From positions 84,045 to 148,044 of the forward strand of contig JAGVEX010000019.1 of the NCBI GenBank assembly GCA_020057885.1: a stretch of DNA of 64,000 bases, in the 5' to 3' direction. This DNA is from a bacterium. GTDB taxonomy: Bacteria; Patescibacteriota; Patescibacteriia; Veblenbacterales; UBA10138. Below the pieces are notes generated by a model. It was not told the DNA's origin. It was given only the letters and a program-made list of their open reading frames with translations, and did not search any database. A program made the translations under genes and the position numbers. Below, one piece after another: positions 1-64,000 of the stretch (within the stretch, counting starts at the first letter, position 1; every line of letters starts with the position of its first letter).

Positions 1-2186
1 ACCAGCATTAGCCATAAAAACAGCCAATAGTTGACCAACTAGAATCGTGCCCGCAAGGAATCCTCCTAGTGCATATGGTCCAAGTAAAAATCCGACTAAA
101 ATTGGTGAGCTTATGGCTAAAAGGCCAGGGCCCACTAATTCTTTTTGTGCTGTGGTAGTACAAATACCTACCACCTTGGCATAGTCTGGACTTTTTGTGC
201 CGTTAATAATTTCTTTGTCACGAAATTGTAAACGGCACTCTTTTACAATATATCCTGCGGCTCTGCCAACAGCACGAATTAGCATAGAGCTAAACAAAAA
301 TGGCACAGCACCCCCTATTAGTAACCCAATAAACACAACTGGATCTGCTAATGTCATTTTGCCCGCTTGGTCAAAATATTGAACCAAGCTCATAGTATTT
401 ATTTTATCCTCACTACCAACTGCAATTACAGCAATAAATGAAGCAAACAACGAAACCGCTGCAATTACTGCTGAGCCAATAGCAATACCTTTGGTTTCGG
501 CTTTGGTGGTATTACCAACCGCATCAAGATCGGATAAAATTTGTCGGGCGCGTTTGTAACTTCCAGGCTCAACCTTTTCCATTTCTGCTTCATCATAACC
601 CATTTCGCCAATGCCATTGGCATTGTCACAAATTGGGCCGAAGACGTCCATAGAAATAGTGTTACCTGTAAGCGTAAGCATTCCGATTCCTGCCATAGCA
701 ATTCCATACGCCACAAACATCGGCGACGTTCCAGCGTAAACTAGTACGGAAAGATAAATCGCTCCGGCAATTACAATAATGGCAGCAACTGTACTTTCAT
801 ATCCTACCGCAAAGCCCTGAATAATATTTGTGGCATGTCCGGTCTGACAAGAGCGCGCCAAACTTTTGGTTGGCTCATATGAAACATGGGTAAAGTAACT
901 TGTTACTTTATTAAGAACAATTGCCAATATCACTCCAATTAAACAGGCGATAGCTGGGCGCATATCCAATCCCGGAATTCCCCAGTTAAAAAACCAACTT
1001 AGGGCTGTGGAATCACCACCAGGAAAAGCGGCAGCGACTCCAGGATAGTTAGCAATATAGCTTGCATCAAATCTGAGATAAAAAAATCCCAGTGTCAAAA
1101 AACCAACAACACTTATAGCTGATCCTACCCAAAATCCTCGATGGACACTAGCCAACGCCGAACTTGAACCCTTATTGTCATTAGCACGTACAGTGTAGGT
1201 ACTAATAATAGAACCGAACACGCCAATACCGCGCACAAGGAGCGGAAATATCACAGCGATATGCCCGAGTCCAGCCATACCAAGAATCATAGCAGCGACA
1301 ATTGTCACTTCATATGATTCAAAAATATCAGCAGCCATGCCAGCACAATCACCCACATTATCACCGACATTATCAGCAATAGTTGCAGCATTACGTGGAT
1401 CATCCTCGGGAATACCTTGTTCAATTTTACCAACCAAATCCGCACCAACATCAGCGGCTTTGGTATAAATTCCGCCACCTACGCGCATAAACAATGCCAG
1501 CAGAGTTCCACCAAAACCAAATCCTAAAAGTGCTTCATACGCCATTCCTCCAAAAAAAGAAATATAATGGTCCCACCAAGAAGGCCGAGACTATCAGTCA
1601 GCATACCGGTAACAGTTCCGGTTCTGTAACCTAACTGCATTGCTTGGCCATAACTTTTACGAGCGGCGGTAGCCACACGTAAATTACCTATGGTAGCAAG
1701 TCGCATACCATAATAGCCAACTAACCAGCTGAAGCTTGCCCCCATAATAAAAGCGAACGAGCGCCCCCAACGTAAAGCCGGTTCAGTTGTTGTGTTTGAT
1801 ATAAATAACAATACTGTAATTATGGCTATCAGGGGCCATATCTTGCGCGCTTGTATTTTTAGGTAACTATTGGCTCCTTGCCGAATGGCCTCAGCCACTT
1901 TTTGCATTTTAACTGTACCATTGTCGGCTGCATGCACTTGCCGAGAAAGCATATATGCGTACAACAAACCAATTAGAGCAACAACTAAAATAGATAGAAG
2001 TGCAATAATTTCTGTTTTGTTATAACTGGGATCAGTGAAAATCCCAAACAAAGAAAACTGCGCTGATGAATCTGCAACATCTTCACTTACTTGTACTTGT
2101 TCAAAACCTTTTGAACCAAGCAAAACAAAACAACTGGCAAAAAATGCCAAAACTGCAAATTGCCACAACATCCTTGATGTCTTCAT
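1..2186 (-). CDS. hppA: Membrane-bound proton/sodium-translocating pyrophosphatase (HppA). The C-terminus lies beyond the window start, and the reading frame switches near 1524-1590.
   Basis: The N-terminal ORF 1524..2186 has several transmembrane helices. A second open frame from about 1590 to 1 encodes 'LALFMRVGGGIYTKAADVGADLVGK...DNVGDNVGDCAGMAADIFESYEV', which are hallmark H+-PPase motifs. The two frames overlap only around an A7 homopolymer at 1552-1558. Confidence 0.8.
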
Positions 2187-2501
2187 TTTTGATCCTCTTT
2201 TTTATTTGTGTAATTTTAATATGAATGTGGTTATTTAATAATCCAGATAATTGAGCCAAATCAACAAACCCTTAAAACAAAGAAAAACAAATCTTTGTTT
2301 GTGTAACCCAAATTTATTAATTTGTTAAAATTCAATTTTATCTTAAATTTATTTTAAATTAAAACTACCTTAACAAAAATTGAGTAATCTGTCAACAGAA
2401 ATGTGTAATTTATTAATAAAAATCAACATCAAAACACCACCCTTATTATCAATGGTTTAAAATCTTTAACAATATTAACTTAATAATTTAGCAAACGGTT
2501 G

Positions 2502-2888
2502 TTAATTGGGTATCTTATTATGAATCGCCTGCTCCAATACAGCCTGCAAATCATCTATTAGTCCTTTTACCTTAGTACAATTTTTTTGGGCCTGCTTAAC
2601 GCCATAATCTTCATGGGAAAGAAAACAAAAAGCCTCCTCTAATAAAACATTTATCTCATTAACTTGATCTGGTGCAAATAAATCTAATTTACGGATAATT
2701 GATAAAGAATTTTCCGGTAACGATCGGCAATAATTATCTATCTCTGCTTGGTGGAGGAGATAAAATTCTTCTAATTTAAATTTAAACTTTTGCCTGAGAT
2801 CAGTGATTTCTTTTTCTACTTCTACATTTTGGTTATATATATTTTCTTTTAAATTAGTCTCTCCTTCAATCATATGCTTTTTTATCAT
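2502..2888 (-). CDS. Hypothetical cytoplasmic protein (128 aa), probably translationally coupled to the upstream membrane-protein gene through a 23-nt overlap.
   Basis: Complete ORF whose start overlaps the stop of ORF 2866..4260. No family recognised. Confidence 0.35.
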   Translation of the reverse strand: MIKKHMIEGETNLKENIYNQNVEVEKEITDLRQKFKFKLEEFYLLHQAEIDNYCRSLPENSLSIIRKLDLFAPDQVNEINVLLEEAFCFLSHEDYGVKQAQKNCTKVKGLIDDLQAVLEQAIHNKIPN

Positions 2889-4260
2889 TTAAAAATAAAA
2901 TCAACCACAGCAACATAAACATAGATGCTATGGTCCACCAATAGTGATCAAAAAGTGAAGTAATAGTAATCGGAATAATAAATATCAAATTACGAATTAT
3001 ATATGTTTTTAGTTTAAGCCACAAAAGCCAAATAAAAAATATTAGGCCTATAATACCAAATTCCGTTAATATGAGAAGAAAAATATTATGAACCGGTTGA
3101 TAACGATAAGCTCTATACCCAGGCTCAAAGCTAATTAAAGCAACCGTGTAATTGCCCATACCAACACCGTGCCACCAAGATTCTCTAAGTAAGCTCCGAC
3201 TTTCACCAATGCTCCCCACACGCTCATCAATGGATTGCTGTTCTAATTTTGAACCACCCATAAATCTGCCTACGGTTGGTTGCCAATATAAGACACCTAA
3301 AATAATAAAAACCAAGGCAGTAATTACCATCACACTCAAACTGTCATTGCGAGGAGCGAAGCAACGAAGCAATCTATTCGGATTGCCACGCTCCTCGACA
3401 AACTCGGGGCTCGCAATGACGTCGTGTTTATCTTTCCACCACCATAATCCTAAGGTAATAAATAAAGCCAGCCAAGCACCACGAGAAAAAGTAAAAAACA
3501 ACCCCGCAAGTTGAACTACATAAATTACTAACAACCATTTTGCATTTTGATTTTTTATTTTTACATTTTCTAAATATAGCCACACCGTAACTAAACAAGT
3601 TATAACTAGCAATCCCCCCAACACATTAGGATGCACCTGCCCAGCATAAGCCCTGAGCCACCTACCAGCTGATGTTAATACTACAGACGTGCCGGGTTGT
3701 GTTAAGGGGTGAATTGCCACTCCCAACCACTTATTGGCAAAAGTTGATTGTGTTAAAAATTGACTAATGCCCCACAAAGCCTGAATTGTGCCAGCAAAGG
3801 CTAAACTTAAAAATATTAAATTTAATTTTGGCTTAATAGTTTTTATTAAAAGCCATAGTATACCACCTTCCAACAATCTCGCACTCCAAACCATTGCCAA
3901 CAATTTATCTGTTGACCAAAAAATTGAAACAAGGGTATAAAGTAAAAGTAAAAGATAAATCACGCGAAAATCCAAATTCCAAAATCCAAATGTCAAAAAA
4001 TTTAAACTTTCAGATTTTGAGTTTGGTTTGGTATTTGAGCTTTGGATTTTGAAATTTTTAGCTTCCTGCCACATCAACGGCCAACTTATTACTAATAAAA
4101 CTATTAATAATATGTCCCAGCCGTATAATGAAATTCTTCCATATTCCCAAACCTCTCCATTAACTGGGATATCTCTAATAATCCACCTTGTTTGCCAAGG
4201 GAGGATAAATATTAATAAATAAAACAAATATTCTTTTATCTTAAATCTGGATAACCACAT
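2866..4260 (-). CDS. O-antigen ligase (Wzy_C/WaaL)-like polytopic membrane protein
   Basis: More than 10 predicted transmembrane segments. 'FTFSRGAWLALFITLGL' matches the conserved SRGA region of O-antigen ligase domains, with a large loop after it. Confidence 0.5.
   Translation of the reverse strand: MWLSRFKIKEYLFYLLIFILPWQTRWIIRDIPVNGEVWEYGRISLYGWDILLIVLLVISWPLMWQEAKNFKIQSSNTKPNSKSESLNFLTFGFWNLDFRVIYLLLLLYTLVSIFWSTDKLLAMVWSARLLEGGILWLLIKTIKPKLNLIFLSLAFAGTIQALWGISQFLTQSTFANKWLGVAIHPLTQPGTSVVLTSAGRWLRAYAGQVHPNVLGGLLVITCLVTVWLYLENVKIKNQNAKWLLVIYVVQLAGLFFTFSRGAWLALFITLGLWWWKDKHDVIASPEFVEERGNPNRLLRCFAPRNDSLSVMVITALVFIILGVLYWQPTVGRFMGGSKLEQQSIDERVGSIGESRSLLRESWWHGVGMGNYTVALISFEPGYRAYRYQPVHNIFLLILTEFGIIGLIFFIWLLWLKLKTYIIRNLIFIIPITITSLFDHYWWTIASMFMLLWLILFLNDKKAYD
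3343..3420. repeat. GC-rich nested palindromic element (78 bp) inserted in-frame inside the ligase-like ORF
   Basis: Perfect 11-bp terminal inverted repeats 'gtcattgcgag' and 'ctcgcaatgac'. An inner inverted pair 'gaggagcg' and 'cgctcctc'. The element looks much more GC-rich than the flanking coding sequence by eye. It encodes the hydrophilic insert 'HDVIASPEFVEERGNPNRLLRCFAPRNDSLSV'. Confidence 0.5.
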
Positions 4261-4337
4261 AAATGTATTATCCCTTTATTTAATTAGATTCGCAAGAAAC
4301 AAAAAGAGAAGTTTTAAAACTTCTCTTTAAACATGTC

Positions 4338-7316
4338 TTATAGAACTTTTTTCAACCATTGCCCCGTATAACTCTGCTTAGCCTTAACAATTTCCTTAGG
4401 TGTACCCTCGGCCACTAAATAGCCTCCTGCTTCACCACCCTCAGGGCCTAAATCAATTATCCAATCAGCACATTTAATAACATCCAAATTATGTTCAATT
4501 ACCAATATAGTATTACCACGCTCAACCAATTCGTTAAGCACCCTCAGCAAACACTTAACATCTTCAAAATGCAAACCAGTGGTTGGTTCGTCAAGAATAT
4601 AAAGCGTACGACCAGTAGAGCGGCGTGAAAGCTCAGTGGCCAACTTAATGCGTTGAGCCTCGCCACCAGAAAGCGTGGTAGCACTTTGCCCCAAATGAAT
4701 ATAGCCCAAACCAACATCACAAAGCACTTTTAATTTATCATGAATAATTGGCACATTTTCAAAAAAATTCATGGCCTCTTCAGCTGTCATCTCTAAAACA
4801 TCAGAAATATTTTTACCTTTATAGTGAATATCCAAAGCTTGCTGATTATAGCGCTTGCCATGACACTCTTCGCATTCTACATAAACATCTGGTAAAAAGT
4901 GCATTTCAATGCGCACCAAACCATCTCCCTCACAAGCCTCACAACGACCGCCTTTTACATTAAAGGAAAAGCGCCCTGGGTCGTAACCACGAATTTTAGC
5001 TTCGGGTAATTGCGAAAATAAATCACGTATTGGTGTAAATACTCCAGTATAAGTAGCCGGATTAGAACGTGGCGTGCGTCCAATTGGACTTTGATCAATA
5101 TCAATCACTTTATCAATATGTTCCAAACCTTTAATAGTTTTATGTTTGCCGGGCAATTCTTTGGAATTGTAAAAATGCTGGCCCAAGGCTTTAGCTAGAA
5201 TTTCGGTCATTAAAGTTGATTTACCAGAACCAGAAACGCCGGTAATACACACTAATTTTCCAAGCGGTATCTCAATATTAATATTTTTAAGATTAAATTC
5301 CTGAGCACCTTGAATGATAATTTTTTTACCATTACCAGAGTGTAGTTTAACAGGGATTGGAATAGTAGATTTACCGGAAAGATATTGACCAGTAAGTGAC
5401 TCTTTGATTTGCGCCACTTCCTGTGGCGTGCCTTGCGCCACCACTTCACCACCATGCTTGCCAGCACCAGGCCCAATATCAATTAACTGATCAGCCGCCA
5501 TCATAGTTTCATAATCATGCTCCACCACTATTACTGTATTACCTAAATCTCTCAATCGTTTCAAGGTGGTTATTAATTTATCATTATCACGCTGATGCAA
5601 ACCAATAGAAGGTTCATCTAAAATATAAATCACGCCAACTAAGCTCGAGCCAATTTGAGTAGCTAACCTAATACGTTGCGCCTCACCGCCGGAAAGTGTG
5701 GCAGCAGTGCGATCAAGTGATAAATAATCAAGCCCCACATCCGATAAAAACATAAGACGCTCGCGAATTTCTTTTATTATTTGCTTAGCAATTTTAAGTT
5801 CCCGTTCAGAAAGTTTGCTTTCTATACCTATAAAAAATTCTCTAGCTTTGATAACCGATAAAGTTGTAACTTCAGCTATATTTTTATCTAAAATTGTTAC
5901 TGCTAATATCTCCGGTTTTAGCCTTTTACCCTGACAAGTGGGGCAAGCCCATACGCGCATATAACGCTCAATTTCACTGCGCATATAATCGGATTCTGTT
6001 TCCTTATAACGGCGCTCTAGGTTAGGAATTACACCTTCAAAAGTAGTATAAAACTCGCGCACCTTGCCCATTTGGCCTTCGGCCGCATTTACATTATAAG
6101 TTTTGGCGCCAGTGCCATAAAATACTATTTTAAGCTGTTCACGGGTTAACTTATTCACCGGCATGTTTAAGGAAAAACCATTCTCCCGCGCCACCGCTTC
6201 CATAATTCTAAAATACCAAGTTTGATTAGCTGAAGTACGGGACCATGGTCTAATAGCGCCCTCAGCGAGTGAAAGACGCTTATTGGGAATTACTAAATCA
6301 GGATCTACCTCGAGTTTGGTGCCAAGCCCTGTACAAGACGAGCAAGCACCATGTGGTGAATTAAACGAAAAACTGCGCGGTTCAATATTGGGTAAATCTA
6401 CATTACAATGAGGACAAGAAAAATGTGCGCTAAATAAAAATTCCTCACCTGTATCTTGCCGTCTAACTTTAATAATACCGTCACCTAAATCAAGCGCGGT
6501 TTCTAACGAATCTGTTAAGCGGGTAATATCATCTGGATCTCGGGAAATATTCACTCTATCAACCACTACCTCAATAGTGTGGCGGCGTTGTTTGTCTACG
6601 CGCAAATCCTCGGCCTCGTCCATGGACATCAAATTGCCATCAAAACGCACACGCACGTAGCCGGCTTTTTTAAGCTCGGTAATAATGTGCCTATGTTCAC
6701 CTTTTTGGTCACGTATTACTGGCGCCAAAAGTTCTATACCAATTCCTAATGTAAGCTCGCCTAAACGCCCCACAATTTGATCCACTGTTTGTTTGGAAAC
6801 CTCGCGGCCACAAGAGGGACAATGCGGCTTGCCAATACGCGCAAAAAATAATCTTAAATAATCATAAATTTCTGTTACTGTGCCGACTGTGGAACGAGGA
6901 TTGTGCGAAGTTGATCTTTGGTCAATGGAAATAGCCGGGCTTAAACCTTCTATTTGGTCCACATCTGGCTTATCCATTACTCCCAAAAACTGCCTAGCGT
7001 AAGAAGAAAGTGATTCAATATAACGGCGCTGACCTTCGGCATAAATAGTATCAAAAGCCAATGATGATTTACCCGAACCAGAAAGCCCGGTTATCACCAC
7101 TAATTTATTGCGCGGAATATTCAGTGAAATATTTTTTAAATTGTGCACTCTGGCGCCGCGGATAACAATATTTTCCGCTGGGTGTAAATTACCATGCCCA
7201 TTGCTTCCGTTTTTAACCACACCACTAGTGAGACTGCTACTACCAAAAGACTTGCCATTACGAATTTTTGGCTGTACTGCTTTTACTTTTTTGACTTTTG
7301 AGTTAAATTTTGGCAT
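4338..7316 (-). CDS. uvrA: Excinuclease ABC subunit A (UvrA)
   Basis: 992 aa with two ABC ATPase modules ('[12 protein letters not shown]', '[10 protein letters not shown]', 'LSGGEAQR' twice), zinc-finger cysteine clusters, and '[12 protein letters not shown]'. Confidence 0.95.
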
Positions 7317-7424
7317 AGATACGCAAAGTAGAAGTAATTATACTACTCGTGTCAAGAGAGGTCAAGGGGTAAATAAAAAAGGGAGATTTAACAAAAATCT
7401 CCCCATGCAAACGCTTTGTTTTTC

Positions 7425-7664
7425 CTATTGTTTATTCTTATTTGGATCATCGTGGTGTAAGGCCACTTGTTTTTGAATATCAAAAAAGAAAGGTATTTCG
7501 GAATCGTTTACTGCGATGTGTGAAAATAATTTTAATGTCTCTGGTTTGGGTTCTCCTGGTCTAATCACACCATCAGTATTATATTTCCTTTTTAATATTC
7601 TACTTGCCAATGAAATTTGACCCATTTCAGTAGAAAGATCCAATGAATCTGTTTCGTCTGCCAT
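7425..7664 (-). CDS. Hypothetical small protein (79 aa)
   Basis: Complete ORF in an intergenic position between uvrA and uvrC. No family recognised. Confidence 0.3.
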
Positions 7665-7770
7665 TTTAAGGTTCCTTATATTATTTTTTTGTTTTAATTA
7701 TCTTTTATGAATTATCCTACAATGTAAAGCAAAATATGTATATTGTCAATAGCTAAGGTATACTAAAAAT

Positions 7771-9522
7771 ATGGACCGAATATTAGCTAACCAACTAAAG
7801 CAATTAACACCCAACCCAGGAATTTATCAATTTTTTAATAAACAGGGTGATTTGCTTTATGTGGGCAAAGCTAAAAATCTACGTTCACGTATACGATCGT
7901 ATTTTCAAACTGGCGCTAACTTAAGTCCGGCCAAAAAAATAATGGTGGAAAAAATACATCACCTAAGCACCACAATTGTAAAAAATGAAACTGAAGCTTT
8001 GTTGTTTGAGGGCAACTTGATTAAACAATACCACCCTCCCTACAACATAGTTTTGAAGGATGATAAGAGTTGGCTTTATTTTGCCATTGATTATCGCGAA
8101 AAATATCCTCGTGTCACTTTAGAGCGAAAACCAACTGTGGATGGTGTAAAATATTTCGGACCATATCCAACAGCCAGTACGGTGAGAAACTCTTTCCAAA
8201 TACTTAAAAAAGTCTTAGGGCTTAAAACTTGTACTAATCCTCCTACTAAACCCTGCTTTGCCAGTAAATTAGGGCAATGTTTAGGACATAGAATAACAAC
8301 TCATAGCCGTTCTAATTATCAACAAAATCTTAAAACTTTTGAAAGTATATTACGCGGCCACGCTCAGGAATTAATAATTTCTTTACAAAAAAAGATGAGC
8401 GAATCCAGCCAGCGACAACTCTTTGAAAAAGCGAGTAAGTTGCGCGATCAAATAAAAGCCTTACAAAAAATAACCATTAAACAAAATATCATAAGCCCAC
8501 AACCAGAAAGTTATGATATTTGGGGAGTGGCACATACAAACAGCAATGCGGCCACAGCCCGCTTGCCAGTACGACGTGGGATACTTTTGGATATAGAAAA
8601 ATTTCTTTTGGATTGCACGCCAGGCCTTAGTGAGCAGGAAATTTTGAATGATTTTTTGGAGCAATATTACCCTCAGGCTGTCGAGCGACCTAAACTCGTC
8701 TACTTGCCTACTCAATTTATTGAAAAAAAAATCTTAGGTATAAAAATTATAATGCCGGAGCGAGGTAAAAAACGCTCACTTATAAAGATGGCACAAAAAG
8801 CAGCTGCTATTCACTTAGACCAAAGTGCAGCCAGTTGGGAAAGGCGCGAAGTTAGAGCTAAAAATGGATTAAAAGAACTGCAAAAAATACTATCACTGCC
8901 AAGGCTACCCCAACGCATTGAGGGTTATGACATTTCTAATATCCAAGGCCAAGAGGCGGTTGGCTCAATGGTAGTGCTAACAAATGGTCTAGCTGATTCT
9001 AAACAATACCGCAAATTTAAAATACAAGGTTTAAAAACACCAAATGACGTTGCTATGCTGGCGCAAATTATAAATCGCCGTTTTAACAAAAATAAAGATT
9101 GGCCTTTACCTGATTTAGTAATGTTAGATGGCGGAGCAGGGCAACTAACAGTGGCCAAAAAAGAGTTAATTAAATTTAATACAAATTTACCCTTGGTGGC
9201 CCTGGCTAAACAAGAAGAATTACTTTATATACCAAACAAATCAACTCCTCTTAAACTGCCAGCTAATTCATCGGCCTTACTTTTATTGCAAGAACTGCGC
9301 GATGAAGCTCACCGTTTTGGCATTACCTTTTATCGTTCACGACATAGAAAAATTAATATTAAATCCGGTTGGGATGAATTGCCCGGAGTTGGACCTGTGC
9401 TAAAACGTAAATTAAAAGCTACTTTTGGCTCTTTAAATAACTTGCGTCAAGCGCCGTTAGATAAGGTATCAGCCGTAGTTGGCCAAAAACGCGCCCAATA
9501 TGTTAAAAAACACCTTAATTAA
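7771..9522 (+). CDS. uvrC: Excinuclease ABC subunit C (UvrC)
   Basis: N-terminal GIY-YIG motif ('PGIYQFFNKQGDLLYVGKAKNLRSRIRSYF'), 583 aa, and a C-terminal HhH-type region. Confidence 0.93.
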   Translation: MDRILANQLKQLTPNPGIYQFFNKQGDLLYVGKAKNLRSRIRSYFQTGANLSPAKKIMVEKIHHLSTTIVKNETEALLFEGNLIKQYHPPYNIVLKDDKSWLYFAIDYREKYPRVTLERKPTVDGVKYFGPYPTASTVRNSFQILKKVLGLKTCTNPPTKPCFASKLGQCLGHRITTHSRSNYQQNLKTFESILRGHAQELIISLQKKMSESSQRQLFEKASKLRDQIKALQKITIKQNIISPQPESYDIWGVAHTNSNAATARLPVRRGILLDIEKFLLDCTPGLSEQEILNDFLEQYYPQAVERPKLVYLPTQFIEKKILGIKIIMPERGKKRSLIKMAQKAAAIHLDQSAASWERREVRAKNGLKELQKILSLPRLPQRIEGYDISNIQGQEAVGSMVVLTNGLADSKQYRKFKIQGLKTPNDVAMLAQIINRRFNKNKDWPLPDLVMLDGGAGQLTVAKKELIKFNTNLPLVALAKQEELLYIPNKSTPLKLPANSSALLLLQELRDEAHRFGITFYRSRHRKINIKSGWDELPGVGPVLKRKLKATFGSLNNLRQAPLDKVSAVVGQKRAQYVKKHLN

Positions 9523-9624
9523 AAATAGGCTTGACTAATCTATCTAAATTAGTGTATGTTGAAATATCAAAACCAAAACTCAAATAATTAACAAACAAAA
9601 ACAACTAACAAAAGGAGATAAAAA

Positions 9625-9783
9625 TTGAAAAAAATTATATGGTTACTTGCCTTTATTGGCTTTGGAGGAATCGGGGGAATCATCATCTCGAAAAGTATAA
9701 AAACGAAAAGGGGTCTAGCAATTGATAATTTGAAAGATGATGATAATGATCTGGGCCATCGTATGGCCGAATCTGGCGTGTAA
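9625..9783 (+). CDS. Small membrane protein (52 aa) with a TTG start and a canonical Shine-Dalgarno
   Basis: 'aaggag' at 9612-9617 lies 7 nt upstream of the TTG. The product has one hydrophobic helix ('IIWLLAFIGFGGIGGIIIS'). The ORF is absent from the provided track because it is under 60 aa. Confidence 0.3.
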   Translation: MKKIIWLLAFIGFGGIGGIIISKSIKTKRGLAIDNLKDDDNDLGHRMAESGV

Positions 9784-9797
9784 CTACAATTTTTTGC

Positions 9798-9835
9798 AAA
9801 ATGCCCTCAATTTTTAACGAGGGCATTTTTATTTT
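9798..9835. terminator. Rho-independent terminator between convergent genes
   Basis: 9-bp stem 'aatgccctc' / 'gagggcatt', followed by 'tttatttt'. Confidence 0.55.
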
Positions 9836-11855
9836 AAAACGGATTAATTATTGTTGTCTGCACTAAGGCCTCTGGTAGTTCACCCAAAAAACGCGATGGT
9901 ATACCTGGATATACTGTACCAAACAAACGTCTGCTCGAGGCGTATAAACAATAAACTTTTTCTTTGGCGCGCGTAAGCCCCACATAACAAAGCCTACGCT
10001 CTTCTTCCAGTTCGCGTGGATCATCTAAACTTGAAGCGTGCGGCGTTAAGCCCTCTTCCATGCCAACCAAAAATACAGTTTTAAATTCTGTTCCCTTGGC
10101 CGAATGTAGAGTCATTAAAGTAATGCCGTTTTTTCTTTTATTCAAACTATCCTGATCTTGCCAAAGCGAAACTTCTGTTAAAAACTGCTCCAACGCTTCG
10201 CGGCCTTTTCCTGGTGCGCGTTCCTCAGCTACTGTTTTAAGTTCTTGAATATTACTAAGTCTAATCTCACCCTCGGTTGTACCATCGAGTAAATCTTCCT
10301 CTAAGCCGCTCTTTTTTAAAACTTCATCAATCAATTTCGTCACTGAAAGTTTAGGCAGTAATTTATCTAACTCTTTATATAAAAAAGCTAATTTTTTAAA
10401 AATTTCACGACGGGCCGATGAAATATTAACATTTTTTAATAAAGCTTCTTCCAAAAAATTAACCTGACGTGTTTGTGCTTCCTGCAAAACCAATTCCACG
10501 CTGGTCAAACCTAAACCGTGCGTTAAATTTAAACATACTCGTCTGAAACTTATACTATCAAACGGGTTAATAAGTAGCCTCAAATAAGCCAAAATATCTT
10601 TAATTTCACGCCGCTCATAAAAACGCACACCACCAATCAATTGATACGGTAACCCAGCTTTAAGACAAGCTTCTTCTAGAGCTCTGCTTTGGGCATTAGT
10701 GCGATAAAGCACCGCAAATTGATGTAGATCATCATCAACCCCATAATAACGAGCTATGGGCGTAATTTGGGGCAATAAACCGGTTTCTTCTATTGGCTCA
10801 TAAATTAACTCTGCTTCATTAGATTTACCTTGAGCCAACTTTATAACCTCGCTTACTACAAAATTTGCCTCAGCCACTTCATCTTCTACTTCTAATATGG
10901 AAATAGATTCACCTTTAGGATTTTCCGTCCATAAAGTTTTGTCAGCCTTTAACTCCGCTCGTTCCATAATAGCGTTAGAGGCGGAAATAATAATTTTAGT
11001 GGAACGATAATTCTGCTCTAGTTTGATAACACGCGCTTCCGGATAATCATCAGCAAAACGTAAAATATTTCCAAAGTCCGCCCCGCGCCAGGAATAAATT
11101 GACTGCCAATCATCGCCTACCACACAAAGATTACGACTCTCGCCTGCTAAAAGCTTTGTCCAAACATATTGGGCGCGGTTCACATCTTGGTATTCATCAA
11201 CTAATAAGTAATTAAACTGATTTTGGTAGCGTTTTAACACCTCGGGGTGTGCTTGCCACAACCAAACCATCTGATTAATAAGATCGTCAAAATCAAAAGC
11301 ACGATTAGCACGCAAAGCTGGCTGATAACGACTATAAACTTGAGCGACTAACTTTGTAAAATAATCTACTGCCTTATCTGTTTCATATTGAGTAGGAGTG
11401 ATTAAGTCAGACTTAGCACGCGAAATGGCGCCCAAAACCGCTCTAGGTTGTATTTGTTTAACATTCAAACCCAAATCTTTAATAATATTTTTGATTAAAC
11501 TTAATTGATCGTCTTCGTCATAAATAGAAAAATGAGAAGGGTAATCAATCAATTTAGCTTCACGTCTCAAAAATCTGCAACTGACAGAATGAAAGGTTCC
11601 AACCAATGGAAAACTAGTCGATGGTCGCCCCAGTAAGGCACCAACCCGTTCGTGCATTTCTTTAGCCGCCTTATTGGTAAAAGTAACTGCTAAAACAGAG
11701 GGAGCTAATATATTCTTAGCAGTCAAAAGATACGCCAAACGATGTATTAGAGTACGTGTTTTACCACTACCAGCCCCAGCCAATACTAAAACAGGTCCTG
11801 TGGTAGTGGTAACAGCCTCGATCTGCTTTTTATTTAAATCAGCCAAAATATCCAT
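9834..11855 (-). CDS. uvrD: UvrD/PcrA/Rep-family ATP-dependent DNA helicase
   Basis: Walker A 'LAGAGSGKTRTLIHRLAYLL', 'LLVDEYQDVN', 673 aa, and superfamily-1 helicase motifs. Confidence 0.9.
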   Translation of the reverse strand: MDILADLNKKQIEAVTTTTGPVLVLAGAGSGKTRTLIHRLAYLLTAKNILAPSVLAVTFTNKAAKEMHERVGALLGRPSTSFPLVGTFHSVSCRFLRREAKLIDYPSHFSIYDEDDQLSLIKNIIKDLGLNVKQIQPRAVLGAISRAKSDLITPTQYETDKAVDYFTKLVAQVYSRYQPALRANRAFDFDDLINQMVWLWQAHPEVLKRYQNQFNYLLVDEYQDVNRAQYVWTKLLAGESRNLCVVGDDWQSIYSWRGADFGNILRFADDYPEARVIKLEQNYRSTKIIISASNAIMERAELKADKTLWTENPKGESISILEVEDEVAEANFVVSEVIKLAQGKSNEAELIYEPIEETGLLPQITPIARYYGVDDDLHQFAVLYRTNAQSRALEEACLKAGLPYQLIGGVRFYERREIKDILAYLRLLINPFDSISFRRVCLNLTHGLGLTSVELVLQEAQTRQVNFLEEALLKNVNISSARREIFKKLAFLYKELDKLLPKLSVTKLIDEVLKKSGLEEDLLDGTTEGEIRLSNIQELKTVAEERAPGKGREALEQFLTEVSLWQDQDSLNKRKNGITLMTLHSAKGTEFKTVFLVGMEEGLTPHASSLDDPRELEEERRLCYVGLTRAKEKVYCLYASSRRLFGTVYPGIPSRFLGELPEALVQTTIINPF

Positions 11856-11955
11856 ACTCTTAAAAAATTATTAGGATTATTATATTATAGTTGACAAAGT
11901 AATAACGCTATGTTATGATGTTATCGAACTTATTTAAGCCAAAGGCTTTTTTATT

Positions 11956-12183
11956 TTGACTCAAATGAACCGTTACGTCCAAATTGCAGAATTAGTAGTA
12001 GCTCTTTTGCTTATCCTGGCTATTTTATTGCAACAACGTGGGGCAGGCTTAGGTGGTATTTTTGGCGGCGAAAGTAATGTTTACCGCACTAAACGAGGAT
12101 TAGAAAAAGGTTTATATATAGGCACTATTATTCTCGTCATCCTATTCTTGGGATTGGCGATGGGGAATCTACTGCTTCAGTAG
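11956..12183 (+). CDS. secG: Preprotein translocase subunit SecG-like
   Basis: 75 aa with two transmembrane helices and the 'LLQQRGAGLGGIFGG' glycine-rich SecG signature. Confidence 0.6.
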   Translation: MTQMNRYVQIAELVVALLLILAILLQQRGAGLGGIFGGESNVYRTKRGLEKGLYIGTIILVILFLGLAMGNLLLQ

Positions 12184-12221
12184 TTATATAGCGTATCAGT
12201 ACTATATCACAAATCACCACC

Positions 12222-13997
12222 GTGTTCCGTCGTATTGTGGCAAGGTTAACCCATAAATTATGGCAACTTTTCTACGGCCACGACGAAACCAATGTTAATC
12301 ACGCTTTAAATCTGGTTAGTGCTAAACCGCTGCCAACTTGGCGACAGTTTACTTTAATTAACCGCATTTTTTCTAATCAAGAAAAAAGAATAACCCTAAG
12401 TTTATTAATTCTTTGTTTAATAAGCGGATCTTTCTTAGCACTACGATGGTTTAATAACCATACCACTTTACAGCCAAAAACTGGTGATGAATATACAGAG
12501 GGAATAATCGGCACACCAAGCACAGCCAACCCCTTACTTGCTAATAGTACAGCCGAATTGGATCTGGCTCGCCTTACACATCGTGGACTTTTAAGCCATG
12601 ATTCAAATGGAAATTTAATTGGCGATCTAGCTGAGACCTGGGAAGCAAGTTCCGATTTAAAAACTTACACCATAATCCTACGCCCCGACTTACGTTGGTC
12701 CGACGGCGAACCTTTAACTGCTCTTGATGTAATTTTTACTTTTCAAAGCTTACGCGATATAAATCAAAATAGCACTTGGTCGCGCAGTTTACGTGATATC
12801 AAAATAACCACTGAAGGGAATCTTAAAATAATTTTTACTCTAAAAGAACCTTACTATTACTTTCCGCAAACACTCACTTTAGGGTTAATACCTGCTCATA
12901 TTTGGCAAAGTATTCCAACGGCACAGTGGTTAGACACAGAAACAAGCCTAAAACCAATAGGCAGTGGGCCTTATCGTTTTAAAAGCTTAAATTACGATCA
13001 ACAAGAAAATCTAAAAAGTTATATTTTAGAAGCTAATCCTTTTACTCATACTAAAGCTCCACACTTAACTAAAATAACTCTGCGTTTTTACGACGATACC
13101 CCAAGCGTGCTGGAGGCTTTACACCAAGAAGCTGTTGATGGCGTAGGTGGTATTACTATACAAAACGGTACAAGCTCACGTAAATTTAACACTCTTTCTT
13201 TACTCTTGCCTCAATACACAGCGATTTTCTATAATTCTCAAACCAATGAACTTTTTGAAAATAAATCTATTCGCCAAGGATTAAGTTATGCTGTAAATCG
13301 CTCACTTTTAGTAAAAAAAGATTTACCAAACCAAACTATACCAGCCCGCGGACCATTTACTTGGGGAGAGGAAAAAACACAAACTGCCAAATATACTATT
13401 TCCTTTAATTTAGCTAAAGCTAAAGAATTATTTACCAGTGCTGGTTTTGTACGTGCTGATAAAGCTGAATTTTATACTAAAAATGGACAAATACTAGAAT
13501 TTACCTTGACTTTGGCTAATCAAACTGAGTTCATAACTATGGCGGAAGGTTTAAAACAACAATTGTCTGAGGTGGGCGTGAAAATTAACCTTAATTTAGT
13601 AGAACCGTCTTCGCTTTATTCTGATATAATTAAAACACGAAATTATCAAGCTCTTTTAGCCAAAGAAATAATGGGGCTTGATCCTGACCCTTACCCTTTT
13701 TGGCACTCTTCACAAAGCAACGCTCCGGGTCTTAATTTGGCCAATTTCCAAAATCGTGAAACCGATGGATTGCTCACTGAAGCACGGCAAACTGCTGATA
13801 ACAAAATACGTTTAGAAAAATACATGCGTTTCCAAGAAATTCTAAGTGCTGAAAGCCCAGCGACTTTTCTCTACAGTACCAATTATAATTACACTTTAGA
13901 TAAAGACATACAAAATATACCTAACAATATTATTGGCGAACCTGCAGACCGTTTTAATAATTTAGAAGATTGGTATCGCAATACCACTAGACAATAA
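12222..13997 (+). CDS. ABC-transporter solute-binding protein, family 5 (peptide/nickel type). It has a membrane anchor and no cognate permease genes in the window.
   Basis: 591 aa with an N-terminal transmembrane segment and the SBP_bac_5-type layout ('TANPLLANSTAELDLARLTHRGLL'). Confidence 0.5.
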   Translation: MFRRIVARLTHKLWQLFYGHDETNVNHALNLVSAKPLPTWRQFTLINRIFSNQEKRITLSLLILCLISGSFLALRWFNNHTTLQPKTGDEYTEGIIGTPSTANPLLANSTAELDLARLTHRGLLSHDSNGNLIGDLAETWEASSDLKTYTIILRPDLRWSDGEPLTALDVIFTFQSLRDINQNSTWSRSLRDIKITTEGNLKIIFTLKEPYYYFPQTLTLGLIPAHIWQSIPTAQWLDTETSLKPIGSGPYRFKSLNYDQQENLKSYILEANPFTHTKAPHLTKITLRFYDDTPSVLEALHQEAVDGVGGITIQNGTSSRKFNTLSLLLPQYTAIFYNSQTNELFENKSIRQGLSYAVNRSLLVKKDLPNQTIPARGPFTWGEEKTQTAKYTISFNLAKAKELFTSAGFVRADKAEFYTKNGQILEFTLTLANQTEFITMAEGLKQQLSEVGVKINLNLVEPSSLYSDIIKTRNYQALLAKEIMGLDPDPYPFWHSSQSNAPGLNLANFQNRETDGLLTEARQTADNKIRLEKYMRFQEILSAESPATFLYSTNYNYTLDKDIQNIPNNIIGEPADRFNNLEDWYRNTTRQ

Positions 13998-14007
13998 TAT
14001 ATCCTAA

Positions 14008-14094
14008 GCCGAAGTGGCGGAACTGGTATACGCGTACGCTTCAGGAGCGTATGGGCGTAAGCCCATGAGGGTTCAAATCCCTCCTTCGGCACCA
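14008..14094 (+). tRNA. tRNA-Leu (anticodon CAG), type II with a long variable arm and an encoded CCA
   Basis: Acceptor 'gccgaag' / 'cttcggc', 3-bp D-stem, anticodon stem 'tacgc' / 'gcgta' with loop 'ttcagga', long variable arm, T-arm 'gaggg-ttcaaat-ccctc', and discriminator A followed by CCA. Confidence 0.85.
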
Positions 14095-14429
14095 TGCACC
14101 ACTCACTCTCTCGTTAACATTCGTTCGTTCGGGTACATGGCAGGCCATGACTATGATTGTTAATTAAAGGGTAGGTGGTGTGTGCAGTGAACTTAAACAA
14201 GGTGAATAGTTCACTGCTACAATAAATTAATTAATCACCCCATTCGCTCTAATGTATGGCGAGTCACTTGAAATAGGAATGAATTAGATAAAAATGAGCA
14301 TCTAGTTCATGCTATGTATCTGAGCACAAGCGAATGGTTCATGGCTACAATTATCACATTCTATACAACCAAACAATTAATTTTAATGAAATTACTAATT
14401 AATTATCTAATTATAAAATAAATTTTGAT

Positions 14430-16217
14430 ATGGTTAATGAAAGATACAATCGTTTTAAATCCAACCGTCAAGGAACAAGACCGAACTATGGTACTTCGCG
14501 TCCCAAGCAACATTCCTCTGTCGGTCGCGTAGCCGCGCCGAGTGAATCTAATGAACCAAAACTTAAAATAATTCCGCTCGGTGGACAAGAAGAAGTCGGG
14601 CGCAATATGACTGTTTTTGAATATGGTCAAGATATTGTAATTCTTGATATAGGTATGCAATTTGCCGAAGAAGATATGCCAGGCATTGATTACATTATTC
14701 CAGATATTAGATATTTGCGCGGCAAAGAACGAAATATTAAAGGCGTTATTTTGAGCCATGGTCATTTAGATCATATTGGCGCGGTACCGCATATATTGCC
14801 CCAACTGGGTTGGCCGCCTGTTTATGCCAGCAAAATGACTTTGGCTTTGGTAAAACGCCGACTGGAAGAATCGCACTTGCAACAACATTTAAAATCATAC
14901 GAAATAAAATCCGCCAATGAAAATTTGCGTTTTGGAAATATTAAAGTAAATGTTTTTGATGTTACGCACAGTATTATGGATGCTATTGGAGTAATTATCC
15001 AAACCCCAGTAGCCAATATTATTCATCCTGGCGACTGGCGTTACGACCTTGATCCAGTAACCGGCAAACCAACTGATTTTTCTCATCTCGCACGCTGGAA
15101 TACCAAACCAATTCCCTCTATTTTAATGATGGAATCTTTGGGATCTACCAAGGAAGGGCATCAAATTTCCGAACTTGATATCTTCCGCACCATTAAACAA
15201 GTTTTTGAAAAAACTCAAGGCAGAATAATTATTGCCACTTTTGCTTCAATGGTGGAAAGAGTGAGTTGGATAGTCAGTGTGGCAGAGCAATTGGGTAAAA
15301 AAGTAGCACTCGATGGCTACTCTATGAAATTAAATATGGAAATTGCCAAAAAAATCGGTTATGCCAAATTTAAATCAAGTACTTTAATTGATATAAAACG
15401 CATTCGCGATTATCCCGATAATAAAGTGGTGGTAGTGTGCACTGGCGCGCAAGGTGAAGATAGAGCTGTGCTAATGCGCATTGCTAATGGCGAGCACCGT
15501 TCTATTAAACTGCAAAAAAATGATACGGTAATTTTTTCCTCTTCGGTTATTCCGGGTAACGAACGCTCTATTCAACGCTTAAAAGATTCCCTTTACCGCC
15601 AATGCGATAATGTGATTCATAAAGAAATTATGGATGTCCACGGCGGCGGTCATGCTTTAATTGAAGATATAAAATTACTTCTGCGGCAAGTAAAGCCAAA
15701 ATATCTCTTGCCCGTTTATGCTAATCATTATTTGTTAAAAGAGTGTGCTAAGGTAGCTATGTCTATTGGCTTTCCCCCGCAAAATATTTCTATTTTGGAT
15801 AATGGTAGTATAGGAGAAATGACACACCAGGGTTTTAAAATAAGCGAGCAAAAAATACCAATTGAATATGTGTTTGTAGATGGTTTAGGTGTAGGTGATA
15901 TTTCACACGTGGTGCTACGGGATCGACAAATTTTATCAGCTGATGGTATGTTAGTAATTGTAGCCACCATCGATGGCAAAACTGGCGCCCTGGTTGGCAG
16001 TCCCGATATTATCTCCCGCGGCTTTGTTTATATGAAAAATAACCGCTTAATCGAAGAAACTAGACATAAAATTAAACAAATCCTTAAAGGACAAAATAAG
16101 CAGCAATTGACTGATGAGATGTACATTAAAGATAAAATTCGTAATGATATTGGCCAATTTCTTTTCACAAAAATCGAACGTCGGCCTATGATTCTCCCCC
16201 TATTAATCCAAGTTTAA
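14430..16217 (+). CDS. rnj: Ribonuclease J (metallo-beta-lactamase / beta-CASP RNase)
   Basis: 'HGHLDHIGAVP' motif, 595 aa, and typical RNase J architecture. Confidence 0.9.
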   Translation: MVNERYNRFKSNRQGTRPNYGTSRPKQHSSVGRVAAPSESNEPKLKIIPLGGQEEVGRNMTVFEYGQDIVILDIGMQFAEEDMPGIDYIIPDIRYLRGKERNIKGVILSHGHLDHIGAVPHILPQLGWPPVYASKMTLALVKRRLEESHLQQHLKSYEIKSANENLRFGNIKVNVFDVTHSIMDAIGVIIQTPVANIIHPGDWRYDLDPVTGKPTDFSHLARWNTKPIPSILMMESLGSTKEGHQISELDIFRTIKQVFEKTQGRIIIATFASMVERVSWIVSVAEQLGKKVALDGYSMKLNMEIAKKIGYAKFKSSTLIDIKRIRDYPDNKVVVVCTGAQGEDRAVLMRIANGEHRSIKLQKNDTVIFSSSVIPGNERSIQRLKDSLYRQCDNVIHKEIMDVHGGGHALIEDIKLLLRQVKPKYLLPVYANHYLLKECAKVAMSIGFPPQNISILDNGSIGEMTHQGFKISEQKIPIEYVFVDGLGVGDISHVVLRDRQILSADGMLVIVATIDGKTGALVGSPDIISRGFVYMKNNRLIEETRHKIKQILKGQNKQQLTDEMYIKDKIRNDIGQFLFTKIERRPMILPLLIQV

Positions 16218-16237
16218 AAAAATATTCATATATTACT

Positions 16238-16272
16238 TAGAATTTAGATATTAGGATTTAGATATTAATTTA
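16238..16272 (+). promoter_or_regulatory. Heptad array 'tagaatt tagatat taggatt tagatat taattta', ending 8 nt before the trpS ATG
   Basis: Strict 7-nt periodicity. The same motif family lies immediately upstream of four minus-strand genes in the accessory cluster. Confidence 0.45.
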
Positions 16273-16279
16273 CTATATT

Positions 16280-17272
16280 ATGTTCCCTAAAAATAAAGTT
16301 ATTTTCTCTGCCGCCCAGCCGACTGGCGAGCTTCACTTGGGCAATTACCTAGGCGCTCTTAAAAATTGGGTGCACTTACAGCGCGATAATCAATGTTTTT
16401 ATGCTATTGTGGATTATCACGCTATTACCATTCCTTATGATCCCAAAGATTTTCCTAAAAAAGTAATGGATTTGGCACTGGATTATTTAGCCTTAGGCAT
16501 AGATCCTGAAAAATCCGTGGTGTTTATACAATCACACGTGCCCGAACACACTGAACTAGCCTGGATTTTAAATACCATTACACCGCTTGGGGAATTGGAA
16601 CGCATGACGCAGTTTAAAGACAAAGCTGAACAGCAACGCGGTTCTATTAATGCTGGATTATTAAACTACCCTGTTTTAATGGCGGCGGATATTTTGCTTT
16701 ATCAACCTGACTTGGTGCCTGTGGGTGAAGATCAAACCCAGCATGTGGAACTGACGCGCGTTATTGCGCGCAAATTCAACAGCGCTTTTGGCGAATATTT
16801 TAAAGAACCAAAAGTTTACGAAGCTACTATCGCGCGTGTAATGTCGCTCTTGGAGCCTGCTAAAAAAATGTCAAAATCTTTAGGGCCTAATCACTGTTTG
16901 GCTTTAAATGACCCGCCTGAAGTAATCCGTAAAAAAATTGCCAAGGCTGTTACAGACGAAGGCGGCTTGGCTGAAAACAGAGTTTCCGGCGGAAAAAATT
17001 TACTAGAACTTTTTAAAGTATTGTCGGATGATAAAGCTACCAAGGACGCTTTTGAAGAGCAATATAAAGCTGGAGAACTTAAGTATGCTGAATTCAAACC
17101 CGCTTTAGCCGAAACAATTATCAAAGTATTGGAACCAATTCAGGCCCGTCGTGCTGAACTAGCAGCCAAACCGCAAGAGGTAACTAGAATCTTACTAGGC
17201 GGCCGCGACAAAGCCAGATTAATTGCCCAAAAAACTTTACAGGATGTGAAAGAAAGAATGGGTTTAGTTTAA
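16280..17272 (+). CDS. trpS: Tryptophanyl-tRNA synthetase
   Basis: Class I motifs: 'ELHLGNYLG' (HIGH-like) and 'KMSKS'. 330 aa. Confidence 0.92.
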   Translation: MFPKNKVIFSAAQPTGELHLGNYLGALKNWVHLQRDNQCFYAIVDYHAITIPYDPKDFPKKVMDLALDYLALGIDPEKSVVFIQSHVPEHTELAWILNTITPLGELERMTQFKDKAEQQRGSINAGLLNYPVLMAADILLYQPDLVPVGEDQTQHVELTRVIARKFNSAFGEYFKEPKVYEATIARVMSLLEPAKKMSKSLGPNHCLALNDPPEVIRKKIAKAVTDEGGLAENRVSGGKNLLELFKVLSDDKATKDAFEEQYKAGELKYAEFKPALAETIIKVLEPIQARRAELAAKPQEVTRILLGGRDKARLIAQKTLQDVKERMGLV

Positions 17273-17295
17273 AGTTAATACCAAATTACAATACT

Positions 17296-17325
17296 AAAAC
17301 CAAGGCTTTAAGCCTTGGTTTTTTA
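17296..17325 (+). terminator. Rho-independent terminator of trpS
   Basis: 'aaccaaggc-ttta-gccttggtt' followed by 'ttttt'. Confidence 0.65.
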
Positions 17326-17336
17326 AATCTCCCACC

Positions 17337-17372
17337 CTGTGATTTATGTCCGGCCGGACCTTTTTCACAGGA
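17337..17372. repeat. GC-core palindrome, family member P1 ('cctgtga..gtccggccggac..tcacagg')
   Basis: Perfect 12-bp core 'gtccggccggac' with 7-bp outer arms. It shares the 'atttatgtcc-GC-ggac' motif with P7 at 63703. Confidence 0.5.
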
Positions 17373-17541
17373 TGGTGTTTTGTAGGTTAGGTATTACTTA
17401 ATAAGCAGTAAAACCCTGTGGAACATTAAGCTTAGACTAATAAATAATGCCTTAACTTAGCCAAAACATATTATTCATTGTTCCACAAGTATGAAGAAGA
17501 TGAGATACATCTCCGACACTTTTAAAATATAAGGCATACTG

Positions 17542-18057
17542 GTGGGGAAGGATAATTCCCCTATGTATACACCTAGCCAACACCCATTCATACCTCAACC
17601 TAAAATCTTGCTCTCTAAGCATGAAAGATGGCGTCAGATAGCTAAAGTCTTAAGCCTATCTCAAGAGGCCAAGACTCGCTTGGAATGGTTTATATATCAT
17701 GAATCTCATGGTGCTAAAAACGTCTCCCGTACTGCTAGGCACTTTGGCATACATAGAGACACCTTCCACCATTGGCATAATAGATTTACTGAGACTAATT
17801 TAAGAAGTTTGGAAAGCCATTCCTGTGCTCCCCTTAAGCGTCGCACTTTAGCCTTAAATCAAAGTCAAGTAGATAGGATAATCAAACTTCGAAAGGAGCA
17901 TCTCTTATATGGCAAAATGAAACTTAAAGCTATGTATGAAAGCGAGTATGGCGAGGCTATCTCTTCTTGGCACGTGCAAAAGGTTATTAAACTATATCAT
18001 TTATATCCCCAGAGGAAACCACTAAAACACAATAAACGTCAAATAGGGCTTAGGTGA
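17542..18057 (+). pseudogene. IS481-family transposase, N-terminal (HTH) fragment, interrupted by an IS30 insertion
   Basis: HTH/OrfA-like region ('NVSRTARHFGIHRDTFHHWHNRF'). The matching integrase-core C-terminal fragment resumes at about 19190. Confidence 0.55.
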
Positions 18058-18059
18058 GT

Positions 18060-19100
18060 TCAACAAGTAAGTGCAACACTTGGTAAAATCCAAGCATATG
18101 ACACAATACCAACAATTAACCATTGAGGAACGAGAAAAGATACAAACAGGGTTGTGGGAAAGGAGATCGTTACGGGATATCGCCCGACTGCTTGGCCGAA
18201 ATGTCTCCACTATCTCCCGAGAGCTTCAGCGGAATACAGCAGGCGAGCGAAGACGCTACGTCCCCCGCTTAGCTGAAGAGCGGACACGAAGACGAATACA
18301 AGCACGTGGCCAAAGGGAACGACTGAAGTGTCCTCTCATACGTGAATATGCGATTAGGAAACTGAAAGATGACTACTCACCCGAACAAATCGCTGGCACG
18401 CTCTCAATCGAGCATCTGGCATATTCAATCAGCCCTGAGGCAGTCTATCAATTCATTTACGCGCAGTATCGGAGAGGCGGGTACGGACGGTGTCTTGGAG
18501 AAGACTTACGAGTTTACTTGAAACGCAAACACAAAATCCGCAAATTAAAATATGCGCTGTTCAAAGCAGTCAAAGGGCCAATAAAGAACCGTATTTTCAT
18601 TGATTATCGACCGCAAGAAGTCACCACTAGAATCATCTGCGGTCACTGGGAAGGCGACTCCATGGTGTCCCGTCAGAGCTCGGCTGGTTTAAATACACTG
18701 GTCGAACGAGTTACGGGGCTTATGCTTATCACTAAGATTCAAAACACCACGGCAGCTGAAACGACACAGGCGGTTATCCAACGGCTGAAACGTTTTCCGA
18801 TGAGGCTCCGTCAGACAATCACGGTTGATAACGGCCATGAGAATGCCGGACACGAAGACATTGTGAAGAGGATCAAAACAAAAATATTCTTTGCGCATCC
18901 GTACCATTCTTGGGAACGGGGAATAAATGAAAATGCCAACGGATTGATCCGTTGGTACTTACCGAAGGGAACTGACTTTGCTACAGTGAATGAAGAGCGC
19001 TTGAGAGAGATTGAATATAAACTCAACACCAGACCAAGAAAGCGGCTTGGCTGGAAAACACCACTCCAAGTTTTTAATCAGTGGGTGTTGCACTAGAATA
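18060..19100 (+). mobile_element. IS30-family insertion sequence (about 1.04 kb) nested inside the IS481-family transposase gene
   Basis: It contains one IS30 transposase gene. Candidate terminal inverted repeats share 'gtgcaacac' (18071-18079) and 'gtgttgcac' (19085-19093). Confidence 0.65.
18071..19096 (+). CDS. IS30-family DDE transposase (the real start is probably the ATG at 18098)
   Basis: N-terminal HTH ('LTIEEREKIQTGLWERRSLRDIARLLGRNVSTISRELQRN'), 'GHWEGDS', and the DDE region 'DNGHENAGH'. Confidence 0.85.
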   Translation: MQHLVKSKHMTQYQQLTIEEREKIQTGLWERRSLRDIARLLGRNVSTISRELQRNTAGERRRYVPRLAEERTRRRIQARGQRERLKCPLIREYAIRKLKDDYSPEQIAGTLSIEHLAYSISPEAVYQFIYAQYRRGGYGRCLGEDLRVYLKRKHKIRKLKYALFKAVKGPIKNRIFIDYRPQEVTTRIICGHWEGDSMVSRQSSAGLNTLVERVTGLMLITKIQNTTAAETTQAVIQRLKRFPMRLRQTITVDNGHENAGHEDIVKRIKTKIFFAHPYHSWERGINENANGLIRWYLPKGTDFATVNEERLREIEYKLNTRPRKRLGWKTPLQVFNQWVLH

Positions 19101-19189
19101 TTGAATGTAGCTTAAAAAGAAGCACATCACAGAGCTTTTAAGACAACCACACCCAGGCTTTCTTATTTGTTTAGACACTATTGTACTTT

Positions 19190-19671
19190 ATCAATTTAAC
19201 CTCAAACGCTATATCATCACTGGTATTGATTGGCAGGGCAAGATAGCCTATGCCAAAATGTATACTAATCATTCCTCTGTCTCAGCTACTGATTTCCTTA
19301 AGCGCTTATATTATCTCCTAGATGGCAAGATTGAAAACGTACTCCACGATAATGGCAGTGAGTTTGCTAAGCACTTTATAGAAGCTTCTAAGCAACTACA
19401 CCTCACCCAGTACTATACCAGGGTTAAGACCCCTAAAGACAACGCTGTTTGTGAACGCTTTAATCGTACCCTGAAGGAAGAGTTTCTATACCAAGGCAAC
19501 TTTCATCCTAACCTAGCTGTATTTAATCAAAATTTAACCAATTGGCTTATTGAATATAACTTTAAAAGACCCCACCAAAGCCTTAGGTATCAAACCCCTA
19601 TCCAAGCTGCCTTAAAACAGGGGTACTTGTCGGAGATGTACCCAGTACAAAGTATTGACAATTTGAGCTAG
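19190..19671 (+). pseudogene. IS481-family transposase, C-terminal integrase-core (rve) fragment
   Basis: 'LKRYIITGIDWQGKIAYAKMY', 'DNGSEF', and 'TPKDNAVCERFNRTLKEE' (DDE glutamate region). The frame is open upstream of the annotated Met back to about 19190. Confidence 0.55.
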
Positions 19672-19944
19672 ACGCGCTATGATAATATGTTATTTTCGTG
19701 CTTGGTTTATTAGGGTTTGATTGTACTTTAACAACTTAAGAATAGTAGATAAGTTCGTTGCCACTAACCTGGGAGGGGAGAGGAAATTAAGTACGATAGT
19801 AGATTGGTGTTATAACTGATCAACTACCGTTTGCTTGATTTCTGGTGTATTGCCTTCGGGCATAAGATACACTAACTCTCTACCAGATTAGTGGTAACGA
19901 AATAAGAAAATTAATAATAAAAATAACTTAAAAAGAGGTTCATC

Positions 19945-20541
19945 GTGATAACAATTATAATTATTGTTGGGGTAATTCCTTGCTGTTTTTTTGTAACCGG
20001 TTTATTTATGACTGGTTTTACAAAAGTAATAGAAACACAACCAAAGCAACGCTGGTGGTTTGATGTACTTGACTTGATTCTATATCCAATTATGAAATTA
20101 TTTTTCCATAATAAACTCACTCACGGATGGCACTGGAAAAAATGGAAGATTGGTGAATTTACCGGTATTGAATCAATATCTATTCGATTAAGTGGCGATA
20201 CATCACTCCCAAAAATCACCAACATATGGCAACAAATTAAAGCAGAGTTTAAGGGGGAGGGCCAGATATTACTTGAGTTGGATAACCGACAAAACCCTCG
20301 ATATCAAAAACATTGGAGATTGGGCTTTTGGAACCCTAAAACTAAATTAGCCAAAATCTGTAATGTAAAAATACCAATCTCATTTCATAAAATTTACCAA
20401 ACCCAAAGTGGTCTGATACGATGTTATATCTGGGGCGATGATGTTGTTTTCTTTGGTGTACATCCTGATGGTCTTCAAGTCCCCATAAAAGTTTATTCTA
20501 GTGTTGATGCCAAGCACTATCTTGAAGTTCCACTACTCTAA
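19945..20541 (+). CDS. Hypothetical membrane-anchored protein (198 aa)
   Basis: N-terminal transmembrane helix and Trp-rich. No family recognised. Adjacent to the IS remnant. Confidence 0.35.
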   Translation: MITIIIIVGVIPCCFFVTGLFMTGFTKVIETQPKQRWWFDVLDLILYPIMKLFFHNKLTHGWHWKKWKIGEFTGIESISIRLSGDTSLPKITNIWQQIKAEFKGEGQILLELDNRQNPRYQKHWRLGFWNPKTKLAKICNVKIPISFHKIYQTQSGLIRCYIWGDDVVFFGVHPDGLQVPIKVYSSVDAKHYLEVPLL

Positions 20542-20566
20542 AATAATCCAAAAAATATTCTCTGCA

Positions 20567-20606
20567 AAAGCTGTAGTTAAACTCAAGCAAACTACAGCTT
20601 TTTATT
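20567..20606. terminator. Bidirectional rho-independent terminator
   Basis: 11-bp stem 'aagctgtagtt' / 'aactacagctt', followed by 'tttattattt'. Confidence 0.5.
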
Positions 20607-20627
20607 ATTTACAAAAGATAATTCTCA

Positions 20628-21638
20628 CTAAACTTTCTTTACCTCATTCACAATCTTGCCACTCAAAAACCCCTTGATATTTTCAATGGTGGTATCCAAA
20701 ATTCTTTGCAAAGCTTCTTGACTGTTAAAAGCATTGTGCGGGGTGATTATCACATTAGGGCATTGTAAAAGCACATGGTTTGCGAGCAATGTTTTAAGAT
20801 CGCATTTTTTATGAAACTCGGGCGAAAGAACTTCGCTTTCTTCTTTAATATTAAGTTCTTCTTCTAATACATCGAGTCCAGCACCAGCGAGCGTGCCATC
20901 TTTAAGCGCGGCCACCAAGGCCATAGTATCAATTAAACCGCCACGGGCTGTATTTATCAAAATAGCGCCCTTTTTAACAAGCTTAATATTCTCACTATTT
21001 ATTAAATGGTGAGTTTTTTCATTATAAGGCGCATGCAAAGTTATCACGTCCGACTCTTTCAGTAGGGCATCCAAAGAAACGTAAGAAAATCCTAACAAGC
21101 TGGCTAATTCCTCGTTGGGCTTAGGGTCGAACACCAACACTTCCATATCAAAAGCTTTGGCGATTTTAATTACATGCTGGCCAATGTGCCCGCCGCCGAC
21201 CACGCCCAAAGTTTTGCCTTTAAGATCAAAGCCACGCAATCCTTCGGTGGAAAAATTACCTTTTTGCGTTCGCTCATAAGATTGAAAAATTTTACGCGAT
21301 AAAGCCAAAATCAAGGACCAAGTATGCTCGGCCACGGTATTCTCGCCGTAAAAAGGCACGTTGGATACTTTTATATTCCGCGCGGCGAGAGCGGCTAAAT
21401 CAATATGGTCAAAACCGGTAGAACGCGTAGCCACAAACTCTAAACCGGTTAGTTTTTGAATTACTTCGACTGTTACCGGCGTATAAATAAAGGGCGCCAA
21501 AATTTGCGCGCGACTAAGCCTTTCATAATCCTGCTCCTGCAAAGGCCGGCGCATAAGCACGAGTTTGTGATCGGAAAGTTTATCCTGCAGATAGCCTTCT
21601 TCCCAGCCTTCTAATTCTGTAAAAATAATTTCTGCCAT
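20628..21638 (-). CDS. D-isomer-specific 2-hydroxyacid dehydrogenase (D-lactate or phosphoglycerate dehydrogenase type)
   Basis: NAD-binding 'GVVGGGHIGQHVIKIAKAFDMEVLVFDP' and the catalytic region typical of the family. 336 aa. Confidence 0.8.
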   Translation of the reverse strand: MAEIIFTELEGWEEGYLQDKLSDHKLVLMRRPLQEQDYERLSRAQILAPFIYTPVTVEVIQKLTGLEFVATRSTGFDHIDLAALAARNIKVSNVPFYGENTVAEHTWSLILALSRKIFQSYERTQKGNFSTEGLRGFDLKGKTLGVVGGGHIGQHVIKIAKAFDMEVLVFDPKPNEELASLLGFSYVSLDALLKESDVITLHAPYNEKTHHLINSENIKLVKKGAILINTARGGLIDTMALVAALKDGTLAGAGLDVLEEELNIKEESEVLSPEFHKKCDLKTLLANHVLLQCPNVIITPHNAFNSQEALQRILDTTIENIKGFLSGKIVNEVKKV

Positions 21639-21639
21639 A

Positions 21640-22425
21640 TTAATTTAAGTGTACCTTTTCTAAGGTAATTTTACGACCCAACCATTTTTCCGCAATGGTT
21701 TGAAAGTTGGGCGTGAGATCGGAAACATAAAAATGACTATCGCCTCTTTTAAGCTCTTTATCTATCTCTGGATGTTTAACCAGCCAATTGGCCACTGTTT
21801 GGGCTGTTTCACAAGCAGGATCAATTATCTTAATACGCTTGCCGACTTTGGCAGTTATTAATTTTTTAAGCAAAGGGTAGTGCGTACAGGCTAAAACCAA
21901 AGTATCCACTTGCGCTCGCTTAAACGGCGCCAGATAACTTTTAACTATGCGTTTAGTTTCCGGTTTATCCAGCCAACCCTCTTCTACTAATGGCACCAAC
22001 AAAGGAGCGGTGTGAGCTGTAACTTTAAATTTACCGCCGCCGTTAAGAAGTTTTTGATAAATACCGCTGTTCACTAGGGCCCGAGTGCCCATTACCCCAA
22101 CGTGCTGTGCTTTATTCTGGCTATTTACAGCGCTAATAGCCGGCGCAACTACATCAAACACTGGCACGCTCGGATAAGCTTTTTTAATTGCCTCCATACC
22201 AACAGCAGAAACTGTATTGCAAGCCACTACTAAAACTTTCGCGCCCTTATCTATTAAAAATTTGGCTGCCTGCAGACCATACTCAGCCACTACTTCAGCG
22301 CTTTTGTTACCATAAGGCGTGCGGGCAGTATCACCAAAATAAATAAGTGCGTGCTGAGGCAATCGCTTAATAACCTCGCGCACAACAGTTAATCCGCCAA
22401 TACCTGAATCGAATAAACCAATCAT
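21640..22425 (-). CDS. murI: Glutamate racemase
   Basis: 'GLFDSGIGGLTV', 'VVACNTVSA', and 'LACTHYPLL'. 261 aa. Confidence 0.9.
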   Translation of the reverse strand: MIGLFDSGIGGLTVVREVIKRLPQHALIYFGDTARTPYGNKSAEVVAEYGLQAAKFLIDKGAKVLVVACNTVSAVGMEAIKKAYPSVPVFDVVAPAISAVNSQNKAQHVGVMGTRALVNSGIYQKLLNGGGKFKVTAHTAPLLVPLVEEGWLDKPETKRIVKSYLAPFKRAQVDTLVLACTHYPLLKKLITAKVGKRIKIIDPACETAQTVANWLVKHPEIDKELKRGDSHFYVSDLTPNFQTIAEKWLGRKITLEKVHLN

Positions 22426-23753
22426 AAATTATTTTTTTGAATTAATTTTATGACTTCTGCGTGCTTGCTTTGCAAAAGTTCCGGCGTATTGGCCTCAACT
22501 GTAATTCTTATTAAAGGTTCGGTATTAGAAGGACGCACATTGCACCACCAATCTTTATAACTTACGGTTACGCCATCAAGCTCGTCAATTTTGGCATCGG
22601 CATAAGTTGTTTTAATAAGCTCAAGTACTTTATCTTTATCTCTAACTTCCAAATTGAATTCGGGGGCTTTGGCATAAGGTGAAAATTCCGCCACTAACTC
22701 AGAAAGTTTTTTATTTTCGCGCGATAAAAGTTCCAATATAAGTAAAGCGGCAATAAAACCAGAATCGGCGTAATAATTATCACGAAATGAATAATGCGCG
22801 GAAAGCTCACCACCCATAACTGCTTGGTTTTCTATTAATCCCTGACGCACATTAACATAACCAACTGCTGTGCGCACAGGCTGGCCACCCCATTTTTTAA
22901 CAAACTCCGGCACAGCCTTAGAACAAATTAAATTATAAACAATTGCGGCCGCTGGTTCGCGCTGTAAAAACTCCTTAGCTAATAGAAGCAAGGTTACATC
23001 CGCCGGTACAAATTTCCCCTCGTCATCCACCAAAAATACCCTGTCGGTATCGCCATCGAAAATTATACCTAAATCAGCTTTTTGCTCTTTAACTTTTTCA
23101 CTTAAAGCATCAGTCGCACCAGCTATAAGTGGATTAGAAGGGTGATTAGGAAAAGAGCCGTCTAATTCAAAAAAAAGTGGTGATAGCTGAAAGGGCAAAC
23201 CGCCAAACAAACGGGGTATTACCAACCCGGCCATCCCATTGCCAGCATCTATTACCACTTTAAGAGGTTTAAAACTATTTTTATCCACAAAGGAAAGTAA
23301 ATGTTCTATAAAATCAGGCCAAACATCTCTCTGTCCAAAAGCGCCTTTAGTAGCTGCTTTCTTATTTTTTTTAATTAGATCTTCAATTTCATATCCGCGT
23401 ACAAACTTCACGCCCTTAGTGACTATTTTAAAGCCATTATACTCCGACGGATTATGTGAAGCTGTTACCATTACGCCAGCATCGTAATTAAACTTGCCCA
23501 CTGCAAAATACATAGCATCAATTGATACCATTTCAATATCATCAACCGAGGCGCCACCCTGCAAAATACCATCAATCAAAGCCTGGTGCAGACTAGGTGA
23601 AGAAAGCCGCATATCGCGCCCTACAACTACCTTGCCACCATTTGCTAAGTTGGCCACTGCTAAACCAATCGCTTGCGCCGCCTCCTCATTTAAATCAGTG
23701 GGGTATATACCACGTACATCGTAAGCTTTAAAAATTTTATCAGAAAAAGGCAC
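22422..23753 (-). CDS. alpha-D-phosphohexomutase (phosphoglucosamine or phosphomannomutase type)
   Basis: Active-site 'TASHNPSEYNGFK' and the metal-binding 'DGDTDR' loop. 443 aa. Confidence 0.85.
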   Translation of the reverse strand: MPFSDKIFKAYDVRGIYPTDLNEEAAQAIGLAVANLANGGKVVVGRDMRLSSPSLHQALIDGILQGGASVDDIEMVSIDAMYFAVGKFNYDAGVMVTASHNPSEYNGFKIVTKGVKFVRGYEIEDLIKKNKKAATKGAFGQRDVWPDFIEHLLSFVDKNSFKPLKVVIDAGNGMAGLVIPRLFGGLPFQLSPLFFELDGSFPNHPSNPLIAGATDALSEKVKEQKADLGIIFDGDTDRVFLVDDEGKFVPADVTLLLLAKEFLQREPAAAIVYNLICSKAVPEFVKKWGGQPVRTAVGYVNVRQGLIENQAVMGGELSAHYSFRDNYYADSGFIAALLILELLSRENKKLSELVAEFSPYAKAPEFNLEVRDKDKVLELIKTTYADAKIDELDGVTVSYKDWWCNVRPSNTEPLIRITVEANTPELLQSKHAEVIKLIQKNNL

Positions 23754-23757
23754 AAAT

Positions 23758-24885
23758 TTATTTAAATATAACTAAATTTTTTCGCTGTACGCGCAATACT
23801 GCCCCCCAAGCCAAAAGTGTACCTGCTAAAATCACCAATCCTCCTACCCAAGGTAAACCCGCTAACAAACGATACATAAAAATACCAATCAACACTATTA
23901 CTAAATTTGACCATTTATCCATTACTCCTTTAATTTTGGATTTTAAGAGTAATCCTATGGCAGCGCCAGCTATTACTTGTGCTACCAAACAACTAATAAA
24001 ATATAAACCCACTACAACCAAAGCCAAAGGAATGCCAATAAGTGTAAATAATAAAATAATACATATTATAGGTACAGCCACTCCCCAGATTGCGCCCCAA
24101 CCCAAACTTGGCCAAGTGTGAGTTAAAATTTCCTGCCCCGTCTCCATTATCTGACGCGACCACAAACTCATTAGCACCATACCAAGAACCAAAGCACCAA
24201 ATAACGATATCAACCAACCCCACCACCAACCATGCTCAACTGCATTCTTGTTCCACTCCTTAAACACTGGCGCTTGAGCTAATTTAGCGCCTTGTTCAAT
24301 TTGTGCCTGCGTATTGCCATGATAAACCAGCTGACTCTCTAGCACGGCTGTTTTTGATATATTCAAAATGCCATTATGCTCCAGCCAAACATCAACCGCG
24401 CCTTTCACATTACCGGTTATTTTTACATTACTCGCTCCAACTAAAACATCACCCTCCACCAGCCCGTTAACTTCCAAAGTACCAGCCCCGGCTGTTATAT
24501 GCCCCTGTATTTGTGAGGAAGGCAAAATAATTAATTTACCCGCGCCAATCATAACATTATGCCCAACTGGTCCTGCTATTTCTACATTACCGCCCAAAAT
24601 TCTAACATTGCCACTCACTGGACCTATAATACGAACATTACCGCCCAAAGCCAAAACATCGCCACCAACTTCACCAGACACTAAAACATTTCCTCCGGCC
24701 ACCACCAAATCACTCTCCACTCGCCCGTTAATCTCTACAGTTTGACCAACAGTATAATAATTGCCGCTAATCACCTTATCGGTTGGCAAATTGACATTAT
24801 CTTCTGCGTTGGAGGCAAGCACAGGCAAAACTAAAGCAAAAACAGATATAACACCTGCTATAATGACGATTTTTGAATGCTTCAT
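23758..24885 (-). CDS. Secreted beta-helical-repeat (bactofilin/DUF2807-like) protein with a C-terminal polytopic membrane anchor
   Basis: N-terminal signal-like segment, many 'G(N/D)V.(I/V).G.V' repeats, and 4 C-terminal transmembrane helices. Confidence 0.4.
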   Translation of the reverse strand: MKHSKIVIIAGVISVFALVLPVLASNAEDNVNLPTDKVISGNYYTVGQTVEINGRVESDLVVAGGNVLVSGEVGGDVLALGGNVRIIGPVSGNVRILGGNVEIAGPVGHNVMIGAGKLIILPSSQIQGHITAGAGTLEVNGLVEGDVLVGASNVKITGNVKGAVDVWLEHNGILNISKTAVLESQLVYHGNTQAQIEQGAKLAQAPVFKEWNKNAVEHGWWWGWLISLFGALVLGMVLMSLWSRQIMETGQEILTHTWPSLGWGAIWGVAVPIICIILLFTLIGIPLALVVVGLYFISCLVAQVIAGAAIGLLLKSKIKGVMDKWSNLVIVLIGIFMYRLLAGLPWVGGLVILAGTLLAWGAVLRVQRKNLVIFK

Positions 24886-24989
24886 ATTAAATTAATTAAT
24901 GACATAACGTAATATTATTATAACTTTTTTTACTCAAAATAAAAAGCCCCACTAGTCTTACCAGTAGGGCTAAATTACTCTGTTCCTAA

Positions 24990-25289
24990 TTAATGTTGCG
25001 TTCCAATGCGGAACATTCCTGGGTTATTAGCCTCAAAAAGTCTTCGTCTCTGCTGTTGTGTACGTCGCATATGGGAGATATTAACAATGCTATTGGACAC
25101 CTGAGTCTTTATTTCTTCACGCTCTACAAAGGAAAGCTCAGCTACTTCCTCACATTTTTCAACCTCTTGTAGAGACTTAAACGCATATATTTCGTCACCA
25201 GACTTAAAGTCTTTCGTAATTTGTTGAATAAATTCGCTGTTTCCTTTACCCACGATTTTATTTAGCTGATTCAATGTTTTTATTTTCAT
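24990..25289 (-). CDS. Hypothetical protein (99 aa)
   Basis: Complete ORF. No family recognised. Confidence 0.3.
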   Translation of the reverse strand: MKIKTLNQLNKIVGKGNSEFIQQITKDFKSGDEIYAFKSLQEVEKCEEVAELSFVEREEIKTQVSNSIVNISHMRRTQQQRRRLFEANNPGMFRIGTQH

Positions 25290-25386
25290 AATATACTCTC
25301 TTTTTTTTTATTTTTATTTCGCACCAACGTCCAAGGCTCGGTGCCGCCTTATTTTTTCTAATTATCACTGCTATTAATATTCTTAC

Positions 25387-25860
25387 CTAGCCGTGACCAC
25401 CACCATCACTAAAACTGTAGCCGCCCTCTCTAGGATACACTGAGAGTAAATATATATGGTCACAATCCAACGTGGAACAAATAGCTATGGTTATACATTT
25501 ACTTGCATTGTCCTTTGCTCTTTCTGGGGTTGAGTACATTGCTTCGTTGCCTGTAGCGCCGTCACTTCCTAAATAAACTTTCATGCGAAACATCGGCTTA
25601 CAACAATGATTTTCTTTTGAACCCCAATTCATGTACCACCCCGCGTAGTCAACGCATATCACAGCTCGTTTTTCCATGCCAGCCATTTTTTTAGCGAACT
25701 CTTTTGCTAAACCTTCCTTCTTCTGAATCAAATCTGACGATGGCGCCTTTGAGCTCCACCTAAGAAACCTTAACATTGCAACCCACACTCCTGCTGCTAC
25801 GATGACGAATAAAATAACTATTGGTAACATCATTCCTATTGCGTTCATGGTTACTTTCAC
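25387..25860 (-). CDS. Hypothetical membrane-anchored Cys-containing protein (157 aa)
   Basis: N-terminal transmembrane helix. No family recognised. Confidence 0.35.
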   Translation of the reverse strand: MKVTMNAIGMMLPIVILFVIVAAGVWVAMLRFLRWSSKAPSSDLIQKKEGLAKEFAKKMAGMEKRAVICVDYAGWYMNWGSKENHCCKPMFRMKVYLGSDGATGNEAMYSTPERAKDNASKCITIAICSTLDCDHIYLLSVYPREGGYSFSDGGGHG

Positions 25861-25894
25861 CTTTCTTTTTTATATTATTAATATGTTTTGAATT

Positions 25895-26050
25895 GTTAAA
25901 GAACAAAAACCCTTCTCGCGTTGAGAGGGGTTAGGGGTACTGAAAGCTTCGCTTTCACCCCGATGTCTATCGGGGTGGTTGCTAAAGCAACCAAAATTTA
26001 AAACAGCACCACTCACCGCTCTCTGCGAGCGCTAATGGCATGATGAGTTA
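25895..26050. other. GC-rich cluster of four consecutive hairpins. It may be a structured RNA or leader.
   Basis: Stems 'cccttctc'/'gagagggg', 'caccccgat'/'atcggggtg', 'ggttgc'/'gcaacc' and 'gcgctc'/'gagcgc' lie within about 150 nt of otherwise AT-rich spacer. Confidence 0.25.
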
Positions 26051-26110
26051 AAACTGCGTTAGAAATTAAAATTAAATTCATAAAATTACTTAAATTATAC
26101 CTTTTTTTCT

Positions 26111-26138
26111 TGTATCAATGTGTTAACACATTGATACA
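26111..26138. promoter_or_regulatory. 28-bp perfect palindrome centred on GTTAAC ('tgtatcaatgtgttaacacattgataca'), a trp-operator-like site
   Basis: It lies just downstream of the TrpR-like gene. A related half-site lies in the divergent promoter region at 26492. Confidence 0.5.
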
Positions 26139-26176
26139 TATCATTATAGATCTAAACTACTAAGAATAAACAATAA

Positions 26177-26473
26177 TTATTTAAAACCTAAACGGGTTAA
26201 TACCAAACGGTAACCTCCCATACCCTGCCTTAACCAATGGGCCACACGCGCTACAGTAGTAGTGCTCATTCCCAAACGTCCCGCAATATCACGATAATCT
26301 AAGTCTCGCGATAGCATTTTAGCCACTTGAAGCCTATCAGCCATGTCCACTATTTCCTCTGGCGTGCAAAGATCCCTAAAAAATTTACGGCACTCGTCTG
26401 TTGTTTTAATCTTTAAAATAGCCTCAAATAGCTCGTTGGCCTCTTGTCTATCCCATTTCTTAGCACGTTTCAT
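26177..26473 (-). CDS. TrpR-like DNA-binding protein (YerC/YecD family)
   Basis: 98 aa with a C-terminal HTH ('YRDIAGRLGMSTTTVARVAHWL'). Size and pattern match YerC/YecD. Confidence 0.65.
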   Translation of the reverse strand: MKRAKKWDRQEANELFEAILKIKTTDECRKFFRDLCTPEEIVDMADRLQVAKMLSRDLDYRDIAGRLGMSTTTVARVAHWLRQGMGGYRLVLTRLGFK

Positions 26474-26491
26474 AAAATAATATATTACTTC

Positions 26492-26520
26492 CTTTTGTAT
26501 TAATGTATTAACACGTTAAC
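26492..26520. promoter_or_regulatory. Operator-like half-site plus a 'ttaacac' direct repeat ('tgtattaatgtattaacacgttaacaca') between the regulator gene and glyA
   Basis: 19 of 20 nt match the left arm of the 26111 palindrome. Confidence 0.4.
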
Positions 26521-26609
26521 ACAGGGTTAAAATAATGTCAAATAAAAATTGTGGATAACTTACTAACCAATGGACAAAGGCTTAAAATATCGCTAATATA
26601 AAAGACGCT

Positions 26610-27902
26610 ATGTTAAACTATCTCTCTCAAACAGATTCTGAAATAGAGGCTTGGATAAAGCATGAACTTGAACGCCAACGCCATGGCTTAGAAATGATCC
26701 CTTCGGAAAATTTTACTTCACTCGCGGTAATGGAAGCTCTGGGCTCAATTTTGACTAACAAATACTCCGAGGGTTACCCCGGTAAACGTTACTATGGTGG
26801 CAATGAGTTTATAGATGAGATAGAAAACTTAACGCGTGAACGAGCTAAAAAACTTTTTGGTGTGGAACATGCTAATGTACAACCCTATTCCGGTTCACCT
26901 GCTAATCAAGCAGTATATTTTGCCCTACTTAATCCTGGCGACACTGTGCTCGGTATGGAACTAGCGCAAGGCGGACATTTAACGCACGGTTACAAATTAA
27001 ACTTTTCTGGTAAATATTATAAAGCGGTGAGTTATGGTGTTGATTCTAAAACGCATTTGCTTAACTACGAAGCTATTAGAGAAATTGCTCTTAAAGAAAA
27101 ACCTAAACTTATTATTTGCGGGGCCACGGCTTATCCACGAACAATTGATTTTGCCGCCTTCCGTAAAATAGCTGATGAAGTAAAAGCTTATCTCTTGGCA
27201 GACATTTCGCATATTTCCGGTTTAATAATTGCTGGCGTGCATCCCTCACCAGTGCCTTACGCTGATGTTGTTATGACCACAACCCACAAAACTCTGCGCG
27301 GACCAAGAGGCGCTATGATTTTAGTACCAAAAGTAATTGACCGCTGGCATGAAATTTATCATCCGACCAGCAAGCGCAACCTAGCGGAACTTATTGACGC
27401 GGCCATTATACCTGGCTTGCAAGGTGGACCGCACAATCACCAAACTGCTGCCATTGCCGTGGCCTTAAAAGAAGCAGCTACAGTTGAATTCAAAACTTAT
27501 GGACAACAAATTGTAAAAAATGCCAAAACTTTAGCAGAGACTCTAGTTAAAAAGGGTTTTACTTTAATAACTTCTGGCACCGACAATCATTTAATACTAA
27601 TTGACCTCACAACACAAAATATAACCGGCCAGCAGGCACAAGTGTTGCTTGATAGTGTTGGCATCACTGTTAATAAAAACTTAGTTCCTTATGACACGCG
27701 CACACCACTCGATCCTTCTGGTATTCGTTTAGGCACACCAGCACTCACCAGCCGCGGTTTTAGAGAAGAAGATATGTTAATAGTAGGAGAAATTATTGCT
27801 GCCGTACTTTCTAATCCGCAAAATGAAACAATATTGGCACAAGCCAGACAAAAAGTTAAAGAGCTCACAGATAAATATCCCCTATATCCAGAACTCAATT
27901 GA
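26610..27902 (+). CDS. glyA: Serine hydroxymethyltransferase
   Basis: PLP-lysine region 'TTTHKTLRGPRG'. 430 aa. Confidence 0.95.
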   Translation: MLNYLSQTDSEIEAWIKHELERQRHGLEMIPSENFTSLAVMEALGSILTNKYSEGYPGKRYYGGNEFIDEIENLTRERAKKLFGVEHANVQPYSGSPANQAVYFALLNPGDTVLGMELAQGGHLTHGYKLNFSGKYYKAVSYGVDSKTHLLNYEAIREIALKEKPKLIICGATAYPRTIDFAAFRKIADEVKAYLLADISHISGLIIAGVHPSPVPYADVVMTTTHKTLRGPRGAMILVPKVIDRWHEIYHPTSKRNLAELIDAAIIPGLQGGPHNHQTAAIAVALKEAATVEFKTYGQQIVKNAKTLAETLVKKGFTLITSGTDNHLILIDLTTQNITGQQAQVLLDSVGITVNKNLVPYDTRTPLDPSGIRLGTPALTSRGFREEDMLIVGEIIAAVLSNPQNETILAQARQKVKELTDKYPLYPELN

Positions 27903-28729
27903 TTTTTATGATTACGTTTCTCAAGGGTAAAGAACTAGCCGCTAGTCTACGTCAAGAACTGGCTGACAAAGTTAAAGAACTTAACTTCACCCCCAAGCTC
28001 GGGGTGATTTTGGTTGGCAGTGATCCAGCTTCACAGCTTTATGTTGATTTAAAAGAAAAGGCGGCGGCTGAAGTTGGTATAAAAGTGGATAAAAAATTAT
28101 TTCCCAAAAATATAGACGAAGCTTCTGTTATAAATCAAATTACCGAATTTAATAACAGAAAAGATATTAATGCTATCCTAATTCAATTGCCTCTGCCACC
28201 GCAACTAAATGAGCAAACTATAATTGAAACTATGGATTTTAAAAAAGACGCTGATGGTTTTCATCCTCAAAATCTCCAGGCTTTTTTAGAAAATAAAAAA
28301 TCTATTACTCCGGGAGTAAGCCAAGGAATTATTAAACTTGTTGAATTAGCTCAGCAAAACCTGGCTGGGAAAAAGGCTGTTTTATTAGTTAACAGCCAAG
28401 AATTTGCCGCTCCTTTAATAAAGTTATTAAATCAACTAAAAATGGAAGTTGAGGTTATAACACAATTAGAACCAACTGTATTACTTGGGGCAGATGTTAT
28501 TGTTGTGGCTATTGGCAGGCCTCACACCATCAAAAGTGAACATATAAAAAATGGCGCCATTGTAATAGATGTGGGCACCACTAAATTAGGAAATCGTATT
28601 GTAGGAGATGTAGATACTAGTGGGCTTGATGTAAAAAATATATTTATCACGCCAGTGCCTGGCGGAGTTGGGCCAATGACTGTGGCCATGCTTTTATGGA
28701 ACGTATATTATTTGGCTACTCAAAAATAA
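27899..28729 (+). CDS. folD: Bifunctional methylenetetrahydrofolate dehydrogenase/cyclohydrolase (the start is more likely the ATG at 27908)
   Basis: FolD layout and motifs ('LIQLPLPPQL', 'ITPVPGGVGPMTVAMLL'). Confidence 0.9.
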   Translation: MIFMITFLKGKELAASLRQELADKVKELNFTPKLGVILVGSDPASQLYVDLKEKAAAEVGIKVDKKLFPKNIDEASVINQITEFNNRKDINAILIQLPLPPQLNEQTIIETMDFKKDADGFHPQNLQAFLENKKSITPGVSQGIIKLVELAQQNLAGKKAVLLVNSQEFAAPLIKLLNQLKMEVEVITQLEPTVLLGADVIVVAIGRPHTIKSEHIKNGAIVIDVGTTKLGNRIVGDVDTSGLDVKNIFITPVPGGVGPMTVAMLLWNVYYLATQK

Positions 28730-28834
28730 ACAACCATCAAAGATTATTTTTATAAGGCGGGCGGAGATAATTAGGGTTGTTTTTTAATGACTTAGCAGCT
28801 CCTTTTGTGGCGCTATATTTTGTATAAACTAAAA

Positions 28835-29203
28835 TCACAATTTTAAAATTTTACGTGTTGTTTTAATATCGCGTTCAATAAGTTTAACTAAATCGACAGG
28901 ATTAGTAATTTTAACCAACTCACGAATTTTATCAACTACTTCAACGCTAAGTTTTTGACCATACAAATCACTACTAAAATCAAGTAAATATACTTCCTCA
29001 CTCAAATCACCGTTTGTTTCTAACCAAGCTCCAGAAATTAAAATACCAGGCACTTTTTTATTATTTTCCAATTGTGTCCAACAGGCGTAAACCCCTGCTG
29101 GTGGCTCAAAACTATTATCTAATAATTTAAGATTAGCCGTAGGATAACCAATTTTACGTCCCTCGCCTTTACCAATTACTACCAAACCAACTAATTTAGA
29201 CAT
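28835..29203 (-). CDS. Riboflavin kinase domain protein (stand-alone RibF C-terminal domain)
   Basis: 'GEGRKIGYPTANL...GVY' is the flavokinase signature. 122 aa. Confidence 0.65.
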   Translation of the reverse strand: MSKLVGLVVIGKGEGRKIGYPTANLKLLDNSFEPPAGVYACWTQLENNKKVPGILISGAWLETNGDLSEEVYLLDFSSDLYGQKLSVEVVDKIRELVKITNPVDLVKLIERDIKTTRKILKL

Positions 29204-29774
29204 GACGTCTAATACTTAAATCATATCTAATGTCTTCCAAGCGCCTTAAATGCTGTTTGGCTTGATCAAATTTAGTGCGCAAAATTCCTGTTAAATTCAT
29301 CGCCGCCAATTCACCTACCACCATTGTTCCTACTTCCACTAATTTATCCACTTCTTTAATTTTACCAGCTGTAGCCAATTTAATGGCATAACGCACCAAC
29401 TCGCCAACCATATCCGATAAACCACCCAAATAAACTTCGGGGGTAATATTAAATTTACCTACTTTGTCCAATTTACCTGTTTGCAAAAATTTGGTAAAAA
29501 GTTCAGCCTCTACATATTCCTCCAAAGCCGCACGATAACTGCCAAGCGATTCTAACTCCTTCACTTTGCGCGTTAATAATTGACCTTGTGTTAGCAAGCT
29601 ATTGGCCTCAGCCAACAATTTATCCGCCTCTGGTAAATTATCCCTTTGGGCGGCAAAAATAGCCTGCTTGGCCAAATGCTGAGCTTGGCTGGAAAGTTCG
29701 GCTAATTTTCTGCGGCCAGTGGTTTGGGTTTGGTATTGTTTTTTGAGTTGTTGTAGATATGATGTAATAAGCAT
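29196..29774 (-). CDS. Hypothetical helical protein (192 aa)
   Basis: Complete ORF overlapping the next gene by 8 nt. No confident family. Confidence 0.35.
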   Translation of the reverse strand: MLITSYLQQLKKQYQTQTTGRRKLAELSSQAQHLAKQAIFAAQRDNLPEADKLLAEANSLLTQGQLLTRKVKELESLGSYRAALEEYVEAELFTKFLQTGKLDKVGKFNITPEVYLGGLSDMVGELVRYAIKLATAGKIKEVDKLVEVGTMVVGELAAMNLTGILRTKFDQAKQHLRRLEDIRYDLSIRRHV

Positions 29775-29879
29775 ATTTTAACTATAACTTGCCCTAGCAA
29801 CTAGAGCAATGCCCCCTAAGATGGGGTGGTTAATTTATTGTCTAAGTTAAAAACTAGCGGTATAATATAACTATCATTT

Positions 29880-30389
29880 ATGTCTACTAATTTAACCCTT
29901 GAGCCACAAGCCAATACCGGCAAAACAAATTTGCGCTGGTCTTTTAAGGAATTTAGACAAGTTAAGCGTACTAGAACTTGGTGGATATTAGCTGGACTTA
30001 TTATTGTTGGCTTGGCAACTTGGGCCGTATTAACTGGTAACTTTCTTTTTGCTCTTATTCTTTTAATTGGGTCAGTTATTTTTATTAACGAAAGCCGCCG
30101 GCAACCTCGCCGTTTAGAATGCCAAATAACCACTTTAGGAGTTGTGGTTGGTAAAAAATTTTGGCGCTGGTCTGAATTAACCAGTTTTTGGATTGCGTAC
30201 CACCCGCCCGAAACAGCCAATCTTTATGTAGTTCCTAAAAATCCTCTTGACCCGCGCGTGACCATACTACTTAACCAAACTAACCCTGTAACGGTGCGCG
30301 ACTTGCTTACTAAATATATTATCGAGGATTTAACCCGTGAAGATATTCCCACTTCGGAAGCCCTGAGCCGCTTGTTAAAATTACAATAG
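29880..30389 (+). CDS. Hypothetical membrane protein (169 aa)
   Basis: Two transmembrane helices. No family recognised. Confidence 0.35.
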   Translation: MSTNLTLEPQANTGKTNLRWSFKEFRQVKRTRTWWILAGLIIVGLATWAVLTGNFLFALILLIGSVIFINESRRQPRRLECQITTLGVVVGKKFWRWSELTSFWIAYHPPETANLYVVPKNPLDPRVTILLNQTNPVTVRDLLTKYIIEDLTREDIPTSEALSRLLKLQ

Positions 30390-30610
30390 GGGCTTGCTAA
30401 AAATCAAATTTTAATTTATGCTGACCCAAGCCTAATATAAAGGCTTTTAAATTAGGTTTATAGTTTTTATTCCTTATAAACAGAGAGTACATTTAGGCCC
30501 TCGTAGTTTCCTCCTACGCTCTCGTTGTGCTCGAGCTCCGGCGGACAAGTAATGTTAATTAAAGCATTGCTCGCCCATCGAAGTTCTGGCGTCAGTCAGA
30601 ATACAATTAG

Positions 30611-30685
30611 GCCCTCGTAGTTCAATGGATAGAATGCGAGCTTGCGGAGCTTGTGATGCAGGTTCGATTCCTGCCGGGGGCACCA
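30611..30685 (+). tRNA. tRNA-Arg (anticodon read as GCG) with an encoded CCA
   Basis: Acceptor 'gccctcg' / 'cgggggc', D-stem 'gttc'/'gaat', anticodon stem 'cgagc'/'gcttg' with loop 'ttgcgga', T-arm 'gcagg-ttcgatt-cctgc', and discriminator A. Confidence 0.75.
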
Positions 30686-30727
30686 CTTATGAAAAGTTAA
30701 AGAGTTTTTGGGGAAGAAAATTTTCAT

Positions 30728-31582
30728 ATGCAATTATCCTGGTTTCCATTTTCTCTTATCGCCACACTACTTTTTGGTGTGGCGATGGCTTTTTATAAAC
30801 TTCCTTCAGCAAAAAATCATAATTTATTTGCTGCCACTTTTTGGTCACTTGCAATCCCGACAATTTTAGCTTTCATATTTTTTCATTCATATCTTTCTTT
30901 GGGTACCCCCGCAATGATATGGACGGCGCTTTTATGGGGTATTACATTTACCTGTATTGTTCTTCTCCAAATGTATGCTTTAAGACATATTGATACCAAT
31001 GTTTTATTTCCCATAACTACCACCGCAAGCCTCATTGTAACTGTCCTTATAGGTATATTTTTCTTCAACGAACATATTAGTACCCTCCAAACTTTCGGAG
31101 TTATTCTTGCAGTCATTACTATATTCTACTTTCTCTACAAGGGTGGAAATATGCGGTACTCCCGACTCTTGACTGGCGTTGGTTCTGGAATTATTTTTAT
31201 ATCCGCTTTTAATAAAATTTTGCAAAAAATTGTTGCTGATAAATTTGATATTCACGTTTTCCAAATTTATCAGTATCTCTTTGCGGCTATATTTGCTTTG
31301 TTGATTTATTTAGTTCTTCATCGTCGTGATTGGAAAACCCATATTTTTTCTGGCGGACTTGGCATTGGAAGTTTAATAGGTGTTTTTAGTTTTTTCGGTG
31401 GTTACGCGTTATATATCGCTTTAACTAAAGGCTCATTCCCATTAATTACTTCTATTCACTCGCTTTATATTTTAATAACCGCGCTCACGGCATATTTCTT
31501 GTTCCGAGAGCAACTTACTATAAAAAAGATTTTTCTACTTCTTCTTGCCATTGTTGCTGTCATCCTAATTCGTATCGGATAA
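30728..31582 (+). CDS. DMT/EamA-like polytopic membrane transporter
   Basis: 284 aa with about 10 transmembrane helices in two half-repeats. Confidence 0.4.
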   Translation: MQLSWFPFSLIATLLFGVAMAFYKLPSAKNHNLFAATFWSLAIPTILAFIFFHSYLSLGTPAMIWTALLWGITFTCIVLLQMYALRHIDTNVLFPITTTASLIVTVLIGIFFFNEHISTLQTFGVILAVITIFYFLYKGGNMRYSRLLTGVGSGIIFISAFNKILQKIVADKFDIHVFQIYQYLFAAIFALLIYLVLHRRDWKTHIFSGGLGIGSLIGVFSFFGGYALYIALTKGSFPLITSIHSLYILITALTAYFLFREQLTIKKIFLLLLAIVAVILIRIG

Positions 31583-31634
31583 ATACCACCAAACCTACCT
31601 GCCAGTAGTCAGGGATTTAGGATTTTAAATTTTT

Positions 31635-33686
31635 ATGTTGTCTTTAGAGAGTCCACTTACAACTATATCCGGTATCGGCCCTAGTTTTGCCAAAAAACTA
31701 GGAAACCTTGATTTATTTACTGTGCGCGATATTTTATTTCATTTTCCCTCGCGTTATGAAGATTTTTCCAAATTAATCCCAATAAAATCATTAAAAATCG
31801 GAGAACAAGTAACTATCAAAGGAAAAATTCAATTAATCAAATCCCGCCGCGCTTTCCATAAAAGACTGAATATTACTGAGGCACTGGTAGCCGACGCCAC
31901 GGGAACAATCAAGGCTATTTGGTTCAACCAACCTTATTTAGCGCAAACCTTAAAACAAGGCAGTGAAATTTTATTAGCCGGTAAACTCACCAGCTCAAAT
32001 TATGGCCTGCAAATTGAGCATCCTGTTTGGGAAATGATAGAACGCGGCGGAATACACACCAACCGCCTAGTACCTTTTTATCCCTTAAGTGGAAATATTA
32101 CGCACCGTTTTATACGAAACGCCATAACACGTATATTGCCACTGGCTAATAAATTATCAGATTGGCTACCGGCTGAAGTTAGAATTAAATGTCACCTGCC
32201 GCCACTTGCTAAAACTATTTATAATTTACATTCACCAAATAATTTAGCCGAACTTGAATTAGCCAGACGGCGTATAGTTTTTGACGAATTATATCTTGCT
32301 AATCTTAGATCTAAATTAGCCAGTATCAATTTAAAATCCAACGCCGCACCTATTATCCCTTTCTCACCAACTACTAAACAATTCGTGGAGTCGCTTCCTT
32401 GGCAGCTTACAACCGACCAAAAATTAACCGCCTGGAAAATAATTCAGGATTTGGGAAAATCACAGCCAATGTTCCGTTTATTACAAGGTGATGTTGGCTC
32501 GGGCAAAACCATTGTGGCTGGTTTGGCGGCCCTAAACGCTGTGATGGCCGGGTGGCAAACTGCTTTTTTAGCGCCCACGGAAATTTTAGCTAAACAGCAC
32601 TGGGAAACTCTAAGCCAATTATTTATTAATTGGCCAATTACTATAGGCTTGCTCACGCGTGGCCATCATCTTGTTTCAAATGATAGTTCGGCCACCAGCA
32701 CAACCATCAAAAAATTAATCAGCAATAATAAAATTAATATTTTAATAGGCACACATGCTATTTTAGAAAAATCAGTTAAATTCAATAAACTCGGGTTAGT
32801 GGTAGTTGACGAACAACATCGTTTCGGCGTGGAACAAAGAAACCAACTAATAAACAAAAAATCCATCTCGCCTCATTTTCTTTCTTTATCAGCCACGCCT
32901 ATACCACGCTCTTTAGCTTTAACAATTTATGGTGATTTGGATATTTCAATTATTCATTCCTTGCCGACAGGGCGCAAACCTATCACAACTACTATTGTTC
33001 CGCCTACTGGTCGCGAACGCGCCTATGCTCTCATGCGCCATGAAGTAACTGCGGGCAATAGAATTTTTGTTGTTTGCCCCTTAATTGACGAATCCGATAC
33101 TCTGGGTGTAAAAGCCGCTACCAACGAACGCGAGCGATTAGCGCGTGAAGTATTCCCTGATATTAAAATTGGTTTATTACATGGCAAATTATCTAGTAAG
33201 GAAAAAAACTATGCAATGGAAAATTTTCGCAATGGTGCTACGCCTATTTTAGTAAGCACCTCTGTGGTAGAAGTGGGAGTAGATGTACCACAAGCCACCA
33301 TAATGGCGATTGAAGGAGCAGAGCGGTTTGGCATAGCCCAATTACACCAATTTCGTGGACGGGTAGGACGTTCTGACAAACCAAGCTATTGCCTACTATT
33401 TGCCGACAATAATAACCAAGCTGCCAATAAAAGATTACAAGCTCTAGTAAAATACGCCAATGGTTTTGATTTGGCTGAATTTGATCTTAAACAAAGAGGC
33501 CCGGGCGACTTAATGGGTGATTTACAATCCGGCTGGGCTAAATTAAGATTCGTTGACCTGGCCGACGCCAAACTTTTGGCTTTGGTGCGACAAGGAGTGG
33601 CCAAAACTTTGGAAATTGACTCTGAACTAAAACGCTGGCCGGATCTTAAGGCTAAATTAGGAAATACCAACTTCCATCCTGAATAA
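31635..33686 (+). CDS. recG: ATP-dependent DNA helicase RecG
   Basis: 'LQGDVGSGKTIVA', 'VVVDEQHRFGV', and an N-terminal wedge/OB region. 683 aa. Confidence 0.9.
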   Translation: MLSLESPLTTISGIGPSFAKKLGNLDLFTVRDILFHFPSRYEDFSKLIPIKSLKIGEQVTIKGKIQLIKSRRAFHKRLNITEALVADATGTIKAIWFNQPYLAQTLKQGSEILLAGKLTSSNYGLQIEHPVWEMIERGGIHTNRLVPFYPLSGNITHRFIRNAITRILPLANKLSDWLPAEVRIKCHLPPLAKTIYNLHSPNNLAELELARRRIVFDELYLANLRSKLASINLKSNAAPIIPFSPTTKQFVESLPWQLTTDQKLTAWKIIQDLGKSQPMFRLLQGDVGSGKTIVAGLAALNAVMAGWQTAFLAPTEILAKQHWETLSQLFINWPITIGLLTRGHHLVSNDSSATSTTIKKLISNNKINILIGTHAILEKSVKFNKLGLVVVDEQHRFGVEQRNQLINKKSISPHFLSLSATPIPRSLALTIYGDLDISIIHSLPTGRKPITTTIVPPTGRERAYALMRHEVTAGNRIFVVCPLIDESDTLGVKAATNERERLAREVFPDIKIGLLHGKLSSKEKNYAMENFRNGATPILVSTSVVEVGVDVPQATIMAIEGAERFGIAQLHQFRGRVGRSDKPSYCLLFADNNNQAANKRLQALVKYANGFDLAEFDLKQRGPGDLMGDLQSGWAKLRFVDLADAKLLALVRQGVAKTLEIDSELKRWPDLKAKLGNTNFHPE

Positions 33687-34003
33687 CCAATAAATATGGC
33701 TTATTTTGGCCAAGACTGGACAAAATTTTAAATTCATACTACACTAATTTGAAAATAGAAATTTAACATACCGGGCACCAAAAACCTCACAAGGGCAAAA
33801 TGGTACTTCTACTATCAACATAATGGAGAAATGGATGGTACAGTAAGTGCCGCCTCTGCTCTCCCTATTAGGTAATGGTGCCTTTAAATTTTAAAATAAA
33901 AATACCAACCCTTTGGGTTAGTACCAATATAATTAACTAAAATAAAATTACAACTAAACGGAGATCGATTATGATAAATTCAAGTTAAAAAACTAATCAA
34001 CTC

Positions 34004-34405
34004 GTGTTCTTAAACCACAGAATTATTAAATTTTTTAAAAGAGTAGAGGATAAAATGAGTTTAAATATACTTGGGGAATGGGAAAATCCAAATAACAGAC
34101 GTAAATATGAGGTCAAAATAATCGGACCTATTGGAAGTACCACAAAATCCGATGGAACAATTCTGGGTTATGGTCCAGACATACTTGCGAGCCTTAAAGC
34201 ACACGGTCTATCCGATGTCCCAAATGTAAAAATAACAAACCCTAAAGCCATGGCGGCGATCATAGCGGCTAACAACATATCTAACCTAAGTAAATTAGGT
34301 ATTGAAATGGATAAGCCAACTCACCAACTGCTACTAGAGGAATTACAAACCAAAGGGTTTGCTACTGAAAGTTTGATTCTTGGTGAAAACCAAATAATCA
34401 AATAA
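34004..34405 (+). CDS. Hypothetical protein (133 aa)
   Basis: Complete ORF. No family recognised. Confidence 0.3.
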   Translation: MFLNHRIIKFFKRVEDKMSLNILGEWENPNNRRKYEVKIIGPIGSTTKSDGTILGYGPDILASLKAHGLSDVPNVKITNPKAMAAIIAANNISNLSKLGIEMDKPTHQLLLEELQTKGFATESLILGENQIIK

Positions 34406-34458
34406 CCATCCCACCTAAAAAGAGCCAATGTAACTCCATACATTGGCTCTTGTTCTTT

Positions 34459-34986
34459 TTAACAAATATAAAACCGCCATTTTTTATATTTCCACTTGCC
34501 AGCATAGTCAACCCCAATACGTTTAGCTGATATAATTTTAAATGGTTTGCGTACCCTACTAGATTCAAACCATAAATTTTTACCAACAGTCTCATCACCA
34601 CCATTTAAACTTTTATCAATTTTAAAATATTTACATACCTTTCCTGGCCCATTGAGTAGTTTAATGTTCTTCCCCTCTACCAAAACACCTCTTATTAAAA
34701 CCGCGGCCGGATAATCTTCTTTCTCCGTTACCACATTCAAACAATAATGCATACCATAAATTAAATAGACGTAAAAATATCCTGCTTCACCGAACATTAT
34801 TTTAGTGCGGGGTGTAAGGCCGTGTGAGGCGTGCGAAGCTTTATCGTTTGATCCAACATAAGCTTCGGTTTCAATTATTCTGCCGCGTAGAATCCTGTGG
34901 CCGATTCGCCGAACTAAAAAACAGCCCAATAAATTTTGGGCGACCTTAATTGTAGACTTTTGGAAAAATGAGCGTTTAAGAAGCAC
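34459..34986 (-). CDS. mpg: DNA-3-methyladenine glycosylase (MPG/AAG family)
   Basis: 'IIETEAYVGSNDKASHA' and 'YGMHYCLNVV' family signatures. 175 aa. Confidence 0.85.
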   Translation of the reverse strand: MLLKRSFFQKSTIKVAQNLLGCFLVRRIGHRILRGRIIETEAYVGSNDKASHASHGLTPRTKIMFGEAGYFYVYLIYGMHYCLNVVTEKEDYPAAVLIRGVLVEGKNIKLLNGPGKVCKYFKIDKSLNGGDETVGKNLWFESSRVRKPFKIISAKRIGVDYAGKWKYKKWRFYIC

Positions 34987-35019
34987 AATACAAAATTAAA
35001 AATTTAACATTTTACATTT

Positions 35020-36369
35020 TCACCTTATCCACTCCACTGCCTCGTATATAGTTTTTACAGAGGCTATTTCCAGCCCTTTGGGTAATTTAGCATTGGCTGG
35101 CAACCCGGCTGTTAGGGCCTGTTTAAAACCCAAACGAGCGGCCTCCTGCAGACGCTTTTCTGCGCCCACCACCGGCCTTATCTCGCCACCCAAGCCTACC
35201 TCTCCAAAAACCACCAAATCATTCGGTAGCGGCCTTTTTAGGGCAGCTGAAGCCACCGCCGCGCATACTGCCAAATCCAAAGCCGGCTCACGGCTTTTAA
35301 ACCCACCTGCTAAATTAATATAAACATCACTAAAATTTAATTTCACTCCCGCGCGTTCAGCTAAAACCGCCAACAAAACCTGCAAACGATTAACATCAAA
35401 ACCAGTGGTAGCTCTTTTTGGATAATTTAATCTGGAGTGAGTTACCAATGCTTGTAACTCAATTAGCAAACTACGCGAACCTTCTAGCACCGCCGTAATA
35501 CAGGAACCAGCCCCCAAATGACGTTCAGCTAAAAATATAGCAGAAGGATTTGTTATCTCACGTAACCCCGCCTCGCCCATTTCAAACACACCAACTTCGT
35601 CGGTCGGACCAAAACGATTTTTATTAGCGCGTAAAAAACGTAAAGCTTGGTGTTCAACTCCATCTAAACTCAAAACCACATCAACTAAATGTTCAATTGT
35701 TTTGGGTCCAGCGGCTACGCCTTCTTTGGTAACGTGGCCAATTACAACCACTGCTATACCAGTTTCTTTGGCGAGTGCCACCAATTCTGACAAAATCATT
35801 TTAACTTGTGTGGGAGAGCCAGGATTACCCACCCCTTCGGACGCGCGTATGGCTTGCAAAGAATCAATTACTAATAAAACTGGGTTTAATTGCCGCGCTG
35901 TGGCTATCACTGTATTAATATCAACTTCATTGGTAAAAGAAATATTTTTACCTTTAAGTCCCAAACGTTTTAATCTGTTTGCTACTTGCTCCACAGATTC
36001 TTCGCCCGAAACATAAAGCACTGAGCCTGAACAACGCTCAGCCAAGCCAAGCAGTAAAGTGGATTTACCCACACCTGGCTCGCCGGTTAACAAAACAACC
36101 ACAGCCGAAGCGAGTCCTCCGCCTAACACTCTGTCTATCTCCACCCAGCCCGTAGCCAAACGGCGCGCTGGCGTTTCACTAATATGATCGCTAAGTGAAA
36201 CTGTGGCACCAGCGAGGTTCAACGCTGTGTGTTGAGTCTGACGGGTAACTGCGGTTGGCTCCGTGCCTACAGTGCCAAATTTACCACATTGGTTACAACG
36301 CCCTACCCATTTAGGGTATTGCGCGTCACAATTTGAGCAAATATAAATAATAGATGATTTAGGAGACAT
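35020..36369 (-). CDS. radA: DNA repair protein RadA/Sms
   Basis: N-terminal C4 zinc finger, Walker A 'GEPGVGKSTLLL', the 'KNRFG' motif, and a Lon-like C-terminus. Confidence 0.9.
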   Translation of the reverse strand: MSPKSSIIYICSNCDAQYPKWVGRCNQCGKFGTVGTEPTAVTRQTQHTALNLAGATVSLSDHISETPARRLATGWVEIDRVLGGGLASAVVVLLTGEPGVGKSTLLLGLAERCSGSVLYVSGEESVEQVANRLKRLGLKGKNISFTNEVDINTVIATARQLNPVLLVIDSLQAIRASEGVGNPGSPTQVKMILSELVALAKETGIAVVVIGHVTKEGVAAGPKTIEHLVDVVLSLDGVEHQALRFLRANKNRFGPTDEVGVFEMGEAGLREITNPSAIFLAERHLGAGSCITAVLEGSRSLLIELQALVTHSRLNYPKRATTGFDVNRLQVLLAVLAERAGVKLNFSDVYINLAGGFKSREPALDLAVCAAVASAALKRPLPNDLVVFGEVGLGGEIRPVVGAEKRLQEAARLGFKQALTAGLPANAKLPKGLEIASVKTIYEAVEWIR

Positions 36370-37505
36370 TATTTAATACAAAATTTAGATAATGGACTAG
36401 AGCCAGGATATTCAAAATGCCATTTTTCACGTTTACTAACAATGGGATTGCCTATTAACTGACAAAAACCAGCTTGCTTCATAATACCAGTTAACACATC
36501 TTGGCAAGGATCACTGGAGCTCTTGCCTTTGCACACCACGTCAACTGCCTGACCTGTAGTATGAGGACAATTAGCTTTATCTGGTTTAGGCTTACAAGTG
36601 TCCACTAAACATTTTCCATTTTTACAATTCTCTTCGTAAAGTTTTAATTGTTCGGCGTAAGTGCGTGAAGCATAATTAATTTCAATTTTTAAACCTTGAT
36701 TTTGGGCAGCTCGCGCAACTGTCAATAAAGTCTGCAATACATCTTCACGTAAAAAAGGATACTTGGCCGCGTCGGCATCTAAATAAAGAGTGGGGTTATC
36801 TTCTGGAATGCGCACTAAAGCAGGATAACCAGGAGGATTTTCCACCTCTTCTTCCACTAAATCAAGGGTTTGGCGTGGAATAGTAGTAATATCTAAAGTT
36901 TTAAAACTAACCAAAGCAGGGTTGATAAGATTTAAAAGTGTATAAGAAATTAAAGCTAACACTAAACCAGATATAGCGCTTATAATAGCGTCGTTAGCAT
37001 CTTTAACCCGCTCTGGCGAGCCAGCGGCCATAATACGTTTAAATCCGCCCCACGTTACCATTACGACTGAGGTTACGGCCAACATGGCAATAAAAAATTT
37101 ATAAAAAAGACTTAAGTAATTAACAAAAGTATCTCCCGTTACAACTATCCCCTGACCTGCTTTAACTTCAAAATTTTTACCAGCAATAGAAATACTGCCT
37201 GGAATGGTAATTTGTGGTGTAAATTCAATTGGCCCACTTTTTTCTTCACTCACACCAACGCCGCCACCAGTTGAAGGCGCCGAATCGTCGCGTACACAAC
37301 TATATGTTTCCCAGGTATCAACGCCACTGGCACGACTAGCATTACGGTGTTCACATTTAAAACCAGCACAACATATAATCTCTTGGCAATTGCCTTCGGC
37401 TGTAGTGCCTCCGGCCACGCAAGCTAATATCGCTTGAGGTGTGATTAACCAAAATAAACCAACCACTGCAACTATAATAAAATGCCACTTTTTTTTCTGA
37501 ACCAT
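36369..37505 (-). CDS. Cys-rich secreted protein with a central VirB2/TrbC-pilin-like double-transmembrane core (paralogue A)
   Basis: A signal peptide, Cys-rich segments, and the core 'FYKFFIAMLAVTSVVMVTWGGFKRIMAAGSPERVKDANDAIISAISGLVLALISYTLLNLINP'. That core is roughly 90% identical to the core of ORF 41374..42732. Confidence 0.5.
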   Translation of the reverse strand: MVQKKKWHFIIVAVVGLFWLITPQAILACVAGGTTAEGNCQEIICCAGFKCEHRNASRASGVDTWETYSCVRDDSAPSTGGGVGVSEEKSGPIEFTPQITIPGSISIAGKNFEVKAGQGIVVTGDTFVNYLSLFYKFFIAMLAVTSVVMVTWGGFKRIMAAGSPERVKDANDAIISAISGLVLALISYTLLNLINPALVSFKTLDITTIPRQTLDLVEEEVENPPGYPALVRIPEDNPTLYLDADAAKYPFLREDVLQTLLTVARAAQNQGLKIEINYASRTYAEQLKLYEENCKNGKCLVDTCKPKPDKANCPHTTGQAVDVVCKGKSSSDPCQDVLTGIMKQAGFCQLIGNPIVSKREKWHFEYPGSSPLSKFCIK

Positions 37506-37508
37506 AAA

Positions 37509-38168
37509 TTATCTAATAAACGCCTTTAGTTCATCTACAGTAAGTGTACCACTATACACCTTATCTTTAGTAATAAAATAAGGCGTACCATCCACCCCCA
37601 AAGCTGTTGCTTCGGCCATATTATACTGTATTAATGGCAAGGTTTCGTGTTTATCTAAACAATGGGCAAAGCTTGTTAAATCCAAATCTAAATCTGCCGC
37701 CAAATTACGATAAAAACCGGCACTCAAATTATTTTGATTAGCAAATAATTTACTATGAAATTCCCAAAATTTACCCTGCTTACCCGCGCACTGCGCCGCC
37801 TCGGCCGCCGCCCGCGCCTCGCCATGCTCTGGTAAAGGAAAATCTTTCCATACTAAACGTACCTGACCCTTACTACCCCCCACTACTTCTGCCAACACGG
37901 GAACCATATCAGCACAATAAGGGCATTCAAAGTCACTAAATTCTATTAAAGTTGTGGGAGCACTATTATTACCCAAAATTGGATCATCTGGCAAAATAGT
38001 AATTTGACCAGGTGATTTGGTGGGTGAATTATTAGTGGTATTAGTACTTAAATTTGATGACTCAGATGTTGGCTTGTTATTTTGACCACGCAATTGCCAA
38101 ATTGCTATAACAAATACTACTAAAATGGGTATAAGCAATAAAGCTAATGGACTACGCCGAGCTGTCAT
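37509..38168 (-). CDS. DsbA-like thiol:disulfide oxidoreductase (thioredoxin fold, membrane-anchored)
   Basis: 'FSDFECPYCADM' (CxxC), an N-terminal transmembrane helix, and 219 aa. Confidence 0.7.
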   Translation of the reverse strand: MTARRSPLALLLIPILVVFVIAIWQLRGQNNKPTSESSNLSTNTTNNSPTKSPGQITILPDDPILGNNSAPTTLIEFSDFECPYCADMVPVLAEVVGGSKGQVRLVWKDFPLPEHGEARAAAEAAQCAGKQGKFWEFHSKLFANQNNLSAGFYRNLAADLDLDLTSFAHCLDKHETLPLIQYNMAEATALGVDGTPYFITKDKVYSGTLTVDELKAFIR

Positions 38169-38257
38169 AAAATAAATATAAGAATTACGAATTATGAATC
38201 ACGAATCAAGAATAAAATTAAATTCATCATTCGGTATTCATGATTCAAAATGTTTTA
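38169..38257. repeat. Intercistronic heptad-repeat hairpin ('gaattac gaattat gaatcac gaatcaa ... tcatcat tcggtat tcatgat tcaaaat')
   Basis: 7-nt periodic 'GAATnnn' arm, then the complementary 'TTCnnnn' arm. It fills the whole spacer between two minus-strand genes. Confidence 0.5.
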
Positions 38258-39523
38258 CTATTGTAATTTTACGCTTCTAAGCTTGCCACTGGTATCGGTA
38301 AAATAAAGTATTTTTCCATCCTGAGAAATTGTTAAATTAGTAGCCGTGAGAGCAGTGCCTGTTTCGTCTATTGGCTCAGCCACCAAAGTGGTAGAACCAG
38401 TTTGCAAATTAACACGATAAATATAATCGGGAATATTATTGGCCATCTCACGTGTAAAACCAGCGCCTTCAGGCAACTCCTTGGGCACCGCGCAATAAGC
38501 CACCTCACCAGATAAATTACATTTATCCGACCAAGTAGCCAAACCTAAAGACTGTTTGTTGGAACCCACACTATCTGTAGCGGCATCTACCAGCCATAAT
38601 TCTGGTTTATAATTTGTTGTATCACTATAAACAGAATAAAGTAGTTTTTTACCATCGGGTGTCCAATTCGACTCAAAGCCCCGGCCATCAACTGTTAATT
38701 GCGGAAAATTTTCCCCATTTAAACCTATCAAAAGAACATTTTGTTGAAACAAGCCAGCTGGCTCACCAGTGCGCGACAAGGCCACTACTTGATTATTAGG
38801 AGACCATTCAACATCAACTTTATCAGCATTTTCGCCCATTGCTTCTATACCGGTAAGCCCCGAACCGTCTGGATTTACTGTAGTAATCCAATTATTAGAT
38901 AAACTATCCCCTAAATACTTACCGGCGATTTTTTGTCCATCACTCGAAAAAGAAAATTCAGTCATCTCTTTGGGCAAAGTATATTGTTTTTTACTCTGGA
39001 AATCATATAACACATTCGCGCCATCGGGAAATTCTAAAATAGCGCTATTGCTACTGGGTGCCCAAGTAACGGTTTGAACCTGGGGATATAAGGCGTCGGT
39101 TAAAAGACTTTTTGCACCGTCTGGAGAAATTTCATAAAATTTACCATCAGCCGCGTTATAATAGCGAACACTATCTCCGGTAGCACTGGCAGGAAACATT
39201 GTTGAGCCGCTAGTTAAAGCTGTAGCGGCTGTGGCACCACCAACAGCCACTGGCGAACCAGGTTGATTTGTTAAACCAGCATTAACATTAACGTTTACAT
39301 TTACATTAGAAATCGGCAAATTAACTCCGCCTGGACCACTTACATTAACATTGCCGTTTGTGGTAGGAGGAAAACCGGTTGGGCCATTTACGTTAACATT
39401 ATTATTGGGCAATGCTTGTTCTGATTTAGTAAATAAAATAAACAATAACCAAGCTAAAACACCAATAGCTATTACAACACCAACTGTTAATAAAATTTTA
39501 CGACGATCAATATTCTCAAACAT
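38258..39523 (-). CDS. TolB-like beta-propeller (PD40-repeat) protein with an N-terminal transmembrane anchor and an (NVN)n low-complexity linker
   Basis: Transmembrane helix, 'NVNVNGPTGF...NVNVNVNVNAG', then repeated 'DG.K..Y' propeller-blade motifs. Confidence 0.45.
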   Translation of the reverse strand: MFENIDRRKILLTVGVVIAIGVLAWLLFILFTKSEQALPNNNVNVNGPTGFPPTTNGNVNVSGPGGVNLPISNVNVNVNVNAGLTNQPGSPVAVGGATAATALTSGSTMFPASATGDSVRYYNAADGKFYEISPDGAKSLLTDALYPQVQTVTWAPSSNSAILEFPDGANVLYDFQSKKQYTLPKEMTEFSFSSDGQKIAGKYLGDSLSNNWITTVNPDGSGLTGIEAMGENADKVDVEWSPNNQVVALSRTGEPAGLFQQNVLLIGLNGENFPQLTVDGRGFESNWTPDGKKLLYSVYSDTTNYKPELWLVDAATDSVGSNKQSLGLATWSDKCNLSGEVAYCAVPKELPEGAGFTREMANNIPDYIYRVNLQTGSTTLVAEPIDETGTALTATNLTISQDGKILYFTDTSGKLRSVKLQ

Positions 39524-39531
39524 ATACTAAT

Positions 39532-40149
39532 TTATTTAAGATAGCTTCTCATTTGTTTCAGCAACTCAGTTTTTACTTCGGACCAATTGATGCGTTCCAA
39601 AAGAATGGGGTTAGGTTCACGTTCGGCTTCAACGAAATAAACCAAACTTTTAAGCAAATGGAGATGATTATATTTTACACCTTTATACTTTTTATCAAAC
39701 CAATCTAATAACTGTTTCAAAGAATAAACGCGCAATAACACATACAAATCAAAAAAATCTTTGCGACTGCCTCGGCTAGAAATGGCTTGCAGTTTCATAC
39801 AGCCAATATCGGCTGGTGCGGCCAAATTTACTCCCTGATAAGATACTAACCGACGCAATAATTTATAAGGATAAAAAAGAAAACTTAATCTTATTCCAGC
39901 CAATCTAATATGCAAAGTACCAATGTCTTCTGAGACAACTGTTATTTTACCAATTTTAGATAGTTGCCTTTTAAGTAAGTTCGAAGAAAATTTATGCGCT
40001 GAAAACCAATCAAAATCCAGCGATTGCCTGTGGCCACACTGCAAAGCCAGGGCTGTTCCACCAGCCATATACCAATCTCCATTTTTTAAAATTCCTCCTA
40101 ACTTAGGCAGTAATCTTTTGGCAGTTGGTAGCAAAATTTCTTCATGCAT
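39532..40149 (-). CDS. AbiEii-family nucleotidyltransferase (type IV toxin-antitoxin toxin-like)
   Basis: 'MAGGTALALQCGHRQSLDFDWF' matches the AbiEii / DUF1814 N-terminal nucleotidyltransferase motif. 205 aa. Confidence 0.65.
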   Translation of the reverse strand: MHEEILLPTAKRLLPKLGGILKNGDWYMAGGTALALQCGHRQSLDFDWFSAHKFSSNLLKRQLSKIGKITVVSEDIGTLHIRLAGIRLSFLFYPYKLLRRLVSYQGVNLAAPADIGCMKLQAISSRGSRKDFFDLYVLLRVYSLKQLLDWFDKKYKGVKYNHLHLLKSLVYFVEAEREPNPILLERINWSEVKTELLKQMRSYLK

Positions 40150-40159
40150 ATTACTAACC

Positions 40160-40453
40160 TCATTTTTTAATAACTACCTTCCATAACGCCTTACTTTTAG
40201 CATCAAGCTCACGAGTTTTAACAATAACGTTATACAACAAACTTGGGGAATATATTTTTTTTATAACCTTCCAATCCCCAATATCGCCAAATTGCAAAAC
40301 ACGTTTAATAATAAAAGCGCTATGCTTTTTAGGTTTTAACGTTTTGGTTGCTATATCCCAAAAAAGACCTTGTGAAAATTTACTACTAAATAAGCTCATA
40401 TATAAATTATAGCATATTTTAATTGTTTTTACAACCTTTGCGGCTTTTACCAC
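40160..40453 (-). CDS. Small protein upstream of the AbiEii-like gene. It may be the cognate antitoxin.
   Basis: 97 aa, 10 nt upstream of the toxin-like gene on the same strand. No family recognised. Confidence 0.3.
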   Translation of the reverse strand: MVKAAKVVKTIKICYNLYMSLFSSKFSQGLFWDIATKTLKPKKHSAFIIKRVLQFGDIGDWKVIKKIYSPSLLYNVIVKTRELDAKSKALWKVVIKK

Positions 40454-40511
40454 TACTTACAATACACGCGCAAAAATCCAAAACCTAAATCACTTTAAAT
40501 TATCAACATTA

Positions 40512-40537
40512 CACATTGTGACGGCCGTCAAAAAGTG
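40512..40537. repeat. GC-core palindrome P2 ('cacattgtgacggccgtcaaaaagtg'), the left border of PaaX-like cassette 1
   Basis: Perfect 12-bp core 'tgacggccgtca'. The arms match apart from two mismatches. It sits within a left flank that is about 85% identical to 63515-63593. Confidence 0.55.
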
Positions 40538-40559
40538 TTATATTGATTAAAGGAATATA

Positions 40560-41108
40560 TTGTTAACAATATTAATGATAATTAATTTTATGGAACAACT
40601 AAGTCTAACAAAACAAATCCTTCTTACCTTACTCGATGGGGCTTCTGAATTAAGAGGCATGCATAAAAATATGAGACTTATATCTCCTTTTCGCGGCATA
40701 ACCAAAACGCCAAATTATTATGTATCGCTTGGACGACTCAAACGGCGTGGTTACATAAAACAAATAAATAATAACTATTATTTAACTTTACAGGGCAAAC
40801 AATTAGCGCAACATTTACTTGTCAGACAAGCTCTTAAGATAAAAAGCCAACGTTGGGACGGGCAATGGCGTATGGTGTGTTTTGATATTCCAGAAAAATT
40901 AAGACGCGAACGAGCGGCTTTACGCAATTTTCTTTATCGTTCCGGATTTCGAAAATTACAAGAAAGTGTCTGGCTAACACCATATGACGTAATAAAAGAA
41001 GCTGTTGACACATGGAAAGAACTTGGGCTGGCGCCTTATGTTCGCACAGCGCTTATAAAATCGCTTGATAACGAAATTGAATTTAAAAAACTATTTAAAC
41101 TCACCTAA
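40560..41108 (+). CDS. PaaX-like protein with an N-terminal winged-helix and a C-terminal Cas2-like motif (cassette 1)
   Basis: The N-terminal half looks like a wHTH. The C-terminal half has 'WRMVCFDIPEKLRRERAALRNFLYRSGFRKLQESVWLTPYD', a Cas2/PaaX_C-like beta-alpha-beta core. It is a paralogue of ORF 53388..53939. Confidence 0.55.
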   Translation: MLTILMIINFMEQLSLTKQILLTLLDGASELRGMHKNMRLISPFRGITKTPNYYVSLGRLKRRGYIKQINNNYYLTLQGKQLAQHLLVRQALKIKSQRWDGQWRMVCFDIPEKLRRERAALRNFLYRSGFRKLQESVWLTPYDVIKEAVDTWKELGLAPYVRTALIKSLDNEIEFKKLFKLT

Positions 41109-41204
41109 ATCACGACGGTCGTTATTAAATTTTAAGTAAATTAAAACAACTTACTTAATATTAAGTAAGTTGTTAATAAATTTATAACTTTTTTATCTAT
41201 CTAA

Positions 41205-41230
41205 CACTTTTGGTCGGTCGACCAAAAGTG
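41205..41230. repeat. GC-core palindrome P3 ('cacttttg-gtcg-gtcg-accaaaagtg'), the right border of cassette 1
   Basis: 9-bp arms 'cacttttgg' / 'ccaaaagtg'. The centre is the palindrome 'ggtcgacc' carrying a 4-bp 'gtcg' tandem duplication. Confidence 0.55.
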
Positions 41231-41289
41231 TAAGGTTTAAAAAATAAGGGTTAATAATAGTTTAAATTAAATAAATTGTTTAGACTAAA

Positions 41290-41372
41290 ATGTTCAAGCT
41301 AAAATTCCAATAGCTATTACAACACTAATTGTTAATAAAATTTTACGACGATCAATATTCTCAAACATAAAT
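41290..41372 (-). pseudogene. Duplicated 5'-fragment of the TolB-like gene (24-codon remnant)
   Basis: About 90% identical to 39450-39523. It encodes 'MFENIDRRKILLTISVVIAIGILA' then a stop. Confidence 0.45.
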
Positions 41373-41373
41373 T

Positions 41374-42732
41374 TTATTCCTCTAACTTACTAACACAATG
41401 AGCGCCAAACTTACTCACCTTGCAATCCTTTTTACAAACATCATAATAACATAAGGCCATCTTAGGTTCAAAGCTATCACAATCACTAAATTGGGAACAG
41501 GTTTGAATAATCTCATTAACCCAAAGACTTTGAATATTATCATTACATGGCTTCCCCATAAATACAGCGTTCCAATTTGGATAGCATGCATTCAAATATA
41601 AAGCACAAGAATTGGTCACACCGCCACAATCAGCATCAGAAGTGCATATATCACCCTGTTTAAGACCACTGTCACATTTTTGAACGCGATAACTAAACTG
41701 ATTACAAAAATTAGTAAAAGACTGAATAGTGCTATCACCCCAATCAGGTAATCCATATATACTCTTGGCTATATCCATATTTATAGCCATACAGGCTTCG
41801 TTGGGATTTAAACACTCATAGTCCTCCTCAGATATACCAGTATTACCTACGCGAACGCAGCCACCCTTACCACTCTCACACGACGACCCAATACATGACT
41901 GTCCATTAATACTCTCTTTAACACCACACTTATAATGAATACTACTATCAAGTGGATCAGGGTCTGGACACCATTTTCCATATAACTCCGTTTTAACTAT
42001 ATCCATATTAAGACGAGTAAAATTAACAAGTTTAGGATTTACTAAATTAAGAAGTGTGTAAGAAATAAGAGCTAGCACTAAACCTGTGATTGCAGAAATA
42101 ATAGCGTCATTGGCATCTTTAATACGCTCTGGTGAACCAGCAGCCATAATACGCTTAAATCCGCCCCACATTACCATTACTACCGAAGCTACGGCCAACA
42201 TGGCAATAAAAAATTTGTAAAATGCCGCCAAATATCCAGGAAAACCACCACTAACAACGCTGCCGTAACCAGGAATTGGTATTTGTAAATTTATATCCGG
42301 AGTTTTTACAAAACAACGCGCTGACGGGGCCGTACAATTAGATGAATCACTTCTATCCTCATCAAAATCACCTTTCGCGCTATTACATTGCTCTTTCGTC
42401 CAACAATTATTAAAAATTGACCCCGTGTCAGTTGTTTTTGCTCCCGAAACTTTTGTACAACTATTATCCAGATAAGGTTTGCATAGCCAAGTATATACAT
42501 TATAATTTGAATTTATTCTATTTAACTCATCTGTTTTATTAATACAATCATTTGAAGACAAATTTGGAAAACATTCAGCTACTGCAGTAACATATGTTGT
42601 ATCTATAGACACCTTGTCACATCCACAAGAATCCGCCTGCGCGGGCATAGCAAAAATAAACACACCAAACATCAAAACGGCTATTTCAACTATTATTGGA
42701 ATTTTCTTTAATAAATGCATAGCTTTACTCAT
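41374..42732 (-). CDS. Cys-rich secreted protein with a VirB2/TrbC-pilin-like double-transmembrane core (paralogue B)
   Basis: A signal peptide, the core 'FYKFFIAMLAVASVVMVMWGGFKRIMAAGSPERIKDANDAIISAITGLVLALISYTLLNLVNP', and more than 30 cysteines in the N- and C-terminal extensions. Confidence 0.5.
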   Translation of the reverse strand: MSKAMHLLKKIPIIVEIAVLMFGVFIFAMPAQADSCGCDKVSIDTTYVTAVAECFPNLSSNDCINKTDELNRINSNYNVYTWLCKPYLDNSCTKVSGAKTTDTGSIFNNCWTKEQCNSAKGDFDEDRSDSSNCTAPSARCFVKTPDINLQIPIPGYGSVVSGGFPGYLAAFYKFFIAMLAVASVVMVMWGGFKRIMAAGSPERIKDANDAIISAITGLVLALISYTLLNLVNPKLVNFTRLNMDIVKTELYGKWCPDPDPLDSSIHYKCGVKESINGQSCIGSSCESGKGGCVRVGNTGISEEDYECLNPNEACMAINMDIAKSIYGLPDWGDSTIQSFTNFCNQFSYRVQKCDSGLKQGDICTSDADCGGVTNSCALYLNACYPNWNAVFMGKPCNDNIQSLWVNEIIQTCSQFSDCDSFEPKMALCYYDVCKKDCKVSKFGAHCVSKLEE

Positions 42733-42802
42733 TTTAACACACTTTATAGTATTAAAGCGCTAATAATCAATTTACTTAAACGCTTGCCATAATACTAAAA
42801 AA

Positions 42803-43285
42803 TCATTTAAACGGACTAAATATATCATTCGCCACAGAACATACCAAATTTAACCACTGCCCACCCAAAGCCTCGCAAATTACCTCCGGCTGATCTTTAA
42901 TAGTAATAAACAAACCAATTATTATAAACAAGATAAATAATACAAGAAAATCTATAATTATATATAACACCTTACGCCATAATGATAATTTCCAACTGGG
43001 TCTAATAATCGGCAAAACCAGTTCAGCATTAATAGTAAGAAAAATTATTATTAACGGAAACACGAGCCAAGAAAATGGCAGTAGGGCTAATTTAAAATTA
43101 TCAAGGCCTTTTTGCAGTGCTGTATCAGCCGCTTTTTGGATTAAACTAGGACCCGATCCTTTGCTGGATTCTACTTTTAGCATTTTTAAATAACCACCGC
43201 GTCGACCAGCCTCTAGGTTATCTTTCATTACCTGTTTATTATACTCTTCAGCTGATTCTTGATTATTGTTATCTTTATCGGGCAT
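42803..43285 (-). CDS. Hypothetical membrane protein (160 aa, 2-3 transmembrane helices)
   Basis: Hydrophobic segments. Lies within the type IV secretion-like cluster. No family recognised. Confidence 0.35.
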   Translation of the reverse strand: MPDKDNNNQESAEEYNKQVMKDNLEAGRRGGYLKMLKVESSKGSGPSLIQKAADTALQKGLDNFKLALLPFSWLVFPLIIIFLTINAELVLPIIRPSWKLSLWRKVLYIIIDFLVLFILFIIIGLFITIKDQPEVICEALGGQWLNLVCSVANDIFSPFK

Positions 43286-43377
43286 AATATTAGTGAATTA
43301 CGAATCATGAATCACGAATTAACAATTAAAAATAAATTCAGTATTCAGTATTCGTGATTCGGTATTCAAAAATCAAA
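43286..43377. repeat. Intercistronic heptad-repeat hairpin ('gaattac gaatcat gaatcac gaattaa ... ttcagta ttcagta ttcgtga ttcggta ttcaaaa')
   Basis: Strict 7-nt periodicity. 'gaatcacgaa' pairs with 'ttcgtgattc'. It fills the whole spacer between two minus-strand genes. Confidence 0.5.
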
Positions 43378-43941
43378 CTACTCACTCTCCCAACTCGCGC
43401 TATCTACCAACCAATTTTCTCCTGACTTACTTAAACTAACACGCAGGGTAGCATAAGAAATTTTAACCTCACCGTCACGGGTGAATACTTCCTGGCGCTG
43501 GGTTGAGATGGTTAATTCGGCCGCGCTGTCAGTTTGTCTATCTACTTTGGCCACCAAAGCTTTGGTAGTAACACTATAAAAACCAGCTGGCTTGGTTCCG
43601 GATTTAATAATACTATTCACCCTCGTTTGAAAAGAGGGGGTTAAAATGCCTGTTAAATTCTTTAAATTTTCATAAGGCATATCGTTGGAATAGGTGCCAT
43701 AGCGTTCGGCAAAGTTAAGCGCTAAAACACGCGCCGAGAGTGTGGTATCTGTTAGTTTGGGGATCGGCTCAACAACGCCAGTTGGCGTATTTATTGTTGG
43801 TGTATTTGTTGAAACTGCTGGCTGATTAATATTTGTGTTTACATTTGTATTATTATTTTGTAACCAAAAATAAAGCCAAACCGCTAGTAAAATGACTAAA
43901 ATTATTACTAAAACTAAAAGAATTTTGGAGCGACGAGACAT
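43378..43941 (-). CDS. Bitopic membrane protein, possibly a VirB8-like scaffold
   Basis: N-terminal transmembrane helix, a Thr/Asn-rich linker, and a roughly 120-aa extracytoplasmic domain. Its position next to VirB4 suggests the role. Confidence 0.3.
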   Translation of the reverse strand: MSRRSKILLVLVIILVILLAVWLYFWLQNNNTNVNTNINQPAVSTNTPTINTPTGVVEPIPKLTDTTLSARVLALNFAERYGTYSNDMPYENLKNLTGILTPSFQTRVNSIIKSGTKPAGFYSVTTKALVAKVDRQTDSAAELTISTQRQEVFTRDGEVKISYATLRVSLSKSGENWLVDSASWESE

Positions 43942-43960
43942 AAAATAATTAATAAAAGTT

Positions 43961-44110
43961 AATAAAATCCTAAATCTTAAATCCTAATATCTAAATAAAT
44001 TTTAATAACAGAAAATTTAATTAAATTATTTTGTTTTTAGATTATGTTTGTAAATTTTACGCATTGGGAATTGGGAATTATTTAGGGTTTAGACATTAAG
44101 ATTTGAAATT
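43961..44110. promoter_or_regulatory. About 150-bp intergenic repeat unit (copy A). It holds 'TAAATCC'-type heptads and 'cattgggaattgggaatt' and also occurs at 46808-46945.
   Basis: Copies A and B are about 85% identical by eye. On the minus strand the heptads read 'tagatat taggatt taagatt taggatt' and sit upstream of the ATG at 43941. Confidence 0.45.
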
Positions 44111-44188
44111 TATATTATATTCTTTAATCCACCTGCAACAATTAATTTAATATTCTTAATTCATGGTTCGGTATTCGTGATTCTAAAA

Positions 44189-46054
44189 CTAACCAATGTC
44201 TGGCTCTTTCAGGCTTGCTTCAAATTCCTTTTTGGCTTGCTCTATTTCCAAAAGCTGACGAGGATCAGAAGTAATAAGCTGATCTTCGGTGTAAGAAGCC
44301 ACTATTTTAATAGCCGCGTGCTTAGACCCGGCAAAGAAAATGCCCTCACCCACACCACACTCCAAAAGTAAATATTTTTCTCCCTCTGTCAGTAAGAAGG
44401 TTTTTACTACTTTATCAATTCCAGCAGGAGACTGTTTGAGCAATAATTGCAAGGCTGAGTTATTAACAATTGCCTGACCATAGGGCGAGGTTAAGAAATC
44501 ATTTACATCTTGTGTAATTGTGGTAACGCCAAGATAATATTTACGACAACGCTTAACTAACGCAAAAATAAACTTGGCGCTATCTTCGTTTTGCATTAGC
44601 CACCACGCTTCATCAATAACTAAAACACGTTTTTTCATTTCTGAGCGCACTACATTCCAAATGTAATTAACGATTGTATAAATCGCAATCGGCCGTAACT
44701 CATCTTCTAAATCGCGTACAGAAAATACTACTAATTGGTTTTTTACATCCACGTTAGTGGGCCTGTTAAAAAGTCCGGCAAAAGTACCGTCGGTATATTT
44801 TTTAAGCCTCAATACCAAATCTTCGCCCCCTTGCATACCCGCGAGCACCTCTTGAAAATCAGCCATCACCGGCGACTCCACTTTGGTTAAATCGGAATTG
44901 GGCGTAATATCTTTTTTGGCATAAGTTTCTAAGAGGGCTCTATCAACCAACGAATCCTCTTGATGAGTAAGGGTGCCAAGCATTAAACGCATTAAACCTT
45001 TTAGGGTAATTACAGCGGAACGAATAATATCGCCTGTATTTACCTCGCCCACTGGCCTGGGTAAATCAAAGGGATTAATTTTAGATTCAGAATTCAAAGA
45101 AATATTAATGTAAGCACCACCCACAGCATCGGTTAAATGCTTATATTCCATTTCTGGATCAATAATAATTACATCGGTACCCATCATTAAACTACGCAAC
45201 ACTTCCAGTTTTACAGCATAGCTTTTGCCAGCGCCCGAAGTGGCAAAAACAGTCATATTGGCATTTTGCAAACTAAATCTATCAAATAAAATCAAGGAAT
45301 TATTGTGTCTATTTATACCGTATAAAATACCACTATCACTAGTTAATTCCGAGGAAATAAAAGGGAAAGAAGAAGCGGCGGGCGAACTGTTCATATTAAA
45401 GTAAACTTGTAGTTCGTCGTTGGCGAGGGGTAAGGTGGAGTTAAAGCCTTGTTCTGATTGCCAAAGAGCGCGCCGTGAATAAACCAACTTTGAACCAAGC
45501 ATGCTTTCTACTTCCTCTGTTATTTTGTCTAACTCTTTTTTATCTGGAGCATACAGAGTAAGATAAAGCCCGACTTGAAAAAAACGTTCCGTGCCTTGAG
45601 TTAAACTGTCGCGCAATTGTTCAATATCGTGCAAAGCTGTTTCGCGAATCGGGTCGCGCGGAGCGCCTTTATCATGGTCGGCCACCAGTTGGGCCTCAAT
45701 TGCACCCACACGATTACGCAGTTGTTTTAAAATGACTTCTGTTTTTACATTATAGAAAAACATACTTACATCCAAAGTCGCGTTCATATTCACAATTGGC
45801 GCAAACCAACCAACCGAGATATAGCGAGGATAAGTGAGTATAAATAAAGTACGCAAATATACGCCGTTTAACTCCACGTGTTCCGATTGAACACGAAAAG
45901 CAGCTGGTGCAATTAAATCACGCACCTTTACCGAGCCCTCGCGCAATAAGCGCTCAGCCTCTAAGAGTTCCTTTTCAGTAGCTTGCCCCAACTCTTCCAC
46001 GGGCGGAGGGGGCGGCGCTAATTCACTGGTTACTTTTGATACATCAATGGCCAT
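44189..46054 (-). CDS. VirB4/TrbE-family type IV secretion ATPase, C-terminal ATPase-containing part
   Basis: Walker A 'ATSGAGKSYAVK', Walker B 'RVLVIDEAWWLM', and a VirB4-like middle region. 621 aa. Confidence 0.75.
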   Translation of the reverse strand: MAIDVSKVTSELAPPPPPVEELGQATEKELLEAERLLREGSVKVRDLIAPAAFRVQSEHVELNGVYLRTLFILTYPRYISVGWFAPIVNMNATLDVSMFFYNVKTEVILKQLRNRVGAIEAQLVADHDKGAPRDPIRETALHDIEQLRDSLTQGTERFFQVGLYLTLYAPDKKELDKITEEVESMLGSKLVYSRRALWQSEQGFNSTLPLANDELQVYFNMNSSPAASSFPFISSELTSDSGILYGINRHNNSLILFDRFSLQNANMTVFATSGAGKSYAVKLEVLRSLMMGTDVIIIDPEMEYKHLTDAVGGAYINISLNSESKINPFDLPRPVGEVNTGDIIRSAVITLKGLMRLMLGTLTHQEDSLVDRALLETYAKKDITPNSDLTKVESPVMADFQEVLAGMQGGEDLVLRLKKYTDGTFAGLFNRPTNVDVKNQLVVFSVRDLEDELRPIAIYTIVNYIWNVVRSEMKKRVLVIDEAWWLMQNEDSAKFIFALVKRCRKYYLGVTTITQDVNDFLTSPYGQAIVNNSALQLLLKQSPAGIDKVVKTFLLTEGEKYLLLECGVGEGIFFAGSKHAAIKIVASYTEDQLITSDPRQLLEIEQAKKEFEASLKEPDIG

Positions 46055-46060
46055 AAAAAT

Positions 46061-46098
46061 TTAAATCCTAAATTCGAAATCCTAAATCCTAAAAAATT
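46061..46098 (-). promoter_or_regulatory. Heptad array ending 3 nt before the VirB4-C ATG (minus strand reads 'taggatt taggatt tcgaatt taggatt taaattt')
   Basis: Same motif family as the arrays at 16238, 46808 and 62486. Confidence 0.45.
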
Positions 46099-46107
46099 AA
46101 TTTTTAA

Positions 46108-46797
46108 TTAGTTTGTTTCTACTTGCAATTTATCTAATTCGACTAATTTTTGTTGCTCTCTAATTTCGGGATTATAAGTTGTATAATAAAGCTCAATCAA
46201 ACTTTGCGTATCCAGCCTAACCGCTTTTACACCCATAGAAGATAAGCCCGATTGAATATATCCGGTGCGCCTATCCAAAGCCTCGGCGTAACGGTTAAAA
46301 TCGGTACGCGATAATTTTACTGAATAAGCCGCGGAAAAAATTGAAGTAAAGCGTCTAAAAAAAGAACGCCGTTTATCTGACCTGTGGTCATATGTTACCA
46401 CCACATAAAACCGTTTGGTCATAATATCACCTAAACTAATAAGCTCGCGAATATAAGCGAGATACTCTGTAATTTGCACGCGTAAAAGTTCGTTAGTTTG
46501 TTGTTTTTGTAAAGCCTCCAAATTAGTCAAATATTTATCTATATTAAGTTTACGCGATTGAATAACTATCTGTAGAGGAGAATCCAAAGAATTAAGAAAA
46601 TTAATATAGGCCTGAATAGTGGCATTTTGTTCATCTTCACTTTTAAGCGCAAAATTAACCGAGGAACACAAAAACACCGAGCGCAGAGTGCCATCTTTCA
46701 TCACCACACAATTATCGTGAATTTCGGCAATATCTAAATACGAACTGGTAGGCGGACCGGCTTTGGCTTTTTTTGGTTTAGTTTCAGTTTTGGACAT
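46108..46797 (-). CDS. VirB4 N-terminal domain (CagE/TrbE/VirB-type) encoded as a separate ORF
   Basis: 'CVVMKDGTLRSVFLCSSVNFALKSEDEQNATIQAYINFLNSLDSPLQIVIQSRKL' follows the characteristic VirB4 N-domain pattern. It is in a different frame from the ATPase ORF and separated from it by 53 nt. Confidence 0.55.
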   Translation of the reverse strand: MSKTETKPKKAKAGPPTSSYLDIAEIHDNCVVMKDGTLRSVFLCSSVNFALKSEDEQNATIQAYINFLNSLDSPLQIVIQSRKLNIDKYLTNLEALQKQQTNELLRVQITEYLAYIRELISLGDIMTKRFYVVVTYDHRSDKRRSFFRRFTSIFSAAYSVKLSRTDFNRYAEALDRRTGYIQSGLSSMGVKAVRLDTQSLIELYYTTYNPEIREQQKLVELDKLQVETN

Positions 46798-46807
46798 AAA
46801 ATATAAA

Positions 46808-46945
46808 TTAAATCCTAAATTCTAAATCCTAATATCTAAATAAATTCCAATACCAAAAACCAATTTAATTATTTTTAGATTACACTTATCAATTTTACAC
46901 ATTGGGAATTGGGAATTATTTAAGATTTAGACATTAAGATTTAAG
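46808..46945. promoter_or_regulatory. About 150-bp intergenic repeat unit (copy B) with 'TAAATCC' heptads, ending 13 nt before the VirB4-N ATG
   Basis: See copy A. The minus strand reads 'tagatat taggatt tagaatt taggatt taattta'. Confidence 0.45.
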
Positions 46946-46962
46946 GCTTAACTAACATATCT

Positions 46963-47418
46963 TTACTCTTCGCTCTTACTAACTTCATCTTCTTCTGGCT
47001 TATAGGCTCCTCCTGTATCCACTAATAAAGTAAGTTGTTGTAAACGTGATTGTTGCAAAAGCGGCTTAGTGCGGCCACTAGCAGTGGCTACTATGGGAAT
47101 TGACTTATGAATAGATTCTTGCAAATCATCAGTGCTAATAACTTTTTGCCACACGCGGAGTTTGGGTTTTTTTAAGGTTTGTATGAGGTTAAACAAAAAG
47201 TAATGAAATGGCATACCGTTAAATTTCACAAACGCAAACATAATACCTATGCCAACTGTTATCACTGTCTCCAGAACAAACCAACCAAAAGCCGCTAATT
47301 TAAACTCCAAAAAAATAACAAAACCAACCAGCATTATAATTATAAACTGACGTATGGTAAGAGGACCGATTATTTTATCCTCGACGTCTATAAATTGTGG
47401 CACGACAATTTGCTGCAT
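46963..47418 (-). CDS. PrgI / VirB3-like small type IV secretion membrane protein
   Basis: 'MQQIVVPQFIDVEDKIIGPLTIRQFIIIMLVGFVIF' matches the PrgI-family N-terminus. Two transmembrane helices. It lies immediately upstream of the VirB4 genes. Confidence 0.5.
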   Translation of the reverse strand: MQQIVVPQFIDVEDKIIGPLTIRQFIIIMLVGFVIFLEFKLAAFGWFVLETVITVGIGIMFAFVKFNGMPFHYFLFNLIQTLKKPKLRVWQKVISTDDLQESIHKSIPIVATASGRTKPLLQQSRLQQLTLLVDTGGAYKPEEDEVSKSEE

Positions 47419-47458
47419 AGGTGAAAGTAAGTGTAAGAGTATTGAGTAAGAGTAAAAA

Positions 47459-47803
47459 TTAATTAGCCATTAAACCAGTTAACATGCGAGCTATTTCTTC
47501 ACTTTGTTGATAAATGATATCAAATCTAGGTTGCGTTATAAGTGATTTATCTACTAGCAACATACTTACGTTGATAACTTCATAAACTGAACCTTTGGCA
47601 ATATTGTAAAAATTATTTGCTTCTTTTTTAGATTTTCTGCCACTACCCTCAGCAATGTTATTAGGCACCGAAATAGCTGCTCTAATTAAATTATTGCCTA
47701 TAGTATAACGATAATCATTTGGTAATTTTTTAACGTCATCTATTATGTCGCTACAAAACCTTTGTGATTTTTTCCATACTTCTAAGGTTTCAAATTTAAA
47801 CAT
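47459..47803 (-). CDS. Four-helix-bundle protein (TIGR02436 / '23S rRNA intervening sequence protein' family)
   Basis: 'FETLEVWKKSQRF', 'NIAEGSGRKSKKE' and 'IAKGSVYE' signatures. 114 aa. Flanked by 'GTAAGAG' heptad repeats. Confidence 0.7.
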   Translation of the reverse strand: MFKFETLEVWKKSQRFCSDIIDDVKKLPNDYRYTIGNNLIRAAISVPNNIAEGSGRKSKKEANNFYNIAKGSVYEVINVSMLLVDKSLITQPRFDIIYQQSEEIARMLTGLMAN

Positions 47804-47829
47804 ACTCTTACTCTTAACTCTTACTCTTA

Positions 47830-50052
47830 CTAAAATCTTATCTTCTGATTAAAATCTATTATGGCGTTGAATTCGGCTTCGGAAAGTGTTTGTTCGCCTT
47901 GTGTTTGCAAACTAGCCACTATTTCAACAATTGATTTTTCTTGTTCAATGCTAGCTCGGCCTAGTTTTAAATAGAGTTGGTACACAGGCGAAGCTTGCCA
48001 AGAACGCACTGCTTCCACCCGCCGCGATACTGAAGTTTCGCCAATCAAATCTATTTTGGCTCGAACTTTATTCAAAGCCTCCACGGGCGATGAATCAAGC
48101 CTCCTAAAATCAACTAGGTTCAAACTTTTTAACTCTTCCAGTGGACCTAAGGTTCGTGGTGGCGCTTTAATATCTGTTAATTGTGGCCTAATGTTGTTAG
48201 TTGCTCCTAATTCTTGTCCACTTGTTCCTAATTTGGGTGGTGATGGGGGCTGTGCCCCGTGATCAACTACAGTTGATTTTACGGGGGGTGGGGGGGCGGC
48301 TTTGGAAATTTCTTTTAACAATTCCTCCCGCCAATTTTTAAATTTATCCTCACTAAGCGGCTTGTCTTCAATTTTAGTTGCTTGGGCAGCTACCCTAATA
48401 TCTGAACTCTGAATTTCTTTAGGATTTAGCCTGCCTGCGACTCGATTGAGCTCGCCGAAATCCGGTAGGTAGGGATTTTCGGATTTAGGATTTAATTCAC
48501 CAATCTTATCACTCTTGGGTAAAACCACTTGGGGGCCAGTGACCGGTGATGGAGGGCTAACAACTATTGGCTTATCTTCCCCCATTAATTTATCCAACTC
48601 GCTTTGCATTTTTTCCTGTTCTGTTTGTGGCTTACTATTTACCACTGGTGCAGGTTCTTGCTTCGTGATTCTTACTTCGTGATTCTTACTTCGTGATTCA
48701 AACTCACTTTTAGCATCTTCAATAATTTTTATAACTTGTTCTGTTTTATCAACCGGCAAACCTAAACCGCCCGAAGTTACTGGTTTTAATAATGTTTCGC
48801 GCACTTCCACCACATTGCGCACATCTTTTAAGTGTGATACAAACAAATTTATAAACCTGCGCTTGCCAACTTCGTCCTTAAAACTAAAATTATGTTTTTT
48901 AATTGTTTCATCGGCGAGCACTCTTAATTTTTCTTCTAATGTATTCATGATTCGTAATTCAGTATTCGGTATTCTTAATTTATCAACTTCTTTCTCATCT
49001 TCCAAGTTAAAAAAGAATGCCGGTTCAGTAGTTTTTAAGGCTTGAGGAACAAGTTGATTTGTTATTGGTGATACTAATTCTTCTGTCTGTACTCGTGCTT
49101 TGTAATCAGATGCAGTTAATTTTGTGGAGACTGGTCCTGAAGCAGACATTTTAACCACTGCTGGCGCTAACCGAACTGAAATTGGTAGCTCTGCCACCTC
49201 AGTTGCTATTGGTACAGGGACTATTCCAAATGATTGCTGGATAGTTATCGTATTATTTTTCTGTAAATCAATTTTACTTGCCTCTTTATTATTTAAAATA
49301 CTGTTTACTTTAGCGAAAATATCCTTAATACTATTTTCATTATATTCCTCAAACCAACCACCTTTCACCCAACCAGATTTAGCCCCGTCTATCGGAATAC
49401 TTTCCTCTAACCCCTCTAATTCAGTTGATAACAAATGGCAATGTTCATAAACATTTATCAAGTCTCTAAATTTGTCACGCGAGGCAGGTGACAACACCCT
49501 TAATAATTGCGATGAGGAAAAATACTGTTCTTGTTGATATTTATCACTTCTTTTATTGGCCGTAAATACTAAAAAATCTTTTAAAAAGCCGCCAACGGTT
49601 AGGTTGTTTTCTTTCCAATCTGGTAATCTTATTTTTTCTTGATTATTTAACAAAACGTCTATGATTTGTTTTTTTAATTTATTTCTATCTTCATAAACTA
49701 ATATACTTAATAAAGCGCTTTTAAATTTATTATTCAGTTTAAAATCTTCTATCTGCCACGCATCATTAATATGATAATGAAATTGTTCAACAATCTCACT
49801 TTCGTTTAACAATGATAATCCTACCCACTTGCAATGAGCGATGATCTTTTGATAATTACTATATAATTGACCAAACTTCGAATCAATTTTACTCTCTTTT
49901 AAACCAAACTCTAAAGATCTCGCTAATTTATAAGCAGACTCATAATCATCATACTTTTCTATATCACTCAAGCTAGTCAACATCTCCTGATAAACTACAA
50001 GCGATGTTAATGGATATTGTTCAATTAATTGTTTTATACTTGCCATAGACAA
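47830..50052 (-). CDS. Hypothetical cytoplasmic protein (740 aa) of the type IV secretion-like cluster, with a Pro/Lys-rich low-complexity C-terminal third
   Basis: No transmembrane helix or signal peptide. Heptad-type DNA repeats are embedded in the coding sequence at 48660-48700 and 48945-48980. Confidence 0.45.
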   Translation of the reverse strand: MSMASIKQLIEQYPLTSLVVYQEMLTSLSDIEKYDDYESAYKLARSLEFGLKESKIDSKFGQLYSNYQKIIAHCKWVGLSLLNESEIVEQFHYHINDAWQIEDFKLNNKFKSALLSILVYEDRNKLKKQIIDVLLNNQEKIRLPDWKENNLTVGGFLKDFLVFTANKRSDKYQQEQYFSSSQLLRVLSPASRDKFRDLINVYEHCHLLSTELEGLEESIPIDGAKSGWVKGGWFEEYNENSIKDIFAKVNSILNNKEASKIDLQKNNTITIQQSFGIVPVPIATEVAELPISVRLAPAVVKMSASGPVSTKLTASDYKARVQTEELVSPITNQLVPQALKTTEPAFFFNLEDEKEVDKLRIPNTELRIMNTLEEKLRVLADETIKKHNFSFKDEVGKRRFINLFVSHLKDVRNVVEVRETLLKPVTSGGLGLPVDKTEQVIKIIEDAKSEFESRSKNHEVRITKQEPAPVVNSKPQTEQEKMQSELDKLMGEDKPIVVSPPSPVTGPQVVLPKSDKIGELNPKSENPYLPDFGELNRVAGRLNPKEIQSSDIRVAAQATKIEDKPLSEDKFKNWREELLKEISKAAPPPPVKSTVVDHGAQPPSPPKLGTSGQELGATNNIRPQLTDIKAPPRTLGPLEELKSLNLVDFRRLDSSPVEALNKVRAKIDLIGETSVSRRVEAVRSWQASPVYQLYLKLGRASIEQEKSIVEIVASLQTQGEQTLSEAEFNAIIDFNQKIRF

Positions 50053-53000
50053 TTACAAAGTTTTGGTTTTAACTTTAGCTTTATCTAAAACCTCGTCTGC
50101 ATTCATATAAGCCTCTTTAGCTGGAACACCTCCTTTTTTAGATGGTATAGAATTTATCTTTGCTAACAACGCTGGCATAAAACCACTTTCTTCTATTATC
50201 TTGCCCTCTTTGTCCTTTTTGCCATTCCAATCTTCTCTCATTCTATCTGCAGTTCGTTTCCTTTTTTCATATTCTTCTGGATCGGTCGCTTTGTATTTTT
50301 CTGCCCCCTCTTGAATACTTTGTGCCTCAAGTTCAATTTTTATACCAATTTGTTTTAGTACTTTCATGTTATCTTCGCTGTTCATATTTTCTAACATGTT
50401 GCCATTAGCCTCCCTCATATGTGTTTTAAGTTCGGAATAATGTTCCAGTATATAAGCAACGCCCATTTCGTTTAAAACCGCCTTACGGCCCTTGCTAAGA
50501 TCATTTGGATCTATTGGTTCTTCGTCCATCCAGGCACCACGATTAGATTGACGCCACACGGTCCTCATATCCCGTTTACCGATTTCAACATAACAACGCT
50601 GTTTTTGTGTCTCACGATCACGTTGTTTAAATAAACCATTATCCATTGATACGGCTTGACCAAATGTCCACCAACCCTTATCCTCTGCCACATTACTTAA
50701 ATCATTTTCTAGAGACAAATAAGATTGTTCTTTCATATGAAACTTGTGTCCCATAACCTCATTCATAAATTTATGTAAGCCATCAATGTTGGTTTTATAA
50801 CCTTGATCTTCTAAAATTTCATTTAAATGACCTACTTCGGTAGCTCTAGCCATAATAGCCTGTCCTAAAGCAGAATCACCCCTGTTAAGGGCATCGCGAA
50901 ATCTTGATTTTAATTCATCTTCATTAGTCGTGGTTATTTTCTTCTTTTCTTCATTTACATGCGCACGACCTGCCGCAGTAGCATAATAATTTTGTAATCG
51001 ATAACACCCCTCTCTTTCAATTTTCTTACCAACCTCTTCTGCTTGTCTACGCTTGTCTTTGCGCTCAGATAATGTAAGCTCTGGTGTTTCTAAACGATAC
51101 TGCAAGTTAGCACTTTCGTTGTTAAGTTCTAAAATTTTATTTTCTTTATCTTTCTTTTCATTGTTAGTAAGTTTGCTAAAGTCACTCATATCTTTTTTTC
51201 TTTTTTCCATTTCTTTAAGATTTTCCTTGGCTGTTGTTGTATCCTCTCCACGAGCTTCTTTGGCTGTTATATCTTTTTTTTCTTTATCAATTTCTATTTG
51301 AATCTCAGCTATAATTTTTCCACGTTGCTCTTTTTGGGCATTAGTAAGAGTATCTTTCCCTAATTCCTCAACCTCTCTTTTAATTACCTCTTGTCTTTTC
51401 TTTAACAATCCACTTCCTTCGTCGTTTAATATTTTCCTTTCTTCAGCAGTAAATTTATTTCTCATAACATCATCCATAATATCCTCTTCTTTTTCTCCGG
51501 CTGCTTTTCGTGTTACAATTTCGCTTTTTTGATCAATAACTTTTTTCTGCAAATCACTGTTTGCTAATACGCCTCCATTTAAAACATGTTTTATGGCTGT
51601 TTCTGACTTGCTTTCAGCTGAGGATTCTTTGTTTAATTTCTCTTGCCGACTCTGTAATCCTTCAGTCTTTTTGGCATTACTAAATATACCTCTAATTGTT
51701 TTGAGATATAAAAATCCTTGTAAATTATCTCCTATATCTTCCGAGCCTAAAGAAGCTGCTAGTCCTCGTACACCACCTTGGGCTATATTAGCCGCGGCGG
51801 CTTCATGAAGCTCGCCTTCTTCTTTGTGTTTTTTTGTTGCAAAACCTTCTTTTACATTTTTCCAAGCTTTAACAGGGTTTAATTCATACCCTTTAAGCCA
51901 CTTGAAGCCTGGCACTTTACCTGCCCCAGCTTTTCTAGCTGCCCAAGAATAAGTACTAAAGGGCGCCAAAGCGCTCTTTTTAGCCATCCATGATCCTCCT
52001 TTTTGAATCGCGCTCATCGCACTCCCGGCCAATTTTCCCCCCGCCACGCCGAGTTGCTGTGTCATCCATAAACCGCCCAAAAGCAACATAATGCTAACAA
52101 TAAAAGAAAGCAAAACTTCTGATTGACCAATACTAGTAATAGTCGCGGCGGGAAGTCCTGAAGTTCCTGTGCTAACTCCCGTAAGAGTGCTAGCTGTAGA
52201 TCCGCCCGACATCTGCATTACTGCCAAACTTAACCACAAAAAGAAAGCGAGAATAGGCCCGCTGGAAGCATATTTGCCAAAATAATCCCACCACTGCGAA
52301 GCATACTTTTTAGCATCTCCCGGAAAAGCCTGCAAAATATAAGCCGCGGGAGAAATAATTACCAAAAGCCACAGCATTACAATTCTAAGCGTAAACACCA
52401 CAATATAAACTCCAACTACAATAGTGGCAATGGTAATGGTAATAAGTGCCAAAGCCGCCGCAAAAAAGAAATCTGAACCCGTTGTAGTTACAGTTTGATT
52501 CGAACCTTTTTCCGCGAACTGAAACATATCCTTAATATGGAAACCATTTATAAAGTTGCCCGTAGCCGCATCCTTAAACCCGTTTACAAAAGTAAGCATT
52601 ACCACCTGCGCAAAATCAATAAAGAATCCGGCAATACCTTTGGAAAAATTAACCAGTACTGCCATAATAAGCAATTTGGAAAGTAGGTGTTTGTATTGAT
52701 ATTCCTCCACGCGGAATACTGTACCAAAAGAAATAGCCAACAATATTACAATAAAAAACATGTTTACCACATCCCTCATTACCACCCAACCTTTTACTAC
52801 TGCTGGCGCATCAATAAAACCGTTGTATTGCACAATTTCCACTAAAATACCTATCAAAGCATTGGCGATTGCTCCCACCCCTTGGGCTAAAAGTAACAAA
52901 AGTCCAGCTAAAAGGTTAATTACAGCATCAGAAACTATATTGGCATGCGCTGGTATTGGTAAAAGCAAGGCCAAAACAAAAATACCTAAAATACCCGCGG

Positions 53001-53061
53001 CCGTGGCGCGTGAATATTTAAGTTTGGATGAAAATATTTGTCTTAATTTACCACTAACCAT
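50053..53061 (-). CDS. VirB6/TrbL-like polytopic membrane protein with a roughly 600-aa K/E-rich coiled-coil C-terminal extension
   Basis: Signal or transmembrane start, at least 6 transmembrane helices in the first roughly 380 aa, then a long charged hydrophilic tail. 1002 aa. Confidence 0.45.
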   Translation of the reverse strand: MVSGKLRQIFSSKLKYSRATAAGILGIFVLALLLPIPAHANIVSDAVINLLAGLLLLLAQGVGAIANALIGILVEIVQYNGFIDAPAVVKGWVVMRDVVNMFFIVILLAISFGTVFRVEEYQYKHLLSKLLIMAVLVNFSKGIAGFFIDFAQVVMLTFVNGFKDAATGNFINGFHIKDMFQFAEKGSNQTVTTTGSDFFFAAALALITITIATIVVGVYIVVFTLRIVMLWLLVIISPAAYILQAFPGDAKKYASQWWDYFGKYASSGPILAFFLWLSLAVMQMSGGSTASTLTGVSTGTSGLPAATITSIGQSEVLLSFIVSIMLLLGGLWMTQQLGVAGGKLAGSAMSAIQKGGSWMAKKSALAPFSTYSWAARKAGAGKVPGFKWLKGYELNPVKAWKNVKEGFATKKHKEEGELHEAAAANIAQGGVRGLAASLGSEDIGDNLQGFLYLKTIRGIFSNAKKTEGLQSRQEKLNKESSAESKSETAIKHVLNGGVLANSDLQKKVIDQKSEIVTRKAAGEKEEDIMDDVMRNKFTAEERKILNDEGSGLLKKRQEVIKREVEELGKDTLTNAQKEQRGKIIAEIQIEIDKEKKDITAKEARGEDTTTAKENLKEMEKRKKDMSDFSKLTNNEKKDKENKILELNNESANLQYRLETPELTLSERKDKRRQAEEVGKKIEREGCYRLQNYYATAAGRAHVNEEKKKITTTNEDELKSRFRDALNRGDSALGQAIMARATEVGHLNEILEDQGYKTNIDGLHKFMNEVMGHKFHMKEQSYLSLENDLSNVAEDKGWWTFGQAVSMDNGLFKQRDRETQKQRCYVEIGKRDMRTVWRQSNRGAWMDEEPIDPNDLSKGRKAVLNEMGVAYILEHYSELKTHMREANGNMLENMNSEDNMKVLKQIGIKIELEAQSIQEGAEKYKATDPEEYEKRKRTADRMREDWNGKKDKEGKIIEESGFMPALLAKINSIPSKKGGVPAKEAYMNADEVLDKAKVKTKTL

Positions 53062-53291
53062 GGTAAAAATTAGTTTAAATAATATAAAATCAATAACTAA
53101 TACTATCTTATGTTATCTTACCACTAAATTAGGCAAATTAGTACTGTATTAGTACATTTATTATAACACAATTTTTAATTTCCAGCAACAATAATATAAT
53201 AACCCAATACTTACTTAAATTTTATTGGTCTTCACACCCTGCCTACTAATAAATAGAAAACGAAGCAGATAAAATATAACATCTTTCAATA

Positions 53292-53325
53292 TGCCAAAAA
53301 GTGTCCGGCCGGACACTTTTTGGCA
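53292..53325. repeat. GC-core palindrome P4 (34-bp perfect: 'tgccaaaaagtgtccggccggacactttttggca'), the left border of cassette 2
   Basis: Perfect palindrome with an A5 - GC hairpin - T5 layout. It is part of a roughly 45-bp direct repeat shared with 53973-54016. Confidence 0.6.
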
Positions 53326-53387
53326 CAATAGAGAAAGTGGTGCTAAAATATAATTATCAAAACTATTAAATATAACTCACTATTACT

Positions 53388-53939
53388 ATGACCAAAATTC
53401 CACCCCTCACTAAACTTCTACTTTATTGCCTGTTAAAAAGCGGGCAATCAATAATTGACTATGCCGTATTTATGCACGACCTTAGGCAATGGCGAGGATT
53501 ATATTCAATGGGTGGTAGTGCTCGTGTTAGTGAAATTAAAAAATTACAAAATATATCAAGCGCAAAAATCTGCCTGCGTAAGCTTAAAGAGGGTAAATTT
53601 ATCAAAGCGCGCAAAATTGGCAAAAAACTTATTATAGAACTTACAGACAAGGGGGTGGCTGCGACCTTAAGTGAACAATTGCGACAAGAAACTTTACTAC
53701 CGAGTGGCACTTACACGCTGGTGATTTTTGATATTCCAGAAACAGAGCGGGAGGCGCGGCGACATTTCCGCTGGCTACTGCGGCAAGGGGAATTTATTAA
53801 ACTGCAACAAAGTGTTTGGATAAGCAAGCATAATGTGCAAAATACAATTACCCAATTTGTAAAAAAATTAAAACTGGAAAAATGGGTTAATGTTGGTTTG
53901 GTAAGCAATTTGTTTACTGTGGCAAAAAATAATTTATAA
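53388..53939 (+). CDS. PaaX-like wHTH / Cas2-like-motif protein (cassette 2)
   Basis: 'YTLVIFDIPETEREARRHFRWLLRQGEFIKLQQSVWISK'. Same size and layout as ORF 40560..41108. Confidence 0.55.
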   Translation: MTKIPPLTKLLLYCLLKSGQSIIDYAVFMHDLRQWRGLYSMGGSARVSEIKKLQNISSAKICLRKLKEGKFIKARKIGKKLIIELTDKGVAATLSEQLRQETLLPSGTYTLVIFDIPETEREARRHFRWLLRQGEFIKLQQSVWISKHNVQNTITQFVKKLKLEKWVNVGLVSNLFTVAKNNL

Positions 53940-53978
53940 GGTCAATAAAATATCTACAACATACCTAAAATTATCAAT

Positions 53979-54014
53979 ATGCCAAAAAGTGTCCGGCCGG
54001 ACACTTTTTGGCAT
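53979..54014. repeat. GC-core palindrome P5 (36-bp perfect: 'atgccaaaaagtgtccggccggacactttttggcat'), the right border of cassette 2
   Basis: Perfect palindrome, a direct repeat of P4. Confidence 0.6.
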
Positions 54015-54093
54015 ATGATGATATTTACAGTATTTAATAATATTAATGACATTAATAATATTTAAACTAATTAATTATTTTCTCTCATCATCC

Positions 54094-54130
54094 CTAAACA
54101 AAACTACCCTTGTTTAACAAGGGTAGTTTG
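54094..54130 (-). terminator. Rho-independent terminator of the giant gene
   Basis: 13-bp stem 'aactacccttgtt' / 'aacaagggtagtt'. The minus strand continues 'ttttgttt'. It lies about 40 nt downstream of the stop at 54171. Confidence 0.55.
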
Positions 54131-54170
54131 CATTGCATCTTCCAATAATTGTATTGCTCTTTTGTATTGA

Positions 54171-57100
54171 TTATGGCTTAACTTTAATTATGCCATTAAA
54201 TTTAAGCCAACCACTGGCGGAAAGATTACTGCTGTTGCTGATACAGTCAGGAGTGCCCCACTTAGCACCGGTGGAACCCAAGCACCAATCCCAATTATCT
54301 TTTACCAAAACTGCTGGAGTAAATTCACAAGCGCCCTGATTAGCTCCTAAAGAATTTGGATTATAACTCAAACTTGAACTACTGCAAGTATAAACTTTAG
54401 TAAAACCAAAGTAACCAAGGCTGCCACTAGCTGTATCTTGCACACAAGCTTGTGAGGAATCACCAAAGTTATAGCGCGGATTAGCTACATCACCTTCTTT
54501 GCAAGCATTCAGTATACTACTGCACTGCGTGTCATTCGCGCAAAGTTTACCTAGATCGGCTAAGTTAGTGCACATTTTAGCTTTAACTGTTGCTGGTTCA
54601 CACATGTGCTTATGGTTCTTATATTTACCACTAGCGCCAGCTAAAACTGAACCATCACCCCAATTAACCCAAACATCGGTTAAGGGCATTTGCTCGCCAT
54701 TGGGATTATAAGCGTAGAATAAAGTGCTAATAGGAGCAGGCGAAGCCAGCACCACCTCGCCGTTATTAAAACTGCCGCCTGGAGTTTGCAAAGTAAAACC
54801 AGTATTACCCTCAATAGTGGATGTGCCGTTTAATTCAAACACTACTTGTTTAATTGAAGGGGCTAAGGGCACATTATAATAACATGGCGGATTGGTAGAG
54901 GGAGAACATAAAGAACCGGGCAGTCCGCTACTTGAATCAATATCTGGGAGCGCAGGGGAGGTAAAACGGGAAGTTGAAGTATTCCATGTTAAAACATCAA
55001 AAATTTTAGCAAATAATTGCTGCACTCTTACTATACCACTTGTACCCCAACCCAACCCTTGATAACCAGTGCAAGTGTCTCCACTATTGCAATCGTTATC
55101 AACCTGACACAGTTGAGTAGTTCTTACACCGCTTACACCGCCGACTTCGCAAACTTTGTTAAAATACCCCATACAAACAGGGGCGGACGAATCACCGCAA
55201 TCAGCCGACTTATTACATTGTTTCCCTATGGTCAATATACCGTTACTTTGGCCAGAAAGACAAATTCCATACCCTGTGCCACAACCATTTTCGCAGAAAA
55301 AGGATTGTGGGAAAGTTGAAAAATCACCACTGCTACTTGTAATATTAACACCGGGCTTATCGCTCATTATTAACATACTAGTGCCAGAGTCTACTGCTTG
55401 GCTAAGCTTGCCATAAGGACTGGGGTTACGGCTTTGGGTAAAGCCCAGCTCTGTTTTTGGCGCTACTTGATAAACAGTATTTCTGAGCACACGATCAGTC
55501 CAAACTTTATTGCTAGCGCTACTTGCCACTTGAACAGCTTCAGTGCAATATTCTCTTAAATAAGTTTCTCTACCATTTATCACAAAACTACCTGTACCAG
55601 GACTACCGTCAGAATATATCACATTATAACCTAAAAATTTATCATTACTATCAAACACAGCTTTAATAACAGCGTAATCAAAATTTGTGAGAGAATGTAT
55701 ATTCATAGCGACATCAAGATTATGTTGTGTACCATCTATCAAAGTATTAGGCGGTAGAATATTATTAGACGTTAATTTAGCACAACGGTCAGCAAGCTCA
55801 GTAAAATTAAAATCACATTGTTGGTTCATATCACATTTTACACCAGCACACCAATCATTACCTTTATTTAAATAGAATCTCCCATACTCCTCCTGTGAAT
55901 TAGTTGTAAGGGTGAAATTAGGGTTAATACCCCAGCCGCCAAAAAGTTGAAACGGCAGATAAATTGTTTCTATATCAGCTTTATAAAAATTTTCTTCACC
56001 AACCTCGGCTACACGTGAAAAAATAACTATATCCTCACCAGCGGCTTCTATTCTTTTATCTTTGTTATTACAAAAATAATTGGAACCGAGCTCGGAATTT
56101 TGTAGTGTAAAATCATTTGTGCAATATCTTACATCTTGAAACTCATAACAGCGCCAGTCGGCAGTATAATCAATATAAGCTACATTACAATTAGCGAGAG
56201 CTCCATTCGCGGCGTGATACGTATAATTCTCCCCCCGTGAGCCAACTTTGTTACCAATAGATTCACTGCAATAAAAAATCTCGCCGCCAGTATAGCCAGC
56301 CTCCGGAGCATAATTATAAACAGAAATTTCACCAGCCGCTGTATCGAGCGGCAGCCAAGTAAGACAGGCTTTGGCAGTACCGCTGTTAATAGAACGAGAG
56401 GTATCCTGCTCCAAACAATAACCTTTCATACCAATAAAACTGTTGTCAGTTTTAATTTTTGATTTAACCTCAACCGGTTGGTTAGTATTTGCATCAATAT
56501 CATTCTGAGTATAGAACATGGACTGCAGTTTGGTGGTATCAAAACCGTAATACAGTGTTTGCCCGCCGCTATAAATGGCCTTGCTGTAAGAGCACTCACA
56601 ATCTTCTCCGTTTTGGCAATTGTTCGCGTCTTTATAATCAGCGTCTTTATTTTTAGCTACGGCAATATAATTAGCAGTGCCCACAGGCAAACAGTTGCTA
56701 CCCTCGCAAGCTGGGGTCCAGTTTTTTACTACAACTGTGGGGAAAGGTGAATCCTTTTCTGGATAAGCACGACAAGCTTTAATAACAGTATTATTGTCAC
56801 TTAACAATTTTTTATCATCAAGTGGGCCTAAGCCAGTGGCACCCTTATCCTCATATTGACAAGTAGTAACAGTGTTACAAGGAGAAGCGCTACTGCCAAT
56901 TGGTAAATTACACTCATCGCCCGTGCCGCCACACCTTTTAACTTTATTATTTATATAAGTCAAACGGATATTGGTGGTAAGTGGATCAGTAGAATAATTT
57001 TTTTGCGTTAAAAGCTCAATAGAATATTTATCAGGAATAGAATAACCAGAATAATCCATACCGCTCCAATCGGTTGCGCGCGCTTGATAATTAGTTAAAG

Positions 57101-60100
57101 TTAAAGGCTGAGGGTCTTCGGGGGGGGTAAGCCAGTGACTGCATTTACTGACACCGCTACCACTGGTACCCCAAGCGTCACACTTACCTAAAGCATAACA
57201 AATTGAACTAGCCTTACTGCTGACAAAACGCGTGCTTTCGCTTTGGCAGGCCAACCATTCACCACACACACGATCACGACTAACTTTTAGAATAATATTC
57301 GCGTTGTTAGGCGGAGCGCTAATCGGCGCTATTAATTTATCGTTTTGTCCGGTGCTGGAAGCATAAGTGGCGGCGGCATTGCTAGTAAGCTGAGATGAGG
57401 ACAAATCAGTAAACAATAAGCAGCCCTCTTTTTTACTAACACCAGTACATTTTTTATCAAGCTTGCTATTATCCAAATAATAATAAGTTTGCTTGGTAAG
57501 TTCTGGGTCGTGGAAAGCTTTACAGCTTACTTGGTCAGCAGGACACAGATAAGCCAGTGGCACCTGCGACTCGCTCAACGAAAATTGATCTACATAAATA
57601 ACTTGATTGGTGCTGCAAGTTTCGGGTGTACAAATCATATTACCACTGCCCACAGGCTGTTCCACGCCGCCATTGGTAATAAGGCCTACGGAAAGCTGAG
57701 TAACGCCTGGATCAATTTTAATAAGCGCTTGTTTGTAAACCCATTTACCTTTTTCAGTACTAGTTATGATGTTATCGTAACCGGGTTCATAATCATAATG
57801 CGGCACAGCTTGTTGCGTTAATTGCCAACTGGTAAAATTACGATTTTGTGGTATGTCGGGAACATAAATATGAGCTGAAACTGTAAAATAACGCGGCGTA
57901 CTACTTGATTCAATTTTTACATCATTGCTCCAAATTCCAGCGTAAATTTTAGCGCCACTTTCTATTTCCAGCACATTTGAGCCCCAATATTGTCCAGCGA
58001 CTGATTCGTGAGCTGTGAAAATAGCTGACTCGGTTTCTTCACCACTAGGGCCATTAATATTCCAACCCGAAAAAGCGTCTGACAAATTAACAGTTACATT
58101 GTCATAGTAAGCCGTACCAGCAACGGCTGAACCGCCAGCTGAAGTATTTAATTGTAGGAGGCAAGTGCGCGTGGTTGGTTTAAAGCTTAGTTGCAATTTT
58201 TCCCACACACCCGCTTCTTCGGTGTAATCGGAAACATTAACTCCGCAACCTGAAATATTAAGCGTGCGCCTAATGCCTGTATCGGCTTTTACCCAAACGC
58301 GAGCAGTATAAGCTTGGCCAATTATTACATCAAAATTTTGTCGGACCGCATCATCACCGCCAGCAAACTCATCCTTAATGCTTTGTACTCCATTGTGGCT
58401 ATCGCGTATTAAATCTGATGAGAGGGATAAATTCCAATCAGTAGGAGATATGCTATACCAGTTAGCTGGCCAGACGGTAATATTTTCAAAATCACCATCA
58501 GCTATTAAATTATCGCCGACATCATTAACTTTTTCAAAACTTGGATTATCTAACAAATCACAAAGTTCGGTAGTGCCTTTTTTATACCAATCATAACCAC
58601 GCAAACTATCTAATTGTTTGTACTCGCACACTCCATTGCCCGGATCCTTAAAAAAATGGGTAACGGAATTGCTGTCGGTAAACTGTTCGCACTTATCTTG
58701 CGCGCGACTGCACAAAAGCGAGCCAGCTCCTGTGTCACCCAAAGTATCCGGATTTAACTTAACAAATTTATCACTCCAATCTTGCACGTTGCCCGAAGAA
58801 TCAAGTTTGGGCTCACCTACGCGCTGACAAGCCTTGGCCGAAGCAGCGCAGGATTTTTTGGCATCATAAACTCTGTATATTACTTGATCAGCTGGAATAT
58901 TTAAAGCCGGCGGATCGGGCAAAGTAACAACAGTAGATTTAGGTGAAGAAGAATTTTGCGTATTAACCAAAGCTTCACAGCCCACGGCTTCAACTTTGCA
59001 AATTTTACTAAAATCAGTAAGAGTAGTTTTTGTGCCTGCGCGATTGGTATAAGCCGCACAACGTAAGTCACTAGCTGTACAAGTAGAAGGCGTAACCCAA
59101 GTATCTTTGCGGACAAAGAAAGTATCACCTATTTCACGCAAGGATACATTATCAATATAAAATGACGCGGGACTGGATATTGTTAAGGCTAAACTAGCTG
59201 GAACATCGGCCGTAAGCTGAACTGGCCCTAAAGTATAAACTTGCCACTCGCCACTTATTGGCAAGCTCCCTAAGCTAGCAAGGGGGTTGGTATTTATACT
59301 GGCGCTAATAGTGCTAGTGGCCGCCGTACTCTTGATCCAAAAATTAAGGAAATAAAGTTTACTCTTGGCAACCTTGCCACTAATATCTTTAGTAATGGTG
59401 CTGTTGCCAGCGCCTGAATACAAGGAATGACCAAAAGCGGAAGTTGATTCATTGGAATTACTGCCAGGAGTAAAGCCGCCGGTGGGAGTAGTGTCGGTGC
59501 TGAAACCAGCTTCGTTGTCACCAAAAGTAGTTATAGGAAACACTAAGCGTATATTATCGGCAGTAGGACCACGGTATTCTCGGCAACCAACATATTGAGC
59601 GCTACAAATTACACCCTCTTGTGGAATGGCATTATAAAAACAAGCAGGTGGAACAGCGGAGGCATCCCAAGTACCACCACTAGCCTCACAATCATTTTGA
59701 TTTATAGAAGTGGCGCGATAATTAGCGCAAGAGGCGGAAGCTGTAATTGTCTTAGACCAATAACGATAGTGAATTCCACCTGTTGTATCATAAAATTGTT
59801 TGCAATCTGGGTTCGAAGGAAAATCTGTTGGGGGAGTAATACCATTACCACATTCCGATCCTATGTTAGAATTATCTGTAGTAGTAGGCGCCGAATTGGG
59901 CATAGTAGGATCCTCCGCTTTTAACTGCCAAGTTTTAAGCTGATAACCAGATAAATTAGACCCTACCCAAGTGTAGTAAATATGATCTTCACCGGTATCT
60001 AATTTGATACACTGCCTAAGTTCGGCATAATACTCTTTGGCCTCATTCTGAACATTGGTAAATTCCTCACAACCAACCGCTTGAGCAACACAAGATTTAG

Positions 60101-62477
60101 CAGTGGTAGGAATAAAATTCATATCATCATTTGTAGGTAAACATTCAAGCCCGCCGCAGGTAGCTGAAGTTTGACAAATACTGCCGTTATTTATACCACC
60201 ACAACGCAAATTCTGGTTAAAGAAACTGGAATTTTGCTGATAATTGTTATAACCAATACATTCATTGGGGCAAGTGTTGCCTTTAATGGCTGGAATATTG
60301 GGTGAACCGTCGGCTGGCGTATAAAGTTCACAACCAACATCATCAACCCTACAAGAATTTAAATAATTTTTGCAAAGCGCTGAATCGTTAGTAATGTCCG
60401 CGTCATAACAATTTAAGAAACTAGGTGCCTCGCGCAAAGTAACAGCTTGTACTTTGGCATATTGTTCATATGAATCAGTGCTAGTGGCAGGTGTAACTCG
60501 AGCCACTACATCATTAGCCAAACATGCCACATCACTTGTACCGCAGGTAGTACCAACCAAGGTCGACATATTAAAATTACTCAAGCGCAAAAATTGCGTG
60601 CATCCTTCAGCGCTGGATTCGCAGGCGTATGTGCTAAAATCTTTCAAATAAATTTTATCGTCAGCATTATAACGGTTAACTGGTATACTGGCCGCAGAAT
60701 TATAAGATTTGGAATACCAACGGCAACCAATTGAATCACTGGTACAAATACTATTTTCTCCTACCAATGAATTTTGTAGATAAAAATTCGTATTGCCGCT
60801 ACGACTGGTAAATGCCTGACAAGTAGCATAAGGGGAATAACCTGAGCCCGCTGGAAATTCACAACTATCGCCACTGAAACGCCAAACATTTTTTTCTTTG
60901 GTACAATAACCCCAGGCCTGACAATTACCATTATCATCTTCAGCTACACAATTTTGCGTATCAACGCAAATTTCTTGCCTAGTGCCACCTTCAGATTGCA
61001 ACTGTTGGCCACTGGCCTGAATGCGACATTGTGACTGAGGAGCTTTTAATACCCAATTAGGATCAATTAGATGATAAAAAGGGCTACCTAAAACATTAAA
61101 TCCATCCATTACTTGTCGCAAAGTATAACTGGTGCCGGCAAATTGTTTAGCGGCCATTTCCCAGCCAATTGGAATGATTCGCGCCCGGCGTAATTTTTTT
61201 AAATCTGATTCATACCATTTACTAGGCTGACTTTCTTGCTCAGGATGATCTTTAGCAAACACCCAACTGCCGTTAATAAGTTTTTTATTTTGTACGGCGT
61301 CGGCCACAGTAAGCGGCTGACCCGACTCAGCTGAACGCAAAGCCTGCTCAAAACCATTATCAATAGTACAGTTATTAAGCTCAGCAAATTTTCGTGGGCT
61401 AGGACAATTTGAAAACTCGCTGATAACATCAATTTTATCCACACTCTTAAGAGTGGGAGTGGAAATTGAACTATTTATTTGCATGGCGTAATCCACGCCA
61501 CTAATACTGGTATTGTTTGCGATTGGTGAAAATGTGCCGCTGGGATTTTTAACATCTCCCTCTAAAAGCCGTTTCATTAAACGAGAAGCTAGGGTATTGG
61601 TAAAAACACCTAAGGCGTCGGCCACAACATCCCCGGTATAAGTATTAAAATCTTTTAGGGCCTCACCAACAGGCGTATCAACTAATAATTTTTCAACTTT
61701 AGCAGCAGGAGTTTTTATAAAACCGGTAATTGGTTCAGTAACAGCCCTTATGCCCCCATTCATGGTGTCGAGTGCTTTTTGAACGGCTTTTTGATCCTCG
61801 GCTCGTGTTAATAAATCTTGACGCAAACTCAAACTTACGCCCAATTCATTTTGCCGTGGATCTATAGCATAACCAAAAGCCTGTTGCGCCATGCGGGGAT
61901 TTTTTAAATACTGATCCCAAGCCGCGCCAATTTGTTTTAAATTACAACGTGGTCTAGTAGGTCGTATTTCTTCAAATAAAGCCGTGGTAATAATAAGGTT
62001 AGCAGTAAAACCTGGTGGCCTACATACATCCAAACTTAAATAACCGTTCTCGGTAGCTATGGTATCTATAAAGTCACCAGCCGCATCATTCCAAGCGTCA
62101 GTAGCTGATTTACCTAAATTTTTCCAAGTAAATAAAGGTGTTTGTCCTTTGCCACCAGAACCTATCATTACCGCGGCATCATAAGCAATGCGATTGGCAA
62201 ACATTTTAGCTGCATTTTTAAAAGCCACGGCCGCGCCATGTTCCCATACCCATTCTAAAGATTTTGTAAGCCAACCTTTAGCCGCCTCTGCCTGTTGTGC
62301 GACAATTTGTAGCTGGATTGCTGCTAAAACCCCTGGATCAGTTACTGCCCACTGTGCTTGAGCGGATTTAGGAGTAAAAAAAGAAACACCAACTGTAGTA
62401 AAAATAACACTCAAAAATATTCCAGTAGTTAAAACGCGGAATAAGCGTGGGTGTTTATTTTTTAACCAAGAAGACAT
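54171..62477 (-). CDS. Giant (2768 aa) cysteine-rich secreted or surface protein with an N-terminal signal anchor
   Basis: One uninterrupted ORF. The N-terminus has a hydrophobic signal ('LTTGIFLSVIFTTVGVSFF'). Several hundred Cys, Gly, Ser, Thr and Asn residues suggest disulfide-rich beta-structure. A heptad array lies just upstream. Confidence 0.7.
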   Translation of the reverse strand: MSSWLKNKHPRLFRVLTTGIFLSVIFTTVGVSFFTPKSAQAQWAVTDPGVLAAIQLQIVAQQAEAAKGWLTKSLEWVWEHGAAVAFKNAAKMFANRIAYDAAVMIGSGGKGQTPLFTWKNLGKSATDAWNDAAGDFIDTIATENGYLSLDVCRPPGFTANLIITTALFEEIRPTRPRCNLKQIGAAWDQYLKNPRMAQQAFGYAIDPRQNELGVSLSLRQDLLTRAEDQKAVQKALDTMNGGIRAVTEPITGFIKTPAAKVEKLLVDTPVGEALKDFNTYTGDVVADALGVFTNTLASRLMKRLLEGDVKNPSGTFSPIANNTSISGVDYAMQINSSISTPTLKSVDKIDVISEFSNCPSPRKFAELNNCTIDNGFEQALRSAESGQPLTVADAVQNKKLINGSWVFAKDHPEQESQPSKWYESDLKKLRRARIIPIGWEMAAKQFAGTSYTLRQVMDGFNVLGSPFYHLIDPNWVLKAPQSQCRIQASGQQLQSEGGTRQEICVDTQNCVAEDDNGNCQAWGYCTKEKNVWRFSGDSCEFPAGSGYSPYATCQAFTSRSGNTNFYLQNSLVGENSICTSDSIGCRWYSKSYNSAASIPVNRYNADDKIYLKDFSTYACESSAEGCTQFLRLSNFNMSTLVGTTCGTSDVACLANDVVARVTPATSTDSYEQYAKVQAVTLREAPSFLNCYDADITNDSALCKNYLNSCRVDDVGCELYTPADGSPNIPAIKGNTCPNECIGYNNYQQNSSFFNQNLRCGGINNGSICQTSATCGGLECLPTNDDMNFIPTTAKSCVAQAVGCEEFTNVQNEAKEYYAELRQCIKLDTGEDHIYYTWVGSNLSGYQLKTWQLKAEDPTMPNSAPTTTDNSNIGSECGNGITPPTDFPSNPDCKQFYDTTGGIHYRYWSKTITASASCANYRATSINQNDCEASGGTWDASAVPPACFYNAIPQEGVICSAQYVGCREYRGPTADNIRLVFPITTFGDNEAGFSTDTTPTGGFTPGSNSNESTSAFGHSLYSGAGNSTITKDISGKVAKSKLYFLNFWIKSTAATSTISASINTNPLASLGSLPISGEWQVYTLGPVQLTADVPASLALTISSPASFYIDNVSLREIGDTFFVRKDTWVTPSTCTASDLRCAAYTNRAGTKTTLTDFSKICKVEAVGCEALVNTQNSSSPKSTVVTLPDPPALNIPADQVIYRVYDAKKSCAASAKACQRVGEPKLDSSGNVQDWSDKFVKLNPDTLGDTGAGSLLCSRAQDKCEQFTDSNSVTHFFKDPGNGVCEYKQLDSLRGYDWYKKGTTELCDLLDNPSFEKVNDVGDNLIADGDFENITVWPANWYSISPTDWNLSLSSDLIRDSHNGVQSIKDEFAGGDDAVRQNFDVIIGQAYTARVWVKADTGIRRTLNISGCGVNVSDYTEEAGVWEKLQLSFKPTTRTCLLQLNTSAGGSAVAGTAYYDNVTVNLSDAFSGWNINGPSGEETESAIFTAHESVAGQYWGSNVLEIESGAKIYAGIWSNDVKIESSSTPRYFTVSAHIYVPDIPQNRNFTSWQLTQQAVPHYDYEPGYDNIITSTEKGKWVYKQALIKIDPGVTQLSVGLITNGGVEQPVGSGNMICTPETCSTNQVIYVDQFSLSESQVPLAYLCPADQVSCKAFHDPELTKQTYYYLDNSKLDKKCTGVSKKEGCLLFTDLSSSQLTSNAAATYASSTGQNDKLIAPISAPPNNANIILKVSRDRVCGEWLACQSESTRFVSSKASSICYALGKCDAWGTSGSGVSKCSHWLTPPEDPQPLTLTNYQARATDWSGMDYSGYSIPDKYSIELLTQKNYSTDPLTTNIRLTYINNKVKRCGGTGDECNLPIGSSASPCNTVTTCQYEDKGATGLGPLDDKKLLSDNNTVIKACRAYPEKDSPFPTVVVKNWTPACEGSNCLPVGTANYIAVAKNKDADYKDANNCQNGEDCECSYSKAIYSGGQTLYYGFDTTKLQSMFYTQNDIDANTNQPVEVKSKIKTDNSFIGMKGYCLEQDTSRSINSGTAKACLTWLPLDTAAGEISVYNYAPEAGYTGGEIFYCSESIGNKVGSRGENYTYHAANGALANCNVAYIDYTADWRCYEFQDVRYCTNDFTLQNSELGSNYFCNNKDKRIEAAGEDIVIFSRVAEVGEENFYKADIETIYLPFQLFGGWGINPNFTLTTNSQEEYGRFYLNKGNDWCAGVKCDMNQQCDFNFTELADRCAKLTSNNILPPNTLIDGTQHNLDVAMNIHSLTNFDYAVIKAVFDSNDKFLGYNVIYSDGSPGTGSFVINGRETYLREYCTEAVQVASSASNKVWTDRVLRNTVYQVAPKTELGFTQSRNPSPYGKLSQAVDSGTSMLIMSDKPGVNITSSSGDFSTFPQSFFCENGCGTGYGICLSGQSNGILTIGKQCNKSADCGDSSAPVCMGYFNKVCEVGGVSGVRTTQLCQVDNDCNSGDTCTGYQGLGWGTSGIVRVQQLFAKIFDVLTWNTSTSRFTSPALPDIDSSSGLPGSLCSPSTNPPCYYNVPLAPSIKQVVFELNGTSTIEGNTGFTLQTPGGSFNNGEVVLASPAPISTLFYAYNPNGEQMPLTDVWVNWGDGSVLAGASGKYKNHKHMCEPATVKAKMCTNLADLGKLCANDTQCSSILNACKEGDVANPRYNFGDSSQACVQDTASGSLGYFGFTKVYTCSSSSLSYNPNSLGANQGACEFTPAVLVKDNWDWCLGSTGAKWGTPDCISNSSNLSASGWLKFNGIIKVKP

Positions 62478-62485
62478 ACTATAGT

Positions 62486-62520
62486 TAAATCCTAAATCCT
62501 AAACTCTAATTTCTAAACAA
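62486..62520 (-). promoter_or_regulatory. Heptad array ending 10 nt before the giant-gene ATG (minus strand reads 'tagaaat tagagtt taggatt taggatt taactat')
   Basis: Same motif family as the arrays at 16238, 46061 and 46808. Confidence 0.45.
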
Positions 62521-62631
62521 TAAATGAATTAATTAATTTAAGTTTTAAATTATTATTTTGAATGCTGAACTGTGAAAGTTAAATTATTTGGATTTTGTTT
62601 GACGTTTGAGCTTTGAATTTTGATATTTATA

Positions 62632-63381
62632 CTACAACCCCAAGGTTTGTTTAACAATGTTTTTTACAGTATCATCATCAAATTCCTTTAATGTAGTGGC
62701 ATCAACCCCATTTTTAATTAATAACTGTCTTAATTCCGCGCCTGAAAGTTTTAGAATTGCTTGTTTTTGTTCTTGGGTTAATTGCACTGTAGCAGTAGGC
62801 GAAGTAGTACTATTGTCAGACCCACTAGTAACCGTTGGCGACTCATTGCCAGCCACTTCTTGATAAAGTTTTAACAAGGCGGCGTCGTCATACTTGGATA
62901 AAACTTCATCGGTAGCCCCATTAGTTTTTAAAAATTGCCTTATTTGCTCCACAGTCGGCTGATTAGTGGCGGTTGTTTCTCCAACGGCACTATTTATTTT
63001 AACCCCGCAGGTTTGGCCTTTAGCGCAAAGCGGATCGTTGCCCGTAGTTACTTCAACCTTGTCATCATAGCCATCGGAATCAGTATCTTTTAAATAAGGA
63101 CTGGTTTTGTAAATGTAAACTTCGTCATAATCAGACAAGCCGTCATTATCGGTATCTTTATTTTTAAGAGCTTCGGCTTCAGAGCCCTCAATGGTTGAAT
63201 TATTTACATTTTGTTCGCCTGTACTGGTATTAATTGATGAAGTATCGGTAAAAGGTAATTTAATTAAAGTGCGGATTTGCCAAACACCTAAAATTAAGGC
63301 TCCTATAGCAACCAACCCCAAAACAAAGTTAACACGCTCGTGGGAAGGGGCTGGCCTATCATCTCGAGGCGTGGTAGGCAT
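62632..63381 (-). CDS. Bitopic membrane protein with thrombospondin-type-3-like Ca-binding Asp repeats
   Basis: N-terminal transmembrane helix, then 'DTDNDGLSDYDEVYIYKTSPYLKDTDSDGYDD'. 249 aa. Confidence 0.4.
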   Translation of the reverse strand: MPTTPRDDRPAPSHERVNFVLGLVAIGALILGVWQIRTLIKLPFTDTSSINTSTGEQNVNNSTIEGSEAEALKNKDTDNDGLSDYDEVYIYKTSPYLKDTDSDGYDDKVEVTTGNDPLCAKGQTCGVKINSAVGETTATNQPTVEQIRQFLKTNGATDEVLSKYDDAALLKLYQEVAGNESPTVTSGSDNSTTSPTATVQLTQEQKQAILKLSGAELRQLLIKNGVDATTLKEFDDDTVKNIVKQTLGL

Positions 63382-63567
63382 ATTTAAAACAATAATTTAA
63401 CTGAAAATTGATAATTTATCTAAATCAATTATATCACAGAACGGGGTAATTGTCAAAGTTAAAAGCTTAAATTCTAATCTGAAGCGCAACGCTTTGAAAG
63501 GGATAGACTCGTTTACAATATATGCGCAAAAATCCAAAACCTGAATCACCTTAAATCACCAATCTTA

Positions 63568-63593
63568 CACTTTGTGACGGCCGCCAAAAAGTG
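63568..63593. repeat. GC-core palindrome P6 ('cactttgtgacggccgccaaaaagtg'). It is a single copy in a locus homologous to both flanks of cassette 1, a putative empty site.
   Basis: 63515-63593 matches 40464-40537. 63594-63660 matches 41231-41300. No ORF lies between them. Confidence 0.5.
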
Positions 63594-63702
63594 TAAGATT
63601 TAAATTAAAATAAATTGTTTAAACTAAAATCATAATAGCTATTACGGCGCCAACTACTAATGAAGACTTTGTTGGCTTATCAACTCAGGATGAATTGCCT
63701 TA

Positions 63703-63738
63703 GTACGGATTTATGTCCAGCTGGACATAAATCCGTAC
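63703..63738. repeat. GC-core palindrome P7 (36-bp perfect: 'gtacggatttatgtccagctggacataaatccgtac')
   Basis: Perfect palindrome with a 'gtccagctggac' core. Confidence 0.5.
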
Positions 63739-63799
63739 ACTATATATACGATCCTAAATCAAATACATAGTAGTTATCGCTACAACTACTGAGGATAAA

Positions 63800-64000
63800 C
63801 TAATTTTTGATTAAGTCTTTTAGTGTCCTGGTTAGACTTATCCATTGGTCTAGAGATAACTCCTGGGCCCGCATTTTTAAATTTAAGCCAAGACTACCCA
63901 TAATTTTTTCAAGCTCGGAACGCTCAAGTTTTAAAACCGAATTTAAATTATTAATTAATACCTTACGTCGCGAGGCAAAACCAACGCGCGCCAAACGCCA
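63800..64000 (-). CDS. rsmA: 16S rRNA (adenine1518-N6/adenine1519-N6)-dimethyltransferase RsmA/KsgA, C-terminal part (the N-terminus lies beyond the window end)
   Basis: 'FASRRKVLINNL...LNLKMRAQELSLDQWISL' matches the KsgA C-terminal domain ('QRRK', 'RaEqLs'). Confidence 0.5.
   Translation of the reverse strand, partial: WRLARVGFASRRKVLINNLNSVLKLERSELEKIMGSLGLNLKMRAQELSLDQWISLTRTLKDLIKN

Follow-up and report, generated by a model that had tools for sequence, protein, structure and literature searches.

PaaX is known from Escherichia coli and Pseudomonas as a repressor that responds to phenylacetyl-CoA. The E. coli protein represses its own gene, combines a wHTH with a dimerisation domain and acts on a 39-bp operator built as an inverted repeat, TGATTC-N27-GAATCA (PMC9493321). 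Within a 64,000-nucleotide stretch of Patescibacteria DNA (the window), two genes, ORF1 and ORF2, encode proteins of similar layout, in which an N-terminal wHTH is followed by a Cas2-like middle domain (PaaX_M), and the solved structures that the ORF1 model matches best are PaaX (8a39) and Rv0674 (3kfw). The likeness may extend to the control of expression, since a long operator and autoregulation are known for PaaX and the palindromes upstream of the two window genes overlap promoter-like hexamers. Whereas PaaX comprises ~310 aa and includes a PaaX_C domain, however, proteins of the present family measure about 175 to 190 aa and lack PaaX_C. Their sites, unlike the PaaX operator, flank the gene on either side and are complete palindromes around a CG-rich core, and the family keeps a Cas2-type Asp. 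No paa genes occur in the window; ORF1 and ORF2 are surrounded by a T4SS-like cluster, by a toxin-antitoxin pair and by housekeeping genes.

The family also resembles Cas2 and VapD, its FD(I/V)PE...R..R..L...GF..LQ.SVW motif (the β-α-β core) aligning with FDMP...F..Q.SV. of Cas2. It differs by its fusion to a wHTH, and examination of ORFs and repeats found no cas1, other cas gene or CRISPR array in the window, so a CRISPR-Cas context was discarded. In REP/RAYT systems (REPtrons), a single-copy gene is likewise flanked by a palindromic element that is also present elsewhere and that the protein is presumed to recognise. RAYTs, however, are Y1 (HUH) transposases, which ORF1 and ORF2 are not, and REPs stand as inverted copies either side of the RAYT gene, with tens to hundreds in each genome, whereas the family palindromes have few solo copies; a REP-like high-copy element was ruled out by copy number. 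Xer dif/pdif modules and integron cassettes share with the present loci the placement of genes between directly oriented recombination sites that are short and partly palindromic, with occupied and empty forms that differ by the gene plus one site, and the dif site resembles the layout of palindromes P2, P3 and P6, in which 11-nt arms lie either side of a 6-bp self-complementary core. In contrast to these systems, the family has no associated tyrosine recombinase, either in the window or among recurring neighbours, and forms no cassette arrays, and the arms differ between the two cassettes of this genome, which would not be tolerable for a single Xer pair or integrase.

A gene bracketed by its cognate palindromes is not described in the literature searched. 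This layout recurs across Patescibacteria, with the gene either present between two palindromes or absent beside one. The Patescibacteria/CPR hosts have tiny genomes and few known regulators.

Domain composition of ORF1 and ORF2

A preliminary description, made from the letters alone, had reported two isolated, paralogous plus-strand ORFs of about 182 aa within a minus-strand cluster. Both are present as the lone plus-strand genes of that cluster, and they are divergent paralogues with 24% identity. The reported length holds for ORF2, whereas ORF1 is probably shorter, with its ATG as the likely start because its orthologues measure 172 aa (Table 1). The same description had likened the C-terminal halves to Cas2 and PaaX and the N-terminal halves to wHTH domains, and both profile searches and AF2/Foldseek comparisons agree with it. 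PaaX_M (PF20803) matches ORF1 and ORF2 with E values of 1.5e-21 and 6.5e-15 (76.7 and 55.4 bits), well above the Pfam gathering cut-off of 24, which places both in the PaaX family in the broad sense. The TIGR02277 PaaX equivalog scores 35.2 and 19 bits, far below its cut-off of 264.6, and profile search found no match to the PaaX_C effector domain in either protein, both of which stop after the middle domain.

Scores with the Cas2 profiles fall on either side of the curated cut-offs. The TIGR01573 Cas2 profile gives 26.7 and 28.3 bits, just above its cut-off of 24.5, and with Pfam CRISPR_Cas2 the proteins reach 19.2 and 23.2 bits, under its 23.8 threshold, with matches that span β1-α1 (-β2) only; PaaX_M, Cas2 and wHTH are the only Pfam matches of the two ORFs. 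In the AF2 model of ORF1 (pLDDT 83.6), an N-terminal winged helix precedes a ferredoxin-like domain, as in the solved PaaX structures. The top Foldseek matches of this model are PaaX 8a39 (E 3e-5) and Rv0674 3kfw, after which Cas2 is retrieved for the C-terminal half with a probability of 0.9-0.99. The Asp at the Cas2 catalytic position (D99, in FDIPE) is invariant among 60 family members and aligns to the Cas2 FDMP motif; the same residue is missing from the PaaX-like Rv0674 in the alignment. A known defence system was not recognised, as PADLOC returned only weak Cas2 matches for the ORFs and an AbiEii match for the neighbouring toxin. ORF1 and ORF2 belong to an extensive family of short, predicted DNA-binding proteins of the PaaX type, which comprises ~6,500 clusters at 50% identity, nearly all of them from Patescibacteria/CPR.

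Palindromes beside the family genes

On re-examination, each window gene is indeed flanked on both sides by its own 28-40-nt palindrome, with a core of CGGCCG or CGGTCG (Table 1). The direct repeat around ORF2 is likewise real, but its length had been overstated at 45 bp: 53286-53325 and 53974-54013 are identical at 40 of 40 positions and the match is imperfect past them. Consensus scans place a promoter-like TTGTGA-17-TATATT at 40516-40544, overlapping P2, and a second promoter-like site at 53320-53349, whose TTGGCA is provided by the right arm of P4. The half-site CAAAAAGTGT, with at most one mismatch, occurs 18 times, compared with 9.9 ± 2.8 expected from shuffles, and family-type copies in the 64 kb number 3 + 2 + 1, five of them adjoining the genes. 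The perfect palindrome P7 had escaped the preliminary description, as had a second copy of the 5' portion of PD40.

Table 1. Positions of the two cassettes, their palindromes and neighbouring features in the window
Feature	Position	Strand	Description
AbiEii toxin	39532-40149	-	neighbour of cassette 1
DUF6922	40160-40399	-	partner of AbiEii toxin; neighbour of cassette 1
Cassette 1 left flank	40457-40510		repeated at 63513-63566; upstream of DUF6922/AbiEii promoter
P2	40511-40538		imperfect 28-nt palindrome ACACATTGTGA-CGGCCG-TCAAAAAGTGT, upstream of ORF1; 2 mismatched pairs
ORF1	40590-41108	+	172 aa, wHTH + PaaX_M (Cas2-like); alternative TTG start 40560
AT-rich palindrome	41145-41174		30 nt, after ORF1 stop codon; probable terminator hairpin
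P3	41204-41231, extended 41201-41234		CGGTCG core, downstream of ORF1
Cassette 1 right flank	41235-41368	-	carries duplicated PD40 5' fragment; partly repeated at 63597-63664
P4	53290-53327		palindrome upstream of ORF2
ORF2	53388-53939	+	183 aa, ORF1 paralogue, wHTH + PaaX_M
P5	53977-54016		perfect 40-nt palindrome downstream of ORF2; directly repeats P4
Gene-less cassette-1 copy	63513-63664		left flank + P6 + right flank
P6	63567-63594		single palindrome in gene-less 63.5-kb site
P7	63703-63738		solo perfect 36-nt palindrome GTACGGATTTATGTCCAGCTGGACATAAATCCGTAC, downstream of rsmA

We surveyed 83 relatives from Patescibacteria genomes, defining a dyad as at least 13 of 15 mirror pairs no more than 200 nt from the gene. 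Such a dyad accompanies 46 of the 83 genes and is found on both sides of 22, compared with 1.5% of background 200-nt windows from related loci. Enrichment is about 30-50 fold and extends to either side of the gene. Long even palindromes are similarly concentrated: 66 of the 96 in 1.23 Mb of related loci are no more than 300 nt away from a family gene, and 61 of these 66 have the core CGGCCG, CGATCG or CTATAG. Solo family-type palindromes number about 12 in 1.2 Mb of related loci (~1 per 100 kb). The CG-NN-CG core is conserved across the family while the arms are locus-specific, both copies within one locus being alike and the arms changing from locus to locus. A specific association between protein and palindrome is supported and recurs among dozens of distant family members. 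The sites carry A/T at positions 8-10 from the dyad centre, with A and T interchangeable at positions 9 and 10 and G/C almost never found there, a requirement that fits shape readout of duplex DNA.

The 28-nt ACACTTTTTGACGGCCGTCAAAAAGTGT is retained beside proteins only 33-47% identical to ORF1. The central 'gtcg' duplication of P3, once taken for a possible recombination scar, is instead a recurrent core variant, CGGTCG/CGACCG, also found in the related loci L002, L092, L015 and L056. Dyad centres lie at -19 to -180 upstream and at +15 to +81 downstream, and in other family loci the upstream palindrome is followed by a -10-like box. Generic bidirectional terminators were rejected as an identity for the sites, as only about a third of them have the canonical terminator form, upstream and downstream sites being no different in this respect. 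Lone antisense placement is 2.7-3.5 times commoner for family genes than for other ORFs, an excess that hints at insertion.

Occupied and gene-less sites

The preliminary description had proposed that the left and right flanks of cassette 1 are joined around a single palindrome at 63.5 kb, and the alignments bear this out. Positions 63513-63600 are 86% identical to 40457-40544 and positions 63594-63664 are 73-84% identical to 41255-41339, so the site consists of the left flank, one palindrome and the right flank. The shared outer flanks mark it as a paralogue of the cassette-1 locus and not an independent target. A MITE with terminal inverted repeats was discounted for this 150-nt unit, which has no inverted ends beyond shuffled controls, as was an ICE with the 40.5-kb and 63.5-kb repeats as its ends, since the T4SS-like cluster is syntenic with PD40-DsbA-RadA beyond them in four relatives. 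The duplicated PD40 fragment occupies 41294-41368 and corresponds to codons 1-24 of that gene (39452-39523).

Empty sites also exist in related genomes. In L093-L096 there is no insert, and the pilin and PD40 genes are directly adjacent. At the orthologous place, L097 and L098 carry the toxin-antitoxin insert and one palindrome with no family gene, and the window lineage, L092 and L002 carry palindrome, gene and palindrome. Judging from this series, the AbiEii/DUF6922 pair appears to be lineage-specific and to have entered between the pilin and PD40 genes together with cassette 1. Occupied and empty sites, including the 63.5-kb copy, differ by the gene plus one palindrome, a difference for which deletion between direct repeats accounts equally well. 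Hybrid arm types in L002 and L092 were set aside as crossover footprints, as the types differ by few bases and could reflect plain divergence.

The genes are otherwise stable in position. ORF1 keeps its locus even where PD40 of the relative has diverged to 82% identity, one subfamily holds a ClpB-HtrA context though its palindromes change, and the P0185 protein is found on at least 24 contigs in the same place every time. At their level of identity, the paralogues within a genome are old.

Possible roles of the palindromes and their proteins

The best explanation, in our judgement close to an even call, is that the family proteins are short regulators of the PaaX type that bind the palindromes and control their own genes, with flanking sites that render the gene excisable. 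Each protein would read DNA through its N-terminal winged helix, while the Cas2-like middle domain would form a dimer, probably seated on the dyad. Its cognate long palindrome would be recognised as double-stranded DNA, through the CG-NN-CG core, the locus-specific arms and, roughly a helical turn from the centre, an A/T tract that may serve bending. The upstream copy, overlapping or abutting the gene's own putative promoter, would provide negative autoregulation like that of E. coli PaaX, and the copy just past the stop codon would be a second operator that cooperates with the first via a loop of ~650 bp and/or blocks transcription entering from or leaving toward neighbours. Such blocking would matter because family genes often lie antisense inside operons. 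Solo extra copies (P6, and those in L054 and L021) might bring neighbouring genes under the same protein. Because both sites are direct repeats, the gene could be lost by recombination with one palindrome left, as at 63.5 kb and in L097, and possibly regained by the same route. If the proteins are regulators, the family is probably among the main transcription-factor families of Patescibacteria/CPR, and its sequence-readable protein-site code would make regulons predictable directly from genomes.

Several features sit uneasily with such regulators. Operators immediately after a stop codon are unusual, and the perfect palindromes, which reach 36-54 nt, are far longer and more symmetric than usual operators, with copies that differ from one another each keeping their own symmetry. 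The retained Cas2-type Asp also counts against the regulator model, because a pure dimerisation role needs no such residue; together with the two cognate palindromes bracketing the gene and the conserved CG-rich core, it is among the puzzles that the family presents. The flank-bearing 63.5-kb copy requires a duplication mechanism outside the model, and the excess of lone antisense genes and a palindrome copy that sits in frame within a coding region in L027 weigh against it as well.

A rival explanation is a site-specific mobile cassette, in which the gene plus one palindrome would insert into, or be cut out of, a matching palindrome in the chromosome. Breakage and rejoining would take place within the conserved 6-bp core, giving two palindromes at occupied sites and one at empty sites. 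The catalyst could be the encoded protein, with the wHTH reading the arms and the Cas2-like domain acting as nuclease, or a host recombinase. We regard this as rather unlikely. The orthologous series and the gene-less paralogous copy, in which the left half of P6 is P2-like and its right side P3-like, agree with such a cassette, as do an arrangement of arms and core resembling that of recombinase sites, the family-wide core conservation alongside varying arms, the invariant Asp and above-cut-off TIGR01573 scores, the excess of lone antisense genes inside operons, the L027 palindrome copy within a coding region, and a 28-nt palindrome that flanks homologues in three different contexts. The great diversity of neighbourhoods, with 453 neighbour proteins falling in 356 clusters, also favours it. 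No recombinase or transposase, however, recurs among these neighbours in related loci and none lies near ORF1 or ORF2 within the window. Near-identical gene copies in differing contexts were not found among the relatives, and the low identity of the window paralogues also speaks against a mobile cassette. Where upstream and downstream palindromes are unlike each other, each remains self-symmetric, not a left/right hybrid of the kind that core crossover would leave; the outer flanks shared by the 63.5-kb site are unexpected for insertion at an independent target; and every empty site is explicable by deletion between direct repeats. Phage or viral carriage was dismissed, as viral contigs offered 94 candidate stretches and not one encodes a relative. 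The preliminary description, which had leaned toward a mobile or homing cassette and named a regulator with duplicated operators as the alternative, is partly supported, and the duplicated-operator regulator fits the data at least as well; none of the three outcomes that it had named as refuting was observed. A bolder claim is that these are a new kind of minimal mobile cassette, widespread in Patescibacteria, whose wHTH-Cas2-like protein inserts and excises its own gene at palindromes, the protein or a host enzyme that it directs breaking and rejoining the CG-NN-CG core and solo palindromes being targeted. We think this unlikely. If the cassettes were mobile, they would represent a new minimal mobile element and a context for the Cas2-like domain outside CRISPR, and a Cas2 relative acting site-specifically on DNA would bear on the origin of Cas2.

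The palindromes could also act as RNA hairpins that delimit the transcript, as terminators, stabilisers or RNase III sites, with the link to the protein being indirect or the Cas2-like domain binding RNA. P5 (A5-stem-T5) and roughly one family site in three are built like bidirectional terminators, with an A-run, a GC-stem and a T-run, downstream sites begin 1-50 nt past the stop codon, and differences between arm copies are mostly symmetric. On the sense strand, G.T mismatches exceed A.C by 17 to 7 downstream, but only by 8 to 6 upstream. In two thirds of the sites, however, the T-run is missing behind the stem or stands on its wrong side, and both upstream copies in the window lie between divergent genes and upstream of a promoter-like site, a placement that would leave them out of the gene's own mRNA. 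The demand for A or T at positions 9-10 has no RNA rationale, and to our knowledge a CG-NN-CG tip is not among the stable loops. A known RNA family was rejected, with two tRNAs alone exceeding Rfam gathering thresholds in the window and no family matching the palindromes. We therefore hold the hairpin explanation to be very improbable. A coincidental placement of hairpins such as any AT-rich genome has between its genes has a negligible chance of being the correct explanation: the window does contain other plain terminator-like palindromes, but the enrichment on both gene sides, the common cores and the matching of copies within each locus already refute it.

Those plain terminator-like palindromes lie at 4303, 17296, 34417 and 54101. 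Contig ends at palindromes were not taken as evidence of repeats, an assembly artefact of perfect palindromes being more likely; a Logan contig breaks within P7. Perfect palindromes break short-read assemblies, as the Logan contigs that end there illustrate, and CPR genomes are consequently fragmented at these loci.

Two lone plus-strand genes encoding PaaX-type proteins

The window is unremarkable chromosomal DNA from a Patescibacteria (CPR) genome, with a G+C content of 38.6% and genes that include uvrA, uvrC, uvrD, RNase J, SHMT, folD, recG, radA, an MPG glycosylase and a DsbA-like gene. A type IV secretion (T4SS)-like cluster on the minus strand (about 41 to 62 kb) carries pilin-like, VirB4/TraG-like, TraC-like and PrgI genes as well as genes for giant proteins, and this minus-strand region is interrupted by two lone plus-strand genes, ORF1 and ORF2, whose products share 24% identity. 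We favor the ATG start of ORF1 because its orthologues are 172 aa long.

Both proteins match Pfam PaaX_M ("PaaX protein central Cas2-like domain"; E 1.5e-21 for ORF1 and 6.5e-15 for ORF2) and, weakly, TIGR01573 (Cas2; 26.7 and 28.3 bits against a cut-off of 24.5) and the PADLOC Cas2 models (E about 1e-6), with Pfam CRISPR_Cas2 scores just under threshold. Neither ORF contains a PaaX_C domain, and both fall far from the PaaX equivalog model (35 versus 265 bits needed). We modelled ORF1 with AlphaFold2 from 60 homologues (pLDDT 83.6). The model has a winged helix at the N terminus and a ferredoxin-like domain at the C terminus; in the PDB it is closest to E. coli PaaX (8a39) and Rv0674 (3kfw), after which come many Cas2 chains, matching the C-terminal half, and winged helices of the IdeR/MntR type, matching the N-terminal half. 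The FD(I/V)PE motif of this family of short wHTH-PaaX_M proteins aligns with FDMP of Cas2, and its Asp is invariant across 60 family members and absent from that position in Rv0674. Together, the profile matches, the model with its PDB matches and the motif bear out the Cas2/PaaX-like C-terminal half and wHTH N-terminal half proposed in the preliminary description.

Coordinates of features in the window and, where stated, in related loci
Feature	Position	Strand	Detail
PD40 gene, first 24 codons	39452-39523
AbiEii/DUF6922 pair	39532-40399
P2	40511-40538		ACACATTGTGA-CGGCCG-TCAAAAAGTGT
ORF1	40590-41108	+	ATG; alternative TTG at 40560
P3	41204-41231		ACACTTTTGGT-CGGTCG-ACCAAAAGTGT
PD40' small ORF	41294-41368
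P4	53290-53327		ATATGCCAAAAAGTGTC-CGGCCG-GACACTTTTTGGCATAT
ORF2	53388-53939	+
P5	53977-54016		as P4
Gene-less copy	63513-63664
P6	63567-63594		ACACTTTGTGA-CGGCCG-CCAAAAAGTGT
P7	63703-63738		GTACGGATTTATGTCCAGCTGGACATAAATCCGTAC; perfect, 36 nt; core CAGCTG
Single palindrome, related locus L097	2532-2565		GCGTACTTTTTATC-CGGCCG-GATAAAAAGTACGC; perfect
In-frame palindrome copy, related locus L027	12760-12799		40 nt
HTH_38 protein gene	18071-19096		341 aa
Palindrome upstream of SHMT gene	26111-26138		TGTATCAATGTGTTAACACATTGATACA; perfect, 28 nt
23S-rRNA-IVP/bAvd-like gene	47459-47803	-
Its flanking inverted repeats	47426-47454, 47803-47831		29 nt
TAAATCC-bearing segments	43954-44104, 46799-46942, 62476-62536
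ATTCGTGATTC/TTCTTACTTCGTGA-type repeats	43317-43373, 44140-44182, 48655-48699, 48938-48980

Palindromes at family genes

A profile search gave 6,564 representatives of the family after clustering at 50%, most of them 165-195 aa long. In species-representative genomes, over 587 stretches code for relatives, almost all of them from Patescibacteria MAGs; no relatives were present in the viral contigs searched. We analyzed 79 loci with 10-kb flanks, taking arms of 12 or more to define a long even palindrome. Within 1.23 Mb of sampled sequence, 66 of 96 such palindromes lie within 300 nt of a family gene, and 61 of these 66 are centered on CGGCCG, CGATCG or CTATAG. Near the genes, 131 of 146 CG-NN-CG cores have at least 6/12 complementary flanking pairs (42 are perfect), against a background mode of 3/12. 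A dyad with at least 13/15 mirror pairs occurs within 200 nt of 46 of the 83 family genes (22 on both sides, 11 upstream only, 13 downstream only), compared with 1.5% of background 200-nt windows; dyad centers range from -19 to -180 upstream and from +15 to +81 downstream.

These palindromes are strikingly long and symmetric. Two copies in one locus are near-identical across the palindrome only, and the arms differ from locus to locus. The same ACACTTTTTGACGGCCGTCA(A/G)AAAGTGT flanks ORF1 homologues in different gene contexts at two related loci, L006 (47% identity) and L088 (33%). In the window, P4 and P5 form a direct repeat (40/40 identical), and the half-site CAAAAAGTGT is common to both sets, pointing inward in P2, P3 and P6 and outward in P4 and P5. 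The "gtcg" duplication previously described in P3 is instead the core variant CGGTCG, which recurs elsewhere. P7, an addition to the earlier list, stands solo just downstream of rsmA, with no family gene nearby within the window. Across the dyad-aligned sites, position 4 is T or C and positions 9 and 10 are almost never G/C, with either A or T accepted, a pattern suggestive of duplex DNA having to bend or take a particular shape. Logan short-read contigs at four loci (L001, L002, L006 and L086) end within or at perfect palindromes, probably an assembly artefact that breaks up CPR assemblies at family loci.

Presence and absence of ORF1

The small PD40' ORF repeats codons 1-24 of PD40 with 93% identity, and this duplicated 5' end (about 85 nt) stands on either side of the AbiEii-DUF6922-ORF1 block, which therefore resembles an insertion by which the PD40 start was displaced and replaced. 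Neighborhoods of PD40 orthologues fall into three states. At L093/L094 and L095/L096 (PD40 64% and 56% identical to that of the window), a pilin gene is followed directly by PD40. L097/L098 (64%) have the PD40' fragment, one palindrome, a promoter, DUF6922 and AbiEii without a PaaX_M gene, in line with the earlier proposal of unoccupied sites. The window, L092 and L002 (82% for the latter two) have the PD40' fragment, a palindrome, antisense ORF1, a second palindrome and DUF6922, with AbiEii present, missing or decayed. The same place thus holds either ORF1 between two palindromes or one palindrome and no gene, and the whole block is a lineage-specific insert within a conserved operon. The AbiEii/DUF6922 toxin-antitoxin pair is itself lineage-specific, both genes being absent from L093-L096; AbiEii is missing in L092, and both are remnants in L002.

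The 63.5-kb segment, in the intergenic region between rsmA and a 249-aa gene, indeed consists of the outer flanks of cassette 1 (86% identity left, 73-84% right) and one palindrome, as first described; it is a second, paralogous, gene-less version of the cassette-1 locus. P6 is P2-like on its left and then runs on into the P3-side flank, the layout that P2 x P3 recombination, or its reverse, would give. This 150-nt unit has no terminal inverted repeats.

Regulator or mobile cassette

The E. coli protein PaaX is an autorepressor whose binding site is the 39-bp inverted repeat TGATTC-N27-GAATCA (PMC9493321), so half-sites set far apart are a trait of the family. The best promoter-like sites of ORF1 (TTGTGA-17-TATATT with TG, 40516-40544) and ORF2 (TTGGCA-18-TAAAAT with TG, 53320-53349) overlap P2 and P4, and -10-like boxes lie downstream of the upstream palindrome in other family loci. 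We give about even credence to an autoregulated, palindrome-binding regulator that its bracket would make excisable. That the palindromes act at the RNA level seems improbable: only roughly one site in three shows the A-run/stem/T-run order of a terminator, with no difference between upstream and downstream sites; P4/P5 show it, and P2, P3 and P6 have the reverse order. G.T mismatches exceed A.C weakly at downstream sites (17 versus 7; 8 versus 6 upstream), so that an RNA hairpin may have an additional role at these sites.

A self- or host-mobilized cassette is a less likely account, though one with several points in its favor: the three-state series at the pilin/PD40 locus, the very diverse neighborhoods of family genes, a 2.7-3.5-fold excess of lone antisense placement (19/77; p about 0.001), the conserved 6-bp core with arms of about 11 nt in ORF1-type sites, and the invariant Asp. 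At L027, moreover, a copy of the cognate palindrome lies in frame within the gene for a giant lamin-tail-domain protein, adding six residues relative to the L054 orthologue. However, no recombinase is associated with family genes among the window ORFs and neighbor proteins checked, and recent copies are absent. ORF1 orthologues keep a stable location, as does the P0185 protein in at least 24 contigs, and the ClpB-HtrA-linked subfamily stays put although its palindromes diverge. Where the palindromes of one locus differ, each is symmetric in itself, not a left/right hybrid; because the outer flanks are repeated at 63.5 kb as well, that site is a duplicate of the locus and does not represent an independent target; and every empty site is explained by deletion between direct repeats.

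The PaaX_M family is already in Pfam, its members auto-annotated as PaaX, Cas2 or PadR, and our literature search found no description of the cognate CG-core palindrome bracket, its CPR spread or the presence/absence series. We would class the bracketed genes with PaaX-type regulators, as a new form of these; that they represent a new kind of mobile cassette is a smaller but real possibility.

Several other elements of the window were observed. The palindrome upstream of the SHMT gene is intergenic and looks like an operator of another regulator. HTH_38, known from the N terminus of IS30-type transposases, occurs in a 341-aa protein with no transposase core domain at E <= 1e-5. The inverted repeats around the 23S-rRNA-IVP/bAvd-like gene are composed of GTAAGAG/CTCTTAC heptamers, and relatives L093 and L095 lack this gene between homologous neighbors; here again a small insert specific to the lineage lies in the operon that holds the cassette-1 block. 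Within and between genes of the T4SS-like cluster there are short repeats of the ATTCGTGATTC/TTCTTACTTCGTGA type, some tandem and some dispersed. Three repeated segments (60-150 nt, 64-85% identical), each directly upstream of a minus-strand gene of that cluster, include runs of a heptamer, TAAATCC, and are candidates for a common promoter or leader.

Follow-up and report, generated by a model that had tools for sequence, protein, structure and literature searches.

A VirB4 encoded by two genes, TrsD plus VirB4, is a normal and already described arrangement in Patescibacteria and in some Gram-positive plasmids. According to a 2025 survey (Quinonero-Coronel et al., PMC12102498), TrsD is the most abundant T4SS component in Patescibacteria, with 2,272 homologues, 1,664 of them adjoining virB4, and it is listed there as essential in S. 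epibionticum. Wang et al. (2023, PMC10633639) reported the Patescibacteria T4SS to be essential in Southlakia epibionticum. In the survey, TrsD has no assigned function and its homology to the VirB4 N terminus is remote, while TrsC is treated as a distant PrgI homologue. Because TrsD is absent from the main text of the source cited for the TrsD/VirB4 homology (Guglielmini et al. 2014, PMC4027160), we credit that homology to the 2025 paper. On the Staphylococcus aureus plasmid pGO1, TrsD (227 aa) and TrsE (672 aa) are encoded 14 nt apart, and the small gene in the VirB3 position is annotated as hypothetical; Pontibacillus and Sulfobacillus plasmids are split likewise. The locus studied here came to attention through a sequence-only reading that called a split VirB4 unusual, which it is not: such a split is the rule in Patescibacteria, is found also in pGO1 (TrsD/TrsE) and other Bacillota plasmids, and has been described in the literature.

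The window (the whole 64,000-nt stretch of DNA that was analyzed) belongs to a Patescibacteria (CPR) genome, nearest among named groups to Veblen- and Kerfeldbacteria, with a chromosomal, monoderm-type T4SS cluster typical of the phylum. Both ORFs were confirmed at the coordinates given in the sequence-only reading, and both are on the minus strand. The TrsD-like gene (46108..46797) encodes 229 aa annotated to the Pfam TraC-like family (PF26593), a stand-alone first sub-module of the VirB4 N-terminal region, and the VirB4 ATPase gene (44189..46054) encodes 621 aa comprising the remaining N-terminal region and the P-loop C-terminal domain. The first ends in a TAA stop at 46110-46108 and the second begins with an ATG at 46054, leaving a spacer of 53 nt (46055..46107; 15% GC); their starts are 743 nt apart, and the two ORFs are therefore in different frames.

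The surrounding genes form the set expected of a Patescibacteria T4SS cluster, namely VirB4, a TrsD-like protein, PrgI/VirB3 and VirB2-like pilin genes, in synteny with the related loci L001 and L002. Immediately upstream lies the gene for a PrgI family (VirB3-like) membrane protein (46963..47418, minus; Pfam PrgI, E 5.8e-9, 36.8 bits versus a 27-bit cut-off), a position likewise filled in L001 and L002. The intergenic region after the ATPase gene (43942..44188, minus) leads to a conserved gene of 187 aa (43378..43941, minus) whose product has an N-terminal hydrophobic segment and gave nothing above noise in Pfam; a gene of 185-192 aa occupies the same place in L001, L002, L085, and L091. The order PrgI, TraC-like, ATPase, ~190-aa gene is kept in L001, L002, L004, and L091. 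Also in the cluster is a T4SS pilin domain protein (41374..42732, minus; Pfam T4SS_pilin, 28.1 bits versus a 26.6-bit cut-off), syntenic in L001 and L085. A 1002-aa ORF (50053..53061), considered as a VirB6-like candidate, has no Pfam match, and for a 1112-aa protein whose gene lies upstream in the L002 cluster the sole match, to TrbL, is weak.

The ATPase is readily recognized in the 621-aa product. The Walker A (ATSGAGKS, residues 271-278) and Walker B (VLVIDE, residues 477-482) motifs that had been reported were located, and the protein scores 350.9 bits against NF045971, the CD1110-family VirB4 model, with a cut-off of 325 bits. Residues 236-595 align to 4AG5, a solved VirB4 C-terminal domain (E 8e-49), and to residues 446-740 of TrwK. 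A structure prediction for this protein from a 32-sequence alignment of 80% mean identity, too shallow for the purpose, returned an unusable pLDDT of 42. The 120 best homologues are 549-651 aa long, with 75-100% identity. The initiator Met of the ATPase is invariant, Ala is the consensus at position 2, and the protein begins with a proline-rich, linker-like stretch.

The 229-aa product is more remote from characterized proteins. The VirB4 N-terminal pattern previously noted in it is borne out by profile comparison, in which it matches the N-terminal portions of full-length VirB4 profiles. Precomputed annotation of this very protein gives PF26593, which a local Pfam search did not return. The TrsD/TraD model NF041427 gives E 1.7e-7 but only 31.3 bits, so far below its 200-bit cut-off that the homology to TrsD must be called remote; all 43 of the 43 family members tested match this model, and hhalign of the family profile against pGO1 TrsD gives E 4e-5 and a probability of 70%. 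The predicted fold of the small protein matches TrwK/VirB4 only, and this fold comparison alone succeeded, as sequence and profile searches against PDB sequences yielded nothing or noise. The 120 best homologues are 197-243 aa long (55-97% identity) and are all from Patescibacteria, while the family profile matches 3494 clusters at 50% identity, the best 150 representatives of which are 132-443 aa long. The C terminus KLQVE is nearly invariant.

Placed on VirB4 models, the two products occupy successive stretches. On the CD1110 model, which is 752 positions long, the small ORF matches 19-136 and the ATPase ORF matches 179-730; the corresponding spans are 96-240 and 288-892 on VirB4_plasma and 8-181 and 238-727 on TIGR00929. 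On these profile coordinates the products are colinear, complementary parts of a full-length VirB4, with the small one representing approximately the first 180 residues. The break had been placed between the N-terminal domain and the ATPase, and although the split stands, its position does not: the cut falls within the VirB4 N-terminal region, since the 621-aa protein keeps ~235 residues ahead of its ATPase domain, with a match to the CagE_TrbE_VirB N-domain family at 139-209. It does not contain the whole of the N-terminal region, as its match starts at position 179 of 752 in CD1110.

Rather than the missing piece, the small protein might be an extra subunit, paralogous to the VirB4 N-terminal domain and accessory in role. 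Such a role would suit the unassigned function and the merely remote VirB4 homology given for TrsD in the literature (PMC12102498), as well as the 100-200 additional C-terminal residues of some family members. However, in three independent VirB4 models the small ORF colinearly fills the very stretch that the ATPase ORF is missing. Nor is it a duplicate of the ATPase ORF, since the two window proteins have no detectable similarity (hhalign probability, 0.5%), and their summed length of 850 aa is near that of a single-chain VirB4 (TrwK, 823 aa). We consider an accessory paralogue very unlikely.

VirB4 organization among relatives, which the sequence-only reading had proposed to examine, was compared across 80 loci from 80 species, 76 of which had enough DNA to judge the downstream ORF. 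A small ORF with its own stop was found in 80 of 80 loci. All 76 judgeable loci have a separate downstream ORF, of 620-690 aa in nearly all complete cases and identified as VirB4 by annotation or homology in L001, L002, L004, and L091 only, and none has a fused gene. Spacer length ranged from about -29 to 509 nt among the 76 species, with a median that depends on the choice of start codon (11 nt for the longest-ORF start, 36 nt for a homology-anchored start).

These data decide whether the split is an artefact, or a recent pseudogenizing frameshift, in a normally single virB4. There are grounds for raising the question: the ORFs are in different frames, and the spacer repeat is of a kind prone to assembly trouble. 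Logan contigs from SRR6489632, an independent assembly, reproduce the stop, the array, and the ATG, but are interrupted within the heptad array, with the sequence reproduced on either side. A real artefactual break is also known from the L003 assembly, where the ATPase gene is divided into 487 + 164 aa and is intact at 633 aa in L002. Against this, no fusion occurs in the 80 species loci, in the 120 + 120 closest homologues, or in the 150 cluster representatives; the KLQVE end and the ATPase initiator Met are near-invariant and invariant, respectively; and a stop followed by a separate start is found in four of four independent samples with proteins 97-99% identical. The artefact reading is thus already refuted by the comparative data, and we assign it next to no probability. 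The earlier conclusion that this is a genuine gene split holds, on evidence considerably stronger than the heptad argument originally advanced for it.

Equally improbable is that a fused, full-length VirB4 arises when ribosomes cross the spacer by programmed frameshifting or stop read-through, a reading for which the adjacency of the ORFs is all that speaks. The minus-strand spacer contains additional stop triplets, and among the 76 species the frame of the ATPase start, measured against that of the small ORF, takes all three values (31, 24, and 21 loci), over the wide range of spacer lengths given above. An Rfam scan of 43300-47900 at E<=1 returned no match. Judged by sequence, the split is ancient, conserved, and complementary.

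The spacer itself carries a solo TTAGGAT heptad array at 46058-46092. Read on the minus strand, it runs TTAAAAATTAATTTT, then the units TTAGGAT, TTAGGAT, TTCGAAT, TTAGGAT, and TTAAATT, then TTT and the ATG; Tandem Repeats Finder places 4.6 copies of a 7-nt period at 46062-46093. If the degenerate fifth unit is included, 3 nt separate the end of the array from the ATG, as had been stated. We found no inverted repeat in these 53 nt, and the spacer RNA folds no better than shuffles (z +1.7). The 14-mer TAGGATTTAGGATT, allowing <=2 mismatches, occurs 11 times in the window versus 1.03 expected, and 0 of 100 shuffles reached 11. As the sequence-only reading had also seen, comparable arrays stand before other genes, a short way ahead of the starts at 43941, 46797, and 62477 (minus) and at 16280 and 31635 (plus).

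A full-length intergenic element between the PrgI and TrsD-like genes (46798..46962, minus) combines a 5' AAATCTT-type array, two ATTCCCA units, a loop, and a 3' TAGGATT-type array into a long imperfect hairpin. Its 25-nt inverted arms are 84% complementary, and its RNA fold has -35.1 kcal/mol (z -3.3). It is 84-85% identical to a second copy of the element at 43954-44104, in the region after the ATPase gene, where GAATCAC-type heptads precede that copy. Folding of sense versus antisense strands was mixed, being better for sense at 46798-46962 and for antisense at 43942-44188 and 43286-43377, so that no conclusion follows on an RNA-level role via G-U pairs.

The heptad array is thus real and enriched, but it is not particular to these genes, and its presence at this site is not conserved. 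In L001, whose small ORF is 83% identical and whose ATPase homologue (P0126) is 88% identical, the spacer is 13 nt and free of heptads, as is the 23-nt spacer of L002. In strains with 98-99% identical ATPase proteins, the site is occupied by a hairpin element of 168 nt or by an unrelated element of AAAAATC/GATTTTT type. An element that is both unspecific and unconserved here is unable to carry the argument for independent initiation that had been built on it.

A more specific proposal is that the TAGGATT array is a dedicated expression signal, whether promoter, multi-copy ribosome-binding site, or operator, for regulated initiation of the ATPase gene. In its favor, the window has six intergenic TAGGATT-type arrays, and every one of them is on the sense strand with a start codon 3-28 nt downstream. 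AGGA is present in each unit, and its last occurrence precedes the ATGs at 46054 and 62477 by 11 nt and the one at 31635 by 12 nt. The corresponding spacer of L083, a Uhrbacteria relative, contains an array of similar kind (TTAAGAT, TTAGAGT, TTAGAGT, TTCGAAT). However, the interval between the final AGGA and the ATG varies from 11 to 28 nt, and the heptad-free spacers of L001 and L002 and the replacement elements of the near-identical strains are difficult to reconcile with a dedicated signal. A consensus scan of 43300-47900 for sigma-70 promoters and intrinsic terminators gave site counts not above shuffles and none in the spacer. Moreover, heptad arrays of many other sequences occupy other spacers and, in-frame, even coding loops. 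We therefore regard a dedicated signal as improbable.

Periodicity of seven extends well beyond this spacer. By a 16-of-21 criterion (a stricter detector gave just one array), the window has 10 period-7 arrays, 8 of the 10 intergenic, versus 0-3 at periods 5, 6, and 8-13, and the 80 related loci have 165, versus 2-33 at periods 4-6 and 8-13. The unit sequences (TTAGGAT, GAATCAC, and others) vary between genomes, with no transposase identified in association with them. Comparable intergenic repeats are cyanobacterial STRR heptamers, REP/BIME, and Rickettsia palindromic elements. With these, and with repeats of the TAACTGA type, the window arrays have in common short tandem 7-nt units concentrated between genes; their unit sequences differ from those of the TAACTGA and STRR types, and they often form inverted pairs able to make hairpins. 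The TAACTGA heptanucleotides are intergenic repeats reported from Beggiatoaceae (PMC4679880), and a limited literature search found no description of period-7 arrays for Patescibacteria. Widespread, hypervariable, and partly absorbed into coding loops, these arrays are more curious than the split itself. It is conceivable, though we think it rather unlikely, that they are functional, fast-turnover intercistronic elements of many Patescibacteria, existing as inverted-heptad hairpins or solo arms, that govern translation or mRNA processing between operon genes; where the TrsD-like and VirB4 genes meet, such elements would break the coupling of the two VirB4 halves, whose ratio would be tuned or phase-varied as units or a whole arm are gained and lost.

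Taken together, we consider it highly probable that two neighboring genes here supply VirB4 in the form of separate polypeptides, one TrsD-like and ~230 aa long, the other ~620 aa long, in a conserved arrangement like that of pGO1. VirB3 is bound to the N-terminal domain of VirB4 in the structures of the R388 T4SS, and by analogy the two products may assemble non-covalently into a VirB4-like unit, and the small protein could form its membrane-proximal, VirB3-contacting part. The gene arrangement suggests that both genes are most likely co-transcribed in a long minus-strand cluster. In most relatives the two appear close enough for translational coupling. Here, the solo arm of a lineage-specific, hypervariable heptad element would have expanded the spacer to 53 nt, and we propose that the ATPase gene must consequently start translation de novo; a weak Shine-Dalgarno site may be provided by the array's final AGGA, which precedes the ATG by 11 nt. 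Annotation should neither merge the two ORFs nor flag them as a frameshifted pseudogene, and the small gene is best named as a TrsD-like N-terminal module of VirB4.

Compared with single-chain VirB4 proteins, such as the CD1110 family of Clostridioides elements and TrwK of R388 (PDB 7O41/8RTB), the two window proteins jointly cover the whole profile, and the N-terminal region and ATPase domain are matched by their folds or sequences; the difference is that the window chain is cut after ~180 positions, inside the N-terminal region. Fused VirB3-VirB4 proteins are colinear with the window order of PrgI, TrsD-like, and VirB4. A further stand-alone relative of the VirB4 N-terminal region is the SCO6880 family of Actinomycetota (477 model positions). 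Its model matches both window proteins weakly (small ORF 167-215 on 244-293, ATPase ORF 138-211 on 404-476), and to judge from these coordinates the family would span the whole N-terminal region, with its break at a different place from that of the window.

The pGO1 system, of the MPF-FATA pGO1-type subclass, shares with the window both the break point and the succession of a small gene in the VirB3 position, a protein of ~227 aa, and a VirB4 ATPase of ~670 aa, the order TrsC-TrsD-TrsE corresponding to PrgI, TrsD-like, and VirB4. The similarity is remote: TrsE residues 36-617 align to residues 46-584 of the ATPase ORF (E 1e-45) at 25%, and the small protein is far below the TrsD-model cut-off. 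In addition, pGO1 is conjugative and encodes a relaxase and a coupling protein, whereas the window cluster is chromosomal and has pilin-domain genes. By the profile coordinates, TrsD and the short VirB4 together make up one full-length VirB4, with the same break in pGO1 and in Patescibacteria, which gives TrsD an obvious candidate structural role. That the two are complementary halves of a full-length VirB4 is not spelled out in PMC12102498 and emerges here from the profile coordinates, which is a small refinement of published knowledge and not a discovery. In the T4SS already described for Patescibacteria (PMC12102498, PMC10633639) the same parts recur, namely VirB4, an adjoining TrsD homologue, PrgI/VirB3, and VirB2-like pilin-domain proteins; nothing substantive sets the window apart from the systems of the 2025 survey, of which it is one more member.

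The small, TrsD-like ORF (46108..46797, minus strand; 229 aa, TAA stop) is followed by the VirB4 ATPase ORF (44189..46054, minus strand; 621 aa, ATG start). Their starts lie 743 nt apart, so that the two ORFs are in different frames, and they are separated by a spacer of 53 nt with 15% GC. Read 5' to 3', the spacer comprises TTAAAAATTAATTTT, the heptads TTAGGAT TTAGGAT TTCGAAT TTAGGAT TTAAATT, and TTT-ATG; TRF reports the array as 4.6 copies of period 7. With up to two mismatches allowed, the window contains 11 occurrences of the doubled heptad versus 1.03 expected, a count reached in none of 100 shuffles. The sequence-only reading had described the ORFs, frames, stop, 53-nt spacer, and heptad array accurately in every detail.

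That reading also favored a genuine gene split over a sequencing frameshift and proposed a comparison with VirB4 organization in related genomes, where we found two genes throughout. We compared 80 loci, each from a different species-level genome (Kerfeld-, Veblen-, Buchanan-, Falkow-, Uhr-, and Kuenenbacteria and others). The small ORF has its own stop in all 80, a separate ORF follows it in 76 of the 76 loci with enough downstream DNA (620 to 690 aa in nearly all of these where complete), and a fused gene occurs in 0 of the 76. Because the ATPase start is spread over all three frames relative to the small ORF (frame 0 in 21 loci, frame 1 in 24, and frame 2 in 31), a conserved frameshift mechanism is excluded. 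The closest 120 homologues of the small protein, all from Patescibacteria, are 197 to 243 aa long with 55 to 97% identity, and the closest 120 of the ATPase are 549 to 651 aa long with 75 to 100% identity. When 1.84 billion cluster representatives were searched with the profile of the small-protein family, 3,494 clusters matched, the best 150 of which span 132 to 443 aa, none long enough to include an ATPase. The small protein ends in a near-invariant KLQVE, the initiator Met of the ATPase is invariant with Ala as the consensus at position 2, and the order PrgI, TraC-like protein, ATPase, ~190-aa protein is preserved in four related loci (L001, L002, L004, and L091). An independent Logan assembly of SRR6489632 recovered the stop codon, array, and ATG, with contigs ending inside the heptad array. 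The stops in all 80 loci, the lack of fusions, and this assembly bear out the genuine split.

A contrast case for an artefactual split came from Buchananbacteria. The ATPase gene is cut (487 + 164 aa) in one ENA assembly (L003:6705-8719) and intact (633 aa) in a JGI contig with the same neighboring protein (L002:6705-8606); the cut is probably an assembly or sequencing break.

The ATPase protein scores 350.9 bits on the CD1110-family VirB4 model (curated cutoff, 325), with the alignment limited to model positions 179 to 730 of 752. Its residues 236 to 595 align to the crystallized VirB4 C-terminal domain 4AG5 (E = 8e-49) and also to TrwK residues 446 to 740, with Walker A at 271 to 278 and Walker B at 477 to 482. 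The small protein covers positions 19 to 136 of CD1110, 96 to 240 of VirB4_plasma, and 8 to 181 of VirB4_CagE, and the ATPase protein covers 288 to 892 and 238 to 727 of the latter two. These complementary ranges make the two proteins colinear, nonoverlapping pieces of one VirB4. The sequence-only reading had divided them into an N-terminal domain and an ATPase. Its two genes stand, but the break does not coincide with that domain boundary; it falls within the VirB4 N-terminal region, as ~235 residues precede the ATPase domain in the ATPase protein, including a CagE_TrbE_VirB match at 139 to 209. The N terminus of this protein is a proline-rich, linker-like segment (PPPPP at 14 to 18).

The heptad element had been offered as an argument for the split. 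It is real, but it is not what proves the split, nor is it a conserved signal of the ATPase gene. L001, whose small protein and ATPase homologue (P0126) are 83% and 88% identical to those of the window, has a 13-nt spacer without heptads, as does L002 (23 nt). The spacer is hypervariable among strains with 98 to 99% identical ATPase (flanking proteins, 97 to 99%). In the window (46055-46107, 53 nt), it holds a solo TAGGATT arm; L004 (L004:789-956, 168 nt) has a complete hairpin element there, as does L092 (L092:1-163, at least 163 nt), and L091 (L091:789-869, 81 nt) has unrelated AAAAATC/GATTTTT inverted arrays. The complete element consists of a 5' AAATCTT-type array, two copies of ATTCCCA, a loop, and a 3' TAGGATT-type array, and has two copies in the window (46798-46962 and 43954-44104) that are 84 to 85% identical. 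The fold of the former is a long hairpin (-35.1 kcal/mol, z = -3.3); the intergenic region containing the latter (43942-44188) folded no better than shuffles (z = 0.0), and neither a partner arm nor structure was found in the 53-nt spacer.

A dedicated role for these arrays in expression is conceivable: all six intergenic TAGGATT-type arrays in the window precede a start codon in the sense orientation. We consider such a role unlikely. The distance from the last AGGA to the ATG varies from 11 to 28 nt, there were no Rfam matches in 43300-47900, a promoter scan found sites no more numerous than in shuffles, and sense versus antisense folding energies showed no consistent strand preference.

Period-7 arrays are widespread. 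The window has 10, versus 0 to 3 at periods 5, 6, and 8 to 13. Sequence outside long ORFs, 15% of the total, holds 8 of them. The 10 arrays include 3962-3998, 16237-16267, 38178-38217, 43294-43367, 43965-43994, 46061-46097, 46805-46839, 62485-62517, and 62596-62624. The 80 related loci (L005 to L084; 602 kb, 80 Patescibacteria species) contain 165, versus 2 to 33 at periods 4 to 6 and 8 to 13. Most are intergenic, several intergenic spacers contain inverted pairs, and the unit sequences vary by genome. A limited literature search found no description of tandem 7-nt arrays for Patescibacteria.

Some heptad repeats are coding. An O-antigen-ligase-family gene (2866-4260, minus strand) has two in-frame heptad-periodic stretches, 3962-4060 (a pair of inverted arrays) and 3534-3564, encoding AKNFKIQSSNTKPNSKSESLNFLTFGFWNLDFR and NVKIKNQNAKW; in homologues, these loops carry low-complexity inserts of unrelated sequence, e.g., NFKFLIFNFKSNF. 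Rickettsia palindromic elements occur inside genes, and these stretches resemble them. In a 740-aa ORF of the T4SS cluster (47830..50052, minus strand), GAATCAC/GAAGTAA-type heptad arrays at 48655-48700 and 48941-48974 (TRF period 14, 3.2 copies, 96% matches) are in frame, encoding ESRSKNHEVRITKQE and RIPNTELRIMNT as read from the translation.

There were other features in the cluster. Between the 740-aa gene and prgI (47419-47831) lies a 23S-rRNA-intervening-sequence protein gene (47459..47803; PF05635, E = 1e-29), flanked by inverted hexamer arrays (GTAAGA type at 47803-47831, complement at 47426-47455); its absence from the syntenic clusters of L001 and L002 makes it look like an insertion. 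Two plus-strand ORFs inside the minus-strand cluster, 53388..53939 (183 aa) and 40560..41108 (182 aa), are 28% identical, with a PaaX_M/Cas2-like domain preceded by weak, subthreshold winged-helix matches and GC-rich palindromes on their flanks (53286-54013 and 40506-41241); the former lies between the two copies of a perfect 40-nt direct repeat (53286-53325 = 53974-54013). A segment repeated ~5.1 kb apart (36369-39523 versus 41374-43375; 36902-37106 and 42018-42222 are 81% identical) has matching heptad spacers, and both copies are inside T4SS_pilin-domain genes, one of which, 36369..37505, encodes a VanY peptidase domain as well. The cluster is headed by a giant 2,768-aa ORF (54171-62477, minus strand) with faint domain matches only, whose counterpart in the corresponding place in L001 is 2,728 aa long.

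How might the two proteins work together? Both genes are conserved, always adjacent, colinear with fused VirB4, and directly after the VirB3-like gene. In R388 T4SS structures, the VirB4 N-terminal domain is bound by VirB3. VirB3-VirB4 fusions also exist (PMC12102498). Because of this contact and these fusions, we propose that the small protein is most likely the VirB3-proximal module and that it docks noncovalently on the ATPase protein, at its N-terminal part. Most relatives have a short spacer (median, 11 nt, range, -29 to 509, with longest-ORF starts; median, 36 nt, with homology-anchored starts), often without a visible Shine-Dalgarno sequence, which fits translational coupling in relatives. 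With its 53-nt spacer, the ATPase gene of the window probably needs de novo initiation, and the last AGGA, 11 nt before its ATG, could act as a weak ribosome-binding site.

A split VirB4 had been expected to be unusual; it is not. The arrangement is shared with staphylococcal plasmid pGO1 and other Bacillota plasmids and is already published for Patescibacteria. In pGO1, TrsC is followed by TrsD (227 aa) and, after a 14-nt spacer, by TrsE (672 aa; annotation, DUF87). TrsD matches the small-protein family profile (E = 4e-5), and TrsE residues 36 to 617 align with window ATPase residues 46 to 584 (E = 1e-45), which places the break at the same point. With the small protein as the query, tblastn against plasmids returned 33 records, mostly Bacillota; on a Pontibacillus plasmid, a 274-aa gene overlaps a 621-aa CD1110-family VirB4 gene, and on Sulfobacillus pL15, a 194-aa gene abuts a 607-aa "TraC" gene. 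A Pfam family for the stand-alone small protein already exists (TraC-like, PF26593). It is precomputed for the exact window protein and all its homologues; our local Pfam-A scan gave a discrepant result, a subthreshold TraC_F_IV match only. Among the T4SS components of Patescibacteria, TrsD is reported to be the most abundant (Quinonero-Coronel et al. 2025, PMC12102498), and its homologue is listed there as essential in Southlakia epibionticum, whose T4SS cluster is reported to be essential (Wang et al. 2023, PMC10633639). The arrangement is already known, then, as TrsD plus VirB4; that the short VirB4 and TrsD complement each other to make up one full-length VirB4 comes from the profile coordinates obtained here and is unstated in PMC12102498.
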